From Cyanophora paradoxa CCMP329 (lineage: Eukaryota > Plantae > Glaucophyta), in the NCBI GenBank assembly GCA_004431415.1, contig QPMI01000483.1, positions 328,556 to 392,555 on the forward strand: a stretch of 64,000 nt of DNA. Direction: 5' to 3'. Below are positions 1 to 64,000 of the stretch, in pieces. Every line of letters begins with the position of its first letter. The stretch's first letter is position 1. The translations under genes were made by a program, and so were the position numbers. The notes beneath the pieces are model-generated. The model saw nothing but the letters and a program-made list of their open reading frames with translations. It was not told the origin of the DNA and made no database searches.

Positions 1-3000
1 TCCGAACACCCATGCACAGAGATCTCCAGCTCCTTCACTGAGCGAGTGGGTGGCAACTTGCGGCCAGCCTCCTCCGGAGTTACTGCTCGCTTCGGCTTTG
101 TGACAAGTGGAGCAGGAGGCGCGAAGGGGTCCTTTCGTGTTTCCTCAAAGACCTTCAGAGAAGACGCAATGGGGTGTCTCAAACGCATAGAGAAATGCAC
201 AGTGCCAAGGACAACATTCTGTCGGAACAAGGAGTGAGATTCCATCCTGAAAACCCGCAGAAAACAACACTCACCCGGTCAGAAACGCTGAGTACATTGG
301 CTGTTGCGTGCTTCTTCCCACCTGCCTCGAGCAGGTCTGACAAATTGATCTCGCTTTGGCCGATGCGTTCGAAATCAAGGCCATTGGCCTGGTGAAGCTC
401 CAGCAGCATGCGCTGGCTGGACAGGAACTGAAGGAAGAACTCGTCAACAACAACGACATACCTGCGAGTGGCATTAGAACATAAAAGTGATGCTAGCCGG
501 ATGCTCGCACTGGGAAGCAAAGCTGTAGATCGGGCTGAGGCCAGGAATAACAGGTGTGGCCTGTGTCTCATGCTCATAGAAGTCCCAAGTGAAGAATGTG
601 CTGACAGATTCATCCTCAAACACATTCCTGTCGAACATGGCATCCTCGAGGACAATCTCAACCATGTTCTCGCCCTCCTTGAGATCCGGATCAAAGTCAG
701 GCTCCCCAGCGGAAGGCTCTGAGCGACCTGCCCAAAATTCGAATGCCTCGCATTCAAGTTGGAAAGGAAAAAGAGAGAGCCACAAACCACGCTGGGCTTT
801 AGCAATGCGGTAAGCAATGTCGCGGTTCTGAATCTCCAGCTTCCGGATCCTGTCAGAGCGAGCATCGAGAAGCCGGGCCTGCTCTTCCAACTTCTTCTCA
901 TACTCCCGCCTCACCAGGTCCACCTGTAAAAACGGTGACTGTTTGCCATGACGACTTTTTACGATAGAGGCTCACCTGGTTCGTCGTGTGTTCCTTCTCC
1001 CCAGATAGATCCTTATTGATGGTCTCTTGCAGCTTGAGAAGATGCTTGTACTTTTCGAGCTCTTGAAGCAGCTCAGCATTCGCCAGACGAAGAGAGCTGA
1101 TTTCCTTGCGCATAGCGAGTGCATCATGGTCCACCTCCTGCGAAAGCACCAGGATCGAAATCGGCCAAAAGAAAAAAGCTCCGAACCCTGCTTTAAAAGC
1201 TCTAGGGTCTACGCTATAAAGGGACGGAAGAAACTCTGATTGAATTCAGCCTCCAGCGTTCTGTACCTTCTCAATGTCGAAACTGATCTTGCCCTCTCCA
1301 ACCAGTGCCAAAGCCTTTTCAAGCTGTACCAAGTCGATGCCACTGTCAGAGCTGAAGATTTGAATTCTCCTTGCGAGAGCCTCCCGTTCCTTCTGCTCCT
1401 TGTAAAGCAGCTTCTGGGCCTCCTCGCTCGTCTTCCGCAGGTTCTCATTCTCGCCTACAGTCAAATCAACGTATGTTTAAACTCGATTACATTACATGGC
1501 TCACTCGAAAGTGCTTGAATACGAGCCTCCAGGGCAGAGTTGTTATCCTTTAACTTCTTGGCAACACTCTCCTGTGTTGAAAGCTGCTGTTGCAGAGCTT
1601 GCACCGTCCTTTCATAATCCCGGAGCTACAGTAGCATAAGTCATGACTTGGATGCCAAAAAAAGGAAGAGCAAAATACCTTGTTCCTAACTTCAGTGAGC
1701 TGAGGGACCGACATCTGCTTCGTCATGAACTTCATATTTTCGTCCACAAGCTTCCGGTTCTCGTTCCTGAGGTCTTCGATGATCACTTTCAGCTGTTGGC
1801 GATTCAGCCTCTTGCGGAAAAACGTTTCTGAAAAGACAACACACGTCCTGCTGCACGCCCTCGCCTAGACGAGCAACTTCGAGGTCATGCTCCAGCTGGA
1901 GGTTTTTCCGCCTTTCCTGCACGTTTGCACGTTTTCTTAAGCAGAGCGGGCGAGCAGCCACTCAGTTCCGGAATGGACCTCTTTAAGCTGCTTGTTTAGC
2001 TCCTCATATTTGACCAGAACCTGCTCGTGATTTTCCTTCACAGCCCTGAAAGCGGCCTCCACTTGAGTGTACTGAGACTGGAGAAGGTTGAGCTTTGAGC
2101 CCTTTTCACGAAGCTCTTGTCGGAGAGATGCATATTCCACATCTTCAGAGCCGTCGATCCTGAGCGAAAAGCTGAGTTTGAGATCAATGAAGAAATCGCG
2201 TCAAGACGTACTGGCCCGGCCTGGCCCGAAGCACAGTGTTCTCGGATCGCAGTTTGGAGAGCTCTCCTTCTGCCTCGACCAGCCGCTGCCGGAGCATGCC
2301 AACAAGGACGTTCCTATTTTGTGAGGCATCAGATTAAATTTTGAGAACCAAGCGGGAAAGCATCAGCGAACAGTTTGTCGTCCGTGGGCAACGGATTCGA
2401 AGACCTGAGTCGTGGATTTTCAGCAATCGAAACCTCGACAAGGGTTGCGAACGCACGAAGCATGCTCCTCGATATGCGACTGATTTATGTCATTAACAGA
2501 GCGTGAAGTCTTAGGGGCCGCCTGGCCCTCCGATATCTGGTGGATGAGCGAGCCCACGCTGCATGGCCGTCATTGAAGCCTTTCGAGTCCCACGGGATTG
2601 TGGTGCGCACTCTGCGTAGCCTCCTCCGGACCGCAGCACGAGCTGCCGACGGGCAGGGACCTTGGGCTGCACATTTGCGTACCGCGAAGACTTCGTTTTC
2701 GCGGACTGGGCTGCCAGTAGCTGCGCTTCCCCTGAGCTCAGACGATACGTTCCGACACATGCGCTTCACCTTGATAGCCATTTTGTCTTTCTGCTTCTTG
2801 GCGGCCGCGAGCTGCTGACGTAGCTCGTCGATGAGAGCTGGAACCGCGTCAGAACACGGCCCAGATGCGGCGGCGGGTTTCCGCACCCTCAGCTTCTATC
2901 TCCTTACGTCCCCGCGCGCTGGCAGGAGCGCCCTTAGGCGCGTTCTCCTTGTCGCGCTTCGACACGTCCGCCGTGATGCGGATCAGCTGCTTGCGGGGTT

Positions 3001-3147
3001 AGCTAACGAGCATACGCCGACGCGGATGCTTACCTGAGTGGCCATGCGCTTTGTCTTGCTCTCTAGGTCTGTGTTGGCACGCTTAAGCTGCTCATTCTCC
3101 TCGCGGATGCGCTCCAGCCTATCCGCTAGCTCGGCTTCGTTGACCAT
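1..3147 (-). CDS. RPGRIP1L: RPGRIP1L/fantom (MKS5)-like ciliary transition-zone protein; multi-exon, 3' end lies outside the window
   Basis: Starts MVNEAELADRLERIREENEQLKR. Many coiled-coil exons follow, then an RPGRIP1-type first C2 domain (GENMVEIVLEDA...STFFTWDFYEHETQATPVIPGLSPIYSFASQ / YVVVVDEFFLQFLSSQRMLLELHQANG). Confidence 0.8.
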
Positions 3148-3669
3148 GGCTGCGGGGCTGCTCTGAGTGTTGCGTTGAGATGTGACCACTTTGAATAGCA
3201 AGCTGACACTCCCCCGGCTCAGCTGGGCTGGATCTCACAGCTCGCGCCACTAGGTCGCGCCGTTCAGAAGGAGCCTCTCCACGCTGGCTCGCTCTTGAAT
3301 GAGCTTACCCTGCTGTCAGCGCACCGCACTGTGCGCTATCGTATCCCGCAGGCCTGCGGGTGGAAGCGGCCGGCCTGTTCAAACAAAGGTCATGTACCCC
3401 TCGAAAAACCGCCCCCACCGCCGATTCCGGGTTCTGCTCCCGCAGCGCTAGCGCGCGCTACGTGCCCCGGTGATGAATTCGAAGTTACCTGCTTGCTGCG
3501 CTTCTAGATCTCGCTCCCGGGCGCTGCGACGTGTCAATTTCGCGCTAACACCCGCACCGCATTTGCGCCAGGCGCCAGACTCAGAGACACTGTGACCTTT
3601 GAAACATAATGCAAACACGCGCGCAAAGGAAGAGGCAAGTTTCCTAATCTAGAGTGTTAGGGCTGGTGC

Positions 3670-6600
3670 GCCCGCTGGCCTAGCAGCCGTAGGAGATGGT
3701 GAAGACGGAGGAGTAGAGGTTGGGCCCGGAGCGGCCGCCGCAGGTGGTGGAGGCGGTGGTGAGGCCGCAGGGCCAGTCGCAGCTGGTGGCGTTGGCGGCC
3801 CAGGTGAAGGTGTCGGAGAGCTGGTAGGCGATCTGGTTGAGGGAAATGTGGAAGCGGGCGACGCCGCGCTGGCGGGCCGCCTGCGCCGCGAACTGCAGCG
3901 CCTCCATGCGCGAGCCCGAGGGGTCCGAGTAGAGGGCGTCCCCCACCGAGGCCTTCACCGCGTCCGCGAAGGGGACGCAGCCCGAGTAGGTGGCGTTGGC
4001 GCAGAGGCCGGCGAGCGCCCCGGACCACGAGCTCGAGGGGGCGATCGCCCCGAACGCCGGGCCCAGGTCCTCCTTCACCGACAGCGTCGTGTTCGAGAAG
4101 GTGTGCAGCTCGCACCCGTACGCGTTCGGGTCCTCGGCGGGCGCAGGCTGCAGGCCGTGCGGTTGAAGGAGCACGGGATGAAGGCGCCGGCGGCGGCGTC
4201 AAAGGCGCAGGAGACGTCGGACCAGAGGCTCGAGTAGACGCCCGAGGAGTAGGACTGGCAGCGGAGGAGGGCGAGGGTGTAGGGTACGGGTTGTAGCTGT
4301 AGTTGCCGATCGCCTGGTCGATGGTGTCGCGCAGGAGGAGGCCGCCCTCGGAGGCGGACTGCTCCGTCTGCCAGCGGTACGGGCAGACCTCGCCGGCGAG
4401 TGTTTTGTAAAGAGAGTAGCCGACGGAGACGCCGGTCGTCGCCGAGTCGACGGCGACGTCGACGTTGATGGAGCCGGAGGTGAGGGGCGAGAGGTCCGGC
4501 ACGACCACCACGATGCGCGTCCGGTTCACCGAGATGACCACCGCTTCGAGCACGTCGAGCACCGGGATGTTGCCGATGTTCACCGTCCGGATGTCTGCCA
4601 CGCCGCCCGTCGTCATGTTGTTCCCGTAGAGGGTCACCACGTTGCCGCCCCGCAGCGGGCCCTCCTTCGGCACCACCGAGTCGATGTAGTACGAAACGGC
4701 CTGGTCGTAGAAGGCCTTGAAGCCCGTGTCGGTGCCGGCCTTGGTCGTTTGGGCCCCCGTCACCAGGCGGATGTACATTTTCGGGGACGAGCTCGTCACA
4801 CGGATCGGCAGCACCGTGTACTGCGGGTTCGGCAGCTGCACCAGCTGCAACGCCGACGGGCTGTCGCCGTCGTAGATCTGCATGCAGGCCGCTCGCACCG
4901 TGGGTGCGTGGGGGCGCGGGGCGCGGGGCGGACCGTGAGGGTGCTGCCATCGGCGAGGTCGAGCTTCTCGAGGACGAGCTGGACGCGGAGGACCGTCTGC
5001 ACGTCCGTCGGCACGATCTTGAAGTCGCACTGCGAGTACATGCCGTAGTCGTAGCTCCCGGAGCCGTCCTCGAAGTTCGTGCGCTTCGAGTCCGTGAAGA
5101 CGACGGGGACGCCCCGCTGGCAGAAGCCCGTCGAGTAGCCGAGCTGGAAGCCGGCGCCCTCGTCCGCCGCGTCCGACGTGAAGACGAACGTCAGCGCGCT
5201 CGCCGAGATGATCGCCTCGTAGCTCTGCAGCGAGACGCCGGGGCCGGCAGCGCCGCGAGGCCCGTCGCGACGGCGCCGAGGCCGGTCCCTGCAGGGAGGC
5301 GACGCGGGTCGTCGCGGAGCCGACGAGCGCGGTCGAGTAGATGTCGAGGAAGTCGCCCGAGGAGAGGAAGAAGGAGCCGTTCCGCACGTCCAGGTAGTGG
5401 AACGAAATGTAGAACTGCTTCGCCGCCGCCGCCACCGGCGCCAGCACCCACGTACAGTACGAGTTGCTCCCGTACTGGCCCGTTGGCGTCGGCACGGTCG
5501 CCCCGGAGCCGGCCGCGTCTGCGCCCGGGCCGCGTTGGCCGGCGCCCTCGGGCCCCCCGCCGCCGGCCGCCGGCCGCGCACCGTTCAGGAGGTTGTGGCC
5601 GCGGGAGGCGAGCAGGTCGATGGCGACGGTGCCGGCGCAGCGCGCGCCCACGCGCGGCAGGTACGTGAAGCCCGAGGCCAGCCGCGCAGCGCCGAACCGC
5701 GTGCTTGTTACCACCACATCCACGACCTGCGCCGCCCGTCGGCAGGGAGCTGGCCCGAGGGGCGCCCGGGCGTCCGGGAGCGCACGCCGGGAGGCAGGTT
5801 GATGGTGGTGGCGTTGCCGGTGCGGGCGACGATGACGGTCGTCGAGAAAGAGTCGACGGAGAGGACGGGCACGCCGCCGAAGGTGACCGTGAGCAGATCC
5901 GCCAGGTCCGCCGCCAGGTTCGTGCCCGTGATCGTCACCGTGTAGTTCCCGTGAAGCGGGCCCCGCGTCGGCTCGACGCGCGTGATTGTCGGGCCCACGT
6001 TGACGGTGAAGACGTTGTTCACCGAGCGGACCAGCCCGTACGAACTCGAGACGAGCAGCACTGCGCCCTGGCCCGCGCCCCGAAGTTCGTCGCATCTCCC
6101 GTCGTCGCGACGACCTCTGTCGGGCCCGCCCTGCCAACCGCTCGGCCAGCGCGGCGCGCGGGCGGCGGGCCGGGCGCACGAGATGATGGTCGCGGGTACG
6201 TTCTTGATGGTCAAAAGCTCGACGTCGGCGAGATTCAAGGCCATCTGAACACCCGTCAGCGTCACCCTGCGTCCTCCCGCCAACGGCCCGTCCGCCGGGG
6301 AGATGCCGGTGATCGAGCTCGACGTCAGGTCTGCGGACGGGGTGTCACGAGCCTGCCCCTGGCTGCGCACCCAGAGCCGCCCTCCGCGCACGGCAGCTGA
6401 CAGTCGTGTACTGGATGGCGTAATCGATACTGCTCCCCGAATTTTCAAGCAGCATCTGCAGCCCCGCGTCACTAGCTGCCGCGCCCCGAACCGTTTGCCG
6501 CTGCGGCGGCGTACATGGAATTCGGAGGCCGCGGTGCCGGTACACTGCTTCTCCGCCACGAGCAGCATCGACATGGCGCCCGTGCCGGTCACTAGTTCAT

Positions 6601-7289
6601 CGTAGGAACCCACTCTGCGCTGGGTCAGGAAGCGCGGAAGTACGCGACGGGTAGCACGCGTACGACGTCGACGGCAAACTGCCCCACTTGCCGTAGAGCT
6701 TCACGTTCGAGCTGAGGCCCGTTCCTAGGGGGGCGGTGGAAGACAGCTGGACCAGCACGACGGATCCTGCAGGTTACCAGCATTGAGACAAACAGCGCAC
6801 GCGGGAAGCACGGGCGCACCAACAGGGATTGACGCGGTTACAAAGGCTGCAGACCCTGTTCCGAGACTGCTACCTGACTGTGTGGCTGGAGCCAAGGTTA
6901 TCGCTGCAGTACGAATGTGAGTGTACGCCGCCCGTGCGAGAGCATACGCGGACCAGCACAGGAGGAGCAAAAGATGCTCAACGAAGCCGCCAGCAGAGCC
7001 GCCCGCAGGAGGCGCTGCCTGCCAGCTCGGCACCGCCCCATCGGCGCCCCGCTGTAGCTGGACGGGGACGTCCGCCCACTAAGAAACGATCCAAAGGCGC
7101 TTGATACTCCGGAGTGCACGCTCGCTCCGCCCAGACACGTGGCCGGGACCCTCCTCGAGCAAACGCGAGCTACGGTTCGATGATCCGCGATAAGGCTCAG
7201 CACCGCAAGAAGGACTTCACCAAGAGTCCAGGTGTGCTGCCTTGCTGGGCTGGCTCCGAAACTGGAGGGCGGCCGGGGTACAATAGCCC
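3670..7289 (-). repeat. Left arm of a ~3.6-kb inverted duplication
   Basis: Reverse complement of 9171-12805 with only scattered SNPs and small indels. ORF translations are near-identical in both arms. Confidence 0.95.
3680..7041 (-). CDS. Secreted IPT/TIG + CUB domain protein, copy A (two apparent 1-bp deletions: pseudogene or sequence error)
   Basis: Signal peptide MGRCRAGRQRLLRAALLAASLSIFCSSCA; same exons as copy B. Single-base losses in short homopolymers near 4283 and 4132 break the last exon relative to copy B. Confidence 0.75.
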
Positions 7290-7494
7290 CGCCGTAATTT
7301 CAAGACCTAGACCGTCGGACCTACGTACAGCTCGAGAAGTAGAACTACCTAGGCCTATAGCTAGAGATATCGATTAGAGCTAGAATACTAATGCATGTGC
7401 ATGTCCTCGTTACGCTCATCACAAGTTTAATGATGATTGCAAAAAAAAAAACTGCTTCTATTCTAAGAAACAAAAGGTAGGACGGCTTCATAAA

Positions 7495-9054
7495 CTAAGA
7501 TACACGATAATCAGGTCGAAATTGGAGGCCAATGCAGATACACGTTGCATTTCCAAAAAAACCAAATTCCCTGAGCTCCCCAACCAGCTCCACAGCAGCT
7601 GAATACGAGTCGAACTTCGAGCACTGCATCTGACAGTTATAATAAAAGAACTGTACCATATCGTGAGGTAATTTGTTTCGCACCCGCGTGCCGTGCTCCT
7701 GTGTTCCTGGTACAGGCTGGGTGGTGGAGGCAATGCGTTTAGCAAGATAGTTGGCGTCGTCATTGCGACGGAACTTGAAGAATTCTGGTGAGAGAGGTGT
7801 TAGTTCATCCTAAAATGAGGCCCAAGTACTCAAGAGGAGAGACCTCGTGTTGCAACCATCAGAAATTGGTGTCCCTCATGCAGGCTGATGCATGAGAGTT
7901 CAGGCTCCTGTTCAGTTGTCAGAGCGCCAGGGATATGAAAGAGATCCATAATCGCTTGTGACAAGATGTGCACGCTCACACAGACTACTCCACTCTGCTT
8001 CAGAAGGAGGTTTCCAATCGTCCGGCTAAGCACAAGTCCACAATAATATGGGGCTGTAATAAATTAGTTCAATCAATCGACACTCAACGAGCTGGGACTT
8101 GCAGACCGGTTGCAAAGACGTAATTGTCGTTGCATTGTCCACCACTTCTCTCGATTCTACTCCTCTCATCATCACGATCCGGAAGAACATGTGACTGAGC
8201 GACGAAGTTCCCCTTCACGTCACTTTGATGCTCGACGCACGCATCATTTTTTCCCTCAATGCCTAGCAGCGCTCTTGAGCCTCCAACATTTGCAACGAAG
8301 ACTTGATGTCCTCGGAATACCAGCAGCAAAGCTGGACTGGTGTCAAACTCTTGGCTTGTCACAATTCTATTATGAATTTACAGAATTCGAAACACCACTC
8401 ACCGGACGTCCCACTGTTGTCCAGGCTACCAGAAGGCATACTCTGAATGAGTTGCTCTTCAACCTTTGCATATGCTGAGACAATCGCGCCACTTGGATCA
8501 TCGGCCTCCCAGAATAATTTAGAGTTCAGCAAAATCTGTGGAAGATGTTGAGCAACGAAATCCGCAATCTCGGATCCGTTGTCTGTAGGGCGCAATTGTC
8601 TCAGACAGATCCAAAACACCCTCAAACATTAGCAGCGTACCTCCGTGTCCGTGGCACAGCACGACCATTCCAGGCCCAGCCAAAACAGCGGTGCTGTCTC
8701 TATTCGTACTCATAGATCCCTTGTCGCTGCAAACGCCGATCTGCAGCCTGGGCCTTTCGCGGAACATTCGCCGAAAGCTCCCTCCGAAAAACAGGCTGTG
8801 CCTGTCAACCTCGTTGGGACCAGAGCCCCACTCAGCGCAGCAGCGCTCCATCCAGAGCGCCTCGTCGCTTGCGAGGAGGCGCCACGAGCAGCACACACCG
8901 GCGGCGCGCGCGAGCGACCTTTCGTTTTCGCGGCTTGTCAGTGCAAGACTCTCGTCGCATCCACCGCAGGGACAGCGTACCGCGCATCCAGGTTGCGGAA
9001 TATCTTAAGCCAGAGAGGATCAGGGAGAGCGTATGCATGGCCCGCCATCGACAT
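7495..9054 (-). CDS. F-box + PP2C-fold pseudophosphatase
   Basis: Spliced F-box LPDPLWLKIFRNLDARSLARAAGVCCSWRLLASDEALW. PP2C motifs follow in order: CHGHG, NSGTS, FVANVGGSRALL, ERSRIERSGG, LSRTIGN, FLMVATR, GNATCICIGL. Confidence 0.85.
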
Positions 9055-9170
9055 GGGCGGCTGCTCTCCGGCCGCGCGCTCTCAAACGAGGCGGAAGAAG
9101 CGTGTGCAAACCGCCCGAAGTATTCTTTTGCTGCGTACGTTCGTGCCACCAGCCAGCGCCACAGCCAGCC

Positions 9171-12100
9171 GGGCTATTGTACCCCCGGCCGCCCTCCAGA
9201 CTCCAGTTTCGGAGCCAGCCCAGCAAGGCAGCACACCTGGACTCTTGGTGAAGTCCTTCTTGCGGTGCTGAGCCTTATCGCGGATCATCGAACCGTAGCT
9301 CGCGTTTGCTCGAGGAGGGTCCCGGCCACGTGTCTGGGCGGAGCGAGCGTGCACTCCGGAGTATCAAGCGCCTTTGGATCGTTTCTTAGTGGGCGGACGT
9401 CCCCGTCCAGCTACAGCGGGGCGCCGATGGGGCGGTGCCGAGCTGGCGGGCAGCGCCTCCTGCGGGCGGCTCTGCTGGCGGCTTCGTTGAGCATCTTTTG
9501 CTCCTCCTGTGCTGGTCCGCGTATGCTCTTGCACGGGCGGCGTACACTCACATTCGTACTGCAGCGATAACCTTGGCTCCAGCCACACAGTCGGGTAGCA
9601 GTCTCGGAACAGGGTCTGCAGCCTTTGTAACCGCGTCAATCCCTGTTGGTGCGCCCGTGCTTCCCGCGTGCGCTGTTTGTCTCAATGCTGGTAACCTGCA
9701 GGATCCGTCGTGCTGGTCCAGCTGTCTTCCACCGCCCCCCTAGGAACGGGCCTCAGCTCGAACGTGAAGCTCTACGGCAAGTGGGGCAGTTTGCCGTCGA
9801 CGTCGTACGCGTGCCACCCGTCGCGTACTGCCGCGCTTCCTGACCCAGCGCAGAGTGGGTTCCTACGATGAACTAGTGACCGGCACGGGCGCCATGTCGA
9901 TGCTGCTCGTGGCGGAGAAGCAGTGTACCGGCACCGCGGCCTCCGAATTCCATGTACGCCGCCGCAGCGGCAAACGGTTCGGGGCGCGGCAGCTAGTGAC
10001 GCGGGGCTGCAGATGCTGCTTGAAAATTCGGGGAGCAGTATCGATTACGCCATCCAGTACACGACTGTCAGCTGCCGTGCGCGGAGGGCGGCTCTGGGTG
10101 CGCAGCCAGGGGCAGGCTCGTGACACCCCGTCCGCAGACCTGACGTCGAGCTCGATCACCGGCATCTCCCCGGCGGACGGGCCGTTGGCGGGAGGACGCA
10201 GGGTGACGCTGACGGGTGTTCAGATGGCCTTGAATCTCGCCGACGTCGAGCTTTTGACCATCAAGAACGTACCCGCGACCATCATCTCGTGCGCCCGGCC
10301 CGCCGCCCGCGCGCCGCGCTGGCCGAGCGGTTGGCAGGGCGGGCCCGACAGAGGTCGTCGCGACGACGGGAGATGCGACGAACTTCGGGGGCGCGGGCCA
10401 GGGCGCAGTGCTGCTCGTCTCGAGTTCGTACGGGCTGGTCCGCTCGGTGAACAACGTCTTCACCGTCAACGTGGGCCCGACAATCACGCGCGTCGAGCCG
10501 ACGCGGGGCCCGCTTCACGGGAACTACACGGTGACGATCACGGGCACGAACCTGGCGGCGGACCTGGCGGATCTGCTCACGGTCACCTTCGGCGGCGTGC
10601 CCGTCCTCTCCGTCGACTCTTTCTCGACGACCGTCATCGTCGCCCGCACCGGCAACGCCACCACCATCAACCTGCCTCCCGGCGTGCGCTCCCGGACGCC
10701 CGGGCGCCCCTCGGGCCAGCTCCCTGCCGACGGGCGGCGCAGGTCGTGGATGTGGTGGTAACAAGCACGCGGTTCGGCGCTGCGCGGCTGGCCTCGGGCT
10801 TCACGTACCTGCCGCGCGTGGGCGCGCGCTGCGCCGGCACCGTCGCCATCGACCTGCTCGCCTCCCGCGGCCACAACCTCCTGAACGGTGCGCGGCCGGC
10901 GGCCGGCGGCGGGGGGCCCGAGGGGCGCCGGCCAACGCGGCCCGGGGCGCAGACGCGGCCGGCTCCGGGGCGACCGTGCCGACGCCAACGGGCCAGTACG
11001 GGAGCAACTCGTACTGTACGTGGGTGCTGGCGCCGGTGGCGGCGGCGGCGAAGCAGTTCTACATTTCGTTCCACTACCTGGACGTGCGGAACGGCTCCTT
11101 CTTCCTCTCCTCGGGCGACTTCCTCGACATCTACTCGACCGCGCTCGTCGGCTCCGCGACGACCCGCGTCGCCTCCCTGCAGGGGACCGGCCTCGGCGCC
11201 GTCGCGACGGGCCTCGCGGCGCTGCCGGCCCCCGGCGTCTCGCTGCAGAGCTACGAGGCGATCATCTCGGCGAGCGCGCTGACGTTCGTCTTCACGTCGG
11301 ACGCGGCGGACGAGGGCGCCGGCTTCCAGCTCGGCTACTCGACGGGCTTCTGCCAGCGGGGCGTCCCCGTCGTCTTCACGGACTCGAAGCGCACGAACTT
11401 CGAGGACGGCTCCGGGAGCTACGACTACGGCATGTACTCGCAGTGCGACTTCAAGATCGTGCCGACGGACGTGCAGACGGTCCTCCGCGTCCAGCTCGTC
11501 CTCGAGAAGCTCGACCTCGCCGATGGCAGCACCCTCACGGTCCGCCCCGCGCCCCGCGCCCCCACGCACCCACGGTGCGAGCGGCCTGCATGCAGATCTA
11601 CGACGGCGACAGCCCGTCGGCGTTGCAGCTGGTGCAGCTGCCGAACCCGCAGTACACGGTGCTGCCGATCCGTGTGACGAGCTCGTCCCCGAAAATGTAC
11701 ATCCGCCTGGTGACGGGGGCCCAAACGACCAAGGCCGGCACCGACACGGGCTTCAAGGCCTTCTACGACCAGGCCGTTTCGTACTACATCGACTCGGTGG
11801 TGCCGAAGGAGGGCCCGCTGCGGGGCGGCAACGTGGTGACCCTCTACGGGAACAACATGACGACGGGCGGCGTGGCAGACATCCGGACGGTGAACATCGG
11901 CAACATCCCGGTGCTCGACGTGCTCGAAGCGGTGGTCATCTCGGTGAACCGGACGCGCATCGTGGTGGTCGTGCCGGACCTCTCGCCCCTCACCTCCGGC
12001 TCCATCAACGTCGACGTCGCCGTCGACTCGGCGACGACCGGCGTCTCCGTCGGCTACTCTCTTTACAAAACACTCGCCGGCGAGGTCTGCCCGTACCGCT

Positions 12101-12805
12101 GGCAGACGGAGCAGTCCGCCTCCGAGGGCGGCCTCCTCCTGCGCGACACCATCGACCAGGCGATCGGCAACTACAGCTACAACCCGTACCCCTACACCCT
12201 CGCCCTCCTCCGCTGCCAGTCCTACTCCTCGGGCGTCTACTCGAGCCTCTGGTCCGACGTCTCCTGCGCCTTTGACGCCGCCGCCGGCGCCTTCATCCCG
12301 TGCTCCTTCAACCGCACGGCCTGCAGCCTGCGCCCGCCGAGGGACCCGAACGCGTACGGGTGCGAGCTGCACACCTTCTCGAACACGACGCTGTCGGTGA
12401 AGGAGGACCTGGGCCCGGCGTTCGGGGCGATCGCCCCCTCGAGCTCGTGGTCCGGGGCGCTCGCCGGCCTCTGCGCCAACGCCACCTACTCGGGCTGCGT
12501 CCCCTTCGCGGACGCGGTGAAGGCCTCGGTGGGGGACGCCCTCTACTCGGACCCCTCGGGCTCGCGCATGGAGGCGCTGCAGTTCGCGGCGCAGGCGGCC
12601 CGCCAGCGCGGCGTCGCCCGCTTCCACATCTCCCTCAACCAGATCGCCTACCAGCTCTCCGACACCTTCACCTGGGCCGCCAACGCCACCAGCTGCGACT
12701 GGCCCTGCGGCCTCACCACCGCCTCAACCACCTGCGGCGGCCGCTCCGGGCCCAACCTCTACTCCTCCGTCTTCACCATCTCCTACGGCTGCTAGGCCAG
12801 CGGGC
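9171..12805 (+). repeat. Right arm of the inverted duplication
   Basis: Begins gggctattgtacc (mirror of 7289) and ends 10 bp after the stop codon. Confidence 0.95.
9427..12795 (+). CDS. Secreted IPT/TIG + CUB domain protein, copy B (SP-IPT-IPT-CUB-CUB-IPT-Cys-rich)
   Basis: IPT: ITGISPADGPLAGGRRVTLTG, ITRVEPTRGPLHGNYTVTITGTNL, IDSVVPKEGPLRGGNVVTLYG. CUB: YGSNSYCTWVL...ISFHYLDV...DFLDIY and YGMYSQCDFKI...IYDGDS...GFKAFY. No TM helix seen. Confidence 0.85.
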
Positions 12806-12933
12806 CCCCCGGCATGCCTCTCCGACACGAGCGCCTCATCTGCAGGGGCGCCATTGTGCTTGATTGTAGACAGCATCCCATACGTTTTCCTCGAGCGCGC
12901 GCCGCAGTTCAGTACGTCCCTGCCCAGATGCTA

Positions 12934-13152
12934 GTGCAGGCCCGCTGCTGGTTCGATCGCTCCAGAATGATGTACAGAATTCGAAACGTTGAAACCGCCG
13001 ACGTCGATTGTCTTTGACGATGCATATGCTGGTGCAGGCCCGCTGCTGGTTCGCTGCAGGCCCGCTGCTCTCAGGCTCTAGAATGATGTACAGAATTCGA
13101 AACGTTGAAACCGCCGACGTCGATTGTCTTTGACGATGCATATGCTGGTGCA
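12934..13152. repeat. Imperfect ~115-bp tandem duplication
   Basis: agaatgatgtacagaattcgaaacgttgaaaccgccgacgtcgattgtctttgacgatgcatatgctggtgca at 12964 and 13080; gcaggcccgctgct occurs three times. Confidence 0.9.
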
Positions 13153-13451
13153 TATGCATGCATGCGCATGTCAATGGCCGGCGCGCGCGCGATAGCGAAG
13201 CGGGGACTCCGGGGTCCCGGGAAGGTTCAATCACGGTTGACGTGCCCCCCATATGGCTGCAGCTGCGGCTCGGTCGCGGCTGCGGCTGCACTGGAGCGAG
13301 CCGGCGCCGCTGCAGTCCCCGCCCGCCCCATTCGGTTCCCGAGCCGTCGGACCTTAGATACCTAGGGCCTCTTTCGCAACACCCAGCCCCCGCACCGTCC
13401 CGCGTCGACTCCTCGCAGAGGACGAAGTAGCCCTGTTTCTCTTGAAAATCG

Positions 13452-13905
13452 CTACACCTGTAAGAAGCTCCTGACGGCGGCGGTCACGTCGCCCTTGTGT
13501 TCTCTTATTGCTTGCTCCGCCTCCTGCTTCGTAATCTCCAGCTCGCGCTCCATGAACTCAATGTCATCCTTCTTCACCACCACCGCCGCCAACTCCCGCT
13601 CCCTGCCGGCGATCACACAGCGCCCTGCACGAGGCGAGGCGAGGCGCGCGGCGCGCTGCACCTCGCCTGTGCCTCCAGGTCTTCCGCCGCCGTGATGGAG
13701 CTCATCGCCTGCGGGCGGCGAGCGCGTGGGCGCTGTGCGGCGCGCCAGCGGGTTCGCATGACCCCGCCGAACGCACCTTCCGGACTTTCGCCACATCGAG
13801 CTCCTTCTCCTCGGTGAAATCTGTAACTCGCTCCATGTCGCGCGAGCCCTGCGCCTCCGACTTGGAGCGCTGCTCGGGGGTCTCCTGCTCCTCATCGTCC
13901 GCCAT
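13452..13905 (-). CDS. HYPK: Huntingtin-interacting protein K (NatA-associated), 3 exons
   Basis: DMERVTDFTEEKELD...AMSSI...RERELAAVVVKKDDIEFMERELEITKQEAEQAIREHKGDVTAAVRSFL (C-terminal UBA-like domain). Confidence 0.92.
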
Positions 13906-14253
13906 CTTTGCGCTGCGCTGGCTAGCTAGCTCCCAGCGGGTTGCCTGCGGGCTGGATGTACCCTGCTATGGGTGTTTTGTTTTATCCGCTCAATCGGGTC
14001 ACGTGTAGATCACCAAAGAAAAACTGGAAACGATAAGGATAAGCAGCTGGATAGGCTCCGGCCGGATTACGGGTAGCTAGGCCTGTGCGGCCGGCTCCGA
14101 CTCGAGCTCGGACGACCGTACGACGGAGTGCGAAGAGCAGCAGGCGCCGGCCTAGGCTGCGAGCAACGGCCGCGGCCGCGCGGCGCGTTCGGGCTCAGCA
14201 GCCTCGTCCGCGTGCCGTGATCCCCTCTGGAGCGCTGATCGTTCGACCGCGCG

Positions 14254-17200
14254 ATGTACAACGTCGAGCCACCCGGAGCCGGCGACCAGCCTCAAGTGGT
14301 CGTCGTCTCCAGCAATGGATATACTCCTCAGCACAGCCCCGACCCGTATGCGGGCTCGCCAGCCGCCGCCAATCTTGCATCCAGCTCCCGCATCCCGGCA
14401 GCGGGGAATAGCCTATCGTCGGCTCGCATGTCTTCGCCGCAGCTCGCGTATTCAGCTGCCAGCGGCACGAACTGGCAGACGAACGGAGCGATCCCGCCTG
14501 TCCAGTTTGCCGGCACCGAGGGTCCGTTGCTGGTCCAGCCGCAACTCCCGGTCCCCACACGAACGACGAGCGCCATAACGCAGAATTACTCCGTGAGCGC
14601 GCCGCCCCCAACCGCGCCTGATGCAGCTTCGGCCCGCCCCGCGCGGCGCCGGCAACGCCGGCCGTTAGGACCTCCGCCAGCTAACGAGCTGCCGCAGGTC
14701 ATGCCGCCGGCGCCAGCTCCTCTCTCATCTTCAATGAAAGCGCCGCAGAAGCACACTGGCGCCCCTGCGATGCAGGTGCGCCGTTTTCGGAAGTCGGAGG
14801 TCGCCACCCGCCGAACACGCCGGTTAGGCCTCGGGCGTGCCGCGCGTCGGATCGAAGCGGGACTACTCGAGCGCACCTCTGCCCGATCCGCGGCCGAGCT
14901 GTCCCATCCAGTACACGGACGCGTGAGCCGTACCGCGCCTCCCGTCGTATTCTGGCGCTGCGACCTGACGCCGGGGCGCGCGCGCAGCTACCTGGGGCAC
15001 AGCCGTGCGGAGGACGTCGGGACCGTGAACTCGCTCCTCGAGGCGCTCAGCCTGCACGGCCTGCGCGTGCGCGGCGCCCCCCGGCGCGGGCCGCCCCGGG
15101 CGTGCGCGAGGCGGGCGGGGCGGCGCAGTGCTCGTACGACCGGGAGCCCGTCGGGATGGACGGCTCCTTCGTGAACTTCGTCCAGTGCGCTCCCCGCCCT
15201 TGGCCCGTCCCTCCGCTCGCGGGGCGAGGCGGCGCGCAGCAAGCAGCACGTGGCGGCAGCGATCGAGGGCGCCGACTGCTTCGTGTGCGTCTGCACGCCG
15301 GGCTTCTTCCGCTCGCCGGCGTGCATCTCGGAGCTGGAGCACGCGCACTGGCTCGGGAAGCACGTCCTGGCGGTGCAGGTCGGGGGCACGACGGCGGAGG
15401 CGGCGGCGGCCTCGGCGGGGGTCGACGCCGGCCGCGTCGCCAAGGCCCTCGGGATCCTCGCCAACGAGGAGGTCGTCCACATGCGCGGCCTCGCCGGTGC
15501 GCGCCCCGCGCCCCGCGCCCTCGCCCTCGAGCTCGGGCTCGGCCGCCCCCGCCGGCGCTCGGCCCCTCACCCGGGGCGCGCAGGCCACGAGTTCGAGCAG
15601 GCAGTGCAGCAGCTCGCGCACGCCATCCGCCCCACTGGCAAGTCCGTCGTCGAGCCCGACGCCAACACGCCCATCAAGCAGCTCGACGTCATGGTCTCGT
15701 GCGCGCTTTTCGCCCCGCTCCCCCGCGCACGCCGCCTCTCCCCCCATTCGCGCGGCAGGTACCGGCGGAAGCAGACGGAGGAGATGAAGGTGGTGTGCAA
15801 GCTGCTGGAGGAGCGCGGCCTCTCCTACTGGGTCGACGTCAACGCCGAGAACGGCATCCTCAAGGGCGTCCAGTGGTGCGCCCGCGCCCGCGCCCCGCCC
15901 CGCGCCGCGCCCCGCGGCTGCACCCGGTCCTGACCGCGCGGGCTCGCAGGGGCAAGGCCATCGCCGGGGCCATTAAGGGCGCCTCCGTGGTGCGCCCGAA
16001 CTCCTCCCCCCATCGCTTTCGCCCGCTCTGCCGCACTTGCTTCACGCTCACGTCGGCTCCCTTCGCAGTTCCTGGTCCTCCTGTCGCGCGGTCCGCGCCG
16101 AGGTGCCGCGAAGGGGGCCCCGGGCGCACCCTCACGCCGGCCGGGGCCCCGCAGACTGGCTGCAGAGCACGTACTGCATCGACGAGTTCGAGTACGCGAT
16201 GGCGCAGCGCAAGCGCGTCGTCGTCGTCGAGCTGGAGCCCATCCCGTGCGCCCCGCGCCGCGCCTCCCCGGACGTCCCCCGCTCAGGCCCCCGCAGGGAG
16301 ATGGACCCCGAGCCGCCGGCGGACGCCACCCCTCAGCAGGCCACGGTGACCGCTGTCGCTGCGCGGCTGCCGCGCTCTGCAGCTCTGCTGACCCCGCGCC
16401 TCGAACCCCCGCCCCCGCATCGTCCCCCGGACAGTTCTACCGGTGCGTGAGGCGGGGCGGTCGCGGTGCACGTGCACGCCCGCGCGCCGGGCCGACGGGG
16501 CGGGGCCGCGCGCAGGCGGCAGAAGATGTGCCTGGACGATATCAACAGCTGGCAGAAGATCATGTTCCCGCAGCTGATGGGCCAAACGGAGGCGACGCTG
16601 GAGGCGGCCAGGGGGAGCCCGGCCTTCATGCAGGCGGCCGGCGAGATGGAGGAAGCCCTCAAGTTCGACGCCGAGACCGCCCGCCTCCACACCCAGCTCA
16701 CGCTCCGCGCCGACAAGTACAAGGAGTCCGCCCGCCCCGCCCCGGCCCGCGCCCGCGCGCCCGCCCCGCGGGGCGCCGCTGACGGCCGCGCGCAGGGCCC
16801 TGGGCTTCGACGTGCAGCAGCGCTGGCTCAACGCCGACGCTGTCGACCTCAAGAAGGTCCCGCGGCCGCCGCCGGCGCGAACGCAAAGGGCGCAGGCCTC
16901 GCGCTCACTCTCTCCCCCCGCGATCCGCGCAGGTGCCCGCGGAGAACCGGGACAAGGCCGAGGGCTTCCTCCTCAGCGGCTTCGCGCTGGAGGAGGCGGC
17001 GACGTGGCTGAAGCGGGAGGGGCACGACCTGGAGGACCGCTCCGTGCTCGCCCGCCTGGGGCGCTTCTTCGCCGCCATCTTCCTCTGCGGCATCTTCCGC
17101 AGCGTGCGCCCCCCCTCCCCCCTCGTCCAGCGCCGGCCTCGCCCCGCAAAGTCCCACGCGCGGGTTCCCGGGCCGAGCAGGTGGGGGCCAGCGGGCCGCA

Positions 17201-20200
17201 GAAGGCCAAGTCGACGGGCCACATGAAGCCGACGCCGGAGCACATCATCCTCGTGAAGCACAGCGTGCGGACCGCGCAGCGGGAGCGCCGCGCGAAGGCC
17301 ACCATCGCGACCATCGTCGCCCTCCGTGCGCCTCGCTCCCGGCGAGGCCGGTTCCCGCGCTCGCGACCCCTCACGGCGCGCGCTCCGCAGTCTTGCTCGC
17401 CGGACTGATCACGGCCATCGTGCTGGCGGTCATCGCTTCGAACCAGAAGACAGAAGCGGAGAAAGCGACGGACGAGGCCAAGAAACAGGAAGCTGTCGCG
17501 AAAGCGCAGCAAGCGGAGGCGGACAGGCAACGGGCGATCGCCCAGGCGCAGCAGGCGGTGGCGGAGGAGCAGCGGCTCCTGGCGGTGCAGCAGCGGCAGG
17601 AGGCGAACGCGAGGGCGACGATCGCGGCGGCGCTGTCGGCCGGCACGGCGGACCCGGAGGCGGCGATGCTCTTCGGCCTGGAGGCGATCTCGCAGGCCGC
17701 CAGCACGGGCTCCGAGGCCCTCGCCCTGGGCGCCCAGAACACCCTCCGCAGCCTCCTCGAGTCCTCCTCGTGCGCCCCGCCCTCCCGCTCTAGCCCCGGC
17801 CGCGGCCGCGCCTTCCGTGGTGCCGACGGCCCCCGCGCAGCGGCGAGTACCTATCGACGGGGCTGGGCGCGAGCGCGGGGCGGCGGACGCTCCTCGCCGA
17901 CTCCACGGGGACGACGTCGATGGCCGAGTTCGTCCAGCTGAACCAGTTCTCCGACGTGCAGGCGCGCCAGCGCTCGCCCCGCCCGCCACATGTGCACCCC
18001 CTCGCCCTCGTTCTGATTCACAGCAGACCTTCACGGCGTTCTCCCCGAGCGGCGCGTACTCGATCATGCTGACCGCCGGCATCGTGAGCCCGAGCACGGA
18101 CGTCTCGACTGGAACCGGCTCTCTCTCCGCCAGCACCCCTGCGGAGGTCTTCCAGGCATGTTGAAGTTCTTTCGTCTCTCCCGGCGCCCTTTGACGTCTC
18201 TGCCTTCGAACCGCAGCTGAAGATCATGGGCCATGTCTTGAACACAGCGAACGAGCTTGTGTATGCTTTCAGGGACACCATCGCTGGGGTGCGCAGACGC
18301 GCTCTTTTGTCTCCTTGCTCCGGATCCCCCATCCGCGCCCGACCGTCTCGGCGCAGCCCGCGAACAAGACGAGCTTCTGGCCTTCGTACATTGGCGCGAC
18401 GCGCGTTCACATTGACGACAATAGCGACGTCTTCATCCACGTCCGGTGCGCTTTCGATTTAAAACAAGGGTCCTCCTGTTTGTTTTCATGCCTCCGCCCA
18501 GGCGCCTAGGCCGCGAAAAGACGCTGTGCCCCGAGAAGTCCCCCGTGTATTACTCGGCGAGCTGCCTTCCGCGCACAACGGGAATCCTGTTCGTCTACTC
18601 GTCGCAGCGTTCCGGCCAGCGGGGTAAGTCAAAGCTGGAGATGCATTTGGCACCAGTTCGGGAGACCTCCATAGCTAGATTTTGACGGCTGTTCCGCGGC
18701 AGGCTGCATGAAGCTCGACGACGGGTCCCGCGTCACGCTCGACGTCTACGATGTCATGGTCGGCTCGGGCTTTGTCGCTGTCGTCGTGGGCGACGACCGC
18801 AACGGCTGGCAGGGTGCGGTAGTTCATGCTCGAGCTCCATTTCAATTTCCTTTCGCATTTCAACCCTCGCTTTTTGCAGGCTGGAACGATCTGGATGGCA
18901 CATACTCTCCTAACATGTATGCTGGCTATGATGATGGGAGAGAAGACGGAGTGCTTGCTGGCGCATCGAAGAGGAAACGCAGCAGCGTTCGAAAGCCAAA
19001 GACAATGCTCCGGCTGTACCGCGGAAAGCAGACCTACGGCGACGCGCCGCCATCTTACCGAGGTAACTGTTCCAAGCGCCCATCGGATTTTACGGCATGC
19101 AATTGCGAGCGCGAACGTGATCATGACGTGCGCAGCCTACATGCCAAACACGCCGGATGCCTGCCACTTCCACTCGGGAACGTGGACCACTGTGGATCTG
19201 AAGGCAGACGACCACTACTCGCGCATCGATTTTTTCGACGGCAGCTCGCCATCGAGAGTGCACTTCGCCGAGGTGCGCGTGCCGTCAATGACGAACTCGC
19301 CCTCTCCGGCCCGCCGCGTTCTGACTTCGGCGTGACGCGCAGTACCCCGACCCCCAGTGCGCCTCTCTTGTGCTGTTGTGATTCAAGTCTTGTTCCAAAA
19401 CGCTTTTTTGATTCGCTCCAGGGCTTTCGCTTTCGCTCGCTCGTCGTGCACGGACTCTACGTCGACGTCGTACTTCGTGATTGCCGCCGTGACCCGCATC
19501 ATCTTCCTGCCCCGCGGCCTGCTGGAATCGACGACTTCGACGGCGGCCGCGATCGAGGCTGCGACGAAGACGATCACCATGGACACCGTGTGCGACGTCA
19601 TTTCCACGATAACGCACGAATGCATCCGTTCCTCGCACCTGGGCAGGATCTTTCAGGTAACCGGACTGCAGCTCTGGCCCGGGGGGGGGGGGGGGGGGGG
19701 GGGAGGGGGGGGGAGGGGGGGAGGGGGGGAGGGGGGGAGGGGGGGAGGGGGGGGGGGAGGGGGGGGAGGGGGCCTGCACGCGCATCTTCCACTACTTACA
19801 ATTTTCGCAGGACAATTTGCGGACGGCCCGTTTTTCGGATGTTGTGCCCGATGATCCGCCGCCTGGGATTTTTCGCAACATCATCACGTACATGATGATG
19901 CAGTTTGCAAGCGTCTCGAGCGTCTCGGTGGCGAGCAGCTGCAAGTACGTCGCCGGAGTCGTTCAGATCGACCGCGTCTTCGAGCCGCACGACCGGCCAA
20001 GCCAGTCCGCGTACTTCCTCTTCGGCGTCCCCATCGCCGACCCCGTCGGCTCCGCCGCGACCGCCAAGCGCACGACGTTCGGGAACCTCGAGAAGGGCTC
20101 CTACTCGTCTCTGACGCCGATGATCCCGTACAAGTGGCTCGACTGGGATGGCAATCAGGTCGACAAGGTCGACGCCCTTGCGTTCGTTCAGCGTTTGAAC

Positions 20201-23200
20201 CCGACCTTCCGCTCCGAGGACCGCAACAACATCTACGCCCGGGACCCCGGTCGGTCTTGTCGGCCGCGGGGGCCGTCGCCGCGGCTTGGGAGTCTCTAAC
20301 ACGGAGCCACCCCCGCAGATCTCATCGTCCTCGATATCGTCAAGATTACGGCTGACGACTTGACGGTGAGCCCGGCGGTGCGGGCAGAGAGCTACTTCCA
20401 TGACGACGCGGCGCCAGGTTGATCCCAAGGACGCCAAGTCCGAGCTGGGGATCGGGGCAGTCGTGCTGCGCAAGGGCGTGGGGGCCCAGACTGAGGAGGG
20501 CATCTGCGTGAGGAATCAGCTCGTCCTCTTCACGCTGGGATCTACGTCCACGCCATACAGCTGGCGGTGTGCTGCTCTGTGCGTTTGATTGTGACGCCGC
20601 TCCCGCTGATCTGCAGAGCGCAGGCGCATCGCGGAGCTGCCCTGCAGCGAGACATTCCACGGGGCGCCAACGGATATGCTCCGGAAGGCTTTCGCTGTGC
20701 GCTGAGTTCGTGTCCTGTGCTCGCAGACCATCCGAACCCCAACCCTAGGCCTGCCGCAGATAAAGCTAATTGGAGCCGGAAGCGGGACGACGTTTGCGGC
20801 CATCGGGCTGCCCCAAGGAAAACTGCAGTTCTACGACATCAGAAACCCCAACGAGCTCTTGACAGCCAGCACGGTCCGCTTAATTTCGAAGTCGCTTCGA
20901 AGGCGCTTCCGCGTCTGTCGCCGATTGTGGGCCCTCGTATGTCGCAGGTTGAAGTTTCTCAGCTTGGTGGCAACATACGCAGCATCGCGCCATCGAATGA
21001 CGGGCAGTATATGATTGTCAGTGATGACAGGGGCTCGTTCGCCCGCGTTCCGTTGCAGGGCGGCAGCTCCGGTTTCCCGGTTCAGAAGCAACTGGTGCGC
21101 CCAATCTCAATCCTGGCGCGCGGATGCTCCAGATGTGACGCACGATCGACCGTCCTCGCAGTGGATATACGACGGTCCCATCAAACCGGCGGCGGAGAGA
21201 GAGTGGATGTTCAACTCGGACATGCTCGACGTCTACCGCTCCTTCGGCGACTACGACACCTTTGGCCCCAGCTCGTGCGCCCCCGCCCGCCCAACGCCCG
21301 TCATCGTTCCGCGGAATCCGAGGTTGATTATAAAACAATTGTGTCGCAGCGGCTTCTTCCTCTCGTCGACGGGCTCGAACGCCGCCTGTCACTTCTTCAT
21401 GGCGGGGCAAATGAAGGCCGTCTACTGGGACATCGAAGCGACCGGTGGACAGGCCTTCTTCGCGGCGATGGGGCTCACCACGCTCGCGAATCGCATGCAC
21501 CTCACCCAAGTGTACAAGGGGCACCACCTGAAGACCTTCCAGCACACCCTGGACAAGACGAAGCGGATCACGAGCTTCACCGAGCTCTGCCCCGAATGCA
21601 ACGACGTGGCCAAGGGCTGGCGGTTCTTCGGCGTCAACCCCGTGACGGGGAGCCTCATCGGGCTGACCGGCTCGGGCGGCTCCTTCTTGGAGGGCGACGG
21701 CAAGGGCTGCAGCTACCCCGCGCAGCTGCGGACGGCGCGCTCGTGGACGTGGCGGACCGACGACGCGGCGCTCCCCTGGAACGCGGCCTCCACCGCCGCG
21801 GCCGGCATCACCGTCTCGGAGCCGTTCGCGCCCTTCGTGAAGACTGTCGCCGAGTTCCGCTGCGACTGGTTCGGCGCGAAGTGCCCGGGCATGCCCCAGG
21901 ACGTCAGGGCGTACCTCAGCGAGAACAAGGGCCCAACCGGCGGCGTTCTGGGCGCGCACGCGATGTACTTCCCGCACCCATCGGAGCACGTGGAGCCGAT
22001 GGCGTTCAGCGCGGACCGGAGCTGGGCCGCGTGCGCCGGCGTCATCTACGCGCTTGACTCTAACGTGCGGAGCGCTGCAGCTGCACGCGGCGCATGCTCG
22101 CGTCGGCGGCGTTCTGACGGCGTCGCATGCGCAGGGCGTGCCGGACGCGACCAAGTCCAAGTCGATCTTCGAGATCCAGCCATCGCTCCGCGAGAAGCTC
22201 CTCCCGGGCGTCGTCACCGTCAACGACGTCCAGCTGCCCTACGTCGCCCTCACCGGTGCCCCCCGATTCCAAAGAGCAGCGCTAGCGCGTCGTGACGGCT
22301 GCTCAGGCGTCGAGCACGCCGCCGCCTTCTCGCCCGACGGCAGCCTCTGCGCCTTCTGCTTCAGCGTGTGCGTGCCAATCCTGCGCATGCGGCGGCCGCT
22401 TTTGCGCAATTCGCGAAGCTTTCACTGCTAACGTGTGACGGCAGGCACGCGATCTCGACGGAGAAGAAGCGCGCGTGGAAGGATTTCTTCATCTACGCGC
22501 CACTCATCGACCCCAAGCAAGTTGGCGACTACGTGCGGCCCGCGTCGGCCCTGGATCCCGCGCTCGATGCTCACGCCCGCTCTCTGGCAGGCCACCGCCG
22601 CGCCTAAGGCGGAGGCCAAGGGCTTCCATACCGTCGTCATCGTCCTCGTCGCGAAGAACTCCGTGCGCCTCCGTCTTTCGACTTGGCGCTCGCATGCGCG
22701 CCCTCGCCTGAGCTGCTGTGCCTATCGCAGGCGGGCGAGTGGGCGACGCTCTCGCACGTCGTGCCAATATGGTGGGGGCGCGACGCGGAGGCGCGGACGT
22801 GCCGCAAGCTCTCGTTCTGGCCGTCGCAGGGCGCCGTCGTGGCCGACCTGAGGTCGATGCTCGGCGTCTTCCCGTACGACGCCGCCAGCGGCGCGCTCCG
22901 GCCGGCCACCGACTCCGTCGGCTTCCCGTTCACCTCCTCCTTCGTGATCCCCGTGCGTCGGCGCTGCCGTCGACCGCCCGGCGCGAGCCGTCGGCACGGA
23001 CGCTCACGCCGTCGCCGCTGCAGGACCTCGTGATTCCCAACCCCGAGGACGACCCGAACGTGGACCCGCCGAAGATGAATCCGGATAGGACGTACCGCGG
23101 CACCCAAGCCGGCTCCCTCCAACGGGACCAGAAAGCCATCCAGGATGGCTACGCCGGTAAATCGGCTGTACATGTCTCTGCATTCCGTGAGGGGCTTGCA

Positions 23201-24407
23201 ATTTGCTGACCTGTCCGGTTTCAACCATCAGTCGACTGGGCGGACGGCAAGTTCAGGTGAGCGGACCCGAGCGGCCGGCGCCGCCGCGTCGGAGCGCGCG
23301 GGGCCTGAGCGGGGGCGGGGCGGGGCAGGGCGGTACGGAACACGCGGGACGGCCCGTCGTACATGGACGCCTCCTTCTACGTCTCGAGCGACGGGCGCAC
23401 GCTCTACCGCATCGACAGCCGCGGCGCGCACGGCTTCCGCTCCCTCGCCTCCGCCCGCGCCGCCATGGGCGGCCAGCCCGCCGACCTCGCCATCCGCACC
23501 CGGCCCTACACGCCGCGCCTCTCCCGCAACGGGCGCTTCGCGGCGGTGTGGACCAAGGCGCTCGCCATCCAGGTGCTGGACCTGGACAAGGGCGAGAACG
23601 CGACGGAGGCGGCCTTCTCGGTGCCCGTGGACGCGCGCTACATCGACCGCGCCTCGGTCCTCCCCGCCGTCCCCATCGTCTCCGACGACGGCCGCTACCT
23701 CGCCATCCGCTACCGCGAGGCCGCCGGCGAGTTCGCGGTCCGCCCATTCCCCTCCCGCTCCGCTCCGCTCCGCCGCGCTCGCCGCCGAGCGCGCGGGGCT
23801 TGGGCAGGTGCGGGTGATGGACATCTCGCGGGAGGAGCTCGTGCGCCGCACGTGCAGCGCCGTCTCGCGCACCTTCGACGACGAGGAGCTCGTCGGCGCC
23901 TTCGGCCGCCTCACCAACTCCACCGTCGGCTCCGGCCAGCGCGCCGTCTGCGCCGCCTTCCCCTCCGGCTCCCGCAAGCGCACGTATAGCGCCCCCGCCC
24001 CGCGGCCGCCGGCGGCCCCGAGGGTGCTCGTCCTCTCGTACGGGGAGCGGGAGCTCTTGGTGGCGGTCATCAACGTCAACAGCGGCGACGAGGTGCCGCT
24101 GGCGGCGAGCGTGACGTGCACGGGCGGCGGCGCGACGCTCCGCGGGGACGCCGTCGTGCGCTACACGGACGCGCAGTACATGTCGCAGCTCGCCGAGGGG
24201 GCCGGCTACCTCTACACCCTCGCCCCCACCGACATCGGCGCCGAGGTCCGCTTCGGGGCCGTCGAGGGCGTCGCCCCCGGCACCTCCTACACGTGCGAGG
24301 CGACCCTCTCCAGCCTCGCCGGCACCTCCCCCGCCGGGCGCGCCACCGGCACCTCCCGCCCCGCCGGCGCCCCCGCGTACAAGCTCCCCGTCGCAAAGAA
24401 CATGTGA
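14254..24407 (+). CDS. Tandem-TIR type II membrane receptor-like protein (TIR-TIR-linker-TM-coiled coil-large beta-rich ectodomain-FN3), many exons
   Basis: TIR1: YLGHSRAED...AAAIEGADCFVCVCTPGFFRSPACISELEHAHWLGKHVLAV. TIR2: DVMVSYRRKQ...LSYWVD...AIAGAIKGASVFLVLLSRDWLQSTYCIDEFEYAMAQRKRVVVV. TM: ATIATIVALLLAGLITAIVLAVIA. C-terminal FN3-like: PPAAPRVL...GVAPGTSYTCEATLSSLAGTSP. Confidence 0.8.
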
Positions 24408-25189
24408 AAGCGGTCGCCGAGTCGCCTTCAGTCTTGCATCAATATTCCCCTTTTCGATTCGCGATTGTATTCTTAAGCTAAGCCAATCGATAATGCTTTC
24501 GCGCCTGCGCCTAGTTAGTGGCCGTGGATAGCTTAGCTGCGCAGCTTGTGTACGTAGTAGATCTAGGCCTTAGCTAGTGTAGTCTGTAGTGTGTTACTTT
24601 CCATAGTTATAGTGCAACGGAGTCTAATTACTGATACGACTATACGCTTCGATTCGTTTTCGATTCGCTGGGCTTGAATAGATGCATAAACCCTCGCTCC
24701 CCGCAGTTCGAGTCAGGCTCTGGTTCGTACAGCGTACAGGTAGCCGCTGAGCTTTCCGAATAGCTAAAGCTAAACCTCAGATGCCCCTAATCCTCAGAAA
24801 TCAATCCTGCTTTCGTCTCGTTCTAGATCTAGATCTGTAAGCCGCTGATCATGATCATGCTTGCATTTTTGCGTACGCGTCACACGGCGTGTATCGCCGA
24901 GTCGTATGCATTTAATTTCTCAACATCTTGATGCATCTTGCAAATTGATCACTGATCGATATCGTGACCGTCGCGATGGGCCCGGGGATGCGGATCCGGA
25001 GGCGGCGTTCATGATCCGATGATCATGATTGACTCAGTTGAGCTCGAGGCTGCCAGGCCGGGCTGCACAGCTTCCACTGCGGAACTCGCGATCGGAACAT
25101 GTCCCCGCGGCCAGGCCCTCCCCCTCAGGGCCTAGCCGCTGAGCTGCCAGCCTGGCAGGCTGCTCCAGGCCTTGAGGCCTATCATAGTA

Positions 25190-25395
25190 TTGGGGAAGGG
25201 TAAAACACTTCCCCTGTCCCTGTCCCTTGGGCCCAACCCTACCCCAAATCCCACTTCCCCGACCTCCGCAAAACCCGGGCCGCGCGGTACACCCTGAAAG
25301 CGCATCCCCAGGGTCCCCCGAAACCATGTCTCCCGGTCCCGTCCGACCGAAGGGTGATCCAGGAACAGGCACCAACACCCGGGACAAAAATGGGT
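25190..25395 (+). repeat. Dispersed ~210-bp repeat, copy 1
   Basis: Aligns with 56690-56924 (ttggggaaggg...gggccgcgcggtacaccctgaaagc...caccaacacccgggacaaaaatgggt). Confidence 0.9.
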
Positions 25396-26923
25396 CCAGC
25401 GACGCACAGGGAGCAGATATAAGGGCCAGACCAGCTCGAGGTCGTTGTGCGCATCATGCCCGACATTCCGTACTGCAAGAGCGAGGCCGGGCGCGAGCGT
25501 GGTCGCATGGGAGGACGCCGCGCGCGCTAGCCAATCACATTGGAGAGTCCGTTAACTTACCCTGCAAAAACCTCTTCGAGTACCCCCGGCCGCTTTCTCC
25601 CCCGGGCGCCGCAGCTCGGCTCGGCTCAACAATGGTTACGCCTCTCGCGCGCGCGGCAGTTTGCTGTGGCTCACGCACGCTTCCCCCCTCCCTCCCTCCC
25701 GCGCGCCCATGGCCAGCTGTAGCGCTTCCTCTTCAGCTCGGCGCGCGCGCGCGCGCGCCGGCCGGCGCCGTGGCTTCAACTGTCACGCCTCTCGTGCGCC
25801 AACGAGGCGATCGAGGCGCTTCACCCGCGCCAACCGCGCACGCCCCGACGCTATTGCACAAGCCGGCCGCACTTGCAATTGGCCGCGGCCGGCTATGCCA
25901 CTTGCAATTGCAACAAGCCGACGCCCGCGCGGCGCGCGCGCCTCGCGACGCAGAGCCGTCACGGCGTAAGGACCCTCCGGCCGCTTTCTGAGCGGAGCGT
26001 GAGCAGTGACGCACCCGCAGCACATGCGCACTCGTGCACCCGCCACGCCTCACGTGCACGCGCGCGACGGCCGCGGGGCATGCGCAGCCTGGCAGCTGCA
26101 GGAGCTCGAGCACGTCCAGACAAGGTTCCCTCCCCCGCCCCTGGCCCGGGGCCCGCGCCCTATAGCTACATAGCTCTGGCCCGGGCCCGGGGCCTACGTA
26201 TACCTCTAGAGGACAGCTCGCCTCGATCGCGAGGACTGGACAGCTCGCCTGGCATGGCCAGCCTCGGAGCCGGCCCGGCGGCTCGCCCGAGCTCGAGGTT
26301 AAATGCCCTTCCCCGGACCCAACTGACGCGCGCGGCAAGTCAGTGGCCCTTTATAGCTAGGCCCGGCGGCCGCAGCTGCAGCTGCGCATCATGGCATGCC
26401 GAATTCGAAGGTTGCAAGCTACGATATCTAAAGCTCAATCGTTGGACATCGCTAGCAGACTGGCCATATCGATTAGAGGCGAAATTCATGATTCGATGAT
26501 CATGATCATGAACAGTAACTTTGAATTCAGTGACAGCTGCAAAGAATCAATCATTGTGACAGTTGCGAAGCTCGCAATATCGACACTAGTACTGTGTATG
26601 CACTAACGGTGCTAGCACTAGCACTAACCTAGGGCTCGAGCTACTGGGAAAGAAAGGGCGCGGCGGGGAGGGTTGAGGGAGAAAGAAAAAACAGGGTTGC
26701 GGGTGTGGATCATGGGGGCGGGGTGCGGCCGTTCGGGAGCGACTGCGTCGCGTGCAGCTGCCGGAGGAGGCTCTGCGCCGGCGGGCGGGCGTCAGCCGAG
26801 GCGAGAAGGGCGGTCCGGGGGGTGGGGGGGGGTGGGGGGGGGGGTGGGGTGGGGGGAGGGGGGGGGGGGGGTGGGAGGGGGGAGCGCAGGGGGGAGCGCG
26901 GGGGAGGGGCGCGCCTTGATGTC

Positions 26924-28934
26924 CTAGTTGTGGGTGGACTCGAGGGAGCCGCGGCGGTCGAGCACGCGGGCGACGGCGGTGCCGAGCATGCGCTGCCTCT
27001 GCCGCCCCAGCATGTGGCACGCCTTGTCCAGCGCCACCCACGGCCACGCCTCGTCCCACATCGGGTGCTCCGGCACCCCGGGCACGTCTGCGCCGCCGCC
27101 GCCGGGCGGGGCGTCAGGGCGGCGCCTTGTGGGCGACGGGCGAGCGGGCGGGGCCGCACCGTGGCAGACCCAGGGGACAAGCCCCGCGTCCCGCTGCTCG
27201 GCCACCTCGTCCAGCAGCTGCGCCCGACGTCACGCGGAGAGACGGGGCGGGGGGAGGGGCGCGGGGCGCGCCTGCGCGAGCCAGGGCCCCCGGCCGGCCT
27301 CCTCGTCCTCGCCCCAGATGTGGAGGCGCCAGGGCCGGCCCCGCGCCGGCCGCGTCCGCAGGCACGCGTGCACCTGCCGGGCGGCCCTCAGCGGGCGGGC
27401 GGGGCGGGCGGGGCCGGGGCGGGCGGGGGGTGCCTGGAGGACGCTGGCGCGGACGCGGAGGTCGGCATTGGGGAGGATGCCGCGGATGCGCTCCTGCAGC
27501 TCCCCCGCCTTGTCCTCCATCAGCCCGTCGCTCTCCGGCAGCAGCAGCAGGTTCGCTGCCGGTCCCCGCCCCGCCCCGCTCAGAGCCCGCCCCGCGCGGC
27601 CGAGCGGCGCGCCGGCGGCGAACCGACGACGTTGAGGCCGGCAATGAGCGTGCGGGGGTCCCCCGCCGAGGGCCGCAGCAGGTTCAGCACCTGCCGGCCG
27701 GCCGGTGAGGCGCGGCGGGGGCCGGCCCGGCGCCAGCGCCCCGCGCACCATGCGGAAGGGGTCGGAGGTCAGCTTCAGGAACTCCGCCGCGTTCGCCTCG
27801 TACTGCGCCCCGTTCGTGATCGCCTGCGCCGCGCCCCGCGTGAGCCGCGCCGGCAGGGCCGCGGCGCGCCCGGCCGGGCCCCGCACCCCCAGGATTGCCG
27901 TGAGGACCGAGACGTCGATCTCATAGACCTGCGGCCGCGCGGGTCGGTCGGCGCGGCGGCCGAGGGCGCGGGAGAGGGCACCTGCAGCAGGGTCGCCAGC
28001 CGCTGCATCCCGTGGCACTCGTGCAGCGCTTTCCGGTTCGTCTCGAACGCTGCCCGTCGTGTCAGTCAGGCGGAGCTCGCGCGGCGCGCGGAAGTCGCGC
28101 GCACCGCACGCGTTCGTTATCGCAGCTAGGATCTGCGGGCCAGCCGCGGTGAGTCAGCCGCGAAGCGCACGGGCCCGGGGCGACGGGGGGACCTCGCGCA
28201 CGGAGATCATATCTTTGGGATCCGGGAACTGCTGTGGCCTGAGCATGTCTACGAGTTGCCGCATCCCGTTCTCGCACGTCGCGAAGATACGCCTGTTGCC
28301 ATCGAAGACGAGAGCCCGCGACAGCGCAGACGCCGCCAGCTTCGCGACCTCTGTGCTCTTCGAGCACGTGAGCGTCACCAGAAGCTTCGTGACCTGGGGC
28401 CATGACCAGATGACCTGCGGCGACGGTTTCCAGGCGTGGCAGCGGTGGTCGACCGGTCGTTTTGGCTCTGACCTGAGCGTTCCACGCTCGCTTCAACGCC
28501 GCATTTAAGCTATTGAGCGCAGATAGTTGGGATCTTTCCTCCCCGCTCTGCAGAAAGCTGAGAATCGCCTGCGAACGGAGGCGGACACGTCAGGCGCTGG
28601 CGCGGCCGACGCAAGCGCCCCGCCGGTCTGACGCCACGAAACACGGCAAAGCGCGCATCCGAATGACCGGAAATGGCGCTAGGCACCTGTATGTCTGGCG
28701 TGCTGAGGTCGCTCAGATTCGATGGCGACTGGTGCTCGAACCGTACGGCGAGGTCCTGCACTGAGATGCTTTCAGCAGTTCTTGTGAACGTCCCGTAGTT
28801 CCTGCGCGGAAGAGCCGCGTCGGAAGGCTGTAGGGCGCCGGAAAGCGGCGCGCCCCTTTGCGTCGCGCGTACCTCCAACTCGGAGCTGCGGGGCGCTGCT
28901 TCGCGCCGACGACTCTGATCATGCTGGAAGGCAT
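26924..28934 (-). CDS. ARM/HEAT-repeat protein of unknown function
   Basis: Spliced helical repeats: KLLVTLTCSKSTEVAKLAASALSRAL, GMRQLVDML, NRKALHECHGMQRLATLL, VLTAILGAITNGAQYEANAAEF. Confidence 0.65.
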
Positions 28935-29199
28935 CGTCGTGCGCTCATCCGCTGCAACGCCGCCGCATTCCAGCAGAGCACGTCTCACTGCGGTACCCCC
29001 CGTCGGTTCTTTTCGCAACTTTCTAGCCTCCGCAGTGCGCCTGCGGATAACAGTTAGCATAAAGATCAAGCGCAGCACTTTACCTTCAGGTCCTTTCCTC
29101 GCTGACAGCTGAATCGTTGCACGTCCATAGCGAGCCCGCAGCAGGCCGAAGTTTGGAGATGACGTACGGAGCCGCCAGCCGATAGGCCAGCGCCTCGTG

Positions 29200-32100
29200 A
29201 TGCCAGTGCCAGCAGGCGCCGCTGCGCCTGTGGCTGCTAAGGCTGCCGGAGCAGGAGCTCTGATCAGCTCGCCCTCAAAGATCAAGAAGAAGGCGGACGC
29301 TGCGCTTGAGCGTGAGGCAGCGACTGCCCGGTCGCACGGGCCCAGGCGGCGCTCGATAGCGCCAGACGCCGCGCCAAGCGAGGAGGAGATCCTCGAGCAT
29401 GCCCGCTTCCTTGGTGCGGCCCGCCCGTCGCCCCACCCCGCCCCGCCCCGCCCCGCCCCGTCCGAGCGCCAGCAGGGATCGACCCCGCGGAGGAGGCGGA
29501 GCTGCTGTGGATCGCACGGGACGCCCTGACGGCGCCCGTGCCGGATGGCTGGATCGAGCTGGAGGACAAGGACGGGTTCGTGTACTACTACCACGCGGAG
29601 TCGGACGAGAGCACGCGGGCGCACCCGCTGCTCGCGCACTTCGCCGGCCTCGCTCAGAAGGTCCGTCCCCGCGCCGCCCCGGCCGCGCCCCCGAGCCCCG
29701 GCGCAGGCGCTGGAGGGCCTGCCGGACGCGAAGCGGCAGCGCGCCTTCGCGCGGCGGTGCGCCCCGCCGCCCCGCCCCGGCCCGCCCCTGCGGCGGCGCC
29801 TGAGGGGGCGCAGGCTGCTGGAGAGCAGCCCGGCGGAGGCGCTGGCGGCGCTGCGGGAGCAGGCGGGGCAGGAGATCTCCCCCGCCGACGTCGAGGCCGT
29901 CGCCAAGTTCTTCGCCGTGCGCACCCCGGCGGGCCCGCCCCCCATCCCGCCCTTCTCGCCCCCGACCCCGCACCCCAGATCGACCCCCGCGGGGAGCCGC
30001 ACCTGATGTGGCTGGCGCGGCGGGCGGCGGTGGAGCCTCTGCCCCCCGGCTGGTGCGCCCGCGGCCCGAGGGGGCGGGGCTGGGGCGGGGCCGCGGGGCT
30101 CACCGGGGGGCAGGGAGGAGCAGCAGGACGGGGAGGGCCCGCTGTACCGGGAGAGGCGCACGGGGCGGACGACGCGGCAGCACCCCTCCCTGCACCGCCT
30201 CGCCGCCAAGGTCGAGCGCTACCGGCCCCTGCGGCGCGCCCCGCCGGCCACCTCCCCGGCCCTCGACTCGGACCGGGAGGAGTACGGTCAGCCGGCCCCG
30301 CCGCGCCCCCCGCCGGCCCCGCCGCGCCGGCCTCCGACGCGGCACGCAGCGCGGGCGATGGAGATCGCGCCCTGGGTGCCCTTTCTCGAGCGCGGGGAGG
30401 GCCTGGCCGCCGCCCCGCGCCCCTTCTGGCACAACTTCGCCAGCGGGGCGCGCACCCGCGAGGCGCCGGACCCCGCCGCCCGCCGCCTCGCCGCCTCGCG
30501 CATCGCCGCGGCGGCGCGGGGGCGTGCGGCGCGGCGGCGGGCGGCGGCGCTGCGGGAGGAGCGGGAGCACGGCGAGGCCCGCCGCGCCGCCACCCGCATC
30601 GGCCCGCCCCGCCCTGCTTCGCTCTGCCCCGCCGAGCAGCTCCAGCCTGACGCCCGCGCAGAGGCGGCGTGGAGGGGGTACGCGGCGCGGGTCGTGCTGC
30701 AGCACCGGCGGCTGGTGACGTCGGCGGCGCGGGAGGAGCTCGCGGCGGCGGCCGTGCAGGCGGCGTGGCGCGGCCTCCGCGCGCGGCGGGCGTTCCGCGT
30801 GGAGCGGCGGCGGGGGCCGGCGGCGCTGGCGATCCAGTGCGCGTGGCGGCGGCGGCGGGCGCGGCGGCGGCGGCGGGCGCTGGCGAGCGAGCCGCCGAAG
30901 AGCACGCGACGGTCGCGGCGGGGCGAGGAGGGGCCCACCGAGGCCGACGTCGAGGAGTACGCCGGCTTCCTCGGTCCGCCCCGCCCCCGCCCCGGCCCGG
31001 CCCGGCCCGCCCCGTCCTGCCCGCGCGGCGCCGACGGGCGGCGGCAGGGATCGACCCGAAGGGCGAGGCGGAGCTGCTGTGGATCGCGCGGGAGGCGCTC
31101 ACGGCGCCCGTGCCCGAGGGCTGGGCGGAGCTCGAGGACCGCGACGGGTGCGCCCCCGCAGGCCGCGCGCCCCGAGTGCGGGGCCGACGAGGAGGCCGGG
31201 GGGCCGGGGGCAGGTTCGTGTACTACTACCACGCGGAGACGGACGAGAGCACTCGGACGCACCCGCTCCACGAGCACTACCGCGAGACCGCCCGCCGCGT
31301 CCGCCCCGCCCCGCTCGCCCGCCCCGCGGCGGGCGGGCCGACGGGCGGGCGGCAGGCGCTGGAGGCGCTGCCGGACGCGCGGCGGCAGCGTGCCTTCGCG
31401 CGGCGGCTGCTGGAGAGCTCGCCGCGGAGCATGGCGCGCGCCCTCCGCGAGGAGGCGGCCGGCGAGCACGTCTCCCCCGCCGACGTCGGTGCCCGCCCCG
31501 CCCCGCCGCCCGCCCCGTCGCCGCCCGAGAGAGCTCACCCGCCCCGCCAGCGCTCGTCTGCGACTACTTCGGGGTGCCCGCCTCGCCTCCTCCCCGGCGG
31601 GGGGCCGGCGGCTGACGTGGCGGCAGATCGACGTGCACAGAGACGTGCACCTGGTGTGGCTGGCGCGGCGGGCGGCGGTGGAGCCGCTGCCGCCGGGCTG
31701 GGAGGAGGTGCAGGACGAGCGGGGCGCCCACTACCTCGAGCGCCGCACGGGCAAGGCCACCCGCCAGCACCCCGCCCTCCGCCGCTACACCGAGAAGGCC
31801 CGCCCGGCCGCCTCCCTCAGCTCGCCGCGCCGCCGCCGCCCCCCGCTCGCCGGCTCACGCGCCGCCTCAGGTGGCGCGGTACCGGCCGCTCGCGCGGATG
31901 CCCGGGGCAGAGGCGGGCGCCCGGGACCCCCTCGACTCCGACCGCCACCACTACGGTCCCCGCCCCTCCCCGCCCCCGGCCCCGCTCTGCCGCGCCGGCT
32001 GACGGGGCGCGGGGCCGGCAGTGCGGGCAATGGAGATCGCCCCGTGGGTGCCCTTCGCGGAGGGCCGGAGCCCGCTGGGCGGCCCCGCGCGCACCTACCA

Positions 32101-34925
32101 CCTCAACTTCGTGACGGGCGCCCGCACGTACGCCCCCGTCGAGCCGGCCGCCCGCCGCGCCGCCGCCTCCGTCATCGGCGCCGCGTACCGCCGCCTCCGC
32201 GTGGCGCGCGCCTCGGCGGCGCTGCTCGAGGCGCGCCGCGCGGAGCGGCGGGCGGCGGCCGCCGGCGTGCTGGCGGCCGCGTGGCGCGCCTTCGCGGCCC
32301 GCGCGGCGCTGCGCATGGCGCGCCTGCTCGCCGCCGCCGCCCGCGAGGAGCGCGCCGTCGCCGCCGTGCAGGCGGCGTGGCGGGCGCGGGCGGCGCGCGG
32401 GAGAGGGCGGCGCTGCGGCGGCGGGCCGGGGCGGCGCTGGCGATCCAGTGCGCGTGGCGGGGGGCGGCGGGCGGGAGGCGCGGGGGCGGCGCGTGGAGGA
32501 GCTGGCGATGGCGGCGCTGCGGCGGGCGGACGCGGAGGAGCCGTGGGGCCCGCGGGTGCCGCGGCGCCCCGAGGGGGAGGAGGAGTGGCCGTGCGGGGAG
32601 GACGTGGAGACGTACGCGCGCTACATGGGCATCGACCCGGCGGGGGAGGCGAGCCTGCTGTGGATCCCCCGGGACGCCCTGCTGGCGATCATGGTCCCTG
32701 AGGGCTGGAGCGAGCACGAGGACCGCGACGGCTGCGGCTTCTTCTACCACCGCACCGCCGACGTGGCCCGCCGCACCCACCCCCTCCACGACTTCTACCT
32801 CTCCCAGGCAGGCCCCTCCCGCCCCGCCCCGCCGCGCCCGGCCGCGCGCCGCGCCTGACGGGCGGCGCAGGCGGCGCGGTGGCGGGCCTCGGCGGTGGTG
32901 GTGCAGGCGGCGTGGCGGGCGGCGGCGGCGCGGCGGGCGCTGCCGCGGTTGCTGCTGGAGCGGCCCCTCTGGCTCGCCGCCCGCTCCATCCAGGCCTGCT
33001 GGCGCCGCCGCGCGCCCCGCGCCGCCCTCCGCGCCGCCCGCCGCCGCCTCGCCGCCGCCGCCCTCCTCCAGGCCGCCGTCCGCGCCCGCGCCGCCCGCCG
33101 CCTCGCCGTGCGCCGCCCCCGGCCCCGCCCCTTCACGTCCGTCCCCCCTGCAGCCGACGCCGAGCGCGCCCTCCGCAGCGCGTGCGGCGGGGCGCGGCGC
33201 TGCGGCTGCAGGCGGCGGCGCGGCGCGCGCTGGCGCGGGGCGGCGGGCGGCGCTGGGGCGAGAGGCGGCGCTGGGCGGGGCGGCGGGGCGGGTGCAGGCG
33301 GCGTGGCGGCGACGTGCGGCGCGGCTGCAGCTCGCCTCGCCCGCGACGAGCTCCTCTGCCGCGTCCGCGTCCCCGCCCCGCCCGCCCCGCCCCGTCCCGC
33401 CCCCGACCCCGCCCCGCAGCGGGAGGAGGCCTGCGCGGCGCTGCTGCAGGCCGCCGCCCGCGCCCTCTTCGCCCGCCGCGTGCGCCCCGCCCCGCCCGCC
33501 CGCCTCCCGCGCGGCGGGGCGGGCGCGACGGGCGCGCAGCGGCGGCCGAGCTGCTGGCGGCCGCCCGCCTCCGCTCCGCCCTCCTGCTCCAGGCCCGCCC
33601 CCTCGCCCCCGCCTCCTCCTCCCGCGCCCCTGACTCTGGGCCGGCAGCGGCGTGGCGCGGCGCGCGCGCGCGGCGGCCATTCGTGGGGGAGCGCGGCGCC
33701 CGCGCCGCCGCCCGCGCCGAGCGGGTGCGCTGGCCCCTCGCTCCTCCCCCGCCCTCGCCCGCGCCAGCGGCGGCGCTGAGGGCGCGCAGGCGGCGGAGGT
33801 GGTGCAGGCGTGCGCGCGGCGGGCCCTCGCGCGCCGCCGCCGCGCGGGCGAGCTGCTGGCCCGGCGGCGGGCGGCGGAGCGGGCGGCGGCGCTGCGCATC
33901 CAGGCGGCGGCGCGCTCCGCGCTGGCGCGCTTCAAGGTGCGCCGCCGCGCGGGGCGGGGCGGGGCGGGCGGGCGGGGCGTGAGGGGTGCGGGGGCGGCAG
34001 CTGTGGCGCGGGGTGGAGGCGCAGGTCCTCTCCGAAGTCGCCCTCCTCCTCCAGGCCCGCCCCCCGCCCCGGCCCCGCCCGCCCCGCCCCGGCCCTCACG
34101 CCCCCGCCGCAGCGCTTCGCCCGCTCCGCCCTCGCCCGCCTCCGCCTCCGCCGCCACCGCGCCGCCCGCGCCATCCAGGTTCCGCCCCCGCCCGCCCGTA
34201 GCCGTCGCCTCGCCGCCCCCGGCCCGAGCGGCGCTGGCGCAGGCGCTGGCGCGGCGCGCGGCGGCGCGGGCGGAGCGGCGCGCCCTCGCGGCGGCACCCC
34301 GCTCCCGCCGGCCCTCGCTGCTGCCCCGGCCCTCCTCCGCCCCGCCCCGCCCACGCCTGGGACACCCCCTCCCTCCGCTCGTCCCCCGGGAGCACGCCTC
34401 GTCCCTGTACCCCTGTCGAGGGGTACGCCTCGCTGGGCCGCTCGTGGTCCGAGGCGGCCTCGCTCCCGGGGCGGCCCCCGCGCGCCGCCTGCCGCAGGTC
34501 CGGCCCCGCACCTCCCCCGGCCCCAAGCCGCCGGCCCCGCCTCGGGCGACGCCTGGTCGACGCCCCTCCGCTCCGCCGCCCCCGGGCGCCCAAGGTTGCG
34601 GGGAGTCCCGCCTGGGGGTGCGCCCCAAGTCCTCCGCCCCGGCCCGGCCCGCCCCGGCGCCGCTCGTGCACGCGCAGGCGGCGGGCCGTGGTCGGGGGCG
34701 GCGGTGGCGACGGCGGTCTCGCGGCTCTTCGGCGACTTCCCCGCGGCGGGGTCGGCGGCGCGCGCCCTGCGCGAGCCCCGCCGCCGCCTCGCAGCCTCCC
34801 TGCGCCACGAGGCCGCCCCGCAGCTCGCCCCCGGCCCCACCTGGCTCCACGACTACGGCTACCTCAGCCCCGCCGCCCGGCCCCGCAGCGCCGGGCCTGT
34901 CCCTCTCGTCCGCCCACTCGCCTAA
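29200..34925 (+). CDS. Protein with five CEP164-N-terminal-type WW modules and numerous IQ motifs
   Basis: PSEEEILEHARFLGIDPAEEAELLWIARDALTAPVPDGWIELEDKDGFVYYYHAESDESTRAHPL plus four homologues. IQ-like motifs AVQAAWRG, AIQCAWRR, SIQACWRR, RIQAAAR. Confidence 0.8.
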
Positions 34926-35010
34926 GAGTGGCACTAGCTGTACAGCTAGAAAAAACACGTGCGGCGCGTACACGTCACACAGCTGGCCATGGGAACGCCC
35001 GCGCGGCCGC

Positions 35011-35155
35011 TGTTGCCACTCCACTACGTACCCTTTTGCACCACGTAGCAGAATCGAGTTGGACGGGCCTATTACATGATTGCCGGGGCCCCGTGCCCAA
35101 ATCCGCTTTGGGCACGTCGGGGCTAGGGCGCGTCGTGCCCAAAGGCCTGGGCACG
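35011..35155 (+). repeat. Left terminal inverted repeat
   Basis: tgttgccactccactacgtacc...gggcacg; reverse complement of 40636-40780. Confidence 0.95.
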
Positions 35156-35310
35156 GCGGGTAGAGCAGCGTCGTGCCCAAGTCGTGCCCCGCGATGGCGG
35201 GAGAGCAGCCTGGCAGCGCGGCAGGCGGGGGCGTGCAGGCTCCAACTATGTGGTCGTTCTGTGTGTACTTGCATAGCGAAGTTGGCAATCCAGCGGAGTG
35301 CTTGCCGACG

Positions 35311-37535
35311 ATGGGCAACATGGTCCCAGCACCAAAGTAGTGCAGCCCGACCTGGCGCACTACGGCCTGGTGCGCTAGCTAACGTGAACGATATCCCGCG
35401 CCTGATGTCTCCTGCAGGGCCTCCCACCGGCCGGCCCTGCAGCTCCCGCAGCGCTAGCAGCGGTAGCGCCTCGCGCCCCCACGGCCGCATCCAGCGCGGG
35501 CAGCGCCGCCGGGAGCGGTGATGAGGATGACGGGCTGGAGCAGTATGAGCGCTTCCTCAGTCTGGACACGGATGGCATCTTCGGCGGGATCAGCGCTGAC
35601 CAAGCGAAAGACCAGGTACATGATCCGGGCACGATCCGGGCACGTACGGGGCACGTCTGAGCACGGGCCGTGCACGCAGATCTTTGGAAAGGGCGCGCGA
35701 GCGAACATCAAGAACCTGAACCGATTCCTTGCCGCCCCGTTTCGTCTGCACTACGGGGAAGCTGACGGCCTGAGCAAGGTGAGAGGACAGAACACGCTGG
35801 TCATTGCAGACATGGAAGACGCGTGAGTGGCTGCGTTCTTTTGGAAGCAGCACAAGAGCAGCGCAAACCTTGCCTCGCAGGTTGGCCGTCCTCCTGGACA
35901 GGACGGTGGAGACCTCAAGCATCCCAGCGAAGATCAAAGAGAAGTGCACGGAACGGATGAAACAGCGGCTCCAGACCCTCAACCCGTACGAGAAGACCCG
36001 AGCACTGCTGGAGGTCAACAGGATCTACAGGACATGGACGATGATCATGTCAGTCGACAACATCCCGTTCCTTCCGAAGTGCGCCCTTGCCGCTCTCTTT
36101 CTCTTTCTCTTTCTCCCTCTTTCTCCCGCCATGGACGCTAAGCCTCGCCGCAGGCCTGACGTGGAGCCGCCATGGGAAACGAACCTGGCGACAGTGAAGG
36201 AGAAGGCGGCCAGGTCGGGCATAACACACCAGAGCCGGGTTCACGCTGCGAAGCGAAGAGACGACGAGAACTCCGATGGAGGAGGCGGCGCTGCAACCGA
36301 GCATCCGAAGAAGGCGACCAAGAAGGCGCCAGCGGAGAAGAAGGCCGCTACGGAGAAGACGAACCGGGCGCGGAAGCACGAGGAGGCGGAGGACGAGAAC
36401 GCGGCGGAGGCCGCCGTGACCGGAGCACGTTTGGGCACGGCGCGGGCACATTTGGGCACGACGCGGGCACGTCCACAGTCGTCGGGCACGGCTGGGGCAC
36501 GTAATGGGGCACCACGTGCTGAGAAATCGGTGAGCTTTCATGAGGACGTGCTCGAGACGCCCCACGCCCGCTGTCACATTCCAGACACTCATGCAAACCC
36601 GGCGCAGGCTACGGGTGGGCAGAACGCAGAGGACTCAGTGAAGAAGAAGAAGAAGAAGAAGAAGAGGACGCCGGCGCCGAAGGACACTGAGGAAGAGCTG
36701 GAGACAGAGATTGAACCGCAACTGTCGAAGAAGCCCAGGGCAGCGAGCGTGAAGGAGCACACGTCGGCGTCGTCGTCGTCGAAGGTGGCTGCCCGCGCCG
36801 TCCAACGTGTGCATCTCTCCCCCACCTGACGTTCACTGAAGGCAGCATCTGGCCCGGAGAAGAAGGCGGCGAAGGGAAAGGACCCGGAGCACTCAGGCAA
36901 GGCTCAGGAGCAATCTTCGCACAGGGGGCCCAAGCATGCGCCCTCGCGCGACGACGAAGCCAGCACTCAGGCTCCCCCGTGCGTTCCCGTGCTTGGGCAC
37001 GGTCTGGGTACTATTTGGGCATGTCGCGTCCTTGGTCGTGCTGCACTCTCGTGCCCAAACGTGCCCCAATCGTGCCCCAACGTGCCCCATGGTTCTCCCG
37101 ACGAAATCTGATTCCGGAGCGTCGCTGTTGCAGGCGAGAGAAGGGGAGGCACTACGACTTCAACACGATGGACCCTACAGGGTGCTTTCTTCGGTCCGCC
37201 GTGCCTTCTTTCTGCCCGACTGACATGTCAGACGCAGAAAAACGTGGCGGGATCGGTTCCCCCCTGTAGAGATCGTCCCAGCCTTGCGGGCAAGCCGGAG
37301 CCCAGAGGGCGACATTCTGTACATGATCGACGTGTACACCGGCCGGTACGGGGGCCCCGTCGACCTGGTCGACGATTCCCGCGGCACCACGCAGTCTCTC
37401 TTCATCTGCATTGATAGTGTTGCTCTATTAGGGTTTTTGCAGCGTATCTTCCTTAGAATTGGGTCGTGCACTGGTCGTGCCCGGCTCGTGCCCAAACATG
37501 CCCAAATGTGCCCCGTCATGCCCAAACCGACTTGA
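35311..37535 (+). CDS. Transposon cargo/accessory gene of unknown function; spliced, Lys-rich; boundaries approximate and may be two genes
   Basis: Exons GLEQYERFLSLDTDGIFGGISADQAKDQ | IFGKGARANIKNLNRFLAAPF | TWKTREWLRSF...YEKTRALLEVNRIYRTW, then a basic/acidic tract with KKKKKKKKR. GT-AG intron at 35616-35679. Confidence 0.6.
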
Positions 37536-38015
37536 TCCTGAATTTAGCAGTGATTGACGTCGCGGAGCACGATTGCGCATTGAACTGCACATTTGCCATG
37601 TGAACTTAACAGTATTGATATTTTACAACGTTTTGATGAAGAAAGGCGATGCGAAGAACTTCAGCATGACATGTTCCGCGTCGCTCAGAAGTCTGACCAT
37701 CGGACTCGCATCATGATGTGAAGCCAAGGGTCATGAACTCATGATGAGGCCTCGAAGACCTGAAGCAGTTCCGACCCGTCCGAGAGGCCGCACAAGTTGA
37801 ATTTGAGAATGCTGAAGCCTTGTTTAACTCGTATTCATGAAGCTTCATGGTTCGCTCCCTCTTTACCGGTTTCTGCTACTTGCTCGTGCCCACGTCATGC
37901 CCAATCGTGCCCAAGTACGTGCCCAGACGAAGTTCGGACATGCTCAAGGAGGGCACGACTCGGAAACTCTTTCACAACGAAAGGCTATTCCAAAATCGAT
38001 CGTAAACTGGCTGCA

Positions 38016-40585
38016 CTACTTGGCATTAGAGGGGCCCGCCTCAGCCTCAGGCTCGGCGGGGCCAGCCGCGGCCTCTGCCGCGGCAGCGGCCTCCTTCTCG
38101 GCGCTCTTCTGTACTTTCTTCCAAGGTTTCTGGATGCAAGAGCGGTTCTTGCACGCGTCCCTCCCCGACTTCTTGTGGCACTTTGACGAGCAGATGATGT
38201 CTTCGTACTTGCAAATGCACTTCTTGTTCGTGCAGCCAGTCGTGCAGTTGCAGATCTTGCTCGGCCTGTCGATTTCGATGGCGCACCAGTCAAAGAACGC
38301 TTTTCTGCCAGGCAAGACATGGCAGTCAGAGCGCTGAGAAAGAATGCTGGAGGAAGACGGACCTGAGGGTTACAGGTTCGGTGCTGGCGGCGGTGATGCT
38401 CTCGATGAGATGCTTGAACCCGGCAAAGCCGCCGGTCTCGCCTGGAGGGGCAGGATGCCGCATAGAGCACACTTCGTCGGCCTGGAAGAGGCGGGGCTGA
38501 GAGTCGTCATCGTTGCGCTGGACTATACCGGCAGCAGTCTTGAGGATGTACTTGTTGAAGCCCGTGCCGACCGCAGCAATGACCGCGTGCACCATTGCGG
38601 GCATGCGGGCCTCGTCCAGGGCACGCGGATCGCAGTCCTTCACGCTGATGGATACCAGCTGCGCGCCCAACGTGAGCTCCATTGTCGTGTCCAAATGGTG
38701 CTCAAAACCATACCCAAACGTGCCTCGCGGGGCACGTTTGAGTATGATTTGGGCACGTCGGAGCATGGGGTTTGGGCATGACAGAGACGCACGTCGCCGA
38801 CTGCAAGGTTGGCGATCTCCCCGGCTCTCTTGCGGGCGAAGTCAATCATCCTGTTCCTGTACGCCGAGAGACGATCGTTCAGGACCCCTACGTAAGCCTT
38901 GTACTTCTCGTGCTCCTTCTGCGGGAACAATGTCAGTGCCGACAGCCATTAACGTAAACAGGACATAGCGAACCATGAAAGCGATCGGCATCCCCTCGAT
39001 GGTGCCACGACGGAAGCCGCCTTTGAGATGGCGCTCTGCGGAGTCCAAGTACTGCTCCGATTCCTTAGATTCCTCCTCCTCCATGTCCTTCACATACTTG
39101 TCCCAGAGGATCTGCTGCTTGTCGGTGGGCACCCAGCTGTCCCGGGCAGCTGCAGCCTCAACATCTTCGTCCGTGCCGACATCGACAGTGATTCCCGCAT
39201 CCTGCACGACGGGCATGGGAGGGAGCAGCATCAAAGCGTTCAAGAAGGCCTAGGGAGGTGTGCACCTTCATGAGCTCCTGGAGCGTAGTGCCCTGCACGA
39301 CCTCCCGCTCGTTGTAGACACGATCAGAGGAGGCGGGAGCCAGGTTTCCGAATCGCTCGGACGGATCTCTGTTGAACATGACCTTGAAAGGCGTCTGCTT
39401 GTGCCCCTTGGTGAAGATGGATGTGTTCATCTGCCACTGGACCTGTGCCTGGGTTGGTTGCAGGGCGCGAGCATGTCGGCACGGTCATACCGGGCCCAGG
39501 GCGGACACCCAGTCTTTCGTTCCGTTGAAGAAGCAGTACGCAGTGACTCGGCGGCCGAGCGTCCGGTTCGCGCGCTCCACAGAACCTGCAAAACACGGTC
39601 ATACCCGAACATGCTCAAACATGCTCGGCACGTGCTCAAAAAGATCGTTGGGCACGATTGAGCATGATGTTGGGCATGTCGCGGGCATGACGCGGGCATG
39701 GCGGGGGCATGGCGAACCTTGGTGCCAGGGACGGTAAGGCGCGCCGGTGATGATCACTATCTTGCGCCCCGTCACTCGCTGCCATTGCTTGCACGTCGAG
39801 CGAACAACCTGCGTCCACTTTCAGCTGATATGACGGCCCTAGGCAGACGTCCAAATGTACCCTGTTTACGAACTCGGACCCGTTGTCGTGATGCAGCACT
39901 TGTGGGACTCCCATCACCTGGAAAATCTCGACAAGAGCCTGTGCGACGCACCAGGCGGCCTTGAATTCCAGCGGCCTCAGGATGCTGCCTTCATGTCCCG
40001 CTCCCAGACCAGCGCGTTGTAGCGTTCCGTCTCGTCGAGTGCGCGCTCCGCGTTGGGATTCCCCTGCTCGTCCTGCATGTCCTTGTGCTTCCGGAATGGC
40101 GCTAATTCGTTGCACGCCTTTATGAACTCTTCGTACGTCCAGCGCACGGTGTGCCGCGTGCTGGTCGTTTCCTCGCTGGGCGCTGCGCCGCCGTCCGAGC
40201 CGTCCGATTGCCGCTGGGTCGCAGCAGTTGGTGCCCTACGCTGCTCCGGAGGGACGACATACGCGCCAGGCGGCGGGCCAGCTGCTGCCGTGCTGTTCCC
40301 GCCACCATTGCTTGAACTGCTCGAAGGCCCCGCGCGTGCCTGCTGGAGCTGATCTAAGAGAGATCTAGCAAGATGCCCGCCAGGACAATGGCCGCGGTGG
40401 CCCTCCTTGTGATCGCAGTCGCAGCTCGAGAACGACGAGATCAGCTGCTCGATGTGGCAGGTACACTTGCGGCCGCACCACGCGCGACCCGCGAGCACAG
40501 CTGTCTGTAGCGCGAAGCTGCAGAAGACGCAGAACTGCAGAATCTGGCCGGCCGCCTGAATCTCCTCCGGCGACAGGCCCAACAT
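38016..40585 (-). pseudogene. Ginger2 (KRBA2/SCAND3-like) integrase/transposase with an internal deletion
   Basis: ILRPL...VAQALVEIFQVMGVPQVLHHDNGSEFVN; GAPYRPWHQGSVERANRTL; VQWQMNTS...QTPFKVMFNR; C-terminal CNCTTGCTNKKCICKYEDIICSSKCH. The HHCC finger and first catalytic Asp are absent, with a frame break at ~39985. Confidence 0.85.
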
Positions 40586-40635
40586 CGCTGCAGCTGTCTG
40601 GGCTCTAACACCTGTCGTGCCCAACACAAAGCTTA

Positions 40636-40780
40636 CGTGCCCAAGCCTTTGGGCACGACGCGCCCTAGCCCCGACGTGCCCAAAGCGGATTTGGGCACGG
40701 GGCCCCGGCAATCATGTAATAGGCCCGTCCAACTCGATTCTGCTACGTGGTGCAAAAGGGTACGTAGTGGAGTGGCAACA
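40636..40780 (-). repeat. Right terminal inverted repeat
   Basis: Ends ...gtagtggagtggcaaca, followed by the TSD gccgc. Confidence 0.95.
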
Positions 40781-41038
40781 GCCGCTCCGAACGCGGATTG
40801 AGGGGGTAGGGGATTGACGGAGCAAATCGCGTACGCGTCGAGTTGCGGTCGCCGGTCGCCGGTCGGGCCGGGTCGATCCGACCGTCGGCACGGCGCGCGC
40901 GGAGACGATCGGCCATCGCCGACGGAGTTGGGCGTACGCCGTGATCAGGTGCGCTCGTAGCGTGCGACGCGTGTTATCAATGCGCTAAGCTTGCTTTGGA
41001 TCGCCGCGCAGCCCTGGGCGAGTTGCTGAGCGCTTCGG

Positions 41039-43994
41039 ATGCTCGTTAGCACGATCGCAGCAAGGCGCCGGGGCTGCGCGGCCCTCGGCGTCGTTCTTCG
41101 TACGCGTCCACAGCCTGGTCGCCGCGATGATGAGACGGGCTTCAAGTTCGCATCCAGAGCGACCGCCGCATCCGCGAGCTTCCTACAGCTGGCGCTACGG
41201 AGAGCGCTCTGGACGCGGGCGCAATGGCGTCAGCAGCCGCAGCCTCGCCAGCTGCTGCACGCAACGCGGCCCGCTGAAATGCGCGGCGGCGAAGAGCAAC
41301 GTCGCAGCGCGGCTGCGGCTCCGGACACGGATCGGCTTTATGCCCAACAGCCGTCGACGTCGAGTGATATCGGTGGCCAAATTCCTGACGAGGGACCCGA
41401 CTCAGCTGCAGCTGCAGCGCAGCCGCAAACGAGCACGAGTCGGTGGGGCCCGAGCAGCTTCAAGGCCCTGTTCGCGAAGGGAGACATCGAGAAGCCGGAG
41501 AGCATCTTCGAGAGGCATGTTCGAGAGGGCACCGCTGAGAGCATGTACCTCACGGATTTGATCAAAGGCCTCATCGCCTCGGGGCGGCTAGACCGCGCCA
41601 GGGAGCATTTCGACCGAGCGGTTCGTGGGGAGGCAGGTTATCCACCCGCCAACTCGTTCCACTACACATGTCTCAGTGCGCGCTGTTTGCGGGCCCACAG
41701 CTGTCTCCGCGGGCGCACACTGACGCCAGTCTCTCCCACGAGCAGTCGACGGGTACTTGGATGTGCCGCGCCTGCACGAGGCGTGGGCGCTCACGGAGAG
41801 GATGCTGCGCGAGTTCGAGGGGCAGATGACGGCGGGCCCGTACAGCGTCGCCGTGCGAGCCTGCTGCGCCGTGGCCCTCGACGCGAGGCGGACCTCGTGC
41901 GTCGGCCCCCCCCCTCCCCCCCCTCCCCCCCCCTCCCCCCCCCCCCCGCCCTCGCCGACGCGGCTGGCGCAGGGTGAACGCGGAGCTGGGCCAGCGCTGC
42001 GAGGCGCTCGCCAAGAGACTCGTGGACGAAGCCTTGGAGCGCCGAGTGCTAGCTGAAATCGCCGACGTGCAGCCGATGGTGCGCTGCCCGGCAGCCCGGG
42101 TCTCCGACGTGCGCGTCCAGCGCGCGGGATCGATGCCGCGCGCAGATCGACTTCTACGCTCGCATGGGTCGCATTCAAGACGGCATCGAGGTCATCCGCC
42201 GCTGTATGGCAGCCGGCATCCAGCTCCGGCCCGGCTTCTTTGCTACCCTCATCAGCGGGTGTGCCCGGCTCGGATCGGTGGCGGGCCTCACGATGGGGGC
42301 GGGGCTGCTCGAGCTCATGCGGGAGCACGGGGTCAAGCCCGACGAATTCGTCTGGGGTGCGCCGGCGCCGGCGCCGAGCCCTCCGTGGCCGGGCAGCTGC
42401 GAGCGGGCCGGGGCGCGCAGGGGCGTACCTGAAGCTCTGCATGGCGTTCCCCGAGGCGGCGGCGCGGGAGCTCGCGGGGCGGCTGAGGGCCAAGCGCCTC
42501 GCGCCCGACGCCGACGGCCTCGCGACGCTGCTCCTCGGCGAGATGTCCGCCGCCGGGCTCACCGTCAGCAGCGTCTGCTACAACACCGTCGTCCGCCCCG
42601 CCCCGCCGCCCCCGCCCGCCCCCGCCCCGCCGGCCCCCGCTCGAGCCGCCCTCGCGCCCAGATCCAGCACCTCGTCAACACGCAGCAGGACGAGCTGGCG
42701 CTGGGCTGGGTGCAGCGCGCCCGGGGGGCGGGGCAGGCCACCCCGGCCACCTACACCATCCTCCTGAAGCGCACCGGCCCGCCCGCCCCCGCCCGCCCCC
42801 GCTGCCAGGCCGCGCCTGCGCCCGCGGGCCTGACTCGGCTGGCGGGGGCGGGGGGGCAGCGAGTTCGGGGTGGCCGGACCCCGCGCAGGCGTACAAGGCG
42901 CTGGCGATGATGCGGGAGGACGGCCTGGAGCCCGACTGGACGATGAAGACCCTCCTCGTCAAGGTCCCCGCCCCCGCCCCTCCCGCCCCCGCCCCGCCCC
43001 CGGGCGCCCCGGGCGCCCCGCCGGCGCCTCCGACGGGGCGGGCAGATCTTCGCGAACGCGGGGGAGCTGGAGAGGGCGCAGGCGCTGGTGGCGGAGCTGC
43101 TCGAGGCCTCCGAGGCCGGCGCCTTCGCCATCAACAGCGTCAACCTCTCCGTCATCTTCGGTGCCCGCCCGCCCCGCCCGCCCCGCCCCGCCCCGCCCCC
43201 CGGCGCCCCGCCCTCGACGCCCGGGGCGGGCAGCGTCGTTCGGGCGGATGAAGAGCGAGGAAGGGGCTCGGAGGGCGACGGCGCTGCTGGGGGCGCTGCG
43301 GGCGGGCAAGCACGGGGGGACGCGGAACCTCGAGCGGGACACCGTCAACGCCATCGTCACCGTGCGCCCGCCCCGCCGGCGCCTCTCGCCGCGGAGCGCG
43401 CTCTCATGTGCGGCGCGGCGCGGGGCGGGGCAGGCGTACTCGAGGAGCAGAGAGCCGGAGACGACGGTGCGCGTCGCCCGGGAGCTCCTCGAGGAGCGCC
43501 GCCTCCGCGCCAACCGCATCGTCCGTGCCCCCGCCCCCGCCCGCGCCATCGCCGGCCGCCCACCCCGGCCCGCAGCTGCTCGAGCAGGTCGCCAAGTCCT
43601 TCTGGTGGAGCCACGCGCCGGTGCAGATCATCGACGCCGTCAACAGCTTCCTCGAAGACGAGCGCCTCGCGCCGGCCAGCATGGCCGAGGACGCCCCCTG
43701 GGTGCCCCCCTCGGGCCCCCGGCCCCGCCCCGCGCCCCCGCGCTGAGCGCCGGGCGGCAGGGCGTGCTGGTGGAGACTGTCTTCAGGTGGGAGCCGGTCC
43801 CGCGCAGGGCGGACGCGGAGAAGCAGCGCGTCGCGGCGGCCCGGCGCCTGCTCGTCCTCCTGAAGCGCTACGGCGTGCGCGTGGAGGCCGTCGGGGGCGG
43901 GGCGGCCCTCCGCGAGCTCGCCTCCCGCGGCGACTCCGGGCCCGCGGCGCGCCCTCCAGCTCGCGTTAGCTGGCCGCGGCGCCGGAGCGGCTAG
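41039..43994 (+). CDS. Pentatricopeptide-repeat (PPR) protein, probably organelle-targeted
   Basis: Arg/Ala-rich N-terminus. ~35-aa repeats YLTDLIKGLIASGRLDRAREHFDR, FFATLISGCARLG, CYNTVIQHLVNTQQDELAL, TYTILL...AYKALAMMREDGLEPD. Confidence 0.85.
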
Positions 43995-44335
43995 CTGCAG
44001 CGCGGGGCGCCCCGCAGCTGGCGCCCACGTTGCGGCGGTGGCGACGCGCGCCTCTCCCCGCGCGACGAGTCCGGCCCACCCCTGGCGGCAGGCCTCTTGG
44101 GCGGCCCGCCCCATTCTGCCCCTTCGCCCGTCTAGAGCTGAAGCTACAACGCGGCCGCGGGGACGGGGCTCGTGGCGCCTCGAGGGATTCTCGCTGCAAT
44201 TCAAGAACTCATCGCATTGAAACAGCAAAAGGATAAATGAATCATTGAATACGCGGACACGCAAAACTATTCCGCGTAGCGATATCGATGAAAGCGAACT
44301 AGCAAAGGGGATCGATGCCGTCCCCCCGGCGGGGG

Positions 44336-47300
44336 CTAGTCGGGGGGGTTGAGGTCGCTGCCGCGGCTGCGGTGGGAGCGCGCCGGCTCCGAGCGCCCGT
44401 CCTCCGTCATCGCCACGCTCCCCAGCCGCGCCGTCCGCGAGGTCTCCACCGGGGGGAGCCCCGCCCCGCCCGCCCCCGTCCCCGCCGCCGCCGCCGCCGC
44501 CGCCTCGGCGAGGGCGCGCGGCCAGAGCGCCGGCGCCGCCGCCGCCGCCCCCGCGTCCAGGCCGGCGTCGAAGACGGGCGAGACGGCGCGCCCCGCCGCC
44601 CGGTGCGCCGCCGCCGCCGCCGCCCGGCACGCCCCGCACGCCTCCCGCCAGCGCCCGGCCTCGCGCGCCGCCCTGTACCGCCCCGCCGCCTCCGCCGCCC
44701 CGGCGGCGCCGGCCGCCTCGGCCTTCTGGAGGGCGGCGGCGCGGGCCTCCCACGCCTTGGCCAGCAGCGCCTCGCGCTGGGCCGCCTGCGGGAGGTCAGG
44801 CGGGGCGCGGGGCGGGCCGGGCCGGGGCGCGCGCCGTGAGGTGGAGGATGCCGAGGGCCCGGAGGAGCGAGAAGGCGTGGGGGTACGGGATCGCCGCGCC
44901 CCCGTGGGGCGCCGCCGCCTGCTCGAAGGCCGACTCGACCTGCGGGAGAGGGGGTGAGGCGGACGGGGGGTACGCGATCCTCGGGCCCCGCGCACGAGCT
45001 CGTCGTCGGCGCACGGCTCCGCGACGGCGACGAAGGCGAGGAACTCGTCCAGCTGCGCGCCCCCGTCGGCGGGGCGCTCGAGGGCGGGGCGGGGCGGGGC
45101 GGGCACGGAGAGGAGGCCGTCGGCGTCGGCGTCGAAGAGCGGCAAGCACGCCGCCAGGTCCGCCACCGCCTCCGCCTGCCCCCCGCCCCCCGCCTTGGGC
45201 CTCTGCTCTGCTCTGGGGCGCGCGGGGGGCGGGGCACCTCGGCGGCGGCGAGGGCGTCGGCGGCGGCCTCGAGGAGCAGGAAGGAGTCGACGCGGCGGTA
45301 GCCCGTCTCGGGGTCCGCCTCGGCCGCCCCGCGAGGCGCGCCTGCAGCGCCTGCAGCGCCGGCCCCGGCAGCCGGTGCCCAGCGCCCCCGCCGCCGCCTG
45401 CCCCGCGTCAGCCCCGCCGGCCCGGAGGGGCCCCGGGGCCGGGGCGCGGGGCGGCGCACCGCCTCGGCGCGCTCGGGCAGGCCCAGGCGGGGCCGCCGCC
45501 CTCGAGGGGCCCAGGCCGGGCCCCGCCCGCAGCGTCCCGAGCAGCGAAAAGGCGCCCAGCATGCAGCCCAGCGCATCCACAGAAGGCTGCCCCCCGGCCC
45601 CGCCCCGCCCCCGTCGGCGCGGGAGGCCGCCGGGAGGGGCGGGAGGGGGCGGGGCACCTCGGGGAGCTTGCCCTTGGGGGAGGCCTCCGGGAGGCCGAGG
45701 AGGCGGGCGTAGAGGCGCGCCCGGCGGTGCTCGTGCCCCACGCAGAGCGCCCGCACCCCCGCGAGGAAGTTGCCCAGGTGCTGCCCCGGCCCCCGCGTCG
45801 CCGCCCCGCGCGCTGCGCTCGGGCGGGGGGGGGGGGGGGGGGGGGGGGGGGGGAGGGCACCTTCCTGGCCATCTTATCGGAAGGGTAGCGCGCCACGAAG
45901 AACTCGACGAGGCCCTCGACCACCAGGCGCGAGGCGCCCTGCGGCACGTCAGAGCCGGCGGGGCGGGGCGGGGCGGGGCGGGGCGCGCGTGGCCCGGGGA
46001 GGCGGTGACGGGCTCCGGGAAGAGGCTCCCGGGGCGCCGGTGCCGCTCGGCGAGCTTGCCGAGCAGGATGGGGACCAGCTTGCCCACCTGGCGGCCACGC
46101 GGCTCGCGGCGGGCGGGGCGGGGGGGAGGGGGAGGGGGCGCGGGGCGGACCTGCTTGCCGCTCATGGGCTGGCGGCCCTTGCCGACCTTGCGGAGGAGCT
46201 CCTCCAGGCTCTGCACGGGGGCCCCCGCCCCGCCCCGCCCCGCGCTCGACACGCTCTCCCTGCCCCCCCGCGCCCCGTCACGCCCCACGCGAGGAGCGGG
46301 AAGGATGGGGAGGGCGCGCCGGTGGGCCCCCGCGGGAGGCTGCTGGTCGAGGAGGAGGGAGAGGCCGCCGAGGCCGGCGGAGCTCGGGGCGCGCACGGAG
46401 GGCCCCGAGGCCGCCGAGAGGGCCACCGAGGGGGAGCGCTCGGCGAGGAAGGGGTTGGGGGCGGGAGGGGCGCGCGGGGAGGGGGCCAGGCCGAGGGCCT
46501 CGAGGTCCTCCTCCTCGTCGGGCTCGAGGACGCGGACGCCGGCGTTCGTCTGCGCCTCCGCGTCGCTCGCCATCGCCCGCGCCTCCGCCGCCGTCAGCAG
46601 GCCCCGCGACGTCGCCCGCAGCTCTCCGATCTCCCGCTGCAGCTCCCCCCTGGCCCCGCCCGCCCGCTCAGGCGAGGGGCGCGCGGGGCAGGGCGGAAGG
46701 GGAGAAGGGGGCGCGCTTGAGGTCCTGGAGGCGCTGGACGTCGAACTGGCCCTCCTCCCGCTGGAACGCCACCTCTGCCCCCGCCCCGGCGTTCAGGCTC
46801 GAGGCGCCGGACACGGCCGCCCCAGCCCGCCCGCGCGCACCGTCGGCCTCGCGCTGGAGCTGGGCGACGAGGGCGCGCAGGCGCCTGACCTCCCCCTCCA
46901 CCTGCTCCCGCGTCTCCATCGCCGCCCCCAGCACGTCCAGCGTCGCCGTCGCCACCCCGTACCCCTCCTCGTCCCCCTCCTCCTCGCTCCCCTCCTCGTC
47001 GCTCCCCGCGCTCGAGGAGCCCCCGGGGCGCGCCCCGGCCCCGCCGCTCCGGCTCGTCCCCGACCGGCTCGTCTCCCGCCCGCCCCGCTCCCCGGGTCCC
47101 GCCCCCTGCCCGCCGGCCCTGCCGGCGGGCTTCTCCGCCGCGTCGGCCTCGTCGTCGGCGGGGCGCGGGGGCCGGGCCGGGCGTGGCGAGGGTGACGGAG
47201 AGCTTGAGGCCCGTGGCGCGCGACGCCGACGAGCCCGGCCCGCCCGCCCCCTCCCCGCCCCGGCCCCGCCCCCGGCCCCGCCGCCTCGTGAAGCCCCGCC

Positions 47301-50072
47301 ACGCCGCTCGCCTCGGCCGCCGCAGGCGCCGCCTCGCCCGTCGACGCCTTCTGCTGGCGGCGCTGAGGGCGGGGCGGGCGGGCGGGCGGGGCGGGCGGGC
47401 GGGTGCGGGCGGACGGCGATGGAGAGGAGCTTGCGGACGCCGCGCAGGCTCTGCACCACCGCCCGGAACGAGCGCGCCTTCTTCCGGCCCGCGCTCGCCC
47501 CTCGGCCCCGGCCCCCTCGCCGTCGGAGGCGCCGGGGCCGGGGAGGCGTCGGGCGGGGACTCGGAGGGCGGCGAGGCGTCGGCGGGCCCGGGGCCGCCCT
47601 CCGCGTCCATGGCGGCCTTGGCCCTGGCCATCGCCGCCGCGAACGAGACGCGCCCCAGCGAGCGGCTCGACGGCGGCGGGAGCGCCAGCTTGGGGACCCC
47701 CGCGGGGGGCGCCGTCGGGCCGCCCGGCGCCGCCTTCTCCTGCTGCTGGGCGGCGAAGAGGGGCGCGAGGGGGATGGGGCTGACGGAGGGGCGGCGGGCT
47801 GCGACGGCGGCGGCGAGGTTCGAGGAGGGGCGCCGGGCGGTGAGGGGGGCCGACGGGTTGGAGGAGGGGCGGCGGGCGGAGGGGAGGGCCCCCCGGGGGG
47901 TCTTGAAGGAGGCGGCGGGGGGAAGCTCGCGCAGGACGGCGGCCGCCGAGGAGGCCGCCACGTCCTCCAGCAGCTCCTGTACCCCCCCGCCCGCCCCGCC
48001 CCGTCAGCGCGCCCCGCGGCGCCACCCCCCCCCCCCCCCCCCCCGGACCTGGACGGAGGCGGTGTTCTCCTTTAGGGCCTTGAGGCCCGTCACCGCCCGC
48101 CCCAGGTTCGTCGCCACCGCCACTGCGCCCCGCCGCCCCGCTCGCCGCCCGCCCCGTGGGGGTCGGGGCGGGGGGCGGGGGCACCGCGGGTCTTCTCGAG
48201 GCCGCGCAGGAGGTCCTCCTCCAGGTCCCTCACCGGGTCCGGCCCCCCCTCCTCCGCCTCGTTCTGCACCGGGGGCCCCGCGTGAGGCTCCGGGCGGAGG
48301 GGGGCGGGGCGGGGGAGGGGCGGGGGGTACGGGGCGCGCCGACGGGGGCAGCTCCCACCAGTTGGCCTTGGCCTTCCTCTTGCCCTTCTTCTGCGCGGCC
48401 GCCTCGTCCAGGCTCCCGTACACGCCCGGCGTCGGCACGAACGGGCCCCGCTCGCCGTGCCGCTGCCCCGCCCTCAGCTGCGCCGGGGGGGAGCGGGGCG
48501 GGGGCGGGGCGCACGCGGTCGCGCTGGATGCGGAGGTGGCCCTCGAGGAGGCGGGCGCGCGAGGCCGCCTCCTCCTCCCGCCGCGCCGCCGCCGCCACCC
48601 GCGCCGCCGCGCCCCGCAGGCCCGCCTCGAGCAGCCGCACGGCGGTGCAGTGGGCCTGGCGGAGCAGCGCGGCGATGTGCGGCAGCGTGCGCGCCGCCCG
48701 CTCGGCCGCCCCGTCGAACGCCTCCTCGCACGCCTCCAGCGCCTCCGCGCCCCTGCCCATCACCTGCACGTCCCGGCCCATCAGCCAGCGCCGGGGCGAG
48801 CACGGGGCGGGCCTCGAGCAGGGGCCGGGGCGGGCCTCGGCGCGGAGGGCGGCGGCGTCGGCGCGGGCGGCGGCGGCCTCCGGGGCGGCGATGGCGGCCA
48901 GGCGCCGCTTGAGCGCCGCGTAGAGGTCCGCGCAGTCGTCCGCCGTGTGCGCCAGCGCCTGCCGCCCGCCCCGCCCCGTCGCGCCTCGCTTGGCGCGCAG
49001 GGGCCCGGGGGCGCGCACCGCCGTGGAGGGCCGCGGCGAGCCGCCGCCGGCGCGCGTGGGCGAGAGGCTCGCGCGGCTGAGCGTGTACCCGCCCGAGCCG
49101 CCGCGCTGGCCGTACGGGCCCGTGGGCCCGGCAGCGACTGACAGGGCGGCCTCCGACTCGAGCGCGGGGCTCCGTGCCCGCATGCGCACCGGTAGGTGCG
49201 AGCCGGCTGCCCCCGCCCGCTCAGCCAGCTCCGCGGCGCGCCGGCGGGGGTGGCGGCGGGGATCGCACGGGGGTTGAGGTCGAAGGGCTCGCGGGGGCGG
49301 CGGGGGCTGGCCGAGGGCGAGGCGGCGACGACGGAGACGGCGGAGGCGAGGGCGCCCGGGACGGCCCCCGCGGCCACCAGGTCCGTGAAGGTCGCCGGCG
49401 CCCCTCCGCCACCGCCTCCCGCCTCGCCTGCCGCCCCGGTGAGCCAGCGGCGGCCGGCGGGCGGCGGGGGCGGGGCACGGGGGAGCGGGCGCGGGGCCGG
49501 GTGACGTGCGGCTCGGACTCGGAGCGCTGCAGGATGCGCTTCAGGGCGGCCGAGGAGGAGGCCGAGAGGGCGGAGCCGTAGAGCAGCTCCTCGGCGCGCG
49601 CCGCGGCGAGCGCCCCCGCCGCGTCCGCCGCCGCCGCGATGGCAGCGCGGGTGCTCCCGTCGCCGGGGGCGCCAGCCGGCCACGGTGGCGGCAGCTGAGA
49701 GCTCTGCAGGACCTCCGTGGCCGAGGCCGAGGGCCGCAGCGAGGCGAGGAGCTCCTCTGTATCGAGGTGGCTCTCGGGGCGGCGCGAGGAGATGCGCGCC
49801 GCGACGGCGCCCTTGCTCTTCGGGCGCGCACTCGCCCTCGCACTTGGCTCAGCGTGGGCTCGCCTCCCGAAACCGCCGCCAGCGACCGAGTCGGGCTTGG
49901 ATCGGAGTCCGTTCAGGGCGCGCGGCACGACTGCCGTGGAGGTGACCACATTCAGCACGGCTGGCGTTCCCAGCCGGCCGTCCGGCCCCAGCCGGCTCTG
50001 GGGCCTGTTGTCCGGTGCCTCCCGGCTGAACCAGAAGGTTGTCCCTTCCACGACCTGCCCCGCGGCCGGCAT
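44336..50072 (-). CDS. Large coiled-coil/low-complexity protein with a TSNAXIP1-like region and an EF-hand
   Basis: LVEFFVARYPSDKMARKHLGNFLAGVRAL...RARLYARLLG; EF-hand LFDADADGLLSLDEFLAFV. Upstream coiled-coil exons; the single-gene model is tentative. Confidence 0.55.
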
Positions 50073-50253
50073 AGCTTACTGTGTAGCCCGTCGCGCTCTC
50101 GGCCATCGACCGGACGAGGTCTGCCAGTGCTCCGCGTGCAGCCGAAGCCGGCTGGGCGATGCAGAAGTGCAGTTCGAGTGCTCTATAGGGGTACCGGAAC
50201 GCGGGTCCGATCTTGAAAGGGGCCCCCGCGGCCTTGCGGACTGGCAGCGGCCG

Positions 50254-53200
50254 ATGGAGCAAACGCTGTCAGGCCTAGGACTAGCAGGGAACATCGACAA
50301 GGCGAGAAGCCATACCCGCGCACCTCGATTGCAGCCCCTGTTACCCGCTAACGCTCGCTCCGCTTGCAGATGCTTCCAATACCTCCGGATCGGCCTCCGA
50401 TCCCAAGCACGAGCGGGCCCGGTACACGCCGCGCCCCCGCACTTCCGGCGCCCAACGGGAGGCCCTCACGCACTCGCTCCGCGCTGCGTTTCGTGCACAG
50501 CCTACCAGGTTCGAGCCTCGAGCGCAACTCAAGCCCCGGCGATCGCTCTGGAGAACATCATTGGGGTTACGGGACGCGTCCTAGCCGTGCACCCGCACAG
50601 TGACATTGTGGTCTACGCAGCAGGCGAGCTATTCGTCTCGCATTCTTTATTCCGATCGTATCGCTGATCGCCCGCTACGCAGGCACCGTGCTGGTTCTTT
50701 GGAACTGGCGCCTTGATAAACGGGTGTTCCTGCGGGTGCGAGGCGCAAGAGCAGCGCGATTCCCGGCAAGCTTGCGACTCGGCCGCTCATTTCCAGTGTT
50801 TCGCGCAGGGCCACGCGAACGCGGTTTCTGCAGCAGAGTTCGATCCAACCGGGTCTTGCCTCGTCACGGCGGACTCGGGCGAGGAAGCGACGATGATTTG
50901 CTGGGATTTGCAGAGAGGCGCGGAGAGCTACCGCGCTTCCCGCGTATCGGAGCCCGGGTTCGTTTCGCGCCGGCTCGCTTCCTCTCCGGGTGTCTCTCGG
51001 GCCGGCTGTTCGAGCGGGGCGCGCAGGGGCGCGCGGGCCGTGGCGATCACCTCGCTGGCGTTCAGCGGAGACGCCCAGATCCTGGTGACGGTGGAGGGCC
51101 AGCCCGACGGCCGCATGTGCCTCTGGCAGTGGAACCCGACCTTCTCGTGCGGCCGCCCCGCCCCGCCCCGGCCCGCCGCCCCGCCCTGCCGGCGCGGCCG
51201 ACGCGGGGCCAGGCTGGAGGTGTACGCGCCGCTGCACAATGCGACGCCGTGCATGAAGGTCCTCTTCTTCCCCTCCTCGCTCACCTTCGTCACCCTGGAG
51301 CCGGCCGAGGTCAAGTTCTGGTCCATCGTACCCGACCAGGTCCCGCCCCTTCCTTTCCCTTCCTTTTCCGGGGCGCGCGCGAGCCGGCGCAGGGCGACGT
51401 GGCGGTGCTGGCGCGGCGGCCGGTCGGGGGGCAGCACGGGGGCGGCGGGGCGGGGGGCGGGGCGAACGGGGCGGCGAACGGGGTGCTGGAGGTGTACACG
51501 GACGCGGCGGTCTCGGCGAGCACGGGCCTGCTGGTGGCGGCGACCTCGGCCGGCGAGCTCCAGCTCCTCGACCGCACCGGCGTCTGCGTCAACGTCATCC
51601 GCCGCCCCGGCGTCGAGCTGCGCGGCGTCGCCGTCGGCTCGGAGCGCGTCGTCGCCGGCACCAGCGCCGGCTCCCTCCTCCTCTTCCACGCCGAGTCCCT
51701 CGACTTCGAGAAGCAGGCGCGCCCCCTCCCCTCCTCCTCGGCCCCCCGCGCCCTCCCCGCTGACGCCGACCGGCCACGCAGGCGCCCTTCCAGCACCGGA
51801 TCCGGCAGCGGCACGCGCTCTCGGCGTCGGGCCCGCGGCCGACGGGGGCGGTGGGGCGGGTGGTGGAGGCCGGGGCGGCGGTGCGGGCGGCGCGCGTGGC
51901 CGGCGGGGGCGAGCACCTCGTGATCGCCTACGAGGACGCCTCGGTCGTCGTCCTCCACATCGCCTCCTGCGAGGGTCCGCCGCCGCCCCCCGCCCCGCGC
52001 CGGCGCCGCCCCGCGCCGTGGCGAACGTCGGGGGCAGTGGTGCAGTACACGCTGGGGTGCTTTGGGGAGGTCTGCGCGGTGGCGGCGGACCCCGAGCGCC
52101 CCTCGGCCCTCGCCGTCGCCTCCACCGAGCAGACCGTCGCCCTCTGGGAGACCGCCGACTCCTCCGGCAAGGCCCGCCGCCCCCGCCCCCCCGAGCCCCG
52201 AGCCCCGCCGCCGGGCCCCCGCCGAGCCCCGGGGCACCGCAGGTCCAGATCCTGGACGTCCCGCAGGCGATGCACCGCTCCCTCTCGTACCTCTCGTCGC
52301 TGCCGCAGGCGGGGCGGCTGCGGGCGACGCGGCAGCGGATCCCCGTGCCCGGCGTCCCCGTCGACGGCGTCTGGGTGACGGCGGCCGAGTTCCACCCGGA
52401 GGGCCGCGTGCTCGCATGCGGGGACAACCACGGCTACCTGCGCATGTTCGACACGCACAGCGGGGCGCTCCTCGCGGCGGTGGACGCGCACGGGTCGCCG
52501 GTGACGGGCCTCTCGCTCTCGCGGGACGGCGCCATGGTCCTCGCCACGCACGCCGACGGCCGCGTCCTCCTCTTCGAGGTCGCCGCCGGCCTCCGCCTCA
52601 TCGCCGCCGTCGAGGAGGGCTCACCCGCCGCCCACGCCGCCCCGCCCTGCGGCGCCCTCATGGTCCCCTCCCCCAAGAAGGCCGGCGAGGATGCCGGCCA
52701 GCAGCGCATCCGGGCGCACATCAACGTGCTCCTCATGGTCTCCCCCCGCGAGATCCTCCTCGTCCAGGTCGTCAAGACCGCCGTCTCCTGCGAGGTCCCC
52801 TCCCCCGCCCCGCCCCGCCCCGCCGGCGGCGCCCCCGGGGCTGACGGGCGGGGCGCGCAGCGGCTGGTGGTGCGGGCCTTCTCGGTGGACGGGCTCTGCA
52901 CGGGGATGGCGGTGCACCCGTCGGGCGAGTACCTCCTCGCCGCCTCCTCGGCCGGCACCGTCCAGATCTGGCACCTCGTCTCGGGCCAGCTGCGCGGCAC
53001 CATCCGCGTCGGCCCCTCCGCCAGCCTCCTCGCCCTCGACCCCGCCGGGCTCTACCTGGCGACCTACGTGGCGGCGCGGCCGGAGGCGGGGCAGGGGCAG
53101 GGGCCGGGGCGGGGGCGGGTGGCGCTGCACGAGGTGCTGACGGGGCGGGGGGCGGGGGAGGTGGAGGGCCTGCCGGCCCCCGCCGCCCTCCGCTTCACGC

Positions 53201-53883
53201 CGGACGGGCACCGCCTCCTCGCCGGCTGCGAGCTCGGCGTCGTCGCCTCCCTGCGCCTCCCCGAGGCCCTCCAGAAGAGTGCGCCCCGCCGCCAGCGCCC
53301 CTCCGAGCGACCGCCCGCCGGCCTGACGCGGCGGCGGGGGCGGCAGACATCGCCCAGGTCCAGCAGGCGTCGGCCACCGTCCCCAACTTCTGGTCCGCCT
53401 TCCCCATCTTCATCAAGCCCTCCCCGCCCGCCCCCGGCTCCAGCTCGCCCCGCGACCTCCACGGCACCGCCTCCGCCGGCCCGCCCCCCATCTCCCTCCC
53501 CTCCCAGGCCCTGCCCCTCTCCCCCGCCTACCCCCTATCCCCCTCCGCCGCCGCAGCGGCCGCAGCCGCCGCCGCAGCAGCAGCCGCCGCCGCCGGTTCC
53601 TCCCTCGGGGTCGGGGCGGGGGGCAGCCCTCGGGGGGCCCCCCTCGCCGGGAGCCCACGCACGGCCCCCCTCGCCGGCAACGCCGCCGCCGCCGCAGCCG
53701 CCGTCGCCGCCGCCGCCGCCGCCGCCAACCCGCTCGCCGCCAACCCGCTCGGCGGGCCCCGGGCCTGGGCGCGCTGACCGGCAACTCCCTCGCTGCAGCG
53801 GCCGCCGCCGCAGCCGCCGCCGCGGCCGGCGGCAGCGTGCCGAGCCCTGCGGGGGTAACCAACCCGCGGCCGCGGCCGCGGCC

Positions 53884-53915
<32 letters not shown>

Positions 53916-54965
53916 GCAGCAGCAGGGCCAGAGGCTGCCGGGGTACCTGGGCGCTGCGCGGCACATCTTCGACGAGCCGGCGGGGGCGCCTCCGCGGCGC
54001 TCCTCCTGGTCCCCGTCCCCCAACCCCGCGGTTGCCACCATCCCGCCGCCCTCTCCGGGCACCCCGCCCCCGTCCTCCGCCGCGGCGGCGGCAGCAGCCG
54101 TCGCCGCAGCGGCGGCAGCGGCCGCCGCCGCCGCCGGCCACAAGATGAGTGCGGCGGAGGAGGCGGCGGCGGCGATGTCGGCGGGCTGGCCGGCGGGGGT
54201 CGCCCCCGCGGGGGCGTACGCGGCCGGCTGGGACTGGAAGGCGGTGGCGGCTCAGTACCGGCAGCGGGCGATCGAGGCGTACGCGGCGCAGGCTCAGGCG
54301 GCGGCGGCGCAGCAGGCGGCGGCGGCGGCGCTCTACGCGGACGAGCTGCGGCGGCGGGTGCCGGCGACCTACTCGCCGGCGGAGGAGATGCTGGCGAGCC
54401 AGATCGCGGCGTACCACAGCCCGGCGGCCTTCGCCCCGATCTCGCCCGTGCAGTGGACGGCCTCGCGGCTGCAGGCGGCGATCGCGGCCGGCTCGCTGGG
54501 CGCCGACGAGCTGGGCGGGGCGGGGGCCCTCCTGCGCCGCTCCATGACCCCGCCCCCGGGCCGCGCCGACTCGATGGCCGCCCCGTCGCCCGCCGCATGG
54601 GCCGCGACCGCGGGCCCCCGCGCCCCGCCCCCGCCCTCGGGCGGCGGCGGCTCCATCGACGAGCTCGACATGTCCCGCTCCCGCCCGTCCTCCCCTCCAA
54701 GAACCCGCCCCGCCCCAAGAACATGCCCCGCGACGCGCCCCCTCCCGACTCCGCCGCCTCCTCCTCCGCTTCGGCCGGCGCGGCCGCTGGTGCCGGCGCG
54801 GGGGCCGCCCCCTCAGGGGCCCCCGCGGCGACCCCCGGCCCGAGCGCCCCGGGCGAGGCGGCAGCGTCCGTCGCCGGCTCGCTCGCAGGCATGAGCCTCT
54901 CCGACTCTGCAGGGGCCGCCACGGGGCCCGGCGCCGGTCGCGACGCGCCGGCCGCCTCGTCCTGA
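50254..54965 (+). CDS. WD40-repeat protein, WDR62/MAPKBP1-like, with a Pro/Ala-rich tail
   Basis: LENIIGVT...VVYAAGTVLVLWN; GHANAVSAAEFDPTG; FHPEGRVLACGDNHGYLRMFD...VDAHGSPVTGL; LDPAGLYLAT...LRFTPDGHRLL. Confidence 0.75.
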
Positions 54966-55599
54966 GGCGCGCCGCCTCCGACCCCTCTTCCCCCGGTGCT
55001 CCCTTTCGGCTTCGCTTCCAACCGACCTTGTCGCACTTTCACAAGCACAGTGAGGCAGTGTTTTTCTAGCGGGGGGTTGCTCCTTGTCCAGCATAAGGGA
55101 TGTCCAGGCTCCACAATTTAAATCGTAGGTGGCAGGCGCGTCTGATTTTTGACGTCTGCTTTCGATTCGGGCCTGTGTGGCCCGCTTGTGTCCAGCGCAC
55201 CAGTATTTTTAAGTCTTCCATTCCTCGTATAGGCGGCTCCATCCGCACCAATTCTGTCTAATTTCAAGCTCTGGTAGTGAGAAGGCGCTGGCGCGGGGCC
55301 CGTAGCCCCGTGTACATGTATACGTACGTGTGACTCGGTTTCATGTGTATTGTTCGCATTTGGACACGTACTCAAAACGCAGGTCCGGGCTACAAGTGTG
55401 GGAATGTACACTGCGGCCGCCGCGGCCGCGGGCCCAGCCCACCAGCGAACTGGCCAGCCGGGCCCTGCGTGGCCCCCTAAGGAGAGTAATGCGCCTCCCC
55501 GCGGACACTCTGGCTAGCTAAATAGCTACAGGTGCCCGCATGCGCGGCGTGGTGCTGCATCGCGTCTTGTGGCGGCGGGGGGTCGCCTCGGGGCGGTGG

Positions 55600-56169
55600 C
55601 GGGAGCCCCTACAGGCCCACGGAGGGGCCCGACATGGAGTCAGCCTGCGCCAGGGGCGAAGTGGGTCAGATCGAAATCGAAAGGTCTTGAGATCCAAATG
55701 AAATCAAACGGGGGCGCACTCGATCGACGAGCCTCCCACCCAGAGGAGCGCCTGCGCGGGCGGAGGACGATCAGCCGCCGAGCAGGCCGACGCTCCAGGG
55801 CACCTGCGCGCGCGGTGCGCACCTGGGGCGCGTCTTGGGCGGGAGCCCCTACAGGCCCTGTGGGGGGCCCGACATGGAGTCAGCCTGCGCCGGAGGGCGA
55901 AAAAGGGGGTCAGATCGATATATCGATCTCGGTGGATCTCGCCGGCGGGGCCTTGGGCGGGGTCCAGTGCGAGGACAGATCAGTCGCTTGAGCTCGCGGT
56001 GGATCTCGCCGGCGGGGCCTTGGGCGGGGTCCAGTGCGAGGACAGCTTCGGCGAACTGCGGGAGGCTCGCGATGCACTGCACGGGCGCGTTGATGTAGCA
56101 CATGTTCGCCCCGGGCGGGTTCGGCAGCCCGCGCCGAACGCCATTCTGGTCGCCCCCACGCGTTTCCAT
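55600..56169 (-). pseudogene. Rearranged fragment of a ubiquitin-specific protease (peptidase C19)
   Basis: Cys box RGLPNPPGANMCYINAPVQCIASLPQF and a QQD-like box (AQADSM) present twice. Internal direct duplications; no His box. Confidence 0.7.
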
Positions 56170-56555
56170 CAACAAAAGGGATGGCAAAACGCAAACGGTA
56201 GAGCGATAGCGAGCCGCGTTTGAGGGTGCCAGAGAACGAGTGCTAGCAAAAAGTGGGTGGTGAGAACCGCGGGGGGCTAGCAAAAGAGTGCCGGCGCTCG
56301 GAACACGGAATGCAAACGCGCTCGGTGACCGTAGCGTACGCGCGCATGCCGCACGGCCGCACCGAGGGAGTGTTCATCGTCGCGTCCGTAGTCTGGTGCG
56401 CGCGTCAGTGTGCTGTACAGCAACAGCAACGCGTATGGTAGTGGTAGTGTAAACTACCTCGGACTCAGGCGTATGTGGCTGGTCGGCGCGGCTAGCGCTG
56501 GTCTGTTGTTAGCGTGCAGGGGTACGCATGAAGACCAACGTGCGCGACTTCGAAT

Positions 56556-56682
56556 ATTCGTCCAACTTTCTTCCAACTTCCGTTCAATTGCATGGTACGT
56601 ACTTTCGTCCAATTTTCAATTTCGTATTGGTACTTTCGTCCAACTTTCGTCCAACTTTATAATTAAAAACTTTCGTCCAATT
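56556..56682. repeat. AT-rich array of ACTTTCGTCCAA-like 12-mers
   Basis: ttcgtccaa occurs five times, plus variants, directly abutting the dispersed repeat. Confidence 0.85.
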
Positions 56683-56689
56683 ATTGCAA

Positions 56690-56924
56690 TTGGGGAAGGG
56701 GAAATCACTTCCGAGGTTCCCCTAGCCTGTCCCTGTCCCTCGGGAGCCAACCCCACCCCAAATCCCGTTTCCCCGACTTCCTCAAAACCCGGGCCGCGCG
56801 GTACACCCTGAAAGCCCATCCCTAGGCCTAGGGGACCCCGGAACCAAGTCTCCCGGCCGGTCCCGTCCGACCAAGCCCAAGGGCGACCCAGGAACGGGCA
56901 CCAACACCCGGGACAAAAATGGGT
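56690..56924 (+). repeat. Dispersed repeat, copy 2
   Basis: Homologous to 25190-25395 with small insertions. Confidence 0.9.
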
Positions 56925-57389
56925 GCAATCCGCGGAACTTCGGCAGTGCACGTGCAATTGCGAAGTCAACTAGTCGACTCGAATTCATGATGCTCGCACT
57001 GCGACAGTTGATCATGAGGCTGAGCTCAAAGACTCTGGGCGCGGGTACGTATACGTATACGTGGATGTGCATGCGACCTCACTGAGTCAAGTTGGGCCTT
57101 CACATGCCATGATGTAATAGCTGCATTTCACTCAGTGACTCCCCCAACGTTGCACCGCTACTGTTCCGTGGCACCGCCATGGCCACTGCCCCCCCGCCAT
57201 ACACGACCCAGTGTGTCGCGAGCGCCATTGCCAAGTTCAAAATTTCTTTCCTGTATACTCCTTTCCTAGATCACGACTACTGGTACAACATCTGCTTGCG
57301 TCCTAGGTCTCAACGCAGAGCGAATCAGGGAATCAAAACTGCCTTGACTGCAGCCAATCCTGGCGCCCAAGGGGGCGTCCGGAGGACGC

Positions 57390-59358
57390 TTAGTAGGCGT
57401 CGTCGCCCTCGGCGTTGAGGCCGGCCATCCGGCTCTTGACGCCGCGCGAGCGGAGGTCCGCGGCGATGGTGCGCTCGTCGGCGAGGTCTGCGCGCGGCGC
57501 GTCAGCGACGAAACGGGGGCGAGGCGCGCGGGTGCGGGGGCGGGGCTCGAGACGCACTGGCGACGTACTCCTCCGCCAGCTTGACCTCCTGGACGAGGCG
57601 CATCTCGTTCGAGAGGCGCTCGCCGTAGGTGAGGAGGGTCTGGAGTGTGATCTGGGGCTTGCGGAACTCCGGGAGCGGGGTCTTGGTGTTCACGATGCGC
57701 TTCGACAGGTTCTCAACGCCGGTCGTCTCGATGAACTTGCTGCGCCACGCGAAAAGGAACGGTAAGGAAACAGCGCGCTCAATCTGCCGCGGCAGAACGG
57801 GGCTGACCGGATCTCGTCGTCGTAGATGCGGGAGCGGAGCGAGCCGAAGAAGTCGATCGAGCGGTCGGGGAAGTGGTCGACGAGGGCGGCAACGTCGTTC
57901 TCCGAGATGCCGTCCTCCTTGAAGATGCCCCAGCACACGCCGATGCGGTCCTCGCGGGTCGGGTTCCAGTAGAACTTCTCCATACGGCCGTCACGGATGA
58001 GCGGGGCGTACAGGGTGGCGAAGTCGTTGCCAGTCACGACGATCGGGACGCGGGGGAGATCCTCAGCGTTGTACATGCCGGGCATCTGGGGCGCCGGCGG
58101 TCAGGGCGACCGGCGCCGGATCGAATTCGAGGCGCTCGCACCTGGACGTTGGTGGGGTTGTCGGCGATGTTCATGAGGGTGGCGTTGACCATCTGGTTGT
58201 TGACGGTGTACTGGGTGGTGCCGCCCATACGGCCAGCGCCGGCATCCAGATCGTTGATGTGGAGCACGCACATCTTGCCCTTCTTGATGACCTCCGCCGC
58301 CTCGCGGTAGCGCTGGCGGATGAGCTTCGCGGGCTCACCAGCGCTGGCGTCCTCGAGCTCGCCGGAGCTCATGAGGATGGGCTCAATGCCGAGCGCCTTG
58401 TAGACGAGCTCGCACTGGAAGGACTTGCCCTGGCCCTTGCCACCCCAGATGCCTAGAGTGCGAGTTTAAGAGAAACGAAAGACCGATGGAGCGCGCAGGC
58501 TAGGCGAACCGAGGATGAGCGGGACCTTGACCTTGGGCAGGTCGAGGAAGTTCTTGGTGATGTGGAGGACTGCGCGCGCAGGCCACGATCAGCCCGTGCA
58601 CTCTACAACGTACGACAGAAAGCGCGCGGCAATGGTCCCCGGCGCACCAATCTTGTCCATGAAGGTGGGGCAGATGTAGAAGTCGCCCTGGATGTTGCCG
58701 AAGGTGCGCTTGGCGGTGTTGTAGTACTCAATAGAGTCCTGGATCACAACGTGGGTCGAGCCGAGGCCCATGCCGGCGCCCTGGAACTTCTTGTCGACCA
58801 TGCCGCGGCCGCGGCGGATGTCGAGCTGGTCGTTGCCGGCCGACGAGTCGTTGGCGAGCGACGAGCCCCAGCCGTCCGAGTAGCCACCGCCGGACTTCTT
58901 GGGCGCCGGAGGCGCGGAGTAGCCGCCGTCGGGGCTGAAGCTGCCATCGGGGTTGAGGCCGGCCTGGACCGAGAACTCGACCTTGCCCGCCGCGACCTTG
59001 GCGCCGGCAAGGGGGTTGAAGAAGAACGAGCTCTTCTTCTCCACGCTGCCAAAAGCCGCCGCCTTCACGCTGCGCGCCAGCCGATCAGCGCGCGCAACGC
59101 CGATCATCGAGCATATCCGGCATCGGCGCGCGCGCGCGACATCTGCGAAACGCTCTCACCTCTTGACCTCCTGGGCGACCTGATCGGAAGAAACGAATCG
59201 CACATGAGATTCGGCCGACGACGGGTTGCGCGCAACCGCCCCAATAATCGGCGTCCGTGGCACGGGTCGGGCCCGCAGCTCACCTTGCAGGTCTTGGAGG
59301 TCGAGGCGGTGGCCGGAGCCGACGAGAGGGCCGCGACGGGGGTGCCGACGAACGCCAT
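57390..59358 (-). CDS. rca: Rubisco activase (green-type AAA+), plastid-targeted
   Basis: Transit peptide [14 protein letters not shown]; [10 protein letters not shown]; [20 protein letters not shown]; [39 protein letters not shown]; [24 protein letters not shown]. Confidence 0.97.
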
Positions 59359-59567
59359 TTGGCTGAACGAACTATGAGGGGGTGGCTCAGGAAATCGGCC
59401 AAGTCGACCAGGCTATTCTTCCCCCCCTCTGGGGGGGCAAGTTTCGACCCATTATTGCTGAGGTCTAGCCCAAAAGACTCCGGCTCGACTCCACGTGTGG
59501 TCGTTTGGACGACGAGGGCGTTCACCCGCGGCCGGGCCCCCCGGCGTCCCGCGGCGGGCGGCGCGAC

Positions 59568-62500
59568 ATGCACGCGTCTACGTCAGGCTCTACAGATGCG
59601 CACGCGTCACATCCTACGCTGACGGCCGTGCACGGAGCGCCCTACACGGGCAAAACGTGGTTATGTCTAGATCGGCTCGAGCCGACCACGCGGCGCGTAG
59701 CAGGAAAGCCGCCGCATGTCGAGAAGCGAGACGCGCTGCGCCTCCTGGAGGCGGGCGAGCGCAATGTCCTCCTCGACGACGGCGCGCTGGCGCCGGCGCT
59801 CCTGAAGAAGATCGCGGATGAGGCGGCGGCGCGGGTTCCGAAGGCGTACCTGCAGCTGTACGCCGTGCGCGCGGCGGGCGGCGAGCTGCAGAGCCACTGG
59901 GCGCGCGAGTGGGCGATCTCGGAGGCGATGACCTACGGCGAGGGGCCGGAGCGGGAGCCGGCGCTGGCGTGCCGGCACGCGCTCGCCGCGCCGTACGCGC
60001 CCATCCCCGAGGGCGCCTCGACCGCCGACATCGAGGCATGGTACCGCAGGCGCGCGCGCCCCGCCCCCGCGCGCCGCGCCGCGCGCCGACGCGCCCGAGC
60101 GGGGCGCAGGCCGGCGAGCGTGCCGGGGCGGGAGGAGGTGGGGATGGACGTCGTGGACAACGCGCCCTGCCCGATCCGGTGGACGGCGCCGCACGCGCCG
60201 GGGCGCCCGGGCCTCTTCGTCGACCCCGACGCCCTCCTCGAGCTCCGCCGCGGCCTCGGCGCCAGCGCGCCCCGCCCCGCCGCCCTCGCCGCCCTCGCCG
60301 CCTGGGCCCCCCGCTTCCCCTCCGCCAGGCCCGCCCCTCTCTCCCGGCGGCGCCGCGCGCCCTGCTGAACGCGGGCAGGGTGGTGGTGGTGGCGGACATG
60401 GCGCGGGTGCTGCCGCGGGTGCTAGGGAGGGGGTCGGGGGCGGGGACCCGGCGGCGCCCGCCCGGGAGGAGCTGCTGCGGCTGCTCGCCGACGCGGCGGG
60501 GCGCGCGGGGGTGCCCCTCCACCTCGCCGCCTGCGAGGGGGCCCCCGGGGCCCCTGACTTCGCCCGCCCGCCCCGCCCCGGCCTCTTCGCCTTCGCCCAG
60601 GTGCCTCCTCCCCCCGCCTCCCGCCCCGCCCCCCCAAGCCCCTGCAGCACCGGCACGAGCTGGAGCTGGGGGCCTGCCTGCTGCTCTCCCCCGAGGAGCC
60701 GGGGAGGCCTCCCGCGACCTCGCCGCCGCCGCCGCCGCCGCCGGCCTCCCCTCCCGCACCGCCCCGAGCTCGCCTCGGCCGACCCCCGCGCCGCCCCGCG
60801 GCCCCCGCTCCCGCCCTTCCTCGAGCTCCCGGGCCCAGCCTCGTGCACGCCCCGTCCCCGCCCTGCGACGACTGCTCCGTCCGACCCTCCCCCGCCCCCG
60901 CGTCGGGTGCGCGCCGCCCTCCTCCTCTTTCCACCGCCCCTCCCTTCGCCCACCCCCCGCAGGGCGCTGGAGCGCCGCTCGGGGCGCCTGCACGTCACCG
61001 TCGGCCCCTTCCGGCCCCGCGTGCGCCCTCCCCGTACCCCCGCCCTCCCCGCCCTCCCCGGCGCGCGCCTTCCCCGCGCCCTCCCCGACGCGGCGCGCGC
61101 CAGGAGGGCCCGCCGCCGGCGCGGCCGCCGCCCAGCCCCTTCTTCACTCCCCCGAAGTGCCCCGGCCCGCCGCCCCCGCCCCGCCGCGACCGGCGCGCCT
61201 GGCCCGGAGGAGGAGGCGGCGTGGCGGGCGGCGCCCGAGGAGGCGGTGCCAGCGGTGACGGCGGAGACGGCAGCGGCCGCCGGGGGCCCCAGGGCCGATT
61301 GGAGGAAAGCGCGACTCATCCTCTCAGACGGGAAGGCGCGCTGGCCCCCCCGCCCGCGCCTCGCGAGCAAACAAAGTCAGAGGCGGGTCGACAGCTGACG
61401 GGCGTGGAGCGGCGCGGGCTGCTGGTGACGGCGCGCTGCCAGGGCTCCGGCGCCGAGGCCCGCCCGCCGCCCGCCCTTCGCCCGCCCCGAGCGCCGCCTA
61501 GCGCCCCCGAGCGCCCGCGCAGGTCTACGAGCTGCGGCTTGCCCTCGCGGACCGCCGCGATGCCGGCCCGCCCCGCCCCCGGCCCCCTCCCCAGTCCCCC
61601 CCTCTGACGTCTCCTCTCTGCGGCAGACGCCGGCCTGGTGGCGCACAGCGCCTGCACGTGCCTCTTCTTCGAGCACGCGCGCCCCGAGCCCCGTGCGCCC
61701 CTCCCCGCCCCCCCCCCTCCCCCCCCCCCCCCCCCCCCCCCCCGCTCCTTACTCCCCCCGCAGCGAGCGCCCACGGCAAGCGGGAAACCCGATGGTCCGT
61801 TCTCCTTCTCTCTCCTGGGTTCCTTAAACGTTTCTGACGGGGTACCCCCCAGCGCGCCTGCAAGCACCTGTACGCCCTCCTCTGTCACCTCTACAACGCC
61901 GCGGTACCCCCTTTCGCTCTGTCCCCGCTCCGCTTTCCGCCCTGCTGACCGCGGGGCAGGAGGGACGATCTCCCGTGCGGGCCCCGGGAGCCCGCCCGCG
62001 CTCCCCCCGCCGACCGGCGCCGCGCAGCGCGACGCAATGGGTGCGCACGAGTTGGAGCGACTGCAGGCGGCCGCCGGCGCCCGCTCCCACGCCCCCCGCC
62101 CCTCCGCCGCCGCCGCCTCCTCCTCCTCCTCCTCCTCCTCTGTGCCCGCCCCCGCCCCGCGCTCCGAGCCGGCGGCCGCTCGGGGACGTCCCTCTCCGGC
62201 GCCGGCCGCCTCGGCCCCGGCCCCGGCCCCGGCGCCCCGCGCAGGGCCGGCCGCGGCGGCGGCGCCGGAGGTGGTGGACCTGGAGGCGGCGGAGGCGGCC
62301 CCGTCGGCCCCGGCGCAGCCGCCCAGCGCCCCCTCGTCCCCGCCCGAGGCCCCGCCCCGCCCCGCCCCCCGCAAGCTCCCCTCCTGGATGGGCGCTCCCG
62401 CCGGCAAGCCGGCCAAGCGGCCCCGGTGCGACCCGCCGGGCCTCGCGCGCCCTTCCGCTCGCCAACGTCCGACCACCCCGCGCAGAGCGGCCGCCGCGGC

Positions 62501-63826
62501 GGCGCCTGCGGCGGGGGCGGCCGGAGCCGGCGCGGAGGGGCGGCGGCGGAGGGCGGCGAGGGCCCGCGAAGAAGCGCAAGCGGAGCCGGCGCGCCCGAGC
62601 GGCCCGCCTCTCGGCGCGGGCCCCCGTCTGAGGGGCGCGGCAGGGCGCGGAAGGCGGACCCAACGGACCCGAAGGCACCACGGCGACCGGCCCCGCGGCG
62701 CCGGCGCGGCGCCGCCGTCGCCAGCGACTCGAGCGGGGGCGAGGGCGACGGCGCGGGCGGAGCCGGGAGGGCGGGGCCGGGGAGGGCGGGGCGGAGGAGG
62801 AGGAGGTGACGGAGGCGGACCTGCTCGCCATCGCCGAGGCGCTCGGCGCCGAGGAGGAGGCGGCGGCGGCGGCCGGCGAGGCCCCCGCCCCGCCCGACCC
62901 GCCCGCATCCTCCTCGGCCGCCGCCCCGGCCGCGAGGGGCCGCGGGGGCGGCGCGGGAGGCGCGCGGCGGCCGCCGGCAGCGAAGAGGAGCTGGAGGAGG
63001 CGGAGGCGGCGCGGCCAGCGGCGGCGCGGCGGGTCGCCCGCGCAAGCAGAGCGCGGAGGCGCAGGGCCGAGGAGGGCGCGGGCGCTGCGGGGCCCCGGCG
63101 GGGGCCGCGGTGCCGGCGGGGGCGGGGCGGCGGGGCGGGGGCGCCGAGGGAGGAGGAGATGGACGTGGAGGCGGCCCTCGCCCTCGCCGAGGCCGAGCCC
63201 GAGGCCCCGCCCCGCCCGCCCCGGCCCCGGCCCCGGCCCCCGCCCCGGCCCCGGCGGAGCGGGAGGGGGCGCGAGCGCGGTGGCGAGGGCGGCGGAGCGG
63301 TTCCGGGCGGCGCGGGAGACGCTGGAGGAGGAGGAGAGCCTTAGCCGGAGCCGGAGCCTCGGCCTCTCCCAGGCCCCCTCCCTCGGCCCCGCCCCGCCCC
63401 GGCCGCCGAGCCCGAGGCGGCCCCGGCGGGCGCCGACGACGTGCTCGAGCGCTTCCTCGCCTCCTCCCGCCGCCGCCGCCCCGCCCCGCCGAGCCGGCCC
63501 CCGCCCCGGCCCCGGCCCCGGCCCCGGCGGCGGGGCTGGAGCGGGCACCGTCGGCGGTGGCGCGGTTCACGGCGGCGGCGGCGGCGGCGGCGGCGCTGCG
63601 GCCGCCGGCGGAGGACCCGACGGCCGCCCTCGTGGCGATCGCCCGCCAGGTGCCCCTCGCTGCGCCCCCGCCCCCGGCCGGCTCTGGCGCGCCGCAGCTG
63701 ATGCGGCGAGCGGCGGGGCGGGGGTCAGGCGGGGAAGGGCGTCTCGAGCCTGCGGGAGCGCCTCGCGGCCGTCGGGCGCGGCCTCCCGGGGGCGGCCCCG
63801 GCGGCGGGGCCCCTGGCCCGCCCTGA
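59568..63826 (+). CDS. P-loop kinase-like + HAD-like + SWIM zinc-finger protein with a disordered tail containing RKLPSWM
   Basis: VHGAPYTGKTWL; LFVDPDALL...RPPRPGLF...RDLAAAAAAAGL; TARCQGS...VYELRL...SACTC...ACKHLYALL. The 3' end is approximate. Confidence 0.65.
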
Positions 63827-64000
63827 CCCACTGACGCCGCGCCACGTGTACAGTCCGGCGGTCCATGTCTCATTCGAAATCGAAATACAACAGCTCACTG
63901 CCGACGGTCGCTTCACCCACGCTCACCAGCCGCCGGAGCCGACGGGGGAAGGGGAGTCGGAGAAAGGGAAGGGGGGGGGGGGGGGGGGGGGGGGGGGGGG

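Follow-up and report, generated by a model that had tools for sequence, protein, structure and literature searches.

The glaucophyte Cyanophora paradoxa carries, at positions 35011-40780 of the 64,000-nucleotide stretch of DNA analysed here (the window), a transposon of the Ginger2/TDD type with an integrase-like transposase, an orphan second gene (the cargo) and seven internal arrays of the motif GGGCACG which are in phase with the DNA helix. Judging from our analysis it is quite possible, if short of probable, that the phased arrays are binding sites for a protein encoded by the element itself, most likely that of the cargo gene, which would then play a role like that of VANC in a CpG-methylating host. 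In the literature searched we found no description of a two-gene Ginger2 element whose introns hold helically phased arrays. At the DNA level our reading is of one copy, that in the window; the other copies are known as protein models.

Element structure and classification

The element is flanked by a direct 5 bp target site duplication (TSD), GCCGC, at 35006-35010 and 40781-40785, and is bounded by terminal inverted repeats (TIRs) of 145 bp at 35011-35155 (plus strand) and 40636-40780 (minus strand) which are identical at 144 of 145 positions. Both ends read TGTTG, which fits the TGTNR of Ginger2/TDD, and the termini are TG..CA. The TIR length falls within the range of about 45-300 bp for this group, for which Bao et al. 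(2010; PMC2836005) gave TGTNR ends, TIRs of 45-297 bp and, in TDD-4 and TDD-5 of Dictyostelium, a 5 bp TSD. The TSD of the single insertion available also fits the 4 or 5 bp known for Ginger2/TDD (PMC10045372). To these shared characters are added an H2C2 finger and an integrase-type DDE core. GPY/F and YPYY were absent by eye from the exon translations and from the family member P0012 (the first-D region lying outside the data), unlike Ginger1, and no reverse transcriptase is present in the element. IS3EU/GingerRoot elements, with TA..TA ends, a 6 bp TSD and no HHCC, were ruled out by the TG..CA termini, the 5 bp TSD and the HHCC found in the family. The assignment to Ginger2 made in an earlier note on this DNA is thus borne out by the TIRs, the TGT ends, the TSD and the transposase. 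The element differs from Ginger2/TDD in its GC-rich target, unlike the RTATAY of the Nematostella families (a single site, and a family-level rather than superfamily criterion), in its D..E spacing of 41, its long N-terminal extension and its glaucophyte host, and from described Ginger2 elements in a second, multi-intron gene and in internal motif arrays, neither of which was found described in the literature searched.

The outer 81 bp of the TIR is motif-free and divergent motif pairs are confined to its inner part, where the left TIR has two, at 35092 (minus)/35110 (plus) and 35134 (minus)/35149 (plus). The right TIR has the same pairs, and the ATG of the transposase follows it at a distance of 50 bp. 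Two minus-strand copies 11 bp apart lie immediately inside the left TIR (35172-35189), and a lone minus-strand copy occupies 40616-40622, inward of the right TIR and ahead of the start codon of the transposase (40585). Two convergent genes each begin shortly inside a TIR, and the left TIR is probably the promoter region of the cargo. In maize MuDR two convergent genes likewise run from near-identical long TIRs, and internal deletion derivatives are common; the likeness is one of layout, and the transposases are unrelated.

The transposase gene

The transposase gene (38016-40585, minus strand) is of the integrase type and is broken in the window copy. Its exons are 40585-39984 and, across a deletion junction, 39983-39861, followed by 39808-39718, 39585-39509, 39442-39266, 39201-38974, 38918-38793, 38658-38363 and 38304-38016. 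The spliced genes of the window were searched exon by exon or through database models. At its N-terminus the product is extended by 200 aa that include a Cys/His cluster, its C-terminus is Cys-rich, and it retains the second Asp (HHDNG) and the Glu (QGSVERAN), with 41 residues between them by count. Evidence for an integrase-type DDE core is weak but consistent (rve, E 0.0017; IS481 model, E 4e-5; retroviral integrases of the PDB, E 0.007-0.05), and the region of the first D is missing from the window copy and from every model retrieved. The H2C2 finger is found in P0012 (PF17921, E 1.6e-4, below the Pfam cut-off) and is deleted in the window copy. A search for distant relatives returned P0009 alone, under length limits which exclude full-length models of ca. 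880 aa.

The cargo gene

The second, Lys-rich spliced gene reported in the earlier note is real: the EukProt model P0002 maps exactly to 35310-37409 on the plus strand, with exons at about 35310-35369, 35418-35615, 35680-35822, 35881-36078, 36154-36415 (or to 36529), 36608-36784, 36842-36978, 37134-37181 and 37238-37409. In other copies the protein is about 620 aa in length and consists of a short beta-rich N-terminal region, a helical region of ca. 160 aa, a Lys-rich disordered linker with a poly-Lys run, and a C-terminal region of about 185 aa. No relatives outside the family were found among 1.84 billion representatives; no credible domain came out of sequence searches against Pfam, NCBIfam, PHROGs and the PDB, and neither DUF1985 nor DUF287 was matched in Pfam at E values up to 10. 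Two single-sequence AlphaFold models have mean pLDDT values of 37 and 40, and their Foldseek matches are meaningless. By eye, the N-terminal 65 aa give the impression of a Tudor/SH3 domain and the C-terminal region that of a chromodomain. We rejected an origin as an offshoot of the transposase, since the cargo showed no similarity (best E 2.7) to P0012, a model without the catalytic core, and as a captured host fragment, there being no host paralogue and a GC3 (0.78) like that of the transposase (0.77), against 0.92-0.95 for two host exons.

Deletions and the family

Three internal deletions have broken both genes, and the window copy is a dead, non-autonomous deletion derivative. At 35330-35340 (plus strand) about 60 codons present in P0001, P0004, P0007 and P0011 are missing, and the cargo frame from the ATG at 35310 stops at 35338-35340. 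At 37405-37415 (plus) the last 111 aa of the cargo (residues 511-621 of P0005) are lost. The third junction, at 39977-39990 (minus), has removed at least 161 codons of P0012 including the H2C2 finger, and probably the region of the first catalytic Asp as well; here the transposase frame stops at 39977-39979.

The family is young. It has at least 9 loci, and near-identical cargo models come from 8 of them, on 8 contigs. Residues 71-190 of the cargo core are identical in all six models tested. The cargo adjoins the transposase at three loci, and on tig00020934 and tig00000042 the two models have consecutive gene ids. P0013 (L001) is an unrelated 54-aa cluster member and was set aside. TIR patterns and protein queries found no match in viral, metagenome and prokaryotic collections.

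Enrichment and placement of the motif

GGGCACG occurs 34 times in the 5.77 kb element (5.9 per kb) and 16 times in the remaining 58 kb of the window (0.27 per kb), and is thus 22-fold denser inside; for TTGGGCACG the counts are 17 and 0. In Markov nulls of order 1-3 derived from the element, counts of GGGCACG averaged 1.5-6.7 and reached 14 at most, and among all 5.8 kb tiles of the window the motif is the top enriched 7-mer (z 26). Only 6 of the 34 sites are exonic in the host gene model, against 20.6 expected (p 4e-7), or 1 against 19.9 if 36416-36607 is counted as intron; these p-values are optimistic because sites within one array are not independent. The avoidance of exons claimed earlier is therefore present, as are all of the clusters then listed, and 38659-38792 and 39586-39717 are indeed exact transposase introns (GT..AG). 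The cluster at 36421-36515 also exists, but its supposed non-coding status is in doubt: it is in frame, stop-free and coding according to the host gene predictor. The earlier note would have given way to a motif at background density or to a cargo that was missing from the family or captured from the host; at the sequence level the motif is enriched, the cargo is found at eight of nine loci and no host fragment is recognisable.

An improbable reading of this placement is that the arrays are element-borne enhancers which recruit a host transcription or chromatin factor, the cargo being unconnected. Motif pairs lie immediately upstream of both start codons, as such enhancers might, and a phased conserved core (see below) would fit any cooperative DNA binder; however, TTGGGCACG and phased clusters of it are absent from the 58 kb of gene-dense host DNA, albeit a small sample.

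Phasing and conservation of the arrays

Array 1 (35627-35676, plus strand) has five units with gaps of 11, 11, 10 and 10 in the cargo intron 35616-35679. Array 2 (36423-36513, plus) has eight, with gaps of 10, 11, 10, 11, 19, 11 and 12, and, being stop-free and in frame, is either an intron (GT at 36416, AG at 36478 or 36607) or coding. Two plus and then four minus units (gaps 10, 11, 10) form array 3 (36995-37087) in the cargo intron 36979-37133. Array 4 (37465-37523, minus; six units, gaps 11, 11, 10, 10, 10) is intergenic between cargo and transposase, and array 5 (37885-37957), with four minus units (gaps 11, 10, 12) and then two plus, lies directly downstream of the transposase stop. The two transposase introns named above contain inverted duplications: array 6 (38662-38780) with five minus and then four plus units (hairpin z -5.4), and array 7 (39600-39711) with three minus and then six plus, largely CATG variants (hairpin z -5.9). 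Array-bearing introns are the only ones longer than 80 bp. Apparent variation in array length in P0003 can be put down to a predicted GT-AG intron that spans a 1-nt indel. A structured RNA as the function common to the arrays was rejected, since only the inverted ones fold and Rfam returned nothing.

The units of the seven arrays keep phase with the helix: a 10.5 bp period accommodates 27 of the 31 gaps, against a null mean of 7.5 (0 of 200000 permutations), and the best-fitting period is 10.5-10.75 bp. The core G[GA]GCA[CT]G is kept while the spacers diverge. When neighbours were picked solely by GCA at a lag of 10 or 11, the remaining core positions matched at 0.93, 0.67, 0.60 and 0.77, and the spacer positions at 0.23-0.50. 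The 7-mer holds 1.1-1.8 bits per position (a value inflated by core-based selection), against 0.2-0.4 bits for the T-run. The repeat unit differs per array (10, 11, 20 or 21 bp) and, beyond the motif, the arrays can be aligned neither with each other nor with the TIR; they have therefore converged on one core and one spacing. Together, phasing and a conserved core strengthen the reading as protein-binding sites. Twenty-seven viral contigs with a triple phased motif have no other sequence in common with the element and were treated as unrelated repeats.

Two explanations dispense with a binding protein, and we consider both very improbable. The arrays might work solely by way of DNA mechanics or the positioning of nucleosomes, like the PATCs of Caenorhabditis elegans, 10 bp periodic sequences of Helitron-minisatellite origin which shield genes from silencing (PMC4947018; bioRxiv 10.64898/2026.08.08.743475). 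The precedent is real, and helical period, non-coding location, linkage to a transposon and a proposed anti-silencing role are common to both; the 3-nt spacers are T-rich (TTT, ATT) and the arrays largely intronic. PATCs, however, are extended An/Tn tracts with a mechanical effect and not motifs for a binding protein, whereas here the information resides in a short, conserved, GC-rich 7-mer and not in the T-run, the arrays (50-120 bp) are smaller than a nucleosome, and the TIR copies are inverted pairs rather than phased runs. Alternatively, they might have no function, either as neutral minisatellites that started from the motif in the TIR or as what is left of small foldback or introner insertions. 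TRF does find units of 20-21 bp with 84-95% identity, an indication of recent slippage, and two introns are hairpin-forming inverted duplications; against this, seven arrays have arrived at the same core and the same period with differing spacers, nothing outside the motif aligns, no duplication was seen flanking the intron 38659-38792, and three arrays are unidirectional.

The CATG variants

The GGGCATG variants noticed earlier exist (11, or 17 with GAGCATG), but their proposed origin by deamination is a weak explanation. Non-coding DNA has 16 TG and 2 CA variants (7 clusters against 2, the TG excess coming partly from duplicated units), all 17 TG variants lie to the right of 37000, and the CpG observed/expected ratio of the element is 0.99; neutral deamination accounts poorly for this one-sided pattern. 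Since T mimics 5-methyl-C, a site which tolerates C or T would suit a methylation-tolerant binder.

Candidate binding proteins

That the transposase binds the motif, through its N-terminal extension or Cys-rich C-terminus, with the arrays as loading sites for transposition or self-activation and the cargo in a separate role, seems unlikely to us. Motif pairs are mirror images in the two TIRs, and the two Cys-rich regions could bind DNA. Integrase-type enzymes, however, engage element ends at the outer TIR, which is precisely where the motif is absent; most sites are 0.6-2.9 kb from the nearer end, and a family-wide orphan gene is left unexplained. According to a 2026 preprint, transposases can themselves bind the copies they belong to and demethylate them, and that of AtMu1 activates and demethylates such copies unaided (bioRxiv 10.64898/2026.08.24.746577); therefore the cargo need not be the binder.

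In the reading we prefer, G[GA]GCA[CT]G would be bound by a protein which the element encodes, and the orphan accessory protein is the likeliest candidate. The motif may have been amplified separately, through local duplications of 10, 11 or 21 bp, wherever there was non-coding room: in the inner TIRs, in four or five introns and in the intergenic gap. With one site per helical turn all copies would be on one face of the DNA, and molecules of the protein could line up there in a short row and bind cooperatively. With an array every 0.4-1 kb, the protein would be seeded along the entire element and would keep promoters and body open against CpG methylation, and a C or T before the fixed G would suit a protein that still binds methylated CpG. 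The window copy would supply sites in cis only and need intact copies in trans.

Comparison with known systems

A close parallel is with the VANDAL elements, in which the motifs that VANC binds have multiplied by tandem repetition in introns, between genes and in the terminal regions (PMC5735166). Both systems have an extra gene, a tandem-amplified short non-coding motif and a host that silences by CG methylation; the VANDAL motif is absent from exons, which the Cyanophora motif likewise avoids. They differ in that the VANC21 motif is AT-rich (YAGTATTAY) without a CpG, while that of Cyanophora contains one, and one-turn phasing is not mentioned for VANC motifs in the passages of PMC5735166 drawn on here. 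VANDAL transposases are Mutator-type and that of Cyanophora has an integrase-type core of another superfamily; VANC has DUF1985 and DUF287, neither matched by the cargo; and the function of VANC is proven, whereas that of the cargo is putative. With CACTA/Spm TnpA the element shares a separate accessory gene and terminal motif clusters (here the inverted inner-TIR pairs). TnpA is transposase-derived, and both its sites and the demethylation it brings about are found at the termini only (bioRxiv 10.64898/2026.08.24.746577), unlike the mostly internal sites of Cyanophora and a cargo without similarity to the transposase model P0012.

Implications

An anti-silencing role is plausible because the host silences transposons through CpG methylation: 32% of CpG is methylated in Cyanophora and transposons highly so (PMC12344493). 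In the same methylome most repeats are methylated irrespective of age, which gives no sign of escape and counts against such a role. The fullest form of the proposal, that sequence-specific anti-silencing evolved independently in a glaucophyte Ginger2, with an orphan protein of new fold which binds phased arrays cooperatively, is indifferent to methylation at the CpG and reopens the element, is possible but rather doubtful. A direct test of it is within reach: the motif is defined together with its spacing, the host can be kept in axenic culture, and EM-seq and RNA-seq data are already available. Should the cargo prove to be the binder, it would be a DNA-binding protein without known relatives, and one that might serve to remove methylation at chosen targets. 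In flowering plants, VANC, TnpA and AtMu1 are demonstrated cases of sequence-specific anti-silencing encoded by a transposon. Were the same true of another superfamily, in a glaucophyte whose repressive methylation is confined to CG, the strategy would appear to arise repeatedly wherever hosts methylate their transposons.

Structure and classification of the element

The element occupies positions 35011-40780, with TGTTG ends, terminal inverted repeats (TIRs) of 145 bp each, identical at 144 positions, and a 5 bp target-site duplication (TSD), GCCGC. It carries two convergent genes, the cargo gene on the plus strand (35310-37409) and a gene for an integrase-type transposase on the minus strand (38016-40585), each starting near the inner end of a TIR. 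Introns of Cyanophora paradoxa are numerous and short (mean 86 bp; PMC6704402). Searches with the spliced genes of the window went by single exons, by reference, or via existing database models. The transposase gave weak but consistent matches to rve, IS481 and retroviral integrase structures, and an H2C2 finger is found in P0012, a transposase model of the same family. On structural criteria (termini, TIR, TSD and domains, all shared with the class) the element fits Ginger2/TDD as defined in PMC2836005, in agreement with the earlier note; IS3EU/GingerRoot is excluded because of the termini, TSD and H2C2 features of the element and its family.

The family and the damaged window copy

Protein searches placed the family at nine loci in all, with cargo models on eight contigs and transposase models on four. 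The open frame of the cargo gene matches EukProt proteins of C. paradoxa, and one of these, P0002 (tig00020848_g14614), matches the window exon for exon. On tig00020934 and tig00000042 the gene numbers of cargo and transposase follow one another, and the two adjoin in the window too. The protein of the shared exons is nearly identical across the copies, and cargo residues 71-190 do not differ among the six models tested; the family is therefore very young.

At the DNA level the analysis covered one copy, that in the window. Comparison with the family models revealed three internal deletions in the window copy, which is therefore non-autonomous. The first, near the cargo start, cost about 60 codons and left a stop at 35338, while the second, after 37409, took the last 111 cargo residues. 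The third, at 39983/4, left a stop at 39977 and took no fewer than 161 codons of the transposase, among them those of the H2C2 finger and, by inference, that of the first catalytic Asp. An intact element should exceed 7 kb. The four transposase models retrieved are all partial, the length limits of the search favouring partial models. Large internal parts are skipped in every other transposase model of the family (P0010, P0012 and P0009, on other contigs); in P0010 the sequence passes straight from residue 51 to the last intron, while the cargo of the neighbouring P0011 is almost whole. These may be further deletion derivatives or gene-prediction errors.

The cargo protein

In P0005, the fullest cargo model (621 aa), a short N-terminal part rich in beta structure is followed by ca. 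160 aa of helical sequence and then by a linker of 208 aa, which contains a poly-Lys run and is 21% Lys plus Arg; the C-terminal region has 185 aa. Among 1.84 billion representatives, an exhaustive phmmer search returned no relatives outside the family, nothing was found in family libraries, the PDB or with two low-confidence structure models, and no relation to the transposase model P0012 was detectable. The GC3 of the cargo (0.78) resembles that of the transposase (0.77), unlike that of two host exons (0.92 and 0.95), which argues against a captured host fragment. Judging by this composition, the cargo gene has long been resident in the element. The view of the cargo as a gene common across the family and not of captured origin is thus upheld by the models on eight contigs and by GC3.

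Enrichment, placement and phasing of the motif

Inside the element there are 34 copies of the motif GGGCACG, against 16 in the remaining 58 kb of the window, and Markov nulls for the element reached a maximum of 14. For TTGGGCACG the corresponding counts are 17 and 0. Of 57 sites matching the wider core G[GA]GCA[CT]G, nine or three are exonic, depending on the gene model, against 33-35 expected. These counts show the enrichment over background and bear out the avoidance of exons noticed in the earlier note. The sites form seven internal arrays spaced 0.4-1 kb, and each TIR has inverted motif pairs in its inner 65 bp but no copy of the motif in its outer 81 bp. All sites are in plus orientation from 35627 to 37023 and in minus orientation from 37050 to 37924, with minus-to-plus flips inside both transposase introns.

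Gaps between same-strand internal sites number 31, of which 21 measure 10 or 11 bp and 27 fit the phase of one or two turns of the helix (permutation mean 7.5; 27 was never reached in 200000 trials), the best-fitting period being 10.5-10.75 bp. No other motif in the window was found to behave in this way. DNA mechanics like those of PATCs, the 10-bp periodic tracts of C. elegans, is a very unlikely explanation of the arrays. Equally improbable is that they are neutral repeats. A neutral minisatellite should conserve core and spacer alike, but these arrays keep cores over spacers: when only GCA at a lag of 10 or 11 served to pick neighbours, the other core positions matched at 0.60-0.93 and the spacers at 0.23-0.50. 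Moreover, no alignment between arrays extends past the motif, and each has its own repeat unit of 10, 11, 20 or 21 bp; each array therefore expanded on its own, all arriving at one core and spacing, which is the prediction of selection for a cooperatively bound site. RNA structure as a common function is ruled out, since only the two transposase-intron arrays, which are inverted duplications, fold into hairpins (z -5.4 and -5.9), unlike the unidirectional ones.

The CATG variant

Non-coding variant sites comprise 16 TG and 2 CA forms, and every one of the 17 TG variants is located to the right of 37000. CG cores prevail in the left half of the element and TG cores in the right. The proposal that these variants arose by deamination of methylated CpG explains them poorly, as neutral deamination predicts equal TG and CA and the element is not CpG-depleted (CpG o/e 0.99). 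On the simplest reading, CATG is a tolerated variant, its last G fixed, that was later duplicated. Proteins reading TpG and methyl-CpG alike typically accept either C or T ahead of a fixed G. The TG excess is only suggestive of such a reader because the units are duplicated (7 clusters versus 2).

Other features of the window

A host gene whose product has an IPT/TIG domain (Pfam E 8e-9) is present as a 3.6-kb inverted duplication (3662-7292 and 9168-12813; 99.3% identical), the two copies standing head to head on either side of a 1.9-kb spacer; the duplication may be genuine and recent, or an artefact of the assembly. Another dispersed repeat is present as two copies, 79% identical, in lower-GC regions (25189-25398 and 56689-56927) with no clear TIR pair; ATGATCA words cluster near the first copy, at 24846-25020 and 26496-26503. 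Host gene sequence to the left of the element (29395-32851) contains internal duplications of 200-500 bp with 67-83% identity. On the minus strand are exons of a Rubisco activase-like AAA protein (57693-58465; Pfam AAA E 1e-10, activase helical domain E 1e-20) and an exon with a C2-C2_1 domain of an RPGRIP1-like ciliary protein (477-971; E 4e-15).

Proposed role of the arrays

Methylation in C. paradoxa is CG-only, affecting 32% of CpGs, and is high in DNA transposons and silent genes (PMC12344493). Across all readings in which a protein binds them, a protein-binding role of some kind is probable for the arrays. That the transposase itself is the binder seems doubtful, though transposases are able to demethylate cognate copies (bioRxiv 10.64898/2026.08.24.746577), and a host factor is a still less likely one. 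Our preferred reading, a tentative one, sees in the arrays phased sites to which the cargo binds: it would load on them all along the element and, once loaded, would oppose silencing by CG methylation.

Neither a second gene nor motif arrays are described for Ginger2 in the literature searched, outside which lay Repbase and most subscription journals. The defining protein features of TnpA, the CACTA/Spm accessory protein, are absent here, as are those of VANC, the anti-silencing proteins of Arabidopsis VANDAL elements, so that the system is a member of neither. The proposed mechanism follows the VANC pattern, in which tandem duplication multiplied motifs within introns, between genes and in the terminal regions (PMC5735166); the element, while no VANDAL, may work like VANC.
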